Assembly: GCA_044892525.1 (NCBI GenBank)
Contig: CM097885.1
Span: 49,786,001 to 49,850,000 of the forward strand
Direction: 5' to 3'
From: Schmidtea polychroa
Lineage: Eukaryota
DNA length: 64,000 bases
How positions within the stretch are numbered: position 1 is the stretch's first letter; each line of letters starts with the position of its first letter. Below are positions 1-64,000 of this stretch, one piece after another. Below the pieces are notes generated by a model. The model made no database searches and was not told the DNA's origin. It saw nothing but the letters and a program-made list of their open reading frames with translations. The translations under genes were made by a program, and so were the position numbers.

Positions 1-3000
1 TGGACCGCCCCTGAAAAATCTGATTTTCATGGACCGGTAGAATATTATGAAATTGAAATGAAGGAGTTTTCTCAAACCGATTGGAAACCGTGCTTACAAA
101 CTTCTCAATTATCAACAATTTTGGAAAATTTGCCATCTTCTAACAATATAATATTTCATGTTAGGGCAGTTAATAAAGCTGGCCCCAGTGAATATTCCAA
201 ACCATCAAAACCCATTAAATTGGACAAAGGNNNNNNNNNNNNNNNNNNNNNNNNNNNNNNNNNNNNNNNNNNNNNNNNNNNNNNNNNNNNNNNNNNNNNN
301 NNNNNNNNNNNNNNNNNNNNNNNNNNNNNNNNNNNNNNNNNNNNNNNNNNNNNNNNNNNNNNNNNNNNNNNNNNNNNNNNNNNNNNNNNNNNNNNNNNNN
401 NNNNNNNNNNNNNNNNNNNNNNNNNNNNNNNNNNNNNNNNNNNNNNNNNNNNGAATTTATCGAAGAACCGAAAAATATTGTTTGTGAAGAAATTCCGGAA
501 ACCATAACCTTTATTGCCGAACTTTCTCGTAAAAGTGATGATGTTAAATGGTTTAAAGGTTCTAAGAGAATATTTCCTAATAAAACAAAATTTTTATTAA
601 CAAATGAAAATGAAAGACAACCAAAATTGGAAATAATCAAAGTAGTTCCAGAAGATATTGGCAAATATAGAATTACGGTAGAGAATTTGGAAGCAGCGGC
701 TAATTTTGATTTAAGAGGTTTTATATAATATTTTTAATTTTTGTAAAAATAAAAATAATATTAATTTTAGTACCTCCTTCATTCATTTTATCCACTGATT
801 TCGCAAAAACATTTGTTGTACCGATTGGATCTAACAAAACTATCTCCTTACCATTTAAAGCTTGGCCTACACCGAAAGTTAACTGGACATGTATCAGTCC
901 AATTCAGATACCAGATAAAATGCGTTTCAGAACGAACATTAAAGAAAGTACCATTGATTTGCAAATGAATAAGTTACAAAGATTAGACTCTGGAGTTTAT
1001 GAAATCATAATAGAAAATGATTATGGTATTGCAAAATTGGAGTTAACTTTAACTGTGATAGATGTACCTGGGCCTGTGGAGGAATTGGAATACGAATTGC
1101 CTGAACAACCATCAGATGTAAAATTGAAGTGGCTAGAACCGAAAGACAATGGAGGCAGCCCAGTACTAAATTATTTATTTTCTATTGAAGAAGCCGCCCG
1201 ACTATCTACACCTATCAAAAACTCTAAATCTGTTTCTGCAAATGATGTATTAATTCCTGGATTAAAACCTGATACTGCATACACTGTTTCTGTTCAAGCC
1301 GTGAACAGTGTTGGAGTTGGTAAGTTAAATACGATAAAGTTTCAAACTAAAAAGAAAATTCAATTAAATGTCCCTGACCAACCAACTGATTTGACTATCA
1401 CAGTAACGAGTCCGAAAAGTATATCACTAAATTGGCAGGTACCAAAATATGATGGAGGATCTCCGATTTTAAGTTATATTGTTGAAAAACGACCTAAAAC
1501 ATCTCTCCTCATGAAATGGGTTCCTGTAATAACTGATAATGTTTCAAATACAAATTGTGTGATAGAAAATCTGAAAAGTGACGAGTATTCGTTTAGAGTG
1601 TCGGCTGAAAACAAAATTGGAACAAGTCGACCTTCTTCTATTGCTAGTGTTAAAATTGATACCGTAAATGACTTACCAGACAAACCGGGAAAACCATATC
1701 TTGAAAAGTCTATTGAAGGAATAATTCTTAAATGGGAAGCGCCAAAATATTTAGGAAAACCTCCATTTATTGGTTATAATATCGAGAAGAGTTGTAAAGC
1801 TAATAATAAATGGACAGCTATTAATGATACCCCTTGCGTTGAGGAGTATTACCCGGTTTCTTTAATTGTTGATAACGACGAAATATTTAGAATTGTTGCA
1901 CTGAACAAGTATGGTACAAGTTTGCCATCTGATATTTCCGACAAACCAAATATTACTCGGTCCGTTACATTTGTCAAAGAATTGGAAAATATCTACATCA
2001 CAGAATTACCATCCGATGCCATTTTTGAATGTGAAATGAGTGATTCTGGTCTTTATTTAACATGGTTGAAAAATGGAGTTCCAGTATCATTATCACCGAA
2101 ATTACGATACGATATAAACGATAGAGTCCATCAGTTATGTATAAAGAATCTTTCAGAAAATGACGAGGCTATCTATACCGCTTGTATATATAATTTAACA
2201 TCTAACGGCTGCTTAATTATTGAAGCTCCACCTCGATGGATTTTACCGGAAAATTTTGAAGATCATTTAACAATAAAGACAGGAAGACATGTTTATGTGG
2301 AATTACCGTTTTTATCATGCCCGCTTGGGTCGGTGAATTGGTCAATCAATGGTGGGCCTGTAGATCATGAAAATGTTAAAATAACAAAAGAACCTAATAT
2401 AACAACGTTTAAACTCGACAGGGCAACACTAAAAGAGCAAGGCAAATATGTTTGTCTTGTGGAAAATGAATTCGGAAAGTGTATAATGACAATCGAAATT
2501 ACTGTCCTTGACAAACCTGATAAGCCTCAGTCCGTAGTTTCATCAAGCTTGTCTCCGAATGAAACAATAATCCAATGGCAACCCCCGAAATTCGATGGTG
2601 GACAACCTATTTTGTCATATATTATAGAAAAACGTGAAAGTGATAAAAGAATTTGGCAAAATATTGGTTCAGTAGATGGTGGGAAGTTGGAATTGTCAAC
2701 ATCTAATATAAATCGTCAGGTTCCGTATTTTTTCCGAGTCATGGCGCAAAATCAAATTGGAATAAGTGAGCCTGCAGAAACTGACAAGCCCACTATTTTA
2801 CCTCCTAAAATGAGTAAATATTTTTTATTTTATAATTTATAATAATATATTAATTTCCAGATCCTCCTTCTAAAATGAACTCGCCACTAGTAAAATATAA
2901 GGATAATAACACATTTGAAGTAAGTTGGGCCAATCCTACAAGCAATGGTGGTTGTCCTTTGAAAGGATTTAAATTAATGAAAAGCTTGTTATCATCTCCA

Positions 3001-6000
3001 AATAAATGGGTATCAGTAACTGAAGAATTATTGTCTCCAGATTCTACAACTTATCTCATGAGAAACGAATTATGTGAACCATTCACGCTAATTATTGCAG
3101 CAGAAAATGAAGCCCAACTAATTGGACCATTCAGTGCTCCTAGCAATGTTGTTAAATTTCCAAAAGAGCTTCACGTTCCATCTCCACCTTTAAATTTGAG
3201 AATCGAAGCAATTTCTGATAAAAGTATCACTTTGAAATGGGATAAACCAAAGTCGGATGGAGGATCTGAAATTCAGAATTATGTTGTGCAGCTGCAAAAT
3301 GACACCAAAGAAGAATTTGTAAATGTTACTTCAGATTCGATTTATCAAAATAAATTGAAAATACAAAAGCAACTGATGAAAGCTGATCTTTGTCGATTCC
3401 GAGTTGCTGCTGTTAATAAGGTTGGAATCAGTGAGTTCTGCTATCTTGAAGAACCATTTTCAATGGAAAAGCATTCTGGTAAGAAACAAATTATTTTTAT
3501 TTCAGTTGAAATCACGAATTATGTTCAGAAATAAGTAAACCAAAGATTACTAAATCTCTTGACGATTCGAAGGTTTTAGTTAATAACAATATTACGTTAA
3601 CTTGTGACTACCTGTTGGGACAGCCGGAAGCCTCTGTTATTTGGTAAAATTTATTTTAAATTTATTAATTTTTATGATTAAGCAGTGGCATTGCCAGGAA
3701 TTTATGAAGAAGGGGAGGGTTGGAGTTGAGAAATATTTATTAATATTATGGTCAATAACCAAAATAAAATTTAACGAAATAAATAGTCACAATGTACTGA
3801 GAGTACAGACAGAAGTCACAGTATTACATTTACAGTAAATAAAATAAAAATGGTGGGGTAATTTTATAAAAATAGTTTTAAAAAAATAAACGAATTTAAA
3901 CAAATACTAATACAATAAAAATTTATTTAATAATAACAAATAAGTAATTTAATTGGTTTTATGAGTGTTTTGTGACTTTATCTCAGTTTTCTATTTGCTG
4001 CTTGAAGTCCTCGCAACTATTGAATTCGAAATTACACTTTGTTATAACTATTGCATTTAAAATATCAATATTCAATTGCGATGTATCCAGGCCCGGTTTT
4101 AGGCATAGGCGACGTCGGCAGCAGCCTAGGGCGCCGATTTACAAGCGGGCGCCAAATAGTTCTGCTTTTTTTTATCAACATACATAATTTGCAATATATT
4201 TCGTCAAAGAAAATATTAGAGGATTGTCTTAAACTGGAAAATTTTTTACGGCACGATGATTCTAAAGATATTGATGGTACAGATTTATTGAACGAATTGA
4301 TATTTATAGCTAGACATATTCCAAAAAACTTATTGCCGGAAGATGTACTTAATTATATTTGTAAAAATAATATAGTGGACAGCGTTCCAAATATATTTGT
4401 TGCTTTGCGAATTTTATTAACCCTACCAGTTTCTGTGCCAAGCGGTGAACGAAGCTTTTCGAAGCTTAAACAGATCAAAACATATATAAGATCTACAATG
4501 TCACAAGAACGGCTTGTGGGATTAGCAATATTGTCGATTGAACACGAAATGGCGCGTGATATAGATACGAAGTTGCTGCTTGAAGATTTCGCTAAACTAA
4601 AAGCACGAAAAATTAAATTTTAAATGGTTTTTGTTTTTATATATATTTTTGTGTAATAAATAAATGAAGTATAGTTATTTTATTTTCATTTACTTCTTTA
4701 ATTATTGGGTTTGTTTCTAGACTAGAGGCGCCATTTTTTTAGTTTGCCTAGGGCGCCAAATACTCTAGCGTCGGGCCTGGATGTATCTGATATCCACATA
4801 TTATTAATAATTGAAAAAACTCTTTCTTTAAGAGCATTTGTGCCCGGCAAACCGTTTACAATGTTGCAATATAAAGCTCTGAAAATAATTCGGTGTGTAT
4901 GTGAAAATATAACATAAACTAAATTAATTTTGATAATATACGAATCTCTAATTCTGGGACATGGAGTTAGAATCTAGCACTGTCCCGTAATATCCGGGAC
5001 GAATGATCACTCTATTTATACTATTAATATGTGTCATTATTTACAAAAAATTTATATTTAAATTTTTTTAAGTTTAGTATAATATTTTTATATATGAAAA
5101 TTTTAATGACTGACATCGCTTTGATGCTCCGATGGCAACAATATTTAAAATACATTAATAATTCAAGATTTTTGTTTAACAACGCATTTTTTAATATTTT
5201 CGGTGTCAAGCCGATTTATCTGACAAGAACTTTTTTAAATAAATTTGTTAGGAAAATGTGTCTGACAACATAAAATAAATGCCTGTTTTTCCGTGGAACT
5301 GGATGTTAAATAATATAAATATATTATAATTTAATCCTCAGTTGACTAAGAAAAATTATTTCGAGATGATCGAAGTTAGGAATGTGTTCAACATTCAAGG
5401 TTATTACAGTCATATATCTACGGTGACCATATATTTTTTGTGAAAATAAAGGACATATCGAAGAAAATAAAAAAATAACTTGCCAGCCATTTTCTCAAGA
5501 CGTTGTAATTTAGTATATCTTTCCCGTCTCATAAACACGAGAAATATTCTTTTCTATCCCAACAGAAATTCAAGCATATTAAAACATCCACCTACGCCAC
5601 GCTTGTATTTAAAAACGTACTAGACTTTTGGTGCTATCTGAAAATAAATGTTAATATTAAAATTATTTTATTATATAGGATGAAAAATGACAAAATTATA
5701 AGAAATTCGCCTAAAGCAAAAATCAGTTCCGGGAAAACACAAAGTTCGTTGATTCTAGAAAAATGCAAAATTGAAGACGAAGGTAAGTATATATGCAAAT
5801 TAGAAAATGAATTTGGAAAAGCGGAAACAACATGCAAAGTCATAGTTGAAGGTTGATTTTTTATAAAGTTCTTTTTCGGTTAAATATTCTTTTCAATGAT
5901 AGAAAAACCTGAAATCAAGCTTGATAGTAAAACAGTAATGGGATTATCTATTTCTGAATTACAAAAGGCCGTTTTGTCAGCGACAGTAACCGGTTATCCC

Positions 6001-9000
6001 GAATGTAAAATACAATGGATGAAGAACAACAAAATCATCGAGGAATCGAATAAGAAACACTTTCGAAATGAAAAATCTCTAAATAAATATAACTTTATAA
6101 TTGATTCAACAGCAATAAATGATGCCGGTGAATATGAAATTGTGGCTGAAAATCCTTCAGGCCGATGTTCAGCAAGGATACAGTTAAATGTACTCACAGT
6201 GCCCCAACCGCCAGAAAATATAAATGTAACTTCTGAAATGTCTGATTGTGCAACCATTCAATGGAATCCCCCGGTTAATGACGGAGGCGCAAAAATCATC
6301 AGTTACATCATCGAGAAACGTGAATTGACAAGTTCAAAACCAGACAACTGGACACGATGCGGAACAACTTCAGGGGATGGCAAAAATAAATTAAACGTTT
6401 TCAATTTAACGCCGAATGGAACATTTAGTTTCCGAGCAGCGGCAGAAAATCCAATTGGGAAAAGTGAATTTGCCGAAATCGAACAGCCAATAACTCTACA
6501 ACAAATAATCGGTATGAGATTCGTGCGTTTGATATTATTGGATTTATTTCACCGAAATAGATATGCCACAAACACCGACAAATCTGACCGTGAAGGATAT
6601 CGGATATGACAAACTCAAATTGCAATGGAATCCGGTTTCGACCTCGACCTCGTCTCCTGTAACGTATATTGTTCAACAAAAGGACAATTTATCGGATTTA
6701 TGGACACCAATTACAATACAACCAATTAAAACACCACAAATTAATGCGTCAAATTTAAATAATGAGTACAAATATCAATTCAGGGTGTTGGCTAAAAATA
6801 TAAACGGCAAAAGTGCACCATCTTTACCAACGGAATGGATTACTTTAAAACATGGTAATCGGTTAATTATGAATATATACTTGAAATACATATTTAGACG
6901 ACAAACCCAAGAAGACTGTTTTAGAAGTTCCAAAGCACTTGAAAGATTCGAAAGATTTGATTGAACAACTAAGAGAATATAAAAATGCTATTCGAGATAT
7001 CGTACCAATTGCACTGAGTTTGTCTTAATTGCTTTTTATTAAATGTTTTAGTAGNNNNNNNNNNNNNNNNNNNNNNNNNNNNNNNNNNNNNNNNNNNNNN
7101 NNNNNNNNNNNNNNNNNNNNNNNNNNNNNNNNNNNNNNNNNNNNNNNNNNNNNNNNNNNNNNNNNNNNNNNNNNNNNNNNNNNNNNNNNNNNNNNNNNNN
7201 NNNNNNNNNNNNNNNNNNNNNNNNNNNNNNNNNNNNNNNNNNNNNNNNNNNNNNNNNNNNNNNNNNNNNNNNNNNNNNNNNNNNNNNNNNNNNNNNNNNN
7301 NNNNNNNNATTCCATCACGCAGATCCGCCAGAGATATCTTTAATTGGACCGGCCGATTTCAAACTTCGACCTAAATCAAATATGCGAATTCCACTTCTTA
7401 TTTTATCAGATGTCAAACCAGTTTTAGAAGTGATGAAGAAATCCACAATACCTGTGCCAATGGACAAGTTAAAGATTGAACAGTATGGAAATAACTACTA
7501 TGTTAATCTGTTGAATGTCGGCCCCGATTCAATTGGAACATATTCAATTATCGCTTCAAATAAAGCTGGAGGAAACGAGGTTTCTGTTAATTTAGTTGTG
7601 ACAGATGTTCCAGCCATACCTGAAGGACCTCTAGAAGCAGCTCAACTCACGCCGAACTCCGTAAAAGTAGACTGGGAAGTCCCGATTTCGGATTGTGGGG
7701 AACCAATTAAAGGATATTTGTTAGAATATAAAGATGAAAAGCGCAATAAATTTAGTCAACCGATTAACGTAAATCCCAAGAATACATCTTGCATTGTTGA
7801 AGGATTGGTTCCTGGAGTTCCGTACAGATTCAGAGTTTGTGCTTACAATCTCAATGGAGCAAGTCAACAATTGATTTCAAATACTCATATTATTTTGAAG
7901 AGTCCGTTTGGTAAGAAATTTTCATTAATTTATTAAAATTATTTAAATTTCTATTTAGATTGTCCATCAACACCAATAGGTCCTTTAGAACCAAATATTC
8001 TCGATAATTCTTCTGTAAAATTGCAATGGAAAGCACCTGAAACTGATGGCGGAAAACCTATTGAATGTTATAAAGTGCAAGTTAAAGAAATTGGTGGAAA
8101 TAACGAATGGGTACCTTTAGCTCGTTTAAAGAATGACTGTCTTGAATATGATGTCAGTGGTCTAAAGGATGGATATTCGTATAAGTTTAGAGTGCAAGCA
8201 GTTAATGAAGTTGGTCCTAGTAATTGGTTAGAAACTGATAAATCAATAGCTTTCAACAAACCGAAAAAGGTTCCATCAGTTCCAGAAGGCCCAATGAAAA
8301 CCTTACTGACTCCGGAAAATGGTTTGCGATTGTCTTGGAATTTACCGCTTGATGATGGGGGACTATTAATTGATAAATTTGATGTCGAAATGAAAACTAA
8401 TGATAATGACTGGAAAAATATCAATACTTGTGATGCTAATCAACTTTTTTGCAATACTCCAGTTATGGATAAGGATAAAATTTATTCATTCCGTGTTTCA
8501 GCTCATAATTCCTTGGGATCGGGTCCATTCTTGTATTCAATTCCTTTCAATTTGCAAACCCATCCAATAATACCTTCACCTCCAATCGGTCCACTAATCG
8601 GCACATGTGACTCTCATAATAGCATTGAATTGAAATGGAATCCTTCTTTGACCGGAAATCCAACAAGTTATATAATAGAACAGAGTACAGATGGCAAAAA
8701 TTGGAAATACACAGGTCGCTCGAAAGATAGTCATAGTTGTAATTATACTGCAAAAAATCTTAAACCCGGAAATGAATATTTATTCAGAATTATCGCTGAA
8801 AATGATCAGGGACAAAGTTCTCCATTAAAATCGGATAAACCAATTGTCTGTGTCAATCCATTCCGAACTCCTGAAAAACCTAATTTTCCTATTACTTTCA
8901 ACGACTTCACTGATTCATCCGTTAATATATCTTGGAAAAATCCCGATGATGAAGGAGATGCACCAATTTCACATTTCAATTGTTTCATCAAATATAAAGA

Positions 9001-12000
9001 GAGCCCAGTTATGTATAAAATTGGAAAAGTTCCTTTCGGTGAAAATTCTATACGTGCTAAAAATCTTCTTCCGGGAAAAATATACAATTTCTGTGTTTCA
9101 GCGACAAACCAGTATGGAACTGGGGAATTATTAAAATCTGATGATTTCTCTATCGAAGAAGCTCATTTTGCTCCTGATGCTCCAGCTTGGGTAAAAGTAA
9201 TTGGAAAAGGCTCATCGAGTGTAACAATACAGTGGGTTATACCAAACGAATGCAAGCATGGACAAAAACACCAACACCATGTTGACAGTTATTTAATTTA
9301 TCAAAAAGAAGACAAACCTAATGCTCAATGGACTCACATAACTAATGTTGATCATTTTCTTGACAAAATAACGATTGGGAATTTATCTCCTGATAACAAA
9401 TATTATTTCGGAGTAGCTGGAGTAAACCAATATGGAATAGGAGATATTGTATCAACACTTGAACCGGTTTCGCCTGAATCAGTTACAAGTTAGTTTTCAG
9501 ATTATTTTTTTTATATTTAGAAACCGTTTTTAAATCTCATTTAATATTAGTTTATGATAAAGCTTAATACGCTCATTGTCACGTCATCCGTATATTTCAA
9601 ATACCACTAACTTCTATAGACGTCGCATCGAATATGTATGTTTGGCATCTATTCTTTTAGCCCGAGTCATGCTATTCATTAACATCAGTCAATCTGTGGT
9701 AATTTGTACTATCACATATTACTATATTAACCAATAATATGTTAATATTATATTAATCAAATTAGTCAATAATTTTCCTCATTCTGGGCTGCCAATCAAG
9801 ATGTTAACTAACACAGCGGTTCCTTAATCGTGGTCCGCGTCCCACTTTACTTTCCAGTAAGCCGCGAAACTAAATATTCTTTTAAAAAATTTGGGAGTGT
9901 TTAAAATGTTTAAAATAATTGTGACCTAAAATTAGAAAATCAAAAGATTTTATACCTAGTCACCGATGAAATTTTTTACTTATCCATAAACACGCACAAA
10001 TTGCGAAGCCTAATTTTATTTAGTGTCTGCGAAGAAAAAGGTTTAAGAACCGCTGAGCTAACATATTCTCAATAATTTCAATATTCGTAATATTTTAAAA
10101 ATTATTTTTTCCACTTCATTTTATGATCTTATAATCAATTTCTTTGTTTTATTTATTATTTATTTATTATTTATTTTAAATTTTCAGCTGTGCCAACTGC
10201 TCCCCAAGGACCACTTCAAATAAGTGATATAACTAAAACCAGTTGTGTTTTAGCCTGGAAAAGACCGATATTTGACGGAGGATCACCAATTATTACCTAT
10301 CGTATTTATAAACGAGAACATTTCAGAACAAGCTGGCAAGAAATTGGAAAAATACCCAACATAATTGGTCAACCTTTGGAGTTTAATGCGCTTTATTTAT
10401 TGGAAGGAACACAATTTGACTTTAGAGTCGTTGCAGAAAATAAAAACGGCTTTTCTGAACCTTTAGAAACTCAATTTTCTATCCAACCGAAAAAGTTATC
10501 TACTGTTCCGAACCAACCGAAAGGACCGATTAAAATTAAACCTTTTAATAAGGACAGTGTTAATGTTATGTGGAAGCCACCTGTAGATGATGGAGGGTCT
10601 CCAATAATTAATTATGAAGTCGAAGTCAAGAGACGAGGAAGGCCTTGGAAACCTTATCTAAAAACAGACGACACTGAATTTAATTTTACTGACATTTTAC
10701 CCAATGAAGAATACTTTTTTAGAGTATTTGCAAAGAATGCAAACGGATTAAGCAAACCTCTAATGAATGACGAAAGCTATGTTAAAATTGTAAAACCAGA
10801 GTCAATAAAAAACATCAAAGCTATAACAGAAAAACCAATTGGCGATCAAGTAATTTTATCTTGGATTCCCCCGTCGTCTAATGACGTTAAATCATACAAA
10901 ATTGAAAAGAAAAATCTGAGTTCTCCATATGATGATTGGCAGCCAATAGAATTCGATTTCAAACCGGAGCGGAAAGACAATACACAACCAATCAAATATA
11001 CAGCTAATAAACTATATCCAAATACTTATTATGATTTCCGGGTGTCAGCATTATATCCTGATGGCATTAGTGAATCGAAAAATTTATCAGCACCAATTCT
11101 AACTTCAAATCAATCTCCACTTGCACCTGTTAAAGATTTAAAGTTAAATATCAATAAAGACCATGATTTTATTGACTTAAAATGGGATCTTCCCGAGGAT
11201 TCGAGTTCTAAAGATCGACATGTTTTAATTGAAGAAAAGGATTATGATAATAATCGTTGGAGACCAATAGTTGATTTACCTGAATCACTAAGTTCTTTTA
11301 GTGTGCCCCGGTCTTCAGTGAAAGATAGAATACCGAGAGATTTTAAGTTAACAGTTTTTAATAAAACTGATGGGCTTAAGAGTATGCCAATGAATTTTAG
11401 ATTGCCCAAACTATATGGTGGGGATGATGACGACTATGAATATTTAAAGAGCAGAAATAATTTGCAATTTAAACCGGAAAATATAGAAAGAAACGATACA
11501 GACGGTTTTCGAAGACCAGAGTTCAAACCAAATAACTATCTTCCAGAAGGGGAATTTGATTTAAGATTGGGCGGACCTTCTTTGTTGGAGAAAGAATATA
11601 TTTACGGAAATTACGGTATACCACAAGCGGGCCGATTTTACTCAAAACCTACAGAAGTCATTGAATTTACTCGTAAAAATCTAAATCCTTTAGTTGTGAA
11701 ACCATTGACATCGGCAAGTTTAGAAGCTTCTTGGAATGATTATGTTCCTCCTAGGGATATCGATAAATTCAGAATTGAAAAATGGAATCCTGATCTTAAA
11801 CAATGGGAATATGAAAGTGAAGTTAAAGGCAATAAGAAAAATTATGTGATGTATGGATTGAATGCTGATGTTCCAGTTTGGTTGAGAGTAGTACCATATG
11901 ATAAATTTGGAAAAGCTCTTCCACCTTTATTAATGGATCGAGCAGTACAGCCTCAAATGAAACGTTCAAAACCATTGCCGGTCTCTAATGTGAGAGTGGA

Positions 12001-15000
12001 GCCAGAAGAATTTGGATTATTTGCCAGATGGTTCAAACCAGTAGATGACGGAGGATCACCAATACAAGGTTATAAAGTAACTCTTATAGACTTAACAACT
12101 GGAGAGGAAACAAATATTGCTGTAATTGATGCAAACCATAATGAATGTGTTCTTCCACAACTGAATCCTGATCATAATTGGGCTGTACAAGTAACGCCGT
12201 TCAATGCCGAAGGTTATGGTTCATCTACCAAATCTGGTCTCATAGATATTCCCAGGGAAGAGTTTGAATTACCTATTCAACCAATTAATATTTATCCATT
12301 AAAAATTTCTAAACCATTAAAAATGAAATGGGAAATGCCAGAAAATTATGTTTACAAGCCAGAGCAAACGTTTGTTCTAGAGAAATGGACATCAAAGACA
12401 AAGGATTGGGTACCTGTTGTTCACCTTCCTGGAAATATTCTGGAATATGACGTTCCAGACATTGATTTATCTATTGAAAATAGATTCAGAATATATTCTA
12501 ATAATCCTTATAAAATCAGTCAGCCGTTGTATTCAAATGTGATTTTACCGAGGTCAATAGGCAATATTGTTGCACCTGTTAATGTTAGACAATTAAACGA
12601 CATTGTAAACAAAAAAGTTGATTTAATATGGGAAACTCCATTTTATAATGTGCCACTAGATGAATACATTATTGAAAGACAAATACCTTCGAGATCTAAT
12701 GATTGGGAATATTTAACTTCCGTACCCAGCCACACCACCTCATTCAGTGTGAATTATCCAACTGAGGATGCAAAATATCGCATTTCCTCAATCATGGATT
12801 ACGGCAAAAGCGAGCCTACAGAAGCAGTGATAGATCTAAATTATGAACCGAAAAAGTGGATTTCTAAACCAATGACACCATTTAAATTAGAGATCCAACA
12901 TGGTGGAAAGTCATCGCCAAACTTAATGCCAGAAGTTTTGAATTTAAATATGCCTCATTATGTTCCGGATGATGTTGATTTCTATCAAATCGAAATGCGG
13001 CAACCGTCACAAAAAGAATGGTTTCCTATAACGAGAATAAGTCCTTTTGATACTTCCTACTCTATGGAAAATTTCAGTGAATATTCAATGCCAGAAGCTG
13101 TTTTCCGATTGAAGCCGATTAGCAAAACTAATAGAGATTACTTTGCAGAACCAACGGCTTATGTTGTACCTAGTTATACAGCAATGGAAAACTTTCCACG
13201 ACCAATTATGGCTGAACCATTGGATAATGGAGAAATTAATATACATTGGAGTGTGCCTAAAACGGGAATTTCTGATTTGCCCTTTAAGAAAATTTCATTA
13301 TATGAAAGAGAAGATTCTAGTCTTGATTGGAAAGAAATTGGCAGATTTAACTTACCTATTGACAAAGTTATTCTCACTGGTAGATCACAAAATCAGAAAT
13401 ATTTCTATGGGGTTGCCGATGTTACTGGAGATCGAATAGGCAGAATATCCAGTATTTTAGAGCCAATATCTAGTTATTATAAACCAGAAAATTTAGAAAT
13501 TAGACCGACTGTTTCATTAGGTCTGCGACCAATTAGTATGGATAAACCTATTGAGGTGTTTTGGGACAAACCATTGAATTTCGATATATTAGACAAAAGC
13601 AATTATTCCATAGACATGTACATTCCTGAAAATAACTACTGGATGAGTATAGGAAATATAATGCCCGAAATAACTAGTTTCCAGTTACCAAAGTACATTC
13701 CATGTACGCATGATACAAAATTAAGAATATCAAAGATTAATGATGAATGTAAATATATTCCTATCAGTAACTATGTACAATTACCCGATGATCTGATCAG
13801 GAAACCAATAAAAAGTGATTATGATACACCATATTTTATCAGTGACAATTATAAACCGAATGTTTATAATAATTCAGAGTGGAATCCTGATTATAAACTT
13901 GAAAACATAAACCTCAAGTTTCCATTACTTTTCAGCGGTTCCATTAAGCCCACTGATGATTACTTACATTATAGACTACCGTTAGAGTATGATATTCCAA
14001 CTTTGAGTGTAAAAGAAGCTTTTAATCATCATTTAATTCCAAGATCACCTATTGGTCCTCTTCAAGTCATTCCATTCGACGATAATCAGCTCGAATTAAC
14101 ATGGCAACCTTACAATTATCAATATGAAAAAATCCAAACCCCAACTTCTTATATTGTAGAATCTCGCCCAGTTGATTCACACGATACTTGGGTAACACAG
14201 GCTGAATTGGAGCCATATACATATAATGCTATCGTACCGAGACCGAACTTCGATTCGTATTACCGAATAAGATCCAGATTTGATGATATTTTCAGTGCAC
14301 CGTTAACTGAAATTTATCGGACTGATAGTTTAATGAAAAGGCCGACTTCCACTTATGTCACTTCGGTTATAAAGACAGAGTTTATTCCAAAATTTAACGC
14401 TATAGAATTGACGTGGCCCTCTCGAACTCGTTTTGGAGGTGATGAAATTGTTGATTATGCTGTGCAAATCAAATCAAATTATTCCCCATATTGGAGCACG
14501 ATTTCAATTTTGCCATCAAAAATTCAGAAATTTATTCATTATGACATAGAACCAGATACAGTCTACCAATTCCAACTAGTTCCTCGATTGAAAGGTGATA
14601 TTCCTGGTGCCTCTATTCCCAGTAATTACATCAGCATCCCATTTTATATGTTAAAACCCTATGTGAACATTGAGCAAACCAAGTCATCCGGTAGAAAACC
14701 GACTTTCACTGACTCAAAATTTATTGAAAAATGGATTCCTGATTCTGAAGAGTGGGTTTCGTTGAAATTCGATGAGAAACCTATGCCTAAAACTACCATG
14801 GAAAATGACTTACCATCATATTATCGGGTTCGAAATGAAATTATTCCAGATAGAATCGACAAATATTTTGTTAAATCCAAAACAGAAGGTAAAGATTATT
14901 TAAATATAATACGTTTAACATGATAATATTTCTATTTATTAATATTATAAGAACTTTTTTCAAATTTCACCACTGATTTCTTTTCAATTGGTATTGTATT

Positions 15001-18000
15001 TATTGAAAAGCTTGACTATGAATCGTAAATATATCGATGTTTTTTTCATATTCACAACTTTTCGTATTGCCTTTTTCAAGTGATTTTGATCGAATTCACT
15101 TGAAAAAGGCAGTGCCGAAAATTCGTGAATATCAAAAAAACATCGATAAAAATATAAAAGATTTTGTCATAGAATTTTTTTTTTAATAATAACTCATTTA
15201 TCAGAGTAGTAATTATTATTTATTAGTTAATGTTGACTCACACTTGATAAAGACGGCGCCGAAAATTTATGGTTATTCTTTGTTGTTTTTTATCTACCGC
15301 TATGTAATAACAAAAATTAAATTAGGTTATTGAATACATTTTGTATTTTGATTCTTTGCCACTTTTAATTTTGTTTCGCATTTTCTGCTATTCCATTCAT
15401 TATTTGTGAAAATGAACTTTGAACTTCCTAGCAATTAATTTTATTTTTCCTACTCACAATTCACAACTCAAAATAATTATTTCATAACTTTTCATATAAT
15501 TTAACATTTCTACTCACAAACTTAAAATTACTACAATTTTAGGGTTCATACTTGTATCTATCCATCCTTTTAGTCCGGGTGGTGTCCCTTGAATTTTAAC
15601 CTCAAATATTTGCCCAAATTATATATCTGTAAAGTATTAAAATAATAAATTTTAAATTTGATGTAATAAAACTAATTAGAATCCTTAGCGCACTCTTATT
15701 TTTTTTATACACAGACTGGTGGGAACTTTGTTGGCTGAAAAGAAACCGGTACAAAACTGTCTAGTGGATATATTCGGTTGTAATTATATATTAAATCAAA
15801 GTTCAAGCTTGCACTTATTAACTCGTGGTTCGGAAAAATTCGGTTCCTTGTACCCGAGTTAACGCGGTTAAGGGGTTGCATTTAATGAAAATATTATTTA
15901 TATGCTTCTGTAATATTTCATTATCCGAGCACTAAATTAATAAAAAGTGGGCTTTTAAGTGAAATTTAAAATAATATAGTTTTAAAATTGATTTTAATCT
16001 CACTATTTTTTTTATAGTAAAATCAATGCCTTTGGCTCCGTTAACTTTTACGGCTTATCGATCTCCAATAACTGAAGATGTCGTATTTGATTTTATTCCG
16101 TCTCTTTCGTGGAATACAAATGGTCCAGCAGTGAATTACAAAATCGAATATCGACCTCTTTCCGATACCCATTGGAAATATTTAACAGAAACTGACGCTA
16201 CCAATTACAGATTAGTTTACAAAGATCTGAAACCAGATGTCAATTATGAATTCAGAATATTCAGTGAAAATCTATACGGAAAAAGTGCTCCAGTAGAAAC
16301 AAGTTTACCAGCTAATTATAGTACAAGTAAAATATTTAATAAAAATATTTCAATTGAATTTATTGCTTAATTCAGAATTGATATTGAACAAAATCCCTGA
16401 AGATTCAGTAAGAATCGAGCCTATTCGTGATTCAGGATATCGACTCAAGTGGACTCCAATTGACATCTCATCTGTCACTGGTTATCGAATCGAAAAGTGC
16501 AATATTGACAAAGATTTTCAATGGCAGTTACTTGACACAGTGTCACCATATCAAGATTATTATCCTATCAATCATTTGGAACCTGAATTGAATTACAAAT
16601 TCCGCATCACTCCAGTATTCAATGAACTAATCGGTATTCCAACAACATATTCCAAACTGTTCAAGCCTGATGTTCGATTGCCTATCTTTAGACCAGAAAT
16701 TGAAACCTTGGAATTTAAACGACCAAGTGATGACAGCTTGTTAGTTTCGTGGACATTAAACAAATATAACTCACTGCCTGATGATATTGAATATTTAATT
16801 GACATAAGATATCCCAATGAATATTTATGGAATAATATTGCCACTGTTTTTAATAAGACTCACATCAAAATACCGAATATTTATTTCATAGAAAGAATTC
16901 CTTCAGAAATACGAATAGTTCCTAAAGTGTATGGTAAAAATTATGAGGCTTTTGTAGAGAAATTGCCTCAATCAATATGGATGGAAAGAGAAGATTATGG
17001 AAAAAGGCCATTAATTCCAAAATATTTCACTTACGCATTTTCATCGCTAACGTCATTGGCTATTAAATGGAAGCCAATCAAAATGAGTTGCGAAAGAATA
17101 CCGATTGATTATCAATATCATTATTTAATCGAAATGAAAAGTCCTAAATCAATTTCTTGGATACCAATTGGCACAGCCAACCCCTCTCTCGGTTACTTTT
17201 ACGTAAATAATCTCAGCCCGTCCATTGACTATGATATTCGAATAAGTCACCGAAATTCCGATGATAGACTGATTCCATCTGATTATATTTACCTAAATGT
17301 CATCCAAGATATTCCAACACAAACTGTTCAATTACCAATTATCCCCAACGAATTGCTCATAAAACCAACATTTGATGGTGTTGTACTAAAATGGAGTTCC
17401 AAAGAATGGGTTCCTGGAACAAGGTATGTAGTAGAAAAGGTAAATCGATCAATACCAGAAAGTATATGGGAACCAGTTACTAACTATCTGTTAGACGATT
17501 TTCAGATATTCATTCCTCGTGTGAATGAAAAAGATTATGACTTCAGAGTTATTGCAGTAAATAGTAGTAACGAGAAAAGTATTCCAAAATACGTTGATAC
17601 AGTGATTGAAATGTCGGACACTTTGGTACCAATTGCTAAACGAAAATATCTTCGTGATGTCATTCATTTTGATGAGACTGATTATATAATCAAATCTGGT
17701 AACGATGTCATTGTAACAGTATATTTCGAAAAAGATTATGGAATTGATGTTGAATGGTTTCACAATGGAGTGCATATTTATTCTGGAACGAAATATAAAA
17801 TCACTACTGACGTCTGTTGTAGTTCTCTTCGAATATTCAATGTATCATTATTCGATCAAGGATTTGTTAGCTGCCGAATTGTGAGTTCATTGGGTTATGA
17901 AATACGTCAACGAAAATTAATCATTGAAGTTATTCCGGGATTCGTGCGGAAATCTCAGATAATAACAGATTATACAATTTTATCAAAGGAAAACTTTCAA

Positions 18001-21000
18001 TTAAAGCTCCCAATTATGTATTCATTAACACCAAGAGTTGAAATTTATAAAGATGACCGCATTCTAGTCAATGATTACCGTATAAGGTGGACAATAATAG
18101 ATTATGTTTTATTTTTCTCTATCGACGACGTTTTACTTGAAGATCATGGATATTATAAAATCAAGATTTATAATAGTTTTGGATATGATTATTTTTCGTT
18201 CTTCCTCACAGTTGACGGTCAACCAAGGCAGCCTAAATATTCTCCGCTAGTAATAGAAAGTGATTATGTAATATTGATCGAGTGGCAATATGAATATCAT
18301 GATTTCATTACTCACTACGAAATAGAATTCCGCCATGAATATGGAGACTGGATTCGTATAGGAAAATCACTTACCAACAAATATGTAACAAATATTTTCT
18401 CGGATTTGTTCACAAATGTCGGTTGTTATCATTTCCGATATCGGGCAGTCAATAAACATGGAATCAGTGAACCGAGTCCAGCATCTGACGATTTAATTAT
18501 TCAAACTAGAAGGATTATTAGAGGTAAATAATTTTTATTGTTCTGTGAGTCTAGTGTATTTTGTGTAAACATATGATAATATTATCAACCATTCTACTTT
18601 TTTTAATAACAAACATTCAAATATTTGAGTGCAGCCAAATACTATTTTGACACCCTTAGTGAACATTTCGCCTTATTTAAAATCATTGATTAATTGAAGA
18701 CTTCAAATAAATTTTAAATAAAAAAGTATTTCATTCTTTATTTTTCTTTTTCGCCGATTCGAAAATTTTCTTTTCTATAGATTTGAAAAGTATTGGTTAT
18801 TTATGATTATTTTTAATTTCAGAAATGAGGGATGAAATGAAATTATCAAGGTACATATCAAAACATAATGAGTAGTATAGTTTTTCTAATTGAAAATTTT
18901 CTATTTCTTTTATCTTTATTTCATTTTTGAAAATAGGTCAGTATCTAGTTTTATATTTAGTACGGTTTTACCGCAGTACCGAAAGTCCATGTTAAATATG
19001 AAAAAATATATTGGTTTATAGTCTGAAATAAAATGATAGCAAGGAGAATTGAAAATGAAAATACAGTAGTGATCGGGTTTAACGTTAAAACCCGTTGGTT
19101 TGTTACGTAACTGATTATAACAAAATATTTTCAAATATTTTTTATTCATAAAATGAAGAATAGAACAAAAGATATAGAGGTTGGATACAAATCGAGTGAA
19201 ATATCCAGATAAGTTAAGTAAAAAAAATAAAAAATAAAGGTTTTGGAGAGCTATATGAAGATAAATTCAAAAGTAAAAAAATTGTTATAATCAAAAATGC
19301 TTTCATACCGGCGCGAACCGTTTTTTATGAAATTTAAATGAATTTCCATTTTTTTTCTTTCAATTCGTGACATTTTATATTACTGGAGAAGTTTTTATAG
19401 TGTATTTAATATTTGGTAGCCCACAGCGTGATTGCCCTTGTTGCACATGCGGATTGTGCGGTGCTGACAAATTTTTCATTTTAGGATTTGTATTGTGTTA
19501 AAATATCGTCTGTTATAAAGGTTTATTCTTGTAAAATTTAGTTAAAGATTTGGCTGATTGAAATCATATTGAAATTAACTGTCAAATTTGCTTAGAATTA
19601 TTTTTTTTGTTTGGGAAATTAAATAGTGTTATTTGTTGGTTTGTGTTATTGAATAAAAGAACACGCTACCGAAATCTATAAAACCCCAAGAGATCATAAA
19701 AAATTATATTTTAATTAATTGTGTTTATGTGAAGGGGCAAATGAAGAAGGAAAATGAAGCTGGGTATTTAATTTTTTTACATATTGGGGATATCTAATTT
19801 TCGCCAGTTCTATTTCAGCATTTATTTAAGTGAAATTATTTATTCAGAGCAAAAATCTATAAACGTACAAAATCTATATTATAAATTCAAACAAATACAC
19901 AATTTCAAAATATACCATTTGTAAAAAAAAGTTTATTTTAACTTTAAACACATACAACTGATTTTTTCTGGCACTCTCCATCGACTTTTTCACATTTAAC
20001 CGTACAAGTCGAGCAATGATGACCTCTGCAATGCTTGTAGATCAAACCTGGTCACATTGTCTCATCAATTCTGGCATGAGAATCATCCAAAAATTCCTCT
20101 AGATAAAAATAACAAATATTAATTAAAATTATGCTATGGACAAATTTTTTAATGTTTAAAATAGAAACAAAAATGTAAAAAAATAATTTCACAACAAAGC
20201 AGTTGATAATACTTCAGGAAAGCATCGCTGGTTATAACGAATATAATTGGTTAATCCCTAATTATCGTTATAACCAATCACCACTGTACATCAACGGTCA
20301 TAAAGATGAAAGATTTAATTTCTATTCTGAACCTATTAATTATATAAATAAATGTTGATAGTATCATTTTATAATTAAAAATTTCTTCATACATGCATTA
20401 ATTAATTTATTTTCAGATTATCGTCCCATTACCACGGAATTGTCCACTAAAATAAATAAATATGAGGAATTTGAGAGAGAATACGAAATTGTTGACATAA
20501 TATCAAAGTATAATTTACAATAAATATTCAACAAATTAATTTTATCGTAAATTTAGATTGTCCGATTCTACCGTTTATCAGGCCAGAAATAGAACATCGG
20601 GAAAGACTGTAATTACAGAAATAATTGACACTAAATCGTTAATAGAGAATGACTTGTATATCCATACAAGAAAATATTCAATAGAAAACAGCAAAAATAG
20701 ATACCTGGCTCAGTCGAATATAATCAAAGAAATCGAAAAACCAATTCGTGATTTGCCTGCAATCATTAATACAACGTTTCCAGCCAAAACGTTTTCAGGA
20801 CTTTATACTCCAGAAAAGGTTTACAGTTCCGAAAATCGTTCTGTTTTCATTTATCCTAGGTTAGATATGCAAAATTCCTTTTTTCAAAATTAACATTTTA
20901 TTTGTTAATTTATAATTTATTAAATTTTTATTTAATTAATAATAATAATTAATTAATATAATTAATTTTCAATGATTTTTATTCTACAAAATCAGACCTT

Positions 21001-24000
21001 TCTTTTATTTTACCACTTGCGCTGGAATGACTTGTTATTCATTTCTACTGCTATCTGTACCAAATGTTGACATGACGTGTATAGCTCGTGCGATCTTTGC
21101 TAAGTTGACAGTTCTACCAATAAGTTATTTATAATTTTATATAAAAAGATTTCAAATGGAAATTCGCTGTGATTTACTTTGGACGGGTTTGTCATTCGCG
21201 AACGTTAATTTATTGCCAGCGCAAGTGTTTAAATGTGAAAAATGGTTCATATCCAAATATAGAGAACTTTTAAGATAAAAGCAAATTATGTTCTGATATC
21301 AGAATTTAATATAATACCATTATATATTTATTTGACTTTATGTGTAGATTACTAAAACTCTATAAACCCTTCTTCCATGACTTTTTTTCCACCCTTCTAT
21401 TAGTTTATGTAGATTTTCTATTGAATATTGTATGCATTTTAATGGATTATTTATTATTTCACATTCTATTTTACATTTGAAATGAGTGATATCAGCAAGT
21501 GACCTAGTGTTTCGAAACTAATGAAAAATATAGTGAGAAGCATAGTACAAAGATGTTTCAATTCAGTATGAAATTTGTTTCTTGAATTCTCATTATAATT
21601 GATGAATTGCCTATGATTTAAATCATACCTGCACGACATACGGCCCGTGAACACTTTCTAGAACACTCCTAAAAAAAGTCAGAATAAGTTAATATATTTA
21701 ACAAATAAATCTAATCTATATGATATCAATGTGTGACGCGAACACACAGTCTTTACTATTAACTACCTATTCGGTCTCAACTATTTTCCTTCAAATTTCA
21801 GTCATACAAATTTAACATGTGTAAATATTATATGATTTTGAACAGGTATCATTTACAGTGATCCTACATTTACATTTGAAAATTCATAATTAAAACGAAA
21901 ATGTTTTCATTTAGTATCAGTGGGGAGAGTTTATATGAACCGATTGTTCGTCGAATTAAAATTTCAGAGGAAAAGATTGCTACGATAATCGAACAGATTC
22001 TAAAGACACTAAAAGACTTACATTCTGAAGGCATTGTTCATTTGGGAATTGAAGTAAAATATTGTCATTATTTTTTTCTTTATTTAAAAATCATTTCAGC
22101 CGAAAAACATTTTCTATTCATCATTGAAAAGTGACACTTCTATTAAATTATTACCGTCTCCAATCACTCGAAGGCTCCCATCTGAAAATACAGAAAGTTT
22201 CAAATTAAATCTGAGGAACTTGAGATATATTTCACCGGAGATAAAGTCAAAGCGGCCATTGAGCCAAGCAACAGACTTGTGGTCATTAGGAATGACAATT
22301 TATGAATTGTAAGCTATTTTCTTAATATTTCATTGGTTAATTTAAAAAAATAAGATTTAGTCTAGATGAGGGTCTTACATCAGAATCCATCTATCCAAAT
22401 GAATATAAGCCTGATATCTCAAGAATGAAAGGTGCCAGCTCTGAATTGATAGATTTCACTAGGAAGTTGTTATCATACAAACCCGAGGATCGGCCGTCTG
22501 TGGTTGCTGCACTGGAACATCCGTGGATCAAGACTATGTCAAAATATGAAGAAAACCGATCTTCTATTCAATATGATTTGTCTCCGCGTAAATTTGAAAT
22601 AGATTCTAAGGAATTTACGGCTCGAATAATGCATCTTCTTGGTGTCAAGTCGGTTTCATTACCGAAACCAGTACGCCGAAAATCTCAAACATTTGACGAC
22701 GATACGGAGGTTTTGTTGAAATCATATCCAAGGAGACCAAAGATTTTATCTCGATTGTCTGACATTTATGCATTAAGTGGTTCAAAGGTCGTTCTTCAAT
22801 GTCATTATGAGGTGGTAAATTGTAGCTATTATCAAGTTCGTTGGTTCTGTAATAACATCGAAATCACAGAACGACTGTCGAATAAATATTACCTTGACAA
22901 TTCAATTCGTGGATATAGTGTTCTAGAAATCCGATCTGTTGATGAAGAATCTGGTGGCATTTATTCGGTCAAAGTAATGAATGGAAACGGTTATGCTATT
23001 GACTCTTGCAATGTTGTCGTTAAACGTACAAGCCAAAAACGTTCACTGTCTTTCAAATATGATAATCCACCATTACCAACGATGGCTCCTGCTATCATTC
23101 TTCCATTATTCGATACAATTTCTGTCATTGGAAATTATATCATTCTCAATGCTAAAAGTAATATTTTATTTATCTTTTTCCTCTTTATTCGGCAATTCTA
23201 GTATCTGGTACATGTAAACCGGAAATAGTTTGGAAATTAAATGGAAAACTATTCAATCCTTTAACAACGGATCGCTATTCTATGACCCTTGACAATTTGA
23301 ATATTCATTTATTCATAGATCATTGTACAATGAAAGAAAGTGGATTATATACACTGGAAGTGTCTAACAAATACGGTTGCGATTCATGTTCAGCCTTGGT
23401 CAAAATTATAGGTAAGTATTACTTAGACTGTTGTACTTTCTGAAATATAAAACGAACCAAACAGTTTTCCATAAGAAAAATGTGTAATAAATCTCTCTGA
23501 CATACACAATGTATTTATATATTTGGGAACTATGGGAGCTACAAATTCTAGAATAACAGTTGTTTTTTTCTCTCGACACCAAAGATCGTACTTCTCTATC
23601 CAGATAACAAAAAAATGTTGACGTTATTTTTGTTGATAACCGTTCTCCTCACATGTTCCACATAACCCCAGCGCTCTTTATTATGCGAAATCCAATTTTT
23701 TGTGAAGGGGGTAAAAAATGCTTACATTATTTACAAAGAGAAATATAATAATAAAGTAATGTTGCGTCACAAGTTCATATTCACAATAATAAAAATTAAA
23801 GAACAAGATTGATTGAGAGAAAAAAACCGGAGTTCTGTAGTAACCAGTGAAGTTGTTTTAAAAGGTGTCTATTAAAACTCAACATTAAAACAAAAGATTT
23901 TCCTAGATGTTTTTATAATTTTGCTTTTATTTTAAAAAAAAAGTTAAAATATAATTTTATGTTTCAACAAACATCGCAATTTTTAAGGAAAGACATCAAT

Positions 24001-27000
24001 CGAGGAAATCTGAAAGAAAAAGTAAAATCTTTGATTAAAAATAATGAAATAAAAAATTTTTTATATATAATTAAATTTGTTTAAAATCCTTTATTTAATG
24101 AGTATTATATCCCACCTGATGATGACAGGAAAACTGTCGAAATTAATCGTGAAAAAAATGTTTGATTGGCGTTATCTTATAATTAAATCATTGCCATGTA
24201 TGTTTAACTATTTATTCAAAAATAATGAAGTAATTAAATTTATCGTCGAGTTTTGTTTTTTTATTCTAACAAATTGAACTGGAATATTCGATTTGATTTT
24301 TATTTCTTTAATTAAGTCTTTTGTTTGGTATTAAAATTTTAGGAAAGGTTTTCAGTGAGAGATCCTCTTGCTAATATCAGAAGTCATATAAGATGACAAT
24401 TTTAGCATTTTCCCTATTAATAGGGAAGTTTATGGAAATTGAAATGCTTTGAATAGTGAATAGAATCAAAATTTTCAAATATTTTAAAAATATTTTATTG
24501 AAAATTAACTTTTTCTCAGCCCCTTAACTCTGCAAAGAGCTCTCCTTGTGTCACACTAGTATAGAGGAATCTTATATTGCTATGAATGTCATTCATGCAA
24601 TTGTATATGTCCTTGATGACATAAGGAATCTATCCTTTACCTGCTGCTTGACCACTTGTTTCCCTTCCTATAAAATGAGTTCTTACAGTCAAATCTGTGC
24701 ATTTAAATCAACTGCTGACTGAACCTTCACTTTCATCATCAATGTTTATACTTTCAATGAAAACAATTGTTTTGTGTTCACTTACTTTACAATTTTCACT
24801 TATATTTCTTTGACTTCTTTTGTTAAAGGAATTTAAATGCGTCATTTTATTCGAATCAATTGAACTTGAATATTTGATTTGATTTTTATTTCTTTAGATA
24901 AATTACCAGATCCTTGCTGCATTCCGCCAAGGTTTGAAAAGCATTTACCGACAACCACAGTTGTAGATGGATCTGAAATCAAACTCCAGGTCTGTGTTAC
25001 AGGCATGCCATTGCCAGACATCCAATGGCTATTGAATAGATCTAAGGTTCCCGATATTGGAATGCGGCTTCATTTTGATGATATTACCGGATTATGTGAC
25101 TGTATTTTGGAAACTGACATTATTAGTGAAGATGTTGTCACAATATCATGTGTAGCAAAGAATATTATCGGCACAGTTATTACGGAAACTGATTTATTTA
25201 GAATAGGTAAACATAACCATATTTATTGTTTTAACTGTGGTATCAATATATCTTGTAGACCGGTCTCATATAATTCCCAGACTTTCTCTTGACAATAGTT
25301 TGCACAGACATCCTATTAAACGTACGCCAGAATTCACCAGAGTATTGAAGGATGTCCAAGCAGAAAGAGGATCAACCGTATCATTATTTTGTTCAACTAT
25401 TGGAACGCCTATTCCCGATATATATTGGCTCAAAAATGATAAGAAAATCGACATAACCAATTGTAANNNNNNNNNNNNNNNNNNNNNNNNNNNNNNNNNN
25501 NNNNNNNNNNNNNNNNNNNNNNNNNNNNNNNNNNNNNNNNNNNNNNNNNNNNNNNNNNNNNNNNNNNNNNNNNNNNNNNNNNNNNNNNNNNNNNNNNNNN
25601 NNNNNNNNNNNNNNNNNNNNNNNNNNNNNNNNNNNNNNNNNNNNNNNNNNNNNNNNNNNNNNNNNNNNAGAACTATAACGGTAGTGCTAAATTAGTAATA
25701 CATAACTTGGTTGTTGGAGATTTTGGAAAGTATACCGTTACAGCCTTTAATGATATTGGAAGGATTTCATCTTCTTGCTCTATCATTGAGATCGACACAA
25801 TTGACATAGCACCGCCGAAAATTTTGAGAGGAATTTGCAATATTACAATTGATGAAGGAAAATCGATAGAACTGGAAGTGGAAATAATTCCAAATCTATC
25901 AGTGGTAATAAAATGGTAAATAAATACTGCTTAAGATTTTGTGTAAATTTGTTTCATCCAGGGAAAAAGATGGAAGTGAAATCAACAACCGTTCACAAAA
26001 GAATTTGTCGATTTCTAATGTTTCGGATTCTATTTCATGTTTGCGAATTAGTAATAGTACAAAAGCAGACGAAGGCTTATATAGATGTATAGCAAGCAAC
26101 AAATTTGGTCATGCTCAAACATCCGGTTTCGTTTGGATTAATGAACCGATTAGAAGAAGGTCAATTGAAAAGGTTTCCGTCTCATCATCATATTTCCACA
26201 GCGAATCAATTGAGTCTCATAAGTCATTTCTAGTCAAAGAAAGTATTGAAGAAGACGAAACGGGAAATTATATTGAAATATTAGAATCATCTCCTTCGAC
26301 ACTTGAAGTCACTGAGGGCGAAGAAATTTCTTTGTTTTGCAAAGTGTCAACCAACTGCCGAATGATAGGTTTGTATTTTAGTACTATTAAGTGAAAGTTT
26401 ATCTGATTATCAATCTTATAGCTGAATGGAATAAAGGTAGTCGAACATTGGTCTATGATAAACGCCACAGAATCACTCAACAAAATAACATTTACCAAAT
26501 GGAAATTCCAAAATCTATTATCAATGATACTGGGAAATATGTACTGACATTAAAATCTGGATCAAAAGTAGCAACTATGATCTGTAGAGTAGATGTATTG
26601 TATAAATCCAAATCTTNNNNNNNNNNNNNNNNNNNNNNNNNNNNNNNNNNNNNNNNNNNNNNNNNNNNNNNNNNNNNNNNNNNNNNNNNNNNNNNNNNNN
26701 NNNNNNNNNNNNNNNNNNNNNNNNNNNNNNNNNNNNNNNNNNNNNNNNNNNNNNNNNNNNNNNNNNNNNNNNNNNNNNNNNNNNNNNNNNNNNNNNNNNN
26801 NNNNNNNNNNNNNNNNNNNNNNNNNNNNNNNNNNNNNNNNNNNNNNNNNNNNNNNNNNNNNNNNNNNNNNNNNNNNNNNNNNNNNNNNNNNNNNNNNNNN
26901 NNNNNNNNNNNNNNNNNNNNNNNNNNNNAGACAATATCTCGAGAATCATCAATTGTGTCTACAGACAGTTTTAGATCAAGATCATCATCAAGATTTTTAT

Positions 27001-27002
27001 AA
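1..27002 (+). CDS. Giant twitchin/titin-family Ig/Fn3 muscle protein with C-terminal pseudokinase (3' portion, multi-exon, 5' end outside window)
   Basis: Hand-spliced GT-AG exons that keep frame: <1-230, 453-717, 771-2813, 2861-3478, 3529-3643, 5679-5851, 5903-6511, 6561-6854, 6898-7017, ~7309-7910, 7959-9488, 10188-14888, 16018-16320/16326, 16376-18523, 20417-20507, 20557-20859, 21915-22053, 22100-22308, 22355/22361-23157, 23202-23411, 24898-25206, 25259-25466, 25669-25915, 25962-26368, 26422-26616, 26929-27002 (TAA). Repeated Fn3 motifs (LxWxxPxxDGGSPIxxYxVE...YxFRVxAxN) and I-set Ig motifs (WxKNG...DxGxYxCxxxN). Kinase fold followed by 6 Ig. Most module-separating introns are phase 1. Four N gaps hide some coding sequence. 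Confidence 0.93.
231..452. other. Assembly gap (N run); other gaps at 7055-7308, 25467-25668, 26617-26928, 55858-55997
   Basis: Runs of N seen directly; X-containing ORFs in the track are artefacts of these gaps. Confidence 1.
3960..5014 (-). mobile_element. hAT (Blackjack-type) transposon remnant in titin-like intron, interrupted by a second hAT
   Basis: After removing 4088-4779 and one TSD, the minus strand reads LPGTNALKERVFSIINNMWISDTSQLNIDILNAIVITKCNF (hAT C-terminal dimerisation region). Terminus TAGAGTGATCATTCGTCCCG (reverse complement of 4995-5014) resembles the Blackjack TIR TAGGGTGACCATACGTCCCG. A similar end starts near 5420. Confidence 0.7.
4088..4779 (+). mobile_element. Internally deleted hAT element carrying the transposase C-terminal dimerisation domain (ZMYM1-like clade)
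   Basis: TIR CAGGCCCG...CGGGCCTG; perfect 8-bp TSD GATGTATC (4080-4087, 4780-4787); ORF to 4623 with LTLPVSVPSGERSFSKLKQIKTYIRSTMSQERLVGLAILSIE. Confidence 0.9.
9814..10055. mobile_element. hAT MITE (Buster/Charlie-like ends), 242 bp
   Basis: CAGCGGTTCCTTAA...TTAAGAACCGCTG; 8-bp TSD AACTAACA/AGCTAACA (7/8). Confidence 0.8.
14944..15150. repeat. Fold-back (palindromic) dispersed repeat family, copy A
   Basis: Arms 15032-15083 and 15096-15148 are near-perfect reverse complements (TATCGATGTTTTTT..ATATTCAC...GCCTTTTTCAAGTGA). Related copies at 40712-40800, 42327-42390 and 55690-55850. Confidence 0.8.
19960..20286 (-). mobile_element. pogo/Tigger-like remnant
   Basis: End TCGTTATAACCAATCACCACTG followed by TA, with an inverted subterminal GGTTATAACGA; a minus-strand IDET-like motif near 20065. 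Confidence 0.4.
20417..22532 (+). other. Twitchin/titin-type kinase domain, predicted catalytically dead (5 exons)
   Basis: Spliced translation: YEIVDIISKLSDSTVYQARNRTSGKTVITEII...IEQILKTLKDLHSEGIVHLGIEPKNIFYSSLKSDTSIKLLPSP...YISPEI...TDLWSLGMTIYEL...FTRKLLSYKPEDRPSVVAALEHPW. Confidence 0.88.
21013..21228. mobile_element. piggyBac-like MITE, 216 bp
   Basis: TTTA-CCACTTGCGCTGG...CCAGCGCAAGTGT-TTAA; 12-bp inverted core with a degenerate TTAA site on the left. Confidence 0.6.
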
Positions 27003-27066
27003 CTTTTATATGTAATGAATTATTAGTCGAACTTCATATTTTCAATTATGTGAGTGCATGTTTTAT

Positions 27067-27086
27067 AATAAAATATGGAGAATAAA
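27067..27086 (+). terminator. Candidate polyadenylation signals of the titin-like gene
   Basis: AATAAA at 27067-27072 and 27081-27086, 65-85 nt after the stop codon; common by chance in AT-rich DNA. Confidence 0.3.
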
Positions 27087-27149
27087 TTCAAATAGTTTGT
27101 CAAAATTGAAATATTAATTATGATATATCATTAATCATTATCCTTTTAA

Positions 27150-27389
27150 CCCTTTGAGGGCGACGGGCTCGAAATTTTTTATTCCCCCAAAGGTGCAATT
27201 TTGCCATTTTTTCCCCTAATTTTTCCTAAATTGAAGTTTTTTTGGAAAACACTTTGAATTTAGACATATATTTTCATAAAATATCATTAAAATAAAAAGA
27301 AAAATAATTTTACGTGGACTAGAGTCGAATTTCGCCCTCAAGACCAAAATAAAGTTGTGCGACTATAGTCGTACGGCACCCTCAAAGGG
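27150..27389. mobile_element. piggyBac MITE, 240 bp
   Basis: TTAA-CCCTTTGAGGG...CCCTCAAAGGG-TTAA; perfect 11-bp TIR and TTAA TSD. Confidence 0.9.
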
Positions 27390-27867
27390 TTAAACGTCAT
27401 AAATTATTATTACTGCCGTGCACTACAACCTGGGAGTTTTCAAGCAAAAATAAAATCTGATGAATCCATTTTTTTCTCGGAAATTTATCAATGGTTTTTT
27501 ATAATGACTGGTATTTAAATAACCCCTCTGAAGGAGATGTACTCTGATTCTTGAGGTCTTTGGGTGCAAAGTTGTACCAGAAAACAATGTCCCTTTGGGC
27601 CCGAACGATCTCCTAGCTGCTTGGGATTTTATTGTCCGGTGGTTTTCCTTCACGATTCCATTCCTAAATGAACCGTAAACATACCTGTATGCCGGCTTTA
27701 CATCACATCGTCTTCAACTCAAGAGACGAACCTCTACCGAAAAACTTTTTCTAAATTTTTTACAATACTTTTTTCATCTTCATATGATATCTTTCTCCAA
27801 ATAGCAAATCTGCTCGAGCCACAATCAACAATAGTCAAGAAAATGGATCCCTCATAGTGCGTGACAT

Positions 27868-28050
27868 GGTAAAAGTCAGAATAGTCGAATATGGAAGTCC
27901 AAAAAAAAGTCGACAGATCGTGAAAAATTAGCCGACTGCAAACCCAAAAAAATAACCGACATCCAACAAATACCAAAAAAATCAATTAAAGCTTTTTTTC
28001 TTTGGCGACGATTTTTTTGGCTTCCATATTCGACTATTCTAACCCTCACT
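27868..28050. mobile_element. MITE with long subterminal inverted repeats, 183 bp
   Basis: AGAATAGTCGAATATGGAAG inverted at both ends; flanking direct repeat CGTGACAT (27860-27867, 28051-28058). Confidence 0.7.
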
Positions 28051-28648
28051 CGTGACATCTACAGCTAGTCTTTCTCAATTTTTATCGACCCCTAATGAAT
28101 CATTTTCTCATTTTACTGACGACTGATTGATAGATTTGCATTCAATACAATTATTTACTACATTCTTTATGACATCTCGGGGCTTTTTGGGTTTTCCAAC
28201 TGAACGAAATAAATAGATTTCCACGGATAGAAAACAATTTACGCCGAGTAACTTTACTCTCAATTGTGTCAACTGCATTTCTTTTAGACCATAACAGGCA
28301 AATATTTATTAATGAAATAAAGCATGGATATAATTAATATATCGCAAACAAACATGGGTAGATCAAAATTGATTTTTCAATGTCTAGGTAATAGATAGGA
28401 AAACGTTACTACCAATTTCTGGGTAGTAAGCGATCGCGATAAATTTCGGGCATCCCTCATCTTTTTTCTTTCATTGTTGAGCGGTGATGTTGATCAATTA
28501 GGATCCTGCATTCTCCGTCTTTGAAACACATGAGGACGGTTTGTATAACCGATATCTTTTCTTAGTAGTGACAAGATTTTGGGAATTAAATCTTTTTGTT
28601 TTTATTATTTTGTAAATCATATTTTTACCTCTATTTCATAAATAAATA

Positions 28649-28880
28649 TTAGTATCGAAAAGAGTGTTGCGTTTTTATTTGTGAAAACAGACCTTTTGGA
28701 GTCAGTTCAAGAGAGCGTGTGTTAATCGTATACCTACTTACAAACCTAACAGAATGCCCTTTGATTCCGCATGTCCAATATTCTTGAAAGGGGCATTTAT
28801 TTTTGAAATGTCCAGATTTTTCATATCCATAGCACAGTTTGATTTCTTTGCCCGGCCCAAAACCACTTCCCTTCACTGCA
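28649..28880 (-). mobile_element. Degenerate retrotransposon gag with two CCHC zinc-knuckle remnants
   Basis: CYGYEKSGHFKNKC and WTCGIKGHSVRF match decayed Cx2Cx4Hx4C knuckles. Confidence 0.65.
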
Positions 28881-29137
28881 ATTAGACCAGCAGAGCCGTT
28901 TTTGTTCGGATATTAGTGCAATATATAAAACATAGCAACGAATAAATAATCGCACATTGCAACGAATCAGGAGCTGGCAACAGCAAATCATCAACAAAGA
29001 TTGACTCCTCAAGTTTCAATAAATACTCTTTGATATTGTGATCAATCACTGATCATATTTTTGTTGGGGTTGGGCTCGTTCAGAGAGCAATTTCACTAGG
29101 CGTATCGAAGCTAGGATTATAGTTATAATAATAATAC

Positions 29138-29560
29138 GAGTATAATTTAGTGCCTTTCGGTCTCACAAGAGCTTGGCTACGTTTCAGAGAGCCATGAATT
29201 GAATGTTGATGGATGTGCACCATGTGACAGTTTATATCGATGATATCATCGTTTTCTCACCAAATTTAGAAAGCATTTGGAACAAGCGATTAATTCAGGA
29301 AAATTTGAAAGTAAAGCCATTGAAATGTAGATCTGAAGTAGTATACGTAGGACATATCATCTCAAAAGATGGAATAAAGCCAGATTCGGCCAAAGTTGAA
29401 AAAGCAAAGAATTTTCCTGAACTTAAGACAGTGAAACAGATAAAAGGACTTTTGGGCTTAGTCGGCTACTACAGGAAGTTTATTCGAAACTTATCAGCAA
29501 TTGTGTCACCTCTTACACAATTAGAGAGTAAAAATGTCAAAAGCAAAAAAATAAAATTTT
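29138..29560 (+). mobile_element. Ty3/gypsy reverse transcriptase fragment (pseudogenised)
   Basis: PFGL..ATFQRAMN (frameshifted), VYIDDIIVFS, YVGHIISKDGIKPD, LGLVGYYRKFI. Confidence 0.9.
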
Positions 29561-30395
29561 ATTATAAGTATAACAAATGTTCTCGATCCTTGAGCTTTCT
29601 GAAGCTGTCAATTTGAATTCTTCGAAAGCTGTGCCGAGGCTCAAGCGTTAAACTTGGGTTGTCATATAAATAAATGTATAAATATGGTAATGCTTTGATT
29701 ACATCTATTTATATATATAGCAATCTTCTCTGGAGATCAGGAACAGTTCATTTGCATAATAACGTTGGCAGGTGATCAGTGGTGATTATCATAGGATTGA
29801 GTAATCATTTTCAATTTGATAGCTTCGGAGTTTCTAAAACTATAGTTAATGGATGATTGAGGTATAGTGTAAGATGAGTGGAGGAGTCTAGGGTAGTGGT
29901 AAAAGGTTGTTTGTATAATGGGAGTTTTTGATTGGCAGAGTAGGGATTGGCATATTAACGGTGGAGGAGTATTACAATTATAGAAGTGATAAATAGATAG
30001 TCATAGTAGGTATAAATGGAATTGGCAGAGTAAGGATGAGTATGGTAATAGTGGAAAGAGTATTGATAAGGTGGTAGGTAGTGTAGTTGGGTAGTGATAG
30101 GTAGGTAGTCATAATAGGCCGATATAAGGGCTTAGTATATTTAGAATGAGAAGAGTATTGATAAAGAATGGTAGCAGGGATGTAGAGATAGGAGAGTAAT
30201 GAAAGGCAGTCATTGTAGACTGTATATAGTTAGGTAACATAGTTAAATATAATCTTGGGGTAGGTTATAAACAATAGAGGAGAGATAATACAATAACAAC
30301 AAACAAGATAAGAATAATAAAAAAGTAAAGGACGATGGCGTATCAGCCCAAAAAAAAAGGTAGTTATATGCCCATGGGTGAGATTCTTGTTAGGA

Positions 30396-30821
30396 TTGAG
30401 CGTGCTGCATATTCTTTATCATGGGATGCCTCTTAAGTTTGATTGGGTTGGATTGAGAAATTGATGCAGCAGGTGTGAGTTAACGACCGTAGAAAAATCA
30501 TAAGAGAACAAGTAAACCGAAAGGGGCCTAACAAAAGCCTGATATACAATAAACAATAAGGCAGGCTGAAAAAGATGATTCTTTGGTTGGTATGTATAAG
30601 CCTTGAGGCTTTATTGCCATCTGTTTACTTGTTCCGGTTGAGCGTGCTGCATGTGTTTATCATGGAATGCCTCTTCAGCTTGATTGGGTTAGATTGAGAA
30701 ATTGATGTAACAGGTGTGAGTTAACGGCAAGGGCTGATATAAAATAAGACAATAGGGCAGGATGTGAATGATGATTCTTTGGTTGGTGTGTGAATGGGGC
30801 TTGCTGATTTATTGCCATCTG
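30396..30821. repeat. Imperfect tandem duplication (unit starts 30396 and 30638)
   Basis: TTGAGCGTGCTGCAT...GATTGAGAAATTGATG...CAGGTGTGAGTTAACG...GATTCTTTGGTTGGT...TTATTGCCATCTG occurs twice; the second copy is about 44 bp shorter. Confidence 0.8.
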
Positions 30822-30961
30822 ATTAAGAAGGCTCCAGTAATAGAGATTGACTAATAAAATTGGGGGGTCTGGTAGAAGAGTGATGGGGTCCAGTCTAGTA
30901 AAACATTTTGGTTGCCCGAAGAGATGTATTGGTGCAAATTATAAATGTTTTAAATAAATTG

Positions 30962-30986
30962 ATTATTATTATTATTATTATTATTA
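30962..30986. repeat. (ATT)n microsatellite
   Basis: About 8 consecutive ATT units. Confidence 0.9.
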
Positions 30987-31029
30987 CTGAATGCAAAAAA
31001 ATAGAAATGTTTAAGAAACCATTTATTAG

Positions 31030-31378
31030 ACAAGTTGCCTTGTTAACCTAGTATTAGCCTTTACTTTCTTCGGTCTACCACGCTTTTTCTTTCACTAAGC
31101 AGGGTCACGTTGATCAAAGCCAACTTTCCTTTCTCTTTCAGATATAGATAGACGTGAACGCATTTTTAGGTCTTAACAAAATCGCAACAAGAACAGATAA
31201 CAGCTTTCCAACTTTCAAATCATTGATTGACTTTTAGTATAATATTTTCTGCATAAAATTTCTTGAACTAGTTGAATCTGTCAAAATTAGACATGATCTT
31301 ATTTCTCATGTTCTCTAACAACTCACTGTCGAAATCAGCTGGCACAAATGTTAAATACTCAATCCTTTCTTCCCACTT
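31030..31378 (-). mobile_element. MULE/Mutator-like transposase C-terminal remnant with SWIM zinc finger
   Basis: Minus strand WKAVICSCCDFVKT*KCVHV (CxCx7CxH) followed, after a frameshift, by KRGRPKK; stop codons present. Confidence 0.7.
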
Positions 31379-31599
31379 AAATTATTTGTTTTCAATATCA
31401 ATTCAATTTAATTAAATTTATAAAATTAAAGGTAGTCATTAACGATGTTAAAGCAATTTCTTAATTTGTGTGCCCAGTAGTAAAATAGTGTGTTTTTAAA
31501 AAAAGCCATTTTCTAAATTTAAGTGTCAAAAATAAAATTTCTGTGTGATGAAGTAATTTTATGTAAATCAAATAAAATTTGTGTGTGAATATATTTTTA

Positions 31600-32090
31600 T
31601 CCAATTTAAAAGTCCTTAAGTAATTGTTGGAAAGAAGAATGGATTAATACGAATGTATGTGGATTTTAGTCAGCTTAATGCAATTACATAGAAAGTTACA
31701 TTTCCTATGCCACGCACACTTCAGTTGCTCGATTGTTTAGCTGATTCACGGATATTTTCGTCAACAGATCTTGGAGAATTGGCAAGACTCAATGAAAACT
31801 CTTGAAAATATGTAGCATTTAGTACTAAATAAAATTATATTTTGTTTTAATCGTATTCTTTTTGGTTTAGTAGCATCACTACCTACGTTTCCAAAATTCA
31901 TGCATGGACTTCTGAAAGGTTTAATTTTCAATTGTGTTATTTTATATCTGGTTTATATAATTCTATATTGAAAATATGAGAAGCAACATAAAGAAATTAT
32001 ACAACGTTTTCTAAAATCAGGATTAGAGATAAACCCAACAAAATCTCAATTTCATCAAAATAAACTTATATTTCTTGGTCATATGATAAA
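31600..32090 (+). mobile_element. Second Ty3/gypsy RT remnant
   Basis: VIVGKKNGLIRMYVDFSQLNAIT.KVTFPMPR...LFGL...FLKSGLEINPTKSQF..NKLIFLGH, with stops and frameshifts. Confidence 0.8.
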
Positions 32091-32249
32091 TTCTCTTAGA
32101 TTTTCTCTTAGATCGTATCTAATCTTCGTGGATATATGTGATTAAATTAAATAATACATTACGAATTTAATTACAATAATTAAAATAAAGTATACTCAAT
32201 GAATAAATTACGATTTCTGAAAATGTATCAAGTTGATATGGGCATAAAA

Positions 32250-32830
32250 TTAAATTTTTTTGATTCTGCATCAGAATTTATACCTAATTTTTATGTGTAA
32301 ATTCATGCATTAAAACAAGGTTGAAATTTTAATTATTTTAATCTATATTTTATATTAAAACCAATGCCTTTGACACCGTTAACTTTTACTGACTATCGAT
32401 CTCCAATTATTTTAATTATTTTAACCTTTTCTATTTTTTTAAATCAATTTTTAAAGACATATTTTATTAGCTTTATATCATTTATTTTTCTAAAATTTTA
32501 ACTTAAATTTTCATAACACCATGATGTATTTTCCGAGTTAATTTGATTTTCATTACATAGGATATAAATTGAATTTATTAATCTTTTTATTAAAGTTACA
32601 ATTTATGAAAGTGTTGATTAAATTTTTTGGATTTTGTATAAGTAATTATACCTAATTTTTGTGCGTGAATTCATTAATTAAAACAAAGCCGAATTTTTAA
32701 ATATTTTAATTTAACTTTTTCTCATTTTTTTGCTCAATTTTGAAAGCATATATTTTTCATAAATTGGAACTTAATTTTCGCGACAGTATGATGGATTTTC
32801 CGAGTTTAATAATTGTTCATTAAATTAAAT
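32250..32830. repeat. AT-rich imperfect tandem duplication (copies ~32250-32570 and ~32620-32830)
   Basis: Shared blocks TATACCTAATTTTT..GTG..AATTCAT..ATTAAAACAA and ATGATG.ATTTTCCGAGTT; copy 1 carries an extra ~70-bp insert. Confidence 0.7.
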
Positions 32831-33318
32831 TCATTTAAATTCCATTTTTCGTTTTTTATTTTATTTTAAATTCTTTTTTACTTAAAATTTATTGTTAACT
32901 CTGTTTTTAATATCGCCCTTTAATTTGTAGTTTGTTTTAGTTATTTATGTTATTTTCTGCTATTATTTTGATTTAATTTCTATGTTTATTATTTAATGTC
33001 TATTTGTTGTTTTTTTTAATTTTAATCAACTTTGTACCATTTGTATCTTATATGTTACTGATGTAGTTAAACAACTAAGAGATAATTATTATTTTATCCA
33101 ACAATTTTTTCATTAATTAATTAATTTTTTTCCACAACTCAAACTAAATTTTTAAATGTAAATATTATTTTTACATATTGGATGAATGTACATTTTTAAT
33201 AATACTTAACTCTATAAGTGCCGAATCAATTTCATAAAAAGTCAGGAAATGTGTCATTTGTCCGTCAAAAAAAAAGTTAAAGATATAATTGTGATTTGAA
33301 AATTTGAAACACATGTAG

Positions 33319-34470
33319 AACGACCAAGTGAACAACAAAGAGATAAACAACATTTAATATATATTAAAAAAAATTTCTCCGAAAGATTGTTAAAAGTAGA
33401 AACAAAGGTATATTCAATAGTATTCGTATTTATCCGCATCTAAAAGCTTATACTGAATTTATTTAATGTTCCACGATGAAGCATATCCTTGTATATGTAA
33501 AGCTATAGATAGGTGTTCTTTATATGTATTTAAGCTATATACAGATTTTACTGTAATATTCAATAAAATATTAAATGCAACCTTAGAATACATTGTAATT
33601 AGAATTTTAAATCTCTAAAAATTAATAACTAGAAATTTTAATTTAAATTAATTTGACAACTTCTACATATAAATTTGTTTAAATAAAGTTTAAAATTATT
33701 TTAAAATGCCATTTTTAGTTAGATTTTTTAAATTTTAGTAATATTTCAATTAATTTTTTATTAGAACCCAAAAGAGGCAGGCTTAAATATATCAGCTATT
33801 GAATGTGATAATGCTGATGGTGACACATATAAACCTTCTGGGTTAAATAAAGTGTTTTATGGTAATTTAAGTGTCAGTGAAAATGATAGTTTATTTAATT
33901 ACATTTTTCAGGAGAGAAAACAAATGAAAGAAAAAGAAAATTTATGAGTTTATCTAAAATAGAGAACCTTTTGGAAAATTTGAACGACGAAAACGATATT
34001 ACAGACAGCGAAGACGATTTACCAAAAGAAGAAAAAGTATAAAATCTGTTTAGTTTGTCCAAATTTAATTAGTTTAATTTAGTTTGACGAAACTACTAAT
34101 TGTTTAGCCATTAAAAAAATAAAGGAAAGAGAAGAGAAAGAAGAAGAGACTTTTACAAGAACAATTTTAACTAAGAAACAAATGAAATTAGAACGGAAAT
34201 TAGCCATGGGTCAGTACATTGATCCAGATTTAGAAGGAGAAGAAATTATGAGATTATTAAACGACGAGGTATGTACACAAATAACAAACTAGTGACTATT
34301 TTAATTTATGTTTAGGACGTGAAAGATTTTAATGGTAAAAAAAAATCAAAAGTAATATTTATTTTTCATTAAAATTTCTAATATGACAAATAAAGGGTAA
34401 AAGAAAGCACCAGAAAGGTTATAATAAGCATCAGAAAGGTTTTCATAAGAATGCCAAAAGAAAACATTAG
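33319..34470 (+). CDS. NGDN: Neuroguidin/Lcp5-like (Sas10/Utp3/C1D family) gene, 3' exons; 5' end unresolved
   Basis: In-frame GT-AG exons ~33319-33407, 33765-33861, 33912-34036, 34083-34268, 34316-34351, 34396-34470 (TAG). Translation contains NP..DTYKPSGLNKVFY, KEREEKEEETFTRTILTKKQ (compare YVPPRL and YEEENFTRL of NGDN/Lcp5) and a basic K/H/G-rich tail. Confidence 0.55.
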
Positions 34471-34589
34471 TTTACTTCAATAAATTTGCTTTTCTCTAAT
34501 TTATGTTTTTCCTAAATTTTACTATTTAAACATTTTATTGATATTAAATGGGATTTTATTAATTAGGTATCCTCAACAATATGAGAGCA

Positions 34590-34850
34590 ACACTAAAATT
34601 AGACTCGTAAATAGATAACTTAAACTGTATGGGGAAGTTCAATTAATCATTATAAGAGTCAAAACAATTTCAATAGGTATAAAATGAATATTGGAGTGTT
34701 AGATGTAATATTAATCATGAAATGGACATTAAACCAGCTAAACCGATAAAGTGTAAACCCATGCTTGTACCTCGAAGGCTAGAGGAAAATGTCAATAACA
34801 AGATTAATATACTCGAAGCTGGTGTCATTAGAGTGCGAGTAGCTGACTAT
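34590..34850 (+). mobile_element. Gypsy pol fragment (protease-RT junction), degenerate
   Basis: KPIKCKPMLVPRRLEENVNNKI..LEAGVIR resembles the gypsy RT N-terminus (PIxxxPYRxP...LLxxGVI). Confidence 0.55.
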
Positions 34851-35589
34851 GGAAGTTTAGCAGTGGTTTACAATAATTTAGTTTAGCAGAAAAACAATGG
34901 TGAAATAAGACATTTAAGTCAATATTACTTTTGAAGGGAGAAAAGTAAGAATTCAAAAGTAATAATAGCGATTTTTAATCAATATATACATATAAAATAC
35001 ACAACTCATTGATCAAACGCGCGATAAACCATCGATCAAAATGGGAGGCGGAAGTTATATATGCGCGATAACTCATACTGGTTCACATGGGACTCACATC
35101 TACCTACCTATTCACTTTCCATTAGCAGTGGTAATGAAAAACAATGGTGAAATTGGACATTTAGGTCAATATTACTTTTGAAGAGAGAAAAGTATCTCTC
35201 AATGTAGAGTTTGTTAGGTAATTTTCAGTTAAAGGTTGATGAAATAGATATACAAATTAAATTAATTATTGATCATCTATATTTTGTCTATTAATGGTTA
35301 ACAGCGTAAACAGTTTTTTTATGGATTTTTTAAATTATACTATTTACAATATTCTTAAGGTTTTATTAATACTGTTACTCCATAACCTTTTAATTTTGAT
35401 AGAAAGTGCACTATTCGTATAAATGAGGTATTTAAATATTTCTATTCTTAACGAATGGTATAATAATATGGAAGATATATACTTATTATTTATTTTCTGA
35501 ACTTTACTCTTCAACGTGATGTGATGAAGCGCTGTGTCTCCGAATTGCCAAATAAAAACAATTAATTTCCATTATCATAATCATAACTC

Positions 35590-36700
35590 ATGCTACCAAA
35601 ACCTTGTAATTTTAAGTTAAGTACATTCAAATGAACAGAGAGGTCAGTGAAGAACATTATATTGCTGACCCAGATGTGATTCTCAAGCCAAGGAACAGTT
35701 TTTAGATGTTTTAATCAATGAATAATAAAATTTCGTCAAAACACTACAAATCTCTCCAATACTTTTCCTCGACTAATCCATCTCACGTTATTGAACATTA
35801 ATACTCCATTGTAAGATGATTCAATTTCCAGTAGAAGCACAGAAAATTCTCGCTTGTGAAGTGGACGAGCAACTATAAAATTCACAATTTTCACCACAAC
35901 TAACATTATATCATTTAGTTCCGAAAATCCAGATTTGGAAAAGGAACAACTGGATCTCCATTAACAATTTTATAAATCCAACATTTTTTCCAACCATATT
36001 CCGGAGCCCTATCTATCGTCACTGAAATAATTTTAGAAATATCGACGGTGATTAAGTCACTATATATTTTTGTAACAACGTTACATATTTCACTTCGTGA
36101 TGTGTACCTATTGGCACTGAATATAACTTTATTAACTCTTCTCTCACTGTAAGACAATCTGAATATCTAGCAATAATGACGAACTGAGCATTTGATTTCA
36201 TCAAGGGAAATCGAAAAATATTTACAACTGATTAAAATTTTTTAAATTGTTTTTGTACGTTTTTATTTAGATCTATTATTCTGTCTTTGAGAGTATTTCT
36301 ACCGAGAGACAACTCAGAAATTCTTTTAATAATTTCATCTTTATTTTTCATGCCACGAAATAAAGAAGGTGAACATTCAAAAAGTGTTCGTTTAATAAAT
36401 TCACCTTCAATGAGAGGTTTTCCATACTGAGCTATATAGGAACTTGCTGATGTGGAATTTGTAGTGCTTTTTACAAATTTAAAGATTGAATTCGTTTGAT
36501 TTTTAGAGTTGTAACTACCTAGAAATGTATTCCATCCTTTCATCGATACTTTTATACAAATGTTGACTATGATTAGTTTCAAAATGTCTATATTCCATGA
36601 CCTGCTTACAACCGTTTCATTGCATAGTATGCACAATGATCTGTTGTTTGTCAACAATCCCATATATTTCGGTTCATATGCCTTGAATATTACTTACACT
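35590..36700 (-). mobile_element. hAT Buster/SPIN (GTF2IRD2-like) transposase pseudogene
   Basis: LCILCNETV, KPLIEGEFIK, LSLGRNTLKDRI, SVTIDRAP, KIVNFIVAR, VRWISRGKVLERF, HLNVLNLKLQG; multiple stops and frameshifts. Confidence 0.85.
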
Positions 36701-37451
36701 TCCTTTATCAACTAATTTTCGTTTGAGATATTTTATTCTCAATCACAGTGCTGGGAAAAAATCAATTTTTTAAAAAATTGATAGGTTTATTAACTATTAA
36801 CTTTTTGCAATGTTGTTGCACTGATTACTAGTATCATAAGATTCAAACACGCCGAAGATATTTCACCGAAACGGAGAATGTCTCTAGAGTACTGTTGCCC
36901 TTTACACCTTCCAACCTCGTGTCATTATGATCAAATACGCCTGGTTACCGAATGTATCCGGAAAACTCGAAACATAGCCGATGTAGATGCTGTGATTTTG
37001 ACATCGTTATATTAACATCAATATTGAAAAAAAGCATTTAATGTTTCTAATATGTATATTTGTTATGCAATACTATTTACTAGTATATGCACGTCTTCTT
37101 TAGAAATTAAATTATATTCATTATTAACATAACTAATAATACTATTATAAATAACCAATGAGAGCCGTTATTATGGGAAAATATTTATATAATGATTTTT
37201 TTTATCTTTGAAGAGGCGTGTCACCAAAAATAAGCTCGCATGTTTCATTTAAAAGGAAATCGGTTATTATAAAATCCTGTTATGCTACACAAAGCTTAAG
37301 AGAAAATTTTGAAAAAACTTCGGAAACATTCACTCTAAAAATAATCGTTTAACATATAATTTTACCATATAATCAAAATGCTTCAATAAAAAGATCTGGA
37401 AAGCTTATATGCACATTTCCAGATGGGTAAACATATATTTGAAAGGTGAGA

Positions 37452-40400
37452 TTAAATTGGAATAATTTGATGATCCAGTAAAACATCACGAATAACTTTA
37501 ATTGGCTGATAATTCTGGGAAAGGTGATTCAAATTTCCAATCATTATTAATTTATGTTTTGCCCGAGATATCGCTACATTCAATCGCCTCTGGTCATTGA
37601 GAATATTATAGGAATTCTATAAACATAAATTTGAAAAAAAATTGAATTAATTAATAGAATACATTTTCATGAGTTTTCCCCGGTTTATCAGATTGACTTA
37701 CAAATGATATTATGACAATTGATTTGTCCCTGCCTTGATATTGGTCGATTGTATTAATCTCTACTTCTAGGGGAGACATTATTTTCATCATTTCCTTTTG
37801 TTGATTGTATGGAATGATAACACCGATGTCAGATTCAAGAATACCGATCTGAAGATGTCCAAATAATTGCAAAATTAAAATTATCGCGAACAGACAATTG
37901 AAATGATTTTTATTTTTGAATTCTTATATTCGTCTTCAATTTTTCTGTGTTTATGTCAAAAATGAATCCATTTCAAAAAGATTTTTATCTTGAATTAATT
38001 TCAAAAATCAACCAAAGGAATTTGAATGTAGTTCTGAAGAAAAATAATTGCTATGTGAAGGAAAGCAGGAAGATAAAATAAAAAAACCCATATAAAATTC
38101 TCAGTTGTTAAAAATCAGTAGGCTTTTAAAAGATAACTTTCTTTAACTGTTTCAATTTAGAGAAATATTAAACAAGATGAAGTTTGTCAATGACTATTTT
38201 GTGTCCTCTTTGGAAAGACAATTTAATTAAATAATTAGAGCTCAATATACAATATAACAGTATAAATCGTTATAAAATGGTAAATGTGTTAGCCGATAAG
38301 TGAAACAATTTTTTCGACCCCTATATGAATGGGCGATTTATTTAGATAACTAAAGTTGTTTGCTTATACAGTATATTATTAGCGAGGGAGAGGCAGGTAA
38401 ATAATGTACTTAATGCAATAAGTAAACAAAACAGTGTAGCTTTATTACATAAAACCACAAATCAATCATTTGGAGGTCCCTGTTGACTGGTGCCGACCGT
38501 GCCATTGTTTTCTGAAGAAAATTAAGGAAACTTGGAAAAAAGGTCCCCTGTCTTGTGTACCCCTATGCATTGCTTACTCTTGCTATATTCTTTTTACTAT
38601 ATGGTAGCTACGCCACTGCCCATCATACACTGCATAGTAGCTTTTGACATCGCTACTATGAAAATCAAAACATTCTTATTAAGTGATTATCGTTGTATTA
38701 TTATCTAATGATAAAAAGTTACAGCGTTTAATAAAATAATCCTGCTCAATGCTTTTAAAAATATTCTCCCGGATTTTTAATACATTTTAAATAATAGTTA
38801 ATTTATAAAAATTAAATTCTTTGGAAATTTATTTAAGCAGCATTCTAAAATCTACCCAAAAAGATATACTCCCTCCGTCCGGTAATATGGTATACATTTC
38901 AACAAAAATCGTAGATTATCGTGAATATAAAAATAAATAGGCAACTGTCATGACATTTTCATAGTAAATATCCATGACAATATAACCTAAAATATTTGAC
39001 TTAAGTAATATTATTCTTAGTTAAAAACTTACCGCTCAAACATCAGTGTTTCTTGAGGTAGATACAATTAGTACCGCTGCAAGACGAATATGGAAAATGT
39101 GGAAGGAAATTTGTTAAATTTAGAAAGAAGAGAAGAGGAAATGGCTATAAAATACTTCATTTAAGTAAAGGAAAACTTCGTCGCGAAGGTCGACTGCTAG
39201 AAAAATATGTATGTTCTAAAGAAGCATACAATAAAGCCAAATCAAATTTCGAGTGAACTTAATAATATTAATATTTATTTTTTTAAATTTTATTTAATAT
39301 TTACATTAATATTTATTAAAATGTTTCAAATAAAGGTAATATAATAAACTTGTCATGTATATTTTTTGATTTATTTTATTTTTTCGCAAATGTATACCAT
39401 ATTTCCGGACGGAGGGAGTATCAAATTAAATTTAGAAATCGATATTTTGAAAGCCTGCTCTTTGCATGTTATAACGACATTTATTGGGTTTATTCAATCT
39501 ATCCGACATAGCATTGTATAAAAATGAATTGCGGTGGTCAAATAACCAATGATGTTTTTTAAACCTTTCCAACATTTTTATTCATTTATCAATCAAACTG
39601 TGATATTAAAACGTGTTTTATCAAGAGAAAACACTGGTAAACATTTGTGTATATTTTATTGTCGGTTCGATATTTAATTTCAGTGTAAGATTTGGGGGTT
39701 TCTTAAATTTACATGGAAAATAGTTAATTAATCAATAGTTAATTATACAATCAAAAATTTGAAATATAGCAAGGGTTTTTAAGTTAATTTTTTTTTCAAG
39801 GGTTCTCTTTATTCTTTTTACAGATGGTCGTCATTTAGTTCTTCTCGTAACGGGCGGATTTACACTCGATCTTTCTAATTTATCGATAGAAATGGGTCTA
39901 ATAGAAACACTGTAACTCTCGCGATAATTTTTCTCAGTGTCAATGTCAATTGAAATTATTTTTTGCAAATTCGAATTTAACATTTTTTTGATATTTTTTT
40001 TGATTTAATATTTTTTTTGGGTAGATTTTGAATTTAATAATTTTAATAGATTTTTAATTAAGCCCCTTTTTTTGGTATTTTTAAAATTTTCTCTTTACAG
40101 GGTTTATCAAAATATTTAAATTTGTTATTGCAATTAATTCTGAAGAGTAATCCATTGGAATATTTAAAAATTTTGATAGATCAACGATTAAAATTATAGT
40201 CAGTATTTTAGAAAAATTATCTAACATTTTTTTTACATTTAAATGAATGTAATTATTTTAATTTTTGTTATTCTAAAATAAAAACCAAAAGTTCAAGAAT
40301 TTAGAAAGAAATGAAAATTATAAATTAATATAAATACAATAAAATTAATGACTTTCAGAAGTTGTTCTAAGAGTTCCATTGCAATCCTAGCCTCAAATTT

Positions 40401-43400
40401 ATTGAAATATATTTCGTCCGATTCAACAAACTAAAAAATCCATTTAAAATAAAGTGATAATTATTTCTTAAAATTACCGAAGGTTGATAGTTTAGGAAAA
40501 TTACCGAACGATTTAATTCACTACTACAACATTGACGTTTCCAAAATTCCAAATTCTGAAAATATTTAAAAAATAATGGAAGCACCAATAAGAAGCCATT
40601 TTTCGTTGTTACTTTCGGCACATTATATAAAATATGTAACAACACTAATTAATAAGAACTGCTAAATAGGTTATTATATAGGTTCGTTAACTATGTTGGC
40701 CAATTTGATCAATTCACTTGAAAAAGGCAGTGCCGAAAATTCGTGAATATCAAAAACATCGATATATTTACTGATTTCTAGTCAAGCATTTTTAACAAAT
40801 TATTATATTTGTTAAGATCGAAAAACGGGGATTACTGATCTCAACACAATGACTCCAATAAATAAAAATAGGTATAAATATAATATATTTAATGTGGTTG
40901 CGCGTATAAGTTTAATATGATGAATAAAGAACAAACTCCTTTCTCTTTATGAAACTTTTATTTAACAATTTACAAGATACTAATTTACAACTATTGTACA
41001 AATATAAGATAATGGATTTGTTAATCCCTGCTGTTTATCTCAGACTGCAAGAAATCGATGGCTCCTGTGTAGCACAACGATTGCAAAGTCGATGAAAGAG
41101 TTGGGCAAGCAAGTGGGAATTATTTTGGGGCACCCAGAGAATACGAAAGTAAGCTGACACTACTTTGTACTCGCTTTAAATCATTTAATCGCACCAGGAT
41201 AATAGTTTATCCCTCATATCAATAATTTTACTTTTTCGAAATAATTCTTCGGACAATAATTTGAATTTCTCCTTCCTCGAAAACGAATGAAATTGCAATT
41301 TTCTCAAAAATCTCCTCTAACTAAATTTTAGTTTTTCTCTCTCTGAATTGCTCTCGTTTAGCAATATATAACAAATTCAACAGATCACAATCTAAGATTT
41401 GATCTTTTCGTTCTAATTAAAATTTCCCCAGTGATTTATAATTACCTTTTCCCCACTAGATGTACTAATGTCTAATTTTAGTTCTTTGACTGAAATTTCT
41501 CCTCCGAATTATTCGTAACCAAATTATTTCTCTCACTAAATTATTCGCCCCTGGTTCTCGTTTTGAACCAGTATTTATAATAAATATTATTTATTTAATA
41601 TATTATTAGTAATATTATAATTACCATTTATATAGTAACAGTATAATCCAGTGTTTCTCAAACTATGGGTCGCGAAAGAATTTTTGGTGGGTCGCGATGA
41701 CTTATGGAAAGATCTACAAATATAAATTTTGGAAGTTTAAGCCTTTTAAATTTATTTAATCTTTGTCATGTGGGTCGCAATAAAATTTTTGGCATGAAAT
41801 GTCAAAAATTTGGGTCGTGATCAAAAAAGTTTGAGAACCACTGGTATAATCCAATATTACAATATACACCTTATTTCTATTTATAGTAATTAATTAAACC
41901 TATATTTTATTTTCAGTAATTTTTTATTGTTTAACAATCAAGGCCCCAGGCCTATCCCTAACATATTTATCATAGATTTCTTGATTCGCATTTTTCTAAT
42001 AATCAGGTTGAAAATTTAAATATTTCCTATATTTTAATCAATTTTCAATTTATTATAAAATATTGAAACTGGTCAATAAACATTGTTTGCTTTTTTAATA
42101 TAAAACGATCGTTATAACTATTATTTACATTTATTGGATATTGAATAATTAGGATTGGATTTAATACAAATACATTTTAAACATCAAATAAATACGTTAT
42201 TTTTAGAGAAGCTCAACCTAAATATTACCAGAAGAAAATCTAATTTCGCAATAATGAAATTTGATAAACCAGATAATTTATTATTGTTTAGTGTTTATTC
42301 AATTTATTTCCACTCGAGATATTATATAAATTATAAGAACTTTTTTCAATTTTCACCTCTGATTTCTTTTCCAATTGACATTGCATTTATTACCATATAT
42401 TATTTACGCTAAATCTCCCGGTTTGACACACCACTCTATGTTGCACCTCGTATGTTTTAGACCATCCTCCAATACACACACACACACGAAGTCCTTAAAT
42501 CCCCATATAGAAATACATTAAACCAGGGGTGGCCAACCTTTTTGGTAAAAGGGCCATTTTAATATTTTTGAATAATGCGGCGGGACGCAGGTTTGAAAGG
42601 CGTAAATTTTTAACTAATGCTTCTGTGCTAATTCCAACTAAGGAACAAGAGAAGCGCAGTAATAGCCCGTAGTGGGGTCTGAGACAACCGCTAAAAAAAC
42701 AATAAAGCATTTGCGTGCATGTTAAATAAATTATGCTTCTTAGGTACAGGATAAACTGGCACTATTTATATTTGATAGCCCTGATTATAAAGCATAATGA
42801 ATCGGGCAAATTTATTGTATTATATCGTATTTTAAAAGTTTTTATTATATTTTCAAAATATTAAAGCATGCGGGCCGCCAATTGATGACCCACGGGCCGC
42901 CGGTTGGCCACTCCTGCATTAAACAGTCGATGTTTTAATATTGCTTTTAAAAGTGAAATTCTTAAATAGTTCTTATTTAGAATCTGCTATAATAATATTG
43001 TATAGTCTCATAGACAAACTAAAATTTATCGTTCAACAGCAAAACTATTTCCCTCTAAAAAGAACATTGCATACCGACTGGCTTTCTGTCATTGCTAAAA
43101 AGACTGGACATCTGTTGACTGGCATAAGGTCATGCTTGCTGATAAGTCAAGTGTACAGCAGTTTCATTGCAATTAGGGTGACCACCTTAATTTTACAATC
43201 ACCTGGAGAATTTGAAAAAACTGAATAATTTATTTCCACTAATTTTTTTGTTTGATTGAATAAACATTAATTTTAGTCCTGACTTCTTACAAAAGGGGCA
43301 AATAAACAAAAATTATTCTCGCTAAATACCTAATGGACCTAAATGAATGTATAATTTCAAATTTCTGATTTAAAATATTTTAAGTCACTTAACAAAATAG

Positions 43401-46400
43401 AAAAGAGAAATAGCTTAACTCGACGGGAGATATGTTGAAAAAAATGGAGATCTCCGGGTGAAACCGAAGAGGTGGTCATTCTAATTGATACCATCCATAT
43501 GTTCGTTAGGCCCCTAAAAACAAAAACAACAGCAAATGACCTATAAAAAGCAGTGACACAGATCGAAAAACAGAAGACAAGCGAGAAAACCTAGAAGGGA
43601 AGTATAAAGAAAAATAGAAGAAATATTTCGAAAAAACTATAGAAGTGGAGAAACAGTAATCACAGGGATTAAAGAAAGCAAGCATTAATTAAAGTAACCA
43701 GCTGATTAATACAATCATATCGAAAAAGTTGGATTAAAGAAGCAATTTAGCGATCATTAATTTCGTAATAAGCTCTGAGTTTCGAGCGGTGAATTTCTTT
43801 TGTGTAATTGTGCTTGCAGAAATCAAATCGATTGTAATTGTGATACACAATAAATATTAGTAATAACGAGAATTTGTCATTGCTATTAATGTTTCAAGAC
43901 ACACTTGGAGTAAGATCAATAATTGGTAATATTTGTTTTCATCGACAAACCCAACATTACTAATCATTGATTTTCATATTTGCATTTTTTGGAACTTGCT
44001 CGTACAATTTCACGTTAGTTACACATGTTTAACTATTTCCCTCCACTGATCCAATCATAGAACACTTTTCCGCATCTCACTTAAGTATTGTTAATTATAT
44101 TATTTTTAAACCTCATATAAAAAATCAATATTAGTGTTTAATTTTACTTTATTTTTTATATTCAATTGTTTTTTTCTTATAATTTACAAGGTGACCAGAA
44201 ATAACTTGGATCAACTTGTTCAAATCAGAAAGTTTTTCGCTGTCATTTTATTTTTATTAGATTCTTCAACGTGTTTTGATTTTATATTACCAATAAAATA
44301 TTTATTTTTGAATTGTAGAATGAAATCACAAATTGCATAAATTCTAAGGAAAGGTAATGTCAAATGTTCAATCGCTTGGTGTGCCCAAACAGGGCAGTTT
44401 CCTATGCCGTGAATCGATTCAAAGAACTCGGACGTGATGGTGACCGAGTGGCTGATAAAGAAAATTGTCATTGAACCCCTCACGAAACCGGAAATTCATT
44501 TAACCAGAAGTGCGTTATCTGTAATCAACATGCGCCAATAAGGAATATTGCTAGAAAATCGATTCGAATGATTGCCAAAAAGGAGCTCAATCCTCACACA
44601 TGTACAAACTCAAACAATGACAAATTCTCATCGGTGACAACAAAAGAATTAGAATTGAGAGATGTCAGAATCTGCTCTAGCAGCCCACAACTCCGAAAAT
44701 ACTGGAATTTGTGCAAGTGACTAAGGGATATTTTGAAGGATGAGGAACTTCTCTGAGCCTCACAGCACTCTGGCAATTAATTTGGAACCTTTCAGCGAGA
44801 CTCCGCGGCCTCTCATCAAGCAAAAACCACTCAGGACTGATATAAGGCCAATGTCCCAGACGCTATCTCGGCTCAATAATGGGTTCCGTACTCGACCCAT
44901 TAAACCAGTTGTTCTCAACTCGTGTTCCGCGAAAAAAATGACATTTTATCTTCAAATTTGCATTTAAGATACATATCATCAAAAACCTCAATTAATTTTT
45001 TTATAAGATGATTCAATAAGAAAGCCGTTACACAGATATATAAACATACAATTATATAAAAGTGTTTCTATTGCTTGTTATTTTTGTGCGTGGTATTTTC
45101 TTTGCTTATAAGAAGGCTTTGTTTACCTTTACGACAGATTTATAGTAATTTGTGATCGGTCACTCATTGTGGGCAAGTATTTTTTGCCAGTGTTCCGCGT
45201 AAAAAAAGATCATGTGAATGGCGTTCCGCGCTTTTATATTAATTGAGAACCAATGCATTAGACTATAGCGCAGTGCTTCTCTCCTGGGCCCCCAGTTGGG
45301 GCAATTTGACATTTCATTGGAGCAATTTCGAAATAAATGGATTTTCAAAATTTGAGATAAATCATCATTTTTCTCAAGTATATACGCCGTATTTTATGTA
45401 TTCTAATTGTCATAAACTGGAGTAACTTGACTTTTAAACTCTATTGTTGGGGACATAGAGCATAACATGATGAGAAGCACTGCTATAGTGTATGGTCGAT
45501 TTTGAAGTCAAAGGCCTGTGCTAAGCCACATAAAAATTTGGAGGTTCTAATGCTCTCACTGCACCGGGAAAGTGATAGAATAACAGTGGCGGCCCATCAC
45601 AGAGTACCTCACCAAACGTCTTAAGCTGTGTTATGTCGAAGAGAGGCTATTTTAACAACTAATGTAAATTTATATTCCCTACATCTTTGCTATTGTTGCT
45701 CAATTGTTTTTTTGAACGCTTTTGGGAAATCACTGGAAAAGTTTGTCCAAGTCATTTCTGGTCACTTTGTATAACAATAGGAATAAATTTAATAAACATA
45801 TAAGTACCAACATTGATAGATTCATGTTCCATAATAGTTGCAAATGATACTTGATCAGTGGCGCAAGTTATCTGGTTATTATAGGAGATGGTATTACACA
45901 ACTTTAGAATTTCAATATTCATGCGATACTGCAATTTTAATTCAGTAATACAATTCGGATGATTAAATTCACACAATTTCGAGAACAAACTCTGATCTAA
46001 ACCTTTTGTTCTAGTAATCAATTATTATATATCATTCAATGATAATGAAGTTATTAAAACCTTGCTGTAAAATTCCTCACGAGAGGTGGCAATTGAAATA
46101 AATCGCCTGTCAGAATAAATTTCCCCTTATTTTCGTCCATTTTCAACAATGGCATTATCGATATAGGAAGTGTAATTTGACCAGCTTCATCAATAATTAC
46201 AACATCAAATTTCAATCGTGATAAAGCAGCATGATTAGCAGACAAACATGTTACTCCAACAACATCCTATATAACAATGATTATTAATAAAATATTAATC
46301 GAAAGACTTAAAAAAATATGCCAAATTCATTTTAATATTCAGAATGTTCAATGTCAATTTGTGATAAGGAATCTCTTAAGATAAAATTTTTCCCACTTAC

Positions 46401-49400
46401 CTTTTTAAAATCAAATATATCAGGATCAAACGCATACACATGGTTAAATAGCTCCAACACAATAGTTCAAAAATAGATTGTTGGCACATGATTCTGTGAA
46501 ATAGAAGATTTAGACTGTTAACCTTTGGAAAAAACCATGTCTTCAAATATTTTCCTTGATTATTTTTACCATGTTACATCATAATTTAATAAGTCCCTCT
46601 ATATCCTTTTTCGTTGTGATCACAAACGCTAACTTTGAATAAAGCATATAAATCGAGTAAATAAAATCATTCTATCCAAAATGATAAAATCTCGCATTTA
46701 TAAGTAGATTAAACTAGTAAAGCATTCAATGAGAAATATGAATTTAATTGACCAACATTTATAATTATAAATTATTGAATAAAAATTCATTGTTACATAT
46801 TAATTGAAAAGACAATTAGATTTATATTAGTCAAATCCTATACTTTTTTTATTTGCGTATGATCTGCTTTTTCCTTTCTAATTTCATTTAACTCTATTTA
46901 TATTTCGATTAAAGTTTTATTTTCAAATTTATATTATTATAATAACGCCAAAGATTTGTGTTAAATAGAAACAAAAATAAATCTATAGTCAAAATTTAAT
47001 GAAGATAAGTGAAAATAAATATCGTCGGTTTAAAAGCAGAAATCACTAAGTCAAAAAACATAGTTTTTAGTAAATCCATATTAACTTAGGAATTTCTGAT
47101 TGTATTATAATAGCACGATTGACTTAGTGCAATAAATGTCCACCTAAAAACCTCAACAATATCAATTTACGACTTATAAGATTTTGCCCATATAAAGTTG
47201 GCATTATAATGAAATCTTGGAAAATGTACTTAGTGAATTTTGCTTGTAAACCAACGATATATAATACATTACAAATTTAACATTAACTTGAACTAAATAA
47301 TATATGAATAATAATTTTTTATTCTGCTTTAACTCCGATTCAAAAATTTTATTTTAAATATTAAGTTTGTTTTTAAAAGTTTTTTATTTATATTTTATTG
47401 TATCTTTTTAGTCTTTTGGAAGCATGTAATATTACATTAAATTAAAGTAATAAGTTAACGATATGATAAACCTTTACTACAAGTTCATTCAAAACAAAAT
47501 CTGAGAAATTTCATTTACGAAATAGCCCTTTTCTATTGAAATTATCCGCCTTTTAACTGGGTTTTATAATTTAATTTTGAGATAAAAGTTTATTCCAATA
47601 TTTTTATTTATAAAAAACTTCTAATATTTTTGAACATTTCTTTCTTGTTGCTAGATTCGACAAATTGGAAACAAGACTTTCTGCAGCACTCTTTATACGC
47701 TTTTTGTCATGATAATTTAATTGGTGTCAAGCTATTAACCCGAAATGAGTCTAATTGCCTTTAAAACAAACTAATCTGTCCAGCCTTCCGGTCACTCGTT
47801 TGAAGCATTATTTTTAAATAATTATTATGATTATCCAGGATTGCTATACAGTGCAGCTCTTTACACAACTCTGGCTTTTCATTAACGAATTAATTAATTT
47901 TAATTACTTTATTGTAAGTGTAGTGCGTTGTTATTTTTATTATCAATGTAGTTATAAATTTTATTATTGTTATTTTTTACCATTATTATCTATTTTAAAA
48001 TTAAAAAAACTAAATAGTTTAATTCTCTATAGTAAATCATTAATATAGAGAATTACAAAGAAATAAAAAATCAATGGAAAAATAAAATTTAAAAAAGAAT
48101 ATCTTTGGATACAAAATAGCCTTTGAAGTTCATTTGGATAATGATATCTATCGCCTATGCCCATCTTTTCTATACAGACGAAATAAACCTCTAATTAAGA
48201 TTTTTTGGATAACAATAAAGAAAATTATGATTTCGAACCATAATTACCGTGCCACGTTGAAAACGTAAGAAAAGTTTGTTTTTTAATAAAAGATGTATAT
48301 TCATTATTTTCATTATTTCTCACTGTAAACACTCACAATGACCCCAATAGTCCCAACATAAGTTTTAAAGGTGACGCTGGTGGGTACTACAGATTTCTTG
48401 CACAACATTACAATTTTTCTACATATCACATATATAATATTACTACAAAAAGTTTCTCTAGAGACCTTCAATTATTATTATCATTTTTGGATTAGTCTAA
48501 TGATTCTGTGTTCAATCATACCCATTTCTCACGAACAAAATTAATATTCAGTTTTTAATGAGTTTTAATTAATTTCTGCTCTTTTATTATTTTGGTGTTT
48601 TTATTGATTTTAACCGTGCTTCTATTTAGTGCCTTCTTATATTGACCCCAACAGTTCAAAGTCAGTCGGATACGTGGAAACGGGTTCAAATGAAATTACA
48701 AAATTTGACATTAACAAACAAGTGAAGCGAAATAAAGGTTTGAAAAATATAAAACAATTTCTTACGAATTTATATGATATTTTATATAAATCAATCTTAA
48801 CTTACAATATTTTCAATAAGATTGTGAAAATCTAATAGATTTTCAATTTTCTTTTCAACCAGAATATAACTGAGAGTTCTATTCTTCAATTTCTCACTAA
48901 CAGAATGATTGCCATTTAAGTATAAAAAGTTAATTTCATTCTGATAAAAAATACAATCAATGAAATTTCATTAAAAGATGAAATAATCTCACAGAATCAA
49001 GTTTCTGCAGAATATTACTCACAGCTGAATGAGTATAACTACTAACTAAAACCTTCATTCGCATCAACACGAATATTCTGATCATCGCAACAATACATGA
49101 AGTTTTTCCTAGATAGAACATTTTTACAACCTGACTCAATATGGATACTTTTTTCCATTAATATAAAGTTTGTTAAATATTTAGTTTCAAAATCGAGCAA
49201 TAAGACAATTCGACTGAAAATAATATTTTTTACTTAGAAAGCTTATCTTATATGTCCATTATGAATCATGCAATATATAAAATATATACAAATAAGTTAA
49301 TATTTTTATTATGTAAAAGATTTATAAAGAATTGAAATAGAAAACATTGACAGTACAACGGAATGACAATCATTTTTAAGGATCCAATGAGACTCAAATT

Positions 49401-52400
49401 AAAATAAAGTAAAATTTTGGAAATATATGTAAAATAAATACGAAAGTTAAGCTGGGAGTCATTAATTTAAAAGGACGAATAATTGGGCAGATATTTATTT
49501 ATTTCAAATTTAAATAATAGCCAAAACATAGTGATGTTTATTATATTGTGCAGTTGTAATTATTGTTCTCCAACAGTTCTCTTTTTTATATTTCTCTACC
49601 GATACAATAGATATTTAGAGGTTTACATTGTAAGTTAATCCGTTTCCAATTATTAAAAAGATAAAATTTTGATTTTTTCGAATATAAGACATTAAAACAA
49701 TAAATGAAAACTCATCTCGACGCAATGCTTTTACAGGTTCTTACATGATTAAATAACGCTCGTTTCTTTTCCCCTTATTTTATTATTGTGTTTATGATTG
49801 CAGAGTTTAATTCATCGCTGCTATTGACATTGCTTGATTTCACTTAAGACTTCAATCGGGTTCACATGAGGACTATATAATGGTAAAAATATTAATTCAT
49901 GCCCGTTTTCTTCAATTAAAACACAAATATTCATAACTTTCGGATATTCATAATATTCGGATACAATGTTTGGCTTCCTCTATTATTGTACATGCTCCAA
50001 GACTTCTTACATTCAACGCCTCCACTCTTCCTGTCGCTTTAAATAAACGAATAATTGACGTCATGATTTTAACGTTCAATTCAAGTTCTTTAGCAATCTG
50101 TTTTGAATTCCTATCATCTTCATACTTCCTAACAATGATTACTCTTACGTTGTTTGTAATTTTTTCGGAAAGTGCTGTTTTGTATCATAATTTCAAATTT
50201 AAACAATATTTAAAAAAAAATGGAAAATGGATTAAATTACACGATAAAACGTGTAATAGAAATTTCTCTCAACTCTTACAGAATGCTTTCAATCCTTTCA
50301 ATTTCCACTCACATTTTATTTACCAGTATGGTGGTTTGGCTAAATTTTTAGTTCCTTTTTAGTTTTCCCCTCACTTGATAATATATTAAATTATTAACCC
50401 AAATTGAGTAGGGAAAATCTTTTTTGCGTAATTTAGTTTCTAATTAAATTTATTTATTTTTAAATTAAATTAATTAATTAGTTTGTATTTTCTAAATAAT
50501 TTTGTCAAGGGACTCCAAATCGATCTTCATATTTGTCTCATCCTTTGCCGTTTGCTCATATCTGTTTTCCCTGAAAAATTTTAATATTTATATAACCCCA
50601 ACAATATTATAACATCGAATTTCTTTATTAATTGCAATTTTTCAAATATAAATATATAAGCGGAATATTTTTTTACCTGAGCCAGGATATCCCTTAATCA
50701 ATAAATAATCTTTGGAAAATATTGCAGACATTATAACTCTTCTTTGATCAGGATTGCATGTTTTCATTATGTGTTTGACTAAAACACACATTGGAATTAT
50801 TTTTATACCATATAAAATATACTTTTCTCAGCTAAGGATTTGGTTATTTTACTATCAAACAGCGGAGGTTTACTATGCACGATAAAATCCCTTAATCTTT
50901 GACTGAAACAAATATCATGGAATTAAGATCTTAAACGCGCAATATTATTACCTAATTTCAGATTTATCCATAAGACTACCTAACACTGACAAATTGGAAA
51001 TTGGAATTTTAAGAGAACTATTGAGATCAATTCTCAACTTAGTCATTTTTGAACTTTATATTTTATATTATAATATTTCTTACAACCAATCATTTACCAT
51101 ATTAGAGGTTTTTCTGATGAAATAATCAGAAAATCATCCCCGGGTGATTCAACAATATAACCGAGAACTATTGCCATCTTTTTACTATCTTCACTACTAA
51201 CAATTATTGGATCACCTTCAACAAATTTATAGAAAGGCCTAAAATCAATTCCTAGTCTGAGAAATAATGGGAAAACCATCTAACCTTTGTGATAAGTTGA
51301 ATTTGATTAAGAAATTAATCCCGTTGTGACTTGATGACTCAAATGTCACATTTCTTAATGATTTATTGGAATTTTGCAGTATGATATTTCTAATGGGATT
51401 TTCGTTGCTACCTTCTGACAGAAATTCCAAAATTATCAAATTTATCAAATGAACAAAGAATTCATAATCTTTATCACACAAATGCCCGGTATTATTCTTA
51501 ATTAAATCTTTCATTGATTGACTATAGACAGAGTCGTCTTGAGAAAGCCTTGGAATAAAATGAATTAGTAATTTAGTGAACTCATATTTTTTCTATGTAA
51601 TTTGCTCTATAGAATTTCCATACTATACTGAAGTTTTACAAAATAATTACAAGCCAAAGATTGGTTAAAAAAGAATTTATTAAGTGACGCCTACTAGACT
51701 TGCTTTGGATTTCGTTTGTTTTAATTTATCTTCATTTCTTTTTTTAGAAAATCAATAAGTATTTTGCATTTTATATCAAGCAATTTTCTTCGATTTAAAG
51801 TCTTTTGTCTCACCATAAACTCTATATTGGAAACATTTTAAGGATATGATATTAAATAGTCAAAGAAAATATTCTGTTAGTAGACACTTTACACAATGTG
51901 AATTTTATATTAAAAATGTATTAATCATCATCCTAGACAGAGATAACAATAAAAAGGGAAACATTAATGGAGATTATTATACAAGGTGTGTAAAAGTAAC
52001 TTCCGTATTTTGAAATTTAATATTTTCCAACAGAATATCCATTAACATTAATGCACATATTCAATCGATGATAAATAGGATTTATGTCATTTTTTACATA
52101 TTTCTGGTTGTATTTCGGCATCCTTCAACTTTGATAAAGTTTATCAACTCTTGGAGATTCTTTGATATTCTTTTGCCTTCAGGATGCCTTCAAAGAAAAA
52201 AAGTCGAGTGGTGATAGGCCAGATAACTTGGTAGCTTAAATAAATAGTCTTGCTCTTCCAATCGAACTTCTAGGAAATTTGCGGTTCAAAATTCTTTGAC
52301 TTGACATGCATTACGAGCAGGAGCTCCATTCTGCTAGGAAATTACTTTGGAAATCATTTTCTAACATTTGTCATGAAAAAAGAATGGACCAATAGCATGT

Positions 52401-55400
52401 TATACGGAAACATTCACTTTTAGGATGGAGTGAGATTGTTGGGTAATTTCATTAGGATGTTCAATGAGGGCCAGAGATTACACAGTTGTACTGGTTAATA
52501 AACTGTTTAAATGAAAAGTTGATTCATCAGTGATTCATTTGATATTTCAAGAAAAGATTGTCAATCTGATTAATTAAAGTTTCACATTGCGATTCTTTCT
52601 GCATAATAAATCTTCTCCATGTCGCTGATGAATCATTTGAGGTTTTCTAAGGCTTATTTTAAGGGCATTTCTTTAAAACATTTCTTATCGATCTATTGTT
52701 ATGATTGCTTTCATAAATAAATCAAATTGTTTCAATTTTCCATCGTCAAGTGATGGCCTTCCCAACTTCCCAACATCACCAACACTGCCAGTTTCTTTAA
52801 ATTTTTACAAAGATTTTCTTCAAAGTCTTCTCTGTCAGTATAGCATAATTTTCCATCCCAACTCTTGTCAATGCATTATAGCCAATAAAATTGATTCAAA
52901 CCTTGCCATGAGCAATGTAATTTCTACACGTCCGTTTATTGAGAGCATAATCACAATTTGAATCAATAAATGCTGCAATTTAAAAATTCTGCAATCATAT
53001 TTTTGATGTTTAATTGATATTAAATTTCAAAATAGGATAGTTACTTTTTAGGATATCCAAGGGGAAACCAAAATCCAAACAACAGTATAAACATTAGTGA
53101 CATGAGATAAGAGAATACACAGCAACATAGGAAAGAATAATTAAAATGGTAATATAAGGATCGCGGAAGACTACGAAAATCACAAATTATTTTAAGGCAT
53201 ATTAATTATGACTTTTTATTGTTCTATTAAAGAAATTTATTTATATCAGAATTAATTAAATTAGAAAATAATTTCTTTATAAAGCATAATTTAATGAATG
53301 AATTCCACACACGTAAGCCATTGGTTTTCGTGATAAATATAGATGGATTTTATCAATGGATTTACTAATGGATTTACTAATGGATTTATCAATGGATTTA
53401 TCAATGGATTTATTAATGGATTTATTAATGGATTTATTAATGAATTTATTAATAGATTTATCAATGGATTTATCAATGGATTTATTAATGGATATATAAA
53501 TGGATTTTTGTATTCTTATTTTTTGTTTTAACTATTGGATTTTATTTTTGCTGAAATATTTTTGAATTGAATTTTTGAATTTGGATATTCAAATTTTTCT
53601 TTTTGTTTTAATTAAATTGTATCTAGGAAATATCGATTGTGATTGAAGATTTCAAGTTGTCTTTGTCGTGGAAATAAAATTGAATTTTCTGGAATTGTTG
53701 GTTTCTAATTTTAACGTTTTAAATAAAATTGTAATCATTGGTACTGGTGTAAATGGATTATAATGAAGAGAAGATGATCATCGCTTTGAAAACAATAAAT
53801 GACACTGAGACGCTTACATTTCAAGCAGAGCATTATTTACGATTATTTCTATTCCGACAAAGAAGTCTTCTTATGTAAATTCGAATTCTTTTTTGTATAC
53901 TGCCAAAGAGTTAATGATTAAAATTATTTCCGATAAAGATGCTGGAACTTTAAATTTCATTGACAATGGAATTGGAATGACAAAGGTAGATTTGATCAAC
54001 AAATTGAGAACAATCGCTAGATTTGGAACTAAGGCATTCTCATGAGAGCACTTCATGCTCAAGCTGGTATTTCAATGATGGGACAATTTAGAATAAGTTT
54101 CTACTCATCTTATCTAGTGGCAGACAGCATTCTAACTGATGAAAATCCAATCATCAGAAACAGATAACAATAAAAACCATTGTGAGCAAGTGTGCATTTA
54201 GAATGTATAAATGCTGAAAGCCGGCAATTTTAACACTTATCAAAATGAACTTAATTGCAATTTGTATGCTAAGTTGTTGTTAATTTTTCAATATAAACTG
54301 TTTACCTAGTTCTTAATTCTTTTGTATATTGCAAGAGAAATTGAAAAAATACATCAAAATTCAATGGATAGGGATAATTGAAAAAATCTTATAGCAAAAC
54401 ATACCGAGAGAAAATTGTGCATAAAGACAAGTATTCACAGGTCTGACAAAGTCTGGTACTATTAATTACTGGAGGTAAACAATCCGAGTTTGTCAATTGG
54501 CTGTTGGTGAATTTTAGAATATAATTCGTCAATTCATTTCTTATTTTAATCGTACCTAAGTTAAAAAGTTGAAATTTTTTTTATAAATCTTAATAATTCT
54601 ACTGATAACACTCGGACTATTATCATTGAATATAAATCGTTCCGATCCATCTTTTATATAAAGCAGTAGACCTTTATCAATATTCAGTTCTGCTTTATTA
54701 CCCATCATGAGAATATATAGCAATACCTGTCGGTATTTTATATAATAATTAGATGATGTGATATTGATACTTGACACGTATGCTCTCTGGAGAAAGTCGT
54801 TCTTCCGGTTTTTAATTCAAATGGAATTATTGACTCATTTGTTTGAAGAGTTACATCAATTTTACCCTTTACCCCATATCTATTTTGAGGATTACAATTC
54901 TGGAATTGTAAAAAGAAAAATATTACTTTGGTGACCAAATATTTTCTTCAATATCTACCACTTGCATTTTATTGAATTCTGGTTTCCTGCAAATTTGTAA
55001 TAACATTTGAAAATAAGTTTTAATCGAAATAGAAATTATGAGTTGAAAATACACCTAAAATTTAATAAATTATTTGGTTTTTTTCGTTCTAATTATCTCC
55101 AACTTTGCAACTTTTTAAATTTGTGCTTCAATCTAATAGCCGCTAAGATAAGACAAAATGTTTCTAGTACTTTCAGCTATCAGTAGCTAATTATTAAAAT
55201 AATTTATATTTAAATAATTCAATCAATCAATAAATAAATCTATCAATCGACCAATATATCATATTTATCTTTCAAATGATCTATAATAATGGACTAATTT
55301 ATGATTATAATTGAGTTATTTTAAAGGTATTTGAGATAATTGCGCGAGATTTAAAAGAAAATTTTCTTTTTAAATATTTTCAACAAATTTTTGCATTTGA

Positions 55401-58400
55401 AAAAAAAAATTATGTGCAAATTTTTAGGTAATTATCGATTTCCAAATTTTCCGATTTCCCAGTGATATATTTATTAGATTTTTAATTACTTTTAGATTTT
55501 TGACACAAAATTAATTTTTCTGCAAATTTTTTTTATTGCGTTTTCAGAAATTATAAATTTTTAAAATTCTCCGTTCTTGCACGATACCAGAAATACTTCC
55601 TAAAGTACTTTAGCTTATGGGATACAGAAATAAAATTCTATCTGATTTCTTTTCAATTGACGTATTTATTAAAAAATTGATTATGAATCAGTTAAGACAT
55701 CAGTGATTTTTGATATTCACGAATTGTCGACACTGACTTTTCAAGTGAAGAAGGAAGGAAGAAGCAGTCAGAAAACTCGTGAATATAAAAACATATCGAT
55801 ATCTTTACTGATTCATAGTCAAATTTTTAATAAATACAATGTCAATTGACAAGATCTNNNNNNNNNNNNNNNNNNNNNNNNNNNNNNNNNNNNNNNNNNN
55901 NNNNNNNNNNNNNNNNNNNNNNNNNNNNNNNNNNNNNNNNNNNNNNNNNNNNNNNNNNNNNNNNNNNNNNNNNNNNNNNNNNNNNNNNNNNNNNNNNTCT
56001 ATTAATTCTAAAGAGGATATAAATGCATTTTCAAGCTCCCCGAAAAGAAATTAGAAAGATTGCATACAAACACAAGTGAATATATAATATTAAAGGTAAA
56101 AGAAAATGATTACTTGCTAATGTTTTTATTGATCCATTCAAGAATTCTAGGTAAATAAATTTCTATTTCTTTCCATATTTCTTCATCTGCCCATTCTGAT
56201 TCATAAAATGTTATCAATTGTGATGGTTGTTTCAAGAATCTTTTGACAATTTCTCTAATTACATTCAAATCCAGGTGTTCAAGTCGACAACATTCTTGGA
56301 ATATTAAATGAACAAAAGATCCAATTACCATGGCTTTGTTTGAATGACCAGACATACCAGAGAAAAAATGTTGTAATACAACTTTCCTTTGACAAAACAA
56401 AGACCCAGTAACACTTGTAGTACTTACTAAATAAAACGAATTCACCACTAGCATTCCTCGATGATTGTTAATAGTCCATAATCCGTGTGATTTAATTGGG
56501 TCTATTATACTACAAATATCCCCTACGTTAACCACTGTATCTTCCCACATTCCATCAAGATTAAGTATTACTTGGCATTTATTATTATTATTATCATTTT
56601 CTATGGTGACTGTCAACTGCTTTACATTACCTACCGATTCAACGTTATTAATTACGCAAAAATAAAAATCTTGATCTTGTATTTTATTGGGGAAAATCTG
56701 TTGAAATTTATTTCCAATCAAATTTTCATCCCATTTGAAATCATCATTAAAACAATCAACAAGAATTAAGTGCTTTTCTTTGTTTTCTAAATACATTTTT
56801 ATTTGAATTAATCTTTATTTTATCATTTGATTAATAAATAATAATATTTACAGTGGTATTGAAATTTAGCTACTATAAACAACTAGGTTATTATATACAT
56901 CTATAATATCTGGAACATCGGAATTGAGATATTTTAAGATTGCAAAATATGCTTCAAAGTTAAAAGGTATTAATACCAACAAATCTATAGAAATTTTTTT
57001 GTAAAGTTCCAATTAAATATATATGACCTTCCTAGTCTATTGACTTCCTGTTTTTTGATAGATTACTAATATATAAGTAATAAGTGTAACATGATTAATG
57101 TACAACTAAAAAAATTTTAAATCAGGTGAATCATTGAGATATGACAATGAACGCGAGTCATTATCTTTTTATAGTTATTTCGATATTAAAAATAAGTAAA
57201 TAATAGGTAACTGTAAGCCCCGCGGACCACTATCAGTTATCGCGCATATACACCCACTAGAAAATAGCAACAGGATTTTGATCTCGAGAAATGAGTTTAC
57301 GCGCGGTTGGTCGACGACTTATTGTACAATTATTGATTTTTAAGTGAAAAAAAGTGCAAAGTGCAATTTTCACTATAGAAACAATTTTTTGTCCAGACAT
57401 CTTACACGAAAAAGATGTGTTCCTTGACGAAAAACACGAATATATACAAAAATCAAGGAAAAGATTTATTTTCGATAGATATTTTGTGTTTTTGAAGGAA
57501 CCTTTTTTGGAACATTGGGAATGCGACATTAAAATTAATATAATAGTTAAAAGATCATATTTTTGACCAAAAATAGTTTTCGTTAAATCTATAACTCTTG
57601 TAATAGACACACCTCGATCCAACATATGTGCCAAGAGGACAATCATTGTGCTTCAGGATTTGAAGGACTTATGGAAATCGGAAAGAACGTTAAATTTAAG
57701 GTTTCTATAATCAAATATTAAGTGACCTTGATGTAAATAAAAATAAATATTTGGTGTCGTTTTTGTCTTTATTTATCAGTTATGTTTTAAATTTGTAATG
57801 GAGGGTGACATTTTTGTAGAATATAGAGAAATGATTGCCATTTTAGGGCATTTTACACAAATACTCATCGCAAAATCATAGTGGTACAATACATTTCAAT
57901 TTTTTTTAAATCACACCTTTAATGTACCAATCCTCATCCTATATTTTGGGAAATAAATTGGCAACTATCTAGCCATCCAGAATTGGTTAAGTGCCATATA
58001 AACTGTTGTCATAATGAAATGAAAAGCCATTCATTTTTATTCTATACCAGCTGTTGTATCCGACTTCGCCCGAGTTTACATTTATTAAAATAATTCATTT
58101 AAATTAATTTTTTGTTTAATGATGTTATTATACGTTCCAGTATTAATTTTATAACCGCTTCAATTCCATGTTTAATTCACAATAAGAAAAGCTTTCAAAA
58201 TAAATTTCAATTTGTAAAATCAAAAACGCACTTCAATTTAAATTGAAAAATAACTGGCAATATTTTTCCAATTGCAAACTGGTTCACTAATCAAATAAAA
58301 TTCGAATTCTCCATGTTTGAATTCTACTTTGAAAACTTTTGACTAAATTATATTACTTTCAACTGCAAGTAGCAAGTATATAATAAATTATTATTTTTAT

Positions 58401-61400
58401 GGTAAATTGCTGACGGGACAGACAAATAAACCATCAAACCGACTTAGCTTACCCCAGTGGTGGTCACCTGGGGGTGAAACATAGCCTATGATCTGTCCCA
58501 AGTCAAATGAGGGTCACATGCAAAATTTCAGCACCCTAGGTCCAACGGTGGGGAATTCTATAGAAAACAAACAAACAAACTATCATCTTTATATATTAGA
58601 ACAGTCTTTCTCAAAGTGGGCGATAAGTCCCCATTGTGGGCGTTTGAGACCTAGAGGGGGCGTCAAAGGGCCCAGAAAAAATGGGGGGGCGTTGATGTGA
58701 GTTGAGAGGGCGATGGTAGATTTGTAATTTCATTTATTTTATATTTTAAATTTCACTAAAATTAAAACCTACCCACTACACAATAATGAATAATTAATTT
58801 ATATTTCTACCCTGTATGATAGTATAAAAACTTAAAATACTTAACATAGATTTTGTAGGATAGCTCGCACGCCGTACGCAATCAAGTTGTAACAAGTTTC
58901 TGTTAAATAACGTTATTGGAGCAATCCGGTAGCAATCGGCTGGTTCATCGATACTTGTCATAAGTTGCTCCGTACGATTGAGCGCCGAAAGAGATAAACG
59001 AGTGTGATGGTTTAGTAGACTTAAGAGGCTTCTTCATAAAACTCTGTACTTTATTTAAAATTTATCTCTTTATATACTTTTCCCCCACTCCTTTCTAATC
59101 TTCTTTACTAATCACAACTTCTTTATTAGTACCATCATTACCTATCATGATCATCACTTCCCATATTTGCGAGTATTCCCAATCTGGGAATCACTTTCCT
59201 TTTCCGATAAATCAGATTCTTTTAGAATATTGAAAAAAATCCAAGGGTGGCGCTGATTAATATTTATTGTGGAAAGGGGGCGGTAGATCAAATAAGTTTG
59301 GAAACCACTGTATTAGAAGATTAAATCAACTATAAATAAAATAATACGGCAAAAGCAATTTATTTGACATAAATTGTTGAATTCCTATCAAATCCCGACT
59401 CAAGCGGACACGGCGGTATTATAGATGATTTTACTCGTTGCAAACAGGTGTACAAGTAGGGCTTGCAAATTTACCGACTTTTTCAATTACTGGTAATTCG
59501 GTAATTTATGTGGAAAAAACCGGTAAACCGGTAATTTACCGGTAATTTTGAGAGTATTTTAGTTAGTTGATATTTTATTCAAACTAATTACTTATAATAT
59601 GTTTTATAAAATTCAAGTCAGTTATTTTATTAATTCATTCTTTTATTTTATTAATTCATAATCATAACATTATAATATATAAAAAAAAGTATAAACGCAA
59701 ATTAGAAAAAAATTAAAACTTCATTTCAACTCTTGTTTTTGATTAAAATACTGCCTTAAAAAACACATTGTGTTTAACGTGTTATCATTTAAGCTCGACC
59801 TCAACTTGGTGCAGATCAGACTGGCTGCTGAAAACGCGCGCTCCGATTCGACACTTGTCGGTCGAACAGTCAACAACATTTGAAATGCTTTCTCTAAATA
59901 TTTACCTCGGATGTTCTGTTCTTGGAAAAAGTCCATTTCCTTTTTAATAATGTTTGCTAATCCTTTACCTTTAGGTGATTTTGGGCGAGTACTTTCCAAA
60001 TTCGATTTATTCATCTTCTGCTGAATTGTAAGTTGCAGCTTTTCTTTCATTGTTAACGCTGGCGATGCTGATGTTGACGGAGTTGCACGCTCATCTGAAG
60101 TACATGTTTCTGAATCTGAAATTTCAGTTTCAGACTCTTCATTTAACGTAAACCGTTCAATTAATTCAACGATTTTTTTTATTATCAATGGTTTTGTTGT
60201 TTTATAGAATATTTCATAATTATCATCGTCATTTCTTATTCTTACATTAATTACATTTGGATCATGGAGATAGTGCAAAATATCTGCACAAATGTTTCTC
60301 CTTTCTTTAATACGTATAATTAGAGATTCTTTAAGTTCTTTACTTAGAAGTGTGTTTTGCACACTAAGCTCATCTAACATAAATTCCATTGTTATATCTG
60401 AAACATATAAATTAACGTCTTCTCGACATAGTGCTTCCACAGCAAGTTTTACTGGTTGCAATGATGCAATTATATTTTTAAGTAAAACAACTTCATTTTC
60501 ACTGAAACTTAACTCGGATTTAATGTCGATTAAACTTTTTCTTATTGCACTTTCAACTTCGCAGAATCTCTCTAGCATTGCACAAAGACTATTCCATCTG
60601 GTTTTTGAGTCTATGATCAAGGATAGCTCTTTGTTAAATTCTTCCTTAATATGCTTCTGTAAATTGCCGTTCTTTGTAGGGGATCTGCGAAACAATACAA
60701 CAACTTTTCTAATTTTTGTTATTAGAGGACTTATTTCTTCATGTTGAACATCAATACAAGTGGGTACCGTATTAATTACTTCAAAGCCCACTTCATCTTC
60801 TTCGGAAATGCCTTCTTCACTTTCTAAATCGGTTTCTGTTTCATCCACAATACTTACTTCCTCTATATGAATATCGCTCATGTCTTTTTTACGATATAAA
60901 ACATTAATGACGGCTAGCTGAATGCCGTGTGCTAAACACAATTGATGATTAGCATTAATCAACGAACCTACTTTCTTCATCACCGAAGCACCATCAGTTG
61001 TTATTGAAAAAATGTTGTCTAAAGTTAGTTTGAACTCATTTAACTTATTTTGCAACAGCGTTATACATTTATCAGCTGGCATCGAACCATGTACTCTCAC
61101 AAGACCCAAGTTCCAAAAGCGGTCATTTCCATGAACGTTTATGTTCATATATCGTCGATTCTTAACAGACGTCCACTCGTCAAACGTCAAACTGAATACA
61201 CTATTATTAGCTTTTCGGTTGGATAAATCTTCAACCACTTGTTTGCGAATTTTATCCCCATAGTCCATTACAATTTTTTTGATCGTATGGGAAGATCTTG
61301 GTACTTCTTTATTATATTTAGCTTTAATTAGTACTCGGATATCGTAGGATGTGGCAACTCTATAAAACGGTATATTATCTTTTGCTGTCAAACGCGCGAG

Positions 61401-63161
61401 AACAGTTGGAAGTGAATCATCAATCTTTTTTATAAAGAAATTTGATATATTATTGTTTGTAGTGCTAGCGATGACTTTGTTTGTAATTTGACTAGATGAT
61501 GCCATATCACTCTCGTCATCTTTTCTCTTCAATAGATTAATTTTATGCTGAGATTTAAGATGGGCATGCAAACCGCTAGTGCTACCACCAACACATTTAA
61601 TCGGTTTCGCACAACTATTGCAGACGGCTTCATTCTTATTTGTTTCTTTGAAATAGGTCCATATTAAATTTGTACGCATGATGGCTAAAATATTTTTTGG
61701 TTTTAAATAACGAATAAATTAGTATTTTTTGTATTACCTTACCTTTATTAAATTTTATGAGACGTTCTATTATATTAAAAAAAATTGATATATTTATTAT
61801 AAATTATATACTGCAACAATTTATGTATTTTAATTTTAACAGTTAAAATTGTTCAATATTTCGAAATTCCACGAAAAACATTCGTTTCTGTCAGTATATA
61901 ACTTGAATATTACAAAAAAATAAAAAATTTCTACTTCGGTTTGAGCGAGCACTTAACATATATATGATAGAATAATAGAATATTAAGCATGAATATTTCA
62001 CGCATTTGCATACACAACAAGAAACAAAAATTTGTTTTATATTTACGTAGGTGCGAGTGTGACTTGTGACCACTGAACAGAAGTGTGAAAATTTTTATAT
62101 TTTACAATATTTTTAGTTTTGTTCCGTACATAATACTTTATAAATAAAGTCGAATTTCTTTATTATAGTATAATTATTAATTTTAAATATTAAATTCAAC
62201 TATTTACTTATAAAATAGTATGCACGGAACGGAACAAAACGATAAATATTGTATAATATAAAGTTTAAATTTTTACCGAAAAAACCGGTAAAAAATAATG
62301 AATTTACCGGTTTTTCGGTAATGAATTTTTTTAGCAATTTACCGGTTAACCGGTAAATCGGTTAATCGGTATTGCAAGCCCTATGTACAAGTAAATAGCC
62401 CATAATACGCGTATATAATTGATAAATTCATTTGTCTGGTGAAACTAATGATTCCCTAAGATGAATAAACCTAAGCTTGTCAATCGAAAATATGATGATA
62501 ATTATGCAGATAATTATATTTTTCAATTTAGAAACTATTTTAAAAATAGCTATCAAGAAAAATATTAATTTTTAAGGCTTGAATTTTTATTCAAATTAAA
62601 CTATAAATAAACTGGAAATTTTTAACAAATTGTTATGTAACAGTTGATACATTAAAAGTCATATATATTTCAAATATTATAAAAAAATTTTATTTATTGA
62701 AACGCTCGTTATTTTACTAAAACTAACCATCAGATTTATTATTATATTCTTCCAACACTGATTTGAAGGTAAGATTAGGAACTGTATTAGCGCTGATGTT
62801 TTCTTTATTATCGCAATCGACTATTATTTTTTTAATGTTTAACTTATCATTGATTCTTTTAACTCTATCCTGGTAAGAGGATAATTTATTATTGACGATG
62901 GAAGAATCAATCTGGTTGTAATTCAAATCTTTACTCAATACAACTTGATTCGATGAATAATTACGACCATCTACTAAATGTGAATTTTTGCGCTTTCTCA
63001 AAAAATTGATTGACTTTTGGCATAATGGCTTCACGTTTTCATTTAATAGTTTTTTTTGGTTTTCAATTTCATTTTGATCAATCTATTATAAAAAAATTAT
63101 ACAGAAAAAATTAACTAAAATTCACTTTTTTAATGAAATCAAAAATATTGGTTTGCTTCAT
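37452..63161 (-). CDS. DNA2: DNA replication ATP-dependent helicase/nuclease DNA2, complete, 20 exons, about 1125 aa
   Basis: Exons (minus): 63161-63126, 63082-62728, 56786-56114, 54986-54927, 54879-54771, 54726-54603, 54555-54405, 51548-51285, 51256-51098, 51053-50952, 50902-50823, 50778-50677, 49108-48993, 48940-48806, 46266-46061, 46010-45812, 40555-40478, 40430-40353, 37848-37663, 37616-37452; total 3378 nt with consistent phases. Motifs: CQRK + [10 protein letters not shown] (Fe-S), [77 protein letters not shown]. Confidence 0.95.
38869..39418 (+). mobile_element. Stowaway-type / DD39D mariner deletion derivative, 550 bp
   Basis: TA-CTCCCTCCGTCCGG(T/A)AATATGGTATACATTT at both ends (about 31-bp TIR, 1 mismatch), TA TSD; internal peptides [16 protein letters not shown] and [21 protein letters not shown]. 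Confidence 0.85.
40893..41640 (-). mobile_element. Possible solo LTR
   Basis: Reads TGTTAC...ACCACA on the minus strand with AATAAA near the end; no TSD found. Confidence 0.3.
41649..41843. mobile_element. hAT MITE (Buster/Charlie-like), 195 bp
   Basis: CAGTGTTTCTCAAACT...AGTTTGAGAACCACTG; perfect TSD GTATAATC. Confidence 0.9.
42524..42916. mobile_element. hAT MITE (Buster/SPIN-like), 393 bp
   Basis: CAGGGGTGGCCAACC...GGTTGGCCACTCCTG; perfect TSD CATTAAAC. Confidence 0.9.
44906..45255. mobile_element. hAT MITE nested in maT, 350 bp
   Basis: CAGTTGTTCTCAA...TTGAGAACCAATG; TSD CATTAAAC/CATTAGAC. Confidence 0.8.
45271..45482. mobile_element. hAT MITE nested in maT, 212 bp
   Basis: CAGTGCTTCTC...GAGAAGCACTG; TSD CTATAGCG/CTATAGTG. 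Confidence 0.85.
49935..50190 (-). mobile_element. IS630/Tc1-like transposase N-terminal HTH fragment
   Basis: Minus strand [46 protein letters not shown] resembles the Tc1-family paired-like HTH; no TIRs found. Confidence 0.5.
51982..53062 (-). mobile_element. Decayed Tc1/mariner element
   Basis: TA-CAAGGTGTGTAAAAGTAACT end and a partial inverted copy near 53036-53062; minus-strand [17 protein letters not shown] and QQNGAPA motif remnants. Confidence 0.75.
53343..53508. repeat. 12-bp minisatellite (ATGGATTTATYA), about 14 copies
   Basis: Tandem units seen directly; variants ATGGATTTACTA, ATGAATTTATTA, ATAGATTTATCA. Confidence 0.95.
53801..54128 (+). pseudogene. HSP90: HSP90 (cytosolic, Hsp83-type) N-terminal ATPase domain pseudogene fragment inside a DNA2 intron
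   Basis: [83 protein letters not shown], with deletions and frameshifts. Confidence 0.9.
58602..59310. mobile_element. Non-autonomous hAT (Buster/Charlie-like), 709 bp including a nested insert
   Basis: CAGTCTTTCTCAAA...TTTGGAAACCACTG; perfect TSD TATTAGAA. Confidence 0.85.
58854..59193 (-). mobile_element. Possible solo LTR nested in the hAT
   Basis: TG...CA ends; TATATAAA followed by AATAAA on the minus strand; TSD only 3/4 (ATTT/CTTT). Confidence 0.35.
59457..62383 (-). mobile_element. Full-length, apparently autonomous hAT transposon (2927 bp) in DNA2 intron 2
   Basis: 12-bp TIR TAGGGCTTGCAA, perfect 8-bp TSD TGTACAAG, ACCGG/CCGGT subterminal repeat arrays at both ends, uninterrupted transposase ORF. 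Confidence 0.96.
59721..61679 (-). CDS. hAT transposase (BED zinc finger, DDE catalytic core, dimerisation domain), 652 aa
   Basis: [21 protein letters not shown] (BED); [33 protein letters not shown]; no stops; probable 5' UTR intron just upstream (GTAAG...TTTTAG CCATCATG). Confidence 0.95.
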   Translation of the reverse strand: MRTNLIWTYFKETNKNEAVCNSCAKPIKCVGGSTSGLHAHLKSQHKINLLKRKDDESDMASSSQITNKVIASTTNNNISNFFIKKIDDSLPTVLARLTAKDNIPFYRVATSYDIRVLIKAKYNKEVPRSSHTIKKIVMDYGDKIRKQVVEDLSNRKANNSVFSLTFDEWTSVKNRRYMNINVHGNDRFWNLGLVRVHGSMPADKCITLLQNKLNEFKLTLDNIFSITTDGASVMKKVGSLINANHQLCLAHGIQLAVINVLYRKKDMSDIHIEEVSIVDETETDLESEEGISEEDEVGFEVINTVPTCIDVQHEEISPLITKIRKVVVLFRRSPTKNGNLQKHIKEEFNKELSLIIDSKTRWNSLCAMLERFCEVESAIRKSLIDIKSELSFSENEVVLLKNIIASLQPVKLAVEALCREDVNLYVSDITMEFMLDELSVQNTLLSKELKESLIIRIKERRNICADILHYLHDPNVINVRIRNDDDNYEIFYKTTKPLIIKKIVELIERFTLNEESETEISDSETCTSDERATPSTSASPALTMKEKLQLTIQQKMNKSNLESTRPKSPKGKGLANIIKKEMDFFQEQNIRGKYLEKAFQMLLTVRPTSVESERAFSAASLICTKLRSSLNDNTLNTMCFLRQYFNQKQELK

Positions 63162-64000
63162 TTATAATTTTTCTAATTATATTTCTAAAAAAATCTAGAA
63201 ATTTTCAAAGTATAATTTTAAATATGAAAATTTAAACTCCATTATTTAAACAACGCTTACATTTTGATCTGACCATTTTAAATATTATTTGTGTTTGGAA
63301 TGATAAATAAATTCTTGAAAATTATCACTTAGTTAAAAAGTTTCAAGAGAGATATGTTAACTAAAAAATGTAATTGTGTTTAAAATTAGTTATATTTGTA
63401 CATTTTAGTTAATAAAGGAAATTTCTAGAATAACAGGACCATCTAAACAACTAATGTCGCAAAAATTAGGTTGATTTTAATATGTAATTCGACGCCAAAA
63501 AATCGACGAGGAAATCGGCAACGAATTAAGTATTAATGTATATGTCAAATTACTATCACTTAGGTTTTAACAAGAATTTAATTTAATCTAGTTAAATTAA
63601 TATTGTCACATACTTTAGAATTTTATATTAGCTTCCTTGGAATAAGTTAATCAAATTAAGTTTTTGTCTCAGCGGAAATTTAAGAAAGATGAGATTTATA
63701 GTCTTAACTATTTTATCAAAAATTGGAATTCCTGCTTAAAAGTCGAATAGAGAAGTCTTCGCACAACAAAGTGGTCGTTATTTTATTTTACTCCTACTGG
63801 TGAAAACGTGTCGATGCAATGAATTGTGCAACTATTCAAAAATTTATTCACTCCTGATTATTTGGAAATAAAACTGTTCATTCGTATACACCAACTGGCA
63901 TATTCTGATTAGAAAAGTATTTGAGTATAAAAGTACATATAGCTTTGGCTGCGTTCTCACGTGCGCAACTTGCGTAAATTTAAAAATATAATCCAACAGT

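What the first reader, a model, noticed from the sequence alone, without database searches (positions are those of the whole stretch)
20417..22532. Twitchin/titin-position kinase has lost all catalytic motifs: a fully dead pseudokinase
Seen in the spliced translation: no Gly-rich loop (DIISKLSDSTV), beta3 Lys replaced by Glu (KTVITEII), catalytic Asp replaced by Gly (IVHLGIEPKN for HLDxKPEN), DFG replaced by LPS (IKLLPSP), plus an extra N-lobe insert. The C-lobe core (SPE, DLWSLG, RP, HPW) is kept and the frame is intact across 5 exons. Established: twitchin and projectin kinases are active; vertebrate titin kinase is atypical but keeps Lys and Asp; dead kinases are known in obscurin/UNC-89. 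Inference: a retained scaffold or mechanosensor fold without ATP binding, arising independently in an Fn3-rich twitchin/titin-like protein.
Basis: partly seen in the sequence, partly recalled or inferred. Interest (0 to 1): 0.75.

Follow-up and report, generated by a model that had tools for sequence, protein, structure and literature searches.

The report
Dead kinase in flatworm-type titin-like protein
A giant titin-like muscle gene of this animal carries a transcribed, correctly spliced kinase domain that has lost every residue needed for catalysis. Related species keep the domain, and a separate twitchin gene in the same genome has a normal kinase, so this is a new and extreme case of the known "pseudokinase in a giant muscle protein".

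Summary
RNA contigs from two studies confirm five GT..AG exons (20417-20507, 20557-20859, 21915-22053, 22100-22308, 22355-23157) joined in frame to the Fn3/Ig exons on both sides.

The product is a real kinase fold: 147.6 bits against a local CAMK profile, and Pfam Pkinase 73.8 bits on a close orthologue. All catalytic motifs are gone:
- Gly-loop reads SKLSDS.
- beta3 Lys is Glu.
- HRD reads HLG.
- Catalytic-loop Lys is Glu.

There is also an insert of about 31 residues in the N-lobe and a 7-residue deletion after helix F.

Two relatives keep the motifs their sequences cover (HLG, EPKN and PSP in both; beta3 Glu in the closer one, which also shows a degenerate Gly-loop). Identity is about 87% and 69%. 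Against the more distant one pS is 0.77 (saturated) and pN 0.16.

The best sequence and fold matches are titin and twitchin kinases. All four introns share position and phase with the genome's own twitchin kinase. That twitchin lies 200 Mb away and has every motif intact, so this gene is not the twitchin orthologue. It is a second giant gene laid out like titin or TTN-1: Glu-rich repeats, Fn3/Ig, Ig-Ig-Fn3, kinase, tail, then at least six Ig domains.

Most likely it is a nucleotide-free scaffold or mechanical module. Independent origin and orthology remain unresolved. Verdict: new variant of a known kind, moderate interest.

The parts
16354..18523 (+). Upstream exon of the same transcript: three Fn3, two I-set Ig and a last Fn3. 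The final Ig-Ig-Fn3 sits directly before the kinase linker.
   Evidence: Pfam fn3 and I-set hits. Collinear match to titin A168-A170, 2NZI. RNA contig joins 18523 to 20417.
18524..20416 (+). Intron of 1893 nt (GT..AG) with no kinase-like coding.
   Evidence: Joint in X1-X3 contigs. Junction resolved in frame. tblastn finds nothing kinase-like here.
20417..20507 (+). Kinase exon 1: N-terminal linker (contains YRP, as in the twitchin linker) and strand beta1 (YEIVDIISK).
   Evidence: beta1 aligns to the profile. The own-genome twitchin linker KYRPQPVEIK is seen.
20557..20859 (+). Kinase exon 2: degenerate Gly-loop (LSDSTV), beta3 with Glu in place of Lys (ITEII), a helix, a poorly conserved insert of about 31 residues, and beta4-beta5.
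   Evidence: No Pfam or PDB hit on its own. Insert is 56% identical to P0002 against 81-98% for the rest of the kinase domain. Low pLDDT at model residues 57-88.
20860..21914 (+). Intron of 1055 nt with no alternative kinase exon.
   Evidence: Joint 20859|21915. The only tblastn hit, at 21620-21718, has E 2.5 and an in-frame stop.
21915..22053 (+). Kinase exon 3: helices D and E, and the catalytic loop start HLG in place of HRD.
   Evidence: Pkinase 26.1 bits. Aligns to HRD of PAK, CaMK and other kinases. Conserved in L001 and P0002.
22100..22308 (+). Kinase exon 4: EPKN (catalytic-loop Lys->Glu, Asn kept), LLPSP (DFG->PSP), activation segment, SPE, and DLWSLG of helix F.
   Evidence: Pkinase 24.5 bits. 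Aligned to titin kinase 1TKI and twitchin. Conserved in L001 and P0002.
22355..22532 (+). First part of exon 5: rest of the C-lobe (helices G to I, DRPS, HPWIK), with a 7-residue deletion after helix F.
   Evidence: RNA joint 22308|22355. Pkinase profile positions 221-263.. pN 0.12, pS 0.69 against L001.
22533..22730 (+). Tail of about 65 residues between the kinase and the next Ig, in the position of the titin/twitchin C-terminal regulatory tail.
   Evidence: 92% identical to P0002. pN 0.25 against L001. The model has helix-helix-strand, but pLDDT is 35-60. Fold alignments to 1TKI and 3UTO run through it.
22731..23157 (+). I-set Ig domain directly after the tail; end of exon 5.
   Evidence: I-set 33.1 bits. 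Joint 23157|23202.
23202..27002 (+). Further Ig-coding exons of the same gene. The extent is approximate and interrupted by N runs.
   Evidence: I-set hits at 24879-25289, 25707-25916 and 25939-26391. The RNA contig continues past 23400. P0002 has six I-set domains after the kinase.
58..16370 (+). Upstream Fn3-dominated part of the same giant gene (Fn3 with interspersed I-set, including one 1577-codon exon).
   Evidence: ORFs. Pfam fn3 and I-set hits. The 10 kb before the window hold a Glu-rich repeat ORF of more than 2300 codons followed by Ig/Fn3.

Best explanation
The stretch encodes the kinase-like domain of a giant titin/TTN-1-like muscle protein. The protein's layout is Glu-rich repeat region, long Fn3/Ig region, Ig-Ig-Fn3, linker, kinase fold, tail of about 65 residues, then at least six Ig domains.

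The domain keeps the protein-kinase fold, above all the C-lobe. It has lost the Gly-rich loop, the beta3 Lys, the catalytic Asp and Lys, and the whole DFG triplet. It therefore very probably neither transfers phosphate nor binds ATP and Mg in the usual way.

It is maintained by selection as a structural part of the filament. The likely roles are a docking platform and/or a force-bearing, force-sensing module with its flanking tails, as proposed for vertebrate titin kinase. Catalytic signalling of this type is left to the separate twitchin gene, whose kinase is fully canonical.

Shown here: exon structure, transcription, motif loss, kinase fold, conservation, domain context, and the intact twitchin paralogue. 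Inferred: no nucleotide binding, and a scaffold or mechanical role.
For: - Splicing and transcription. Open frame.
- Kinase homology: 147.6 bits to a canonical CAMK-like profile; Pfam Pkinase 73.8 bits on orthologue P0002 against a cut-off of 31.7.
- Motif replacements by alignment.
- Conservation: the orthologue P0002 (87% identity) keeps ITE/TEII, HLG and LLPSP. L001 (69% identity over exon 5, 83% and 62% over exons 3 and 4) keeps HLGIE, EPKN and LLPSP.
- Selection: pS 0.77 (saturated) against pN 0.16 for the kinase exons. This is no faster than the neighbouring Ig (pN 0.16).
- Regional identity to P0002: 81-98% outside the insert, against 90% for the neighbouring Ig.
- Sequence matches: best PDB hits are twitchin 1KOA at 70.7 bits and titin 1TKI/4JNW at 70.5, ahead of CaMK1 at about 62 and DAPK at about 57.
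- Fold matches: best Foldseek hits are titin kinase 6YGN/4JNW/1TKI, twitchin 3UTO and medaka titin kinase. VIA-align gives Z 26.0 and 25.8 for titin kinase against a plateau near 24.
- Context: Ig-Ig-Fn3 before and Ig after the kinase.
- Gene structure: all four introns share position and phase with the own-genome twitchin kinase.
- Intact twitchin at C1:252.49 Mb with GxGAFG, VAK, HLDLKPEN, DFG and APE. Its N-lobe exon scores 93 bits to Aplysia twitchin.
- The dead-kinase gene is single copy.
Against: - There is no biochemical test, and some pseudokinases with degraded motifs still bind nucleotide or catalyse other reactions.
- N-lobe conservation is seen only in one close relative (P0002). 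The more distant contig L001 stops at exon 3.
- The structure model is of P0002, which lacks beta1 and carries a 7-residue gene-model insertion. The model is only moderately confident (pLDDT 69.5) and weak in the tail, so docking of the tail is not shown.
- The margin of titin and twitchin over other CAMK kinases is small (about 8 bits, about 1.5 Z).
- Contigs cannot exclude rare isoforms.
Confidence: 0.72

Rival explanations
1. The domain is a relic on its way out. It is kept only as an inert spacer in a very long protein, with no function specific to the kinase fold.
For: All catalytic motifs are gone. The N-lobe is unrecognisable on its own. There is a fast-evolving insert (56% identity to P0002) and a very long branch (2.16 substitutions per site).
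Against: The frame is intact across five exons and in two other species. The kinase exons change no faster than the flanking Ig domain (pN 0.16 for both) while pS is saturated. Structural anchors of the C-lobe (SPE, DLWSLG, Arg, HPW) are kept. Exon 3 is 98% and exon 4 is 93% identical to P0002.
Confidence: 0.1
2. It is an atypical but active enzyme or nucleotide binder, as CASK, WNK or SelO-type pseudokinases turned out to be. It would use other residues in place of the canonical ones.
For: The remodelled active-site residues (HLG, EPKN, LLPSP) are themselves conserved across species. Drosophila obscurin PK1, with the same Asp->Gly change, binds ATP tightly (PMC10129394). The catalytic-loop Asn is kept.
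Against: Obscurin PK1 keeps GxGxxG, AAK and DFG; here all three are lost together, with two prolines in place of DFG and no glycine left in the phosphate-binding loop. The regulatory-spine Phe of DFG is replaced by Ser.
Confidence: 0.1
3. It is the orthologue of obscurin/UNC-89 PK1, a known pseudokinase, not a titin/twitchin-type kinase.
For: It shares the Asp->Gly change of the catalytic loop with arthropod obscurin PK1. The tree cannot fix its place.
Against: No obscurin entry is among the 60 best sequence hits or the 50 best fold hits shown, whereas titin and twitchin lead both lists. There is no second kinase in the 650 residues after it (six Ig in P0002) or elsewhere in the window. Upstream is Fn3-dominated, unlike the Ig-rich obscurins. 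The linker has the twitchin-like YRP, and a tail plus Ig follows. No named obscurin sequence could be put in the tree.
Confidence: 0.05
4. The dead motifs are an artefact of the gene model or assembly, and the real transcript carries a normal kinase.
For: The window has N runs.
Against: Contigs of three runs from two studies show exactly these joints. There are no N runs inside 20417-23157. Two other species encode the same replacements. No alternative kinase-like exon lies in the introns.
Confidence: 0.03

Closest known systems
Vertebrate titin kinase (TK; 1TKI, 4JNW, 6YGN, medaka 9QJ2)
   Same: Kinase fold set near the C-terminal end of a giant Ig/Fn3 filament, between Ig-Ig-Fn3 and Ig and flanked by tails. 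It is regarded as a pseudokinase scaffold and mechanosensor (PMC4042850, PMC12862963). It is the best fold match (Z 26.0; Foldseek E 7e-19) and ties for best sequence match (70.5 bits).
   Different: TK keeps the Gly-loop, the Lys (as MAK), the catalytic Asp and E-F-G. Here all are lost (SKLSDS, ITE, HLG, PSP). The TK tail motif [R/K]H[R/K]RYY is not seen in this tail. Sequence identity is only about 24%. Orthology is unresolved.
Twitchin kinase (C. elegans 1KOA/3UTO, Aplysia 1KOB) and this genome's own twitchin (C1:252.49 Mb)
   Same: Same domain context. Top PDB sequence hit (70.7 bits). The linker shares YRP. All four introns of the dead domain share position and phase with the own-genome twitchin kinase.
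   Different: Twitchin kinase is catalytically active and fully canonical, in this genome too. The dead domain scores only 50.8 bits against it. The dead-kinase gene also has a huge Glu-rich repeat region that is not known in twitchin (my own knowledge for the last point).
Drosophila/arthropod obscurin PK1 and C. elegans UNC-89 PK1
   Same: Pseudokinases of giant muscle proteins with a scaffold role. Arthropod PK1 has the same Asp->Gly change in the catalytic loop (PMC10129394).
   Different: PK1 keeps GxGxxG, AAK and DFG and binds ATP. It lacks a true C-terminal regulatory tail, and a long disordered linker and a second kinase follow it. None of these features is seen here.
Amphioxus titin-like giant protein kinase (XP_002597967, as cited in PMC3114093)
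   Same: An invertebrate titin-position kinase reported as inactive through loss of the catalytic Asp.
   Different: A single replacement (Asp->His) is reported there. Here every catalytic motif is replaced. I did not examine that sequence.
C. elegans TTN-1
   Same: An invertebrate titin-like giant with long charged repeat 'spring' regions, Ig/Fn3 domains and one kinase near the C-terminus (my own knowledge). This is the overall layout seen here.
   Different: The TTN-1 kinase is reported to be active (my own knowledge, not checked here). No TTN-1 sequence was available to the tools, so orthology is untested.

Membership tests
Protein kinase-like fold (Pfam PF00069 Pkinase) | Significant match to the Pkinase profile above the curated cut-off | tested here: met
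   P0002 (87% identical orthologue) scores 73.8 bits against a cut-off of 31.7, covering profile positions 65-263 only. Window exons 3, 4 and 5 score 26.1, 24.5 and 21.1 bits separately. The spliced window protein scores 147.6 bits against a local CAMK-like profile. The AlphaFold model is a bilobal kinase, Z about 24-26 to many kinases.
Catalytically competent eukaryotic protein kinase | GxGxxG loop, beta3 Lys, HRD Asp, DFG Asp | tested here: not met
   The corresponding residues are SKLSDS, Glu, Gly and Pro. The same holds in the relatives for the parts available.
Titin/twitchin-type sarcomeric kinases (MLCK branch of CAMK) | Embedded in a giant Ig/Fn3 protein as Ig-Ig-Fn3 - linker - kinase - regulatory tail - Ig | tested here: met
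   Pfam hits on the flanking exons. Collinear match to titin A168-A170, 2NZI. One RNA contig spans all of it.
Titin/twitchin-type sarcomeric kinases (MLCK branch of CAMK) | Closest in sequence and fold to titin and twitchin kinases | tested here: met
   They are the top five PDB sequence hits, the top six Foldseek hits and the top four VIA-align hits. The margins are small: about 8 bits and about 1.5 Z.
Titin/twitchin-type sarcomeric kinases (MLCK branch of CAMK) | Forms a clade with titin and twitchin kinases in a tree | tested here: inconclusive
   The clade with the own-genome twitchin and two titin-kinase-like domains is recovered but weak (56/84.8). Grouping with PKD is not rejected (p-AU 0.21). 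No named TTN-1, projectin, obscurin or MLCK sequences were available.
Titin/twitchin-type sarcomeric kinases (MLCK branch of CAMK) | C-terminal tail (helix R1, helix R2, strand R1) packed into the active site | tested here: inconclusive
   The model has helices 292-304 and 320-330 and strand 354-359, and alignments to 1TKI and 3UTO run to residues 361-365. However pLDDT there is 35-60, and the input alignment held titin-kinase-like and twitchin tails.
Titin/twitchin-type sarcomeric kinases (MLCK branch of CAMK) | Gene structure shared with a bona fide family member | tested here: met
   Four of four introns share position and phase (2, 2, 0, 2) with the own-genome twitchin kinase. An MLCK-like locus (L018) shares two exon borders. 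CaMK-like loci L019 and L021 have no intron at HRDLK|PEN.
Vertebrate titin pseudokinase signature (PMC12862963) | Bulky-x-K (MAK), EFG, and the [R/K]H[R/K]RYY motif in the tail | tested here: not met
   ITE, PSP, and no RHKRYY-like motif in the tail. The motifs are present in the titin-kinase-like control P0009.
Obscurin/UNC-89 PK1 pseudokinase | First of two kinases separated by a long disordered linker; keeps GxGxxG, AAK and DFG; no regulatory tail | tested here: not met
   There is no second kinase in the window or in the 650 residues after the domain in P0002. The ATP motifs are lost. Only the Asp->Gly change is shared.
Twitchin orthologue | Highest similarity to twitchins, and the only such gene in the genome | tested here: not met
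   A different locus (C1:252.49 Mb) scores 93 bits to Aplysia twitchin for one 68-residue exon and is canonical. The dead N-lobe exon matches nothing.

The most novel reading that the evidence does not exclude
This would be the spiralian counterpart of titin/TTN-1, in an animal whose muscle is not classically striated. Its kinase would have become a nucleotide-free, purely mechanical or scaffolding module, kept by selection long after every catalytic residue was lost, while a separate twitchin retains catalysis. That would be a natural separation of the scaffold and enzyme roles of sarcomeric giant kinases. It would also be independent evidence that the conserved job of the titin-position kinase fold is non-catalytic. 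A possible charge swap, in which the beta3 Glu pairs with an Arg or Lys of the following helix (HTRKYS, conserved in P0002), could hold the N-lobe together without ATP.
Probability: 0.4. Interest if true: 0.6.

Novelty: new variant of a known kind. Interest (0 to 1): 0.45.

Why it matters
Whether the kinases built into titin-like filaments act as enzymes or as force-sensing scaffolds is a long-running question. Vertebrate titin kinase is now seen as a pseudokinase, but it keeps most of its catalytic residues, so the debate continues.

Here the titin-position domain has lost all of them and is still conserved, expressed and framed by the usual tails and Ig/Fn3 domains. A normal twitchin kinase sits elsewhere in the same genome. 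If the animal is a planarian (an inference from genome size, four chromosome-scale contigs and 30% GC), RNAi and regeneration assays would make the non-catalytic role directly testable.

The finding also warns annotators that the N-lobe of this domain is invisible to Pfam.

Tried and rejected
- The search for homologous proteins with the exon 2 ORF found nothing.
- With P0002 residues 1-365 it found only PKD, CDPK-like and other generic kinases, because of the length window and the word index. No named titin, TTN-1, projectin, obscurin or MLCK sequences could therefore be brought into the tree.
- The exhaustive phmmer of the C-lobe plus tail (125 residues) against 1.84 billion representatives gave only two true relatives (P0002, P0001). 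The other 16 hits were generic kinases at 36-44 bits. The age of the loss beyond close relatives could not be set.
- The look-up of encoding contigs has no record for P0002.
- Searching the genome with the dead exon 4 did not pick out twitchin above noise (E 5.27).
- Alignment A1 misplaced the window's exon 1 and 2 fragments, so it was replaced by A2 for folding.
- The ESM Atlas feature search gave only generic kinase clusters.
- AFDB Swiss-Prot gave CASK and CaMKII first. My reading (own knowledge) is that giant proteins such as titin are not modelled there.
- The 7 extra residues KSLISFQ in P0002 at the exon 3/4 junction match the 3' end of the intron. In this genome that stretch has an in-frame TAA and is spliced out, so I treat it as a gene-model artefact.
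- NG86 dS could not be computed because synonymous sites are saturated, so pS and pN are reported instead.
- The spliced window protein could not be passed to the fold or database tools because it has no reference. P0002 was used in its place.

Full report
**What is there.** The window (30% GC) carries on its + strand one very long gene made of Fn3 and I-set Ig domains. I laid contigs of three runs from two studies on 18000-23400. The tool guesses they are RNA, and they lack the introns. They show these joints: 18523|20417, 20507|20557, 20859|21915, 22053|22100, 22308|22355 and 23157|23202. All are GT..AG, and none appears in the DNA run. One contig of 13 kb runs through the whole region.

The joined sequence is open from 16354 to 23400. 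The five-exon kinase-like domain is therefore real, transcribed and part of the giant transcript. Exon 5 begins at 22355.

**Is it a kinase, and are the motifs gone?** Taken singly, exons 3, 4 and 5 match Pfam Pkinase at 26.1, 24.5 and 21.1 bits. Exons 1 and 2 (the N-lobe) match nothing in Pfam or the PDB. The spliced protein scores 147.6 bits against it, 13.4 bits over beta1-beta3 and 132.1 bits from beta4 to the end.

That alignment, together with the PDB alignments, gives this map:
- GxGxxG -> SKLSDS
- beta3 Lys -> Glu (ITE)
- HRD -> HLG
- catalytic-loop Lys -> Glu, with the Asn kept (IEPKN)
- APE -> SPE
- DLWSLG, the Arg of DRPS, and HPW are kept

About 31 residues are inserted between beta3/helix C and beta4. 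Seven residues, including the usual PF motif, are missing after helix F. tblastn with five kinase queries finds no other kinase-like piece in the window. The one weak hit in the large intron (E 2.5) has an in-frame stop.

**Conservation.** Two relatives were found.
- P0001/L001 is a 1.7-kb genomic contig of another species. It is 69% identical over exon 5 and has 37% GC. It carries exons 3 to 5 with the same intron positions and keeps HLGIE, EPKN and LLPSP.
- P0002 is a 1006-residue protein, 87% identical. It runs from exon 2 onward and keeps TEII, HLG and LLPSP. It has six I-set domains after the kinase and passes the Pfam Pkinase cut-off (73.8 bits, profile positions 65-263).

Against L001, synonymous sites are saturated (pS 0.77) while pN is 0.16 for the kinase exons. 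This equals the neighbouring Ig (pN 0.16), and the tail is at 0.25. Against P0002, the kinase domain outside the insert is 81-98% identical, the insert 56%, the tail 92% and the Ig 90%. The domain is under purifying selection, and the replaced active-site residues are themselves stable. In this genome it is single copy.

**Which kind of kinase.**
- Sequence: with P0002:1-365, the best PDB hits are twitchin (1KOA, 70.7 bits), titin kinase (4JNW and 1TKI, 70.5), 3UTO and 6YGN. A calmodulin-domain (CDPK-type) kinase and CaMK1 follow at about 62 and DAPK at about 57.
- Fold: an AlphaFold model of P0002:1-365 (41-row alignment, pTM 0.74, pLDDT 69.5) is a bilobal kinase. It has low confidence in the insert, at a 7-residue gene-model artefact and in the tail. 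Foldseek ranks titin kinase, twitchin kinase and medaka titin kinase first. VIA-align gives Z 26.0 and 25.8 for titin kinase and 24.5 for twitchin, against a plateau near 24. Only these alignments run on through the tail.
- Context: the domains before the kinase are Ig-Ig-Fn3, collinear with titin A168-A170. The linker contains YRP, as in the twitchin linker.
- Gene structure: all four introns inside the domain share position and phase with those of this genome's twitchin kinase. An MLCK-like locus shares two of the borders, and CaMK-like loci do not.
- Tree: the dead pair sits on a stem of 2.16 substitutions per site. It groups with twitchin and two titin-kinase-like domains at only 56/84.8 support, and a grouping with PKD is not rejected (p-AU 0.21).

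Membership of the titin/twitchin/MLCK branch is thus supported by context, best matches and gene structure. It is not proven by phylogeny.

**Not the twitchin orthologue.** At C1:252.49 Mb on the minus strand I found kinase exons with GxGAFG, VAKF, HLDLKPEN, DFG and APE. They are preceded by regular Fn3-Fn3-Ig exons and a linker with a YD motif, and followed by Ig. The N-lobe exon scores 93 bits to Aplysia twitchin. A partial identical copy lies at 252.15 Mb.

The gene in the window is therefore a second giant. The 10 kb before the window hold an open frame of more than 2300 codons of Glu-rich repeats with no Pfam family, then Ig and Fn3. The overall layout is charged repeat region, Fn3/Ig region, kinase, Ig. 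This is that of titin or nematode TTN-1 (the latter comparison is from my own knowledge).

**How it most likely works.** There is no glycine in the phosphate loop, an acidic residue in place of the ATP-anchoring Lys, and Pro-Ser-Pro in place of DFG. That also removes the regulatory-spine Phe. ATP/Mg binding and phosphotransfer are therefore very unlikely; this is inference.

What is kept is what holds the C-lobe together (the SPE-Arg pair, the helix F Asp, HPW), together with the flanking linker and tail. The best reading is a fold kept as a docking surface and/or a force-bearing, force-sensing element of the filament. This matches the proposal for vertebrate titin kinase (PMC4042850, PMC12862963). 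In this genome, the twitchin gene's kinase keeps every catalytic motif.

**Rivals.**
- An inert relic: argued against by selection.
- An atypical enzyme or nucleotide binder: the remodelled site is conserved, and Drosophila obscurin PK1 with the same Asp->Gly change binds ATP. However, that domain keeps GxGxxG, AAK and DFG (PMC10129394).
- An obscurin/UNC-89 PK1 orthologue: there is no second kinase, the upstream is Fn3-rich, a tail plus Ig follows, and no obscurin entry is among the listed best hits.
- An artefact: refuted by RNA and by two other species.

**Novelty.** Pseudokinases in giant muscle proteins are known: titin kinase, obscurin/UNC-89 PK1, and an amphioxus titin-like kinase lacking the catalytic Asp (PMC3114093). 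My paper searches found none that describes a flatworm titin-like dead kinase.

This is a new and more extreme variant, with every catalytic motif lost, in a titin-position domain. It sits beside an intact twitchin in an animal that is probably a planarian. That last point is an inference from a 781-Mb genome in which the search hits fell on four very large contigs (one is 272 Mb), 30% GC, and the best twitchin match being a mollusc's. It was not verified.

**Limits.**
- No biochemistry was done.
- N-lobe conservation is known from one close relative only.
- The model is of P0002, not of the exact spliced protein.
- Orthology and the age of the loss are open.
- Contigs cannot exclude rare isoforms.

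Noticed in passing
L014 (G000:C1:252484000-252493999, minus strand) and L033: A canonical twitchin gene. Its kinase exons carry all catalytic motifs, with Fn3-Fn3-Ig exons upstream, a linker with a YD motif, and Ig exons downstream. The N-lobe exon scores 93 bits to Aplysia twitchin.
   Followed up: yes
L015 (G000:C1:252144500-252154499, plus strand, about 6768-7734): A second copy of four twitchin kinase exons (N-lobe to helix G), identical or nearly so to the complete gene; the exon 4 equivalent is 100% identical. It lies about 340 kb from the complete gene, next to a 200-codon ORF rich in Pro, Ser and Thr. No exon for the end of the C-lobe is seen. It may be a segmental duplication, a pseudogene fragment or an assembly duplicate.
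   Followed up: partly
L034:2-6958 (G000:C1:49776002-49782958, the 10 kb before the window): An open frame of more than 2300 codons made of long Glu-rich repeats with no Pfam family, followed by Ig and Fn3 exons on the same strand. It is probably a spring-like region of the same giant gene.
   Followed up: partly
L014:44-2079 (minus strand): About 2 kb open in all three frames, made of a short tandem repeat (peptide reading ...YKCSYTNAHIQMLI...), downstream of the twitchin Ig exons. It is probably a minisatellite and not coding.
   Followed up: no
window 22170-23068: The RNA contigs differ from the genome at ten places in exons 4 and 5. Five are synonymous and five are not (R202Q, R217K, R355L, Y483D, P486L in my numbering of the spliced piece). 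All three runs show the same differences, so this is probably strain variation and not editing.
   Followed up: partly
window 59721-61679 (minus strand): An intact 652-codon ORF. From its sequence I judge it to be a hAT/BED-type transposase. This was not searched.
   Followed up: no
window 56110-56796 and 37651-37872 (minus strand): ORFs that may be exons of a helicase/nuclease-type gene on the opposite strand, downstream of the giant gene. They were not searched.
   Followed up: no
P0009 (706 residues, from the representatives search): A protein with two tandem kinase domains. Both carry titin-kinase hallmarks (MAK, E-x-G in place of DFG); the RHKRYY tail motif is seen after the second domain. 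This looks like a fish-type titin kinase duplicated in one model. I used it only as a titin-kinase-like reference.
   Followed up: partly
L018 (G000:C3:70421498-70424704): An MLCK-like kinase exon (PENILCL...IIDFG...) with the same exon borders as the twitchin and dead-kinase exon 4. Its flanks were not examined, so it could belong to an MLCK or an obscurin/SPEG-like gene.
   Followed up: no
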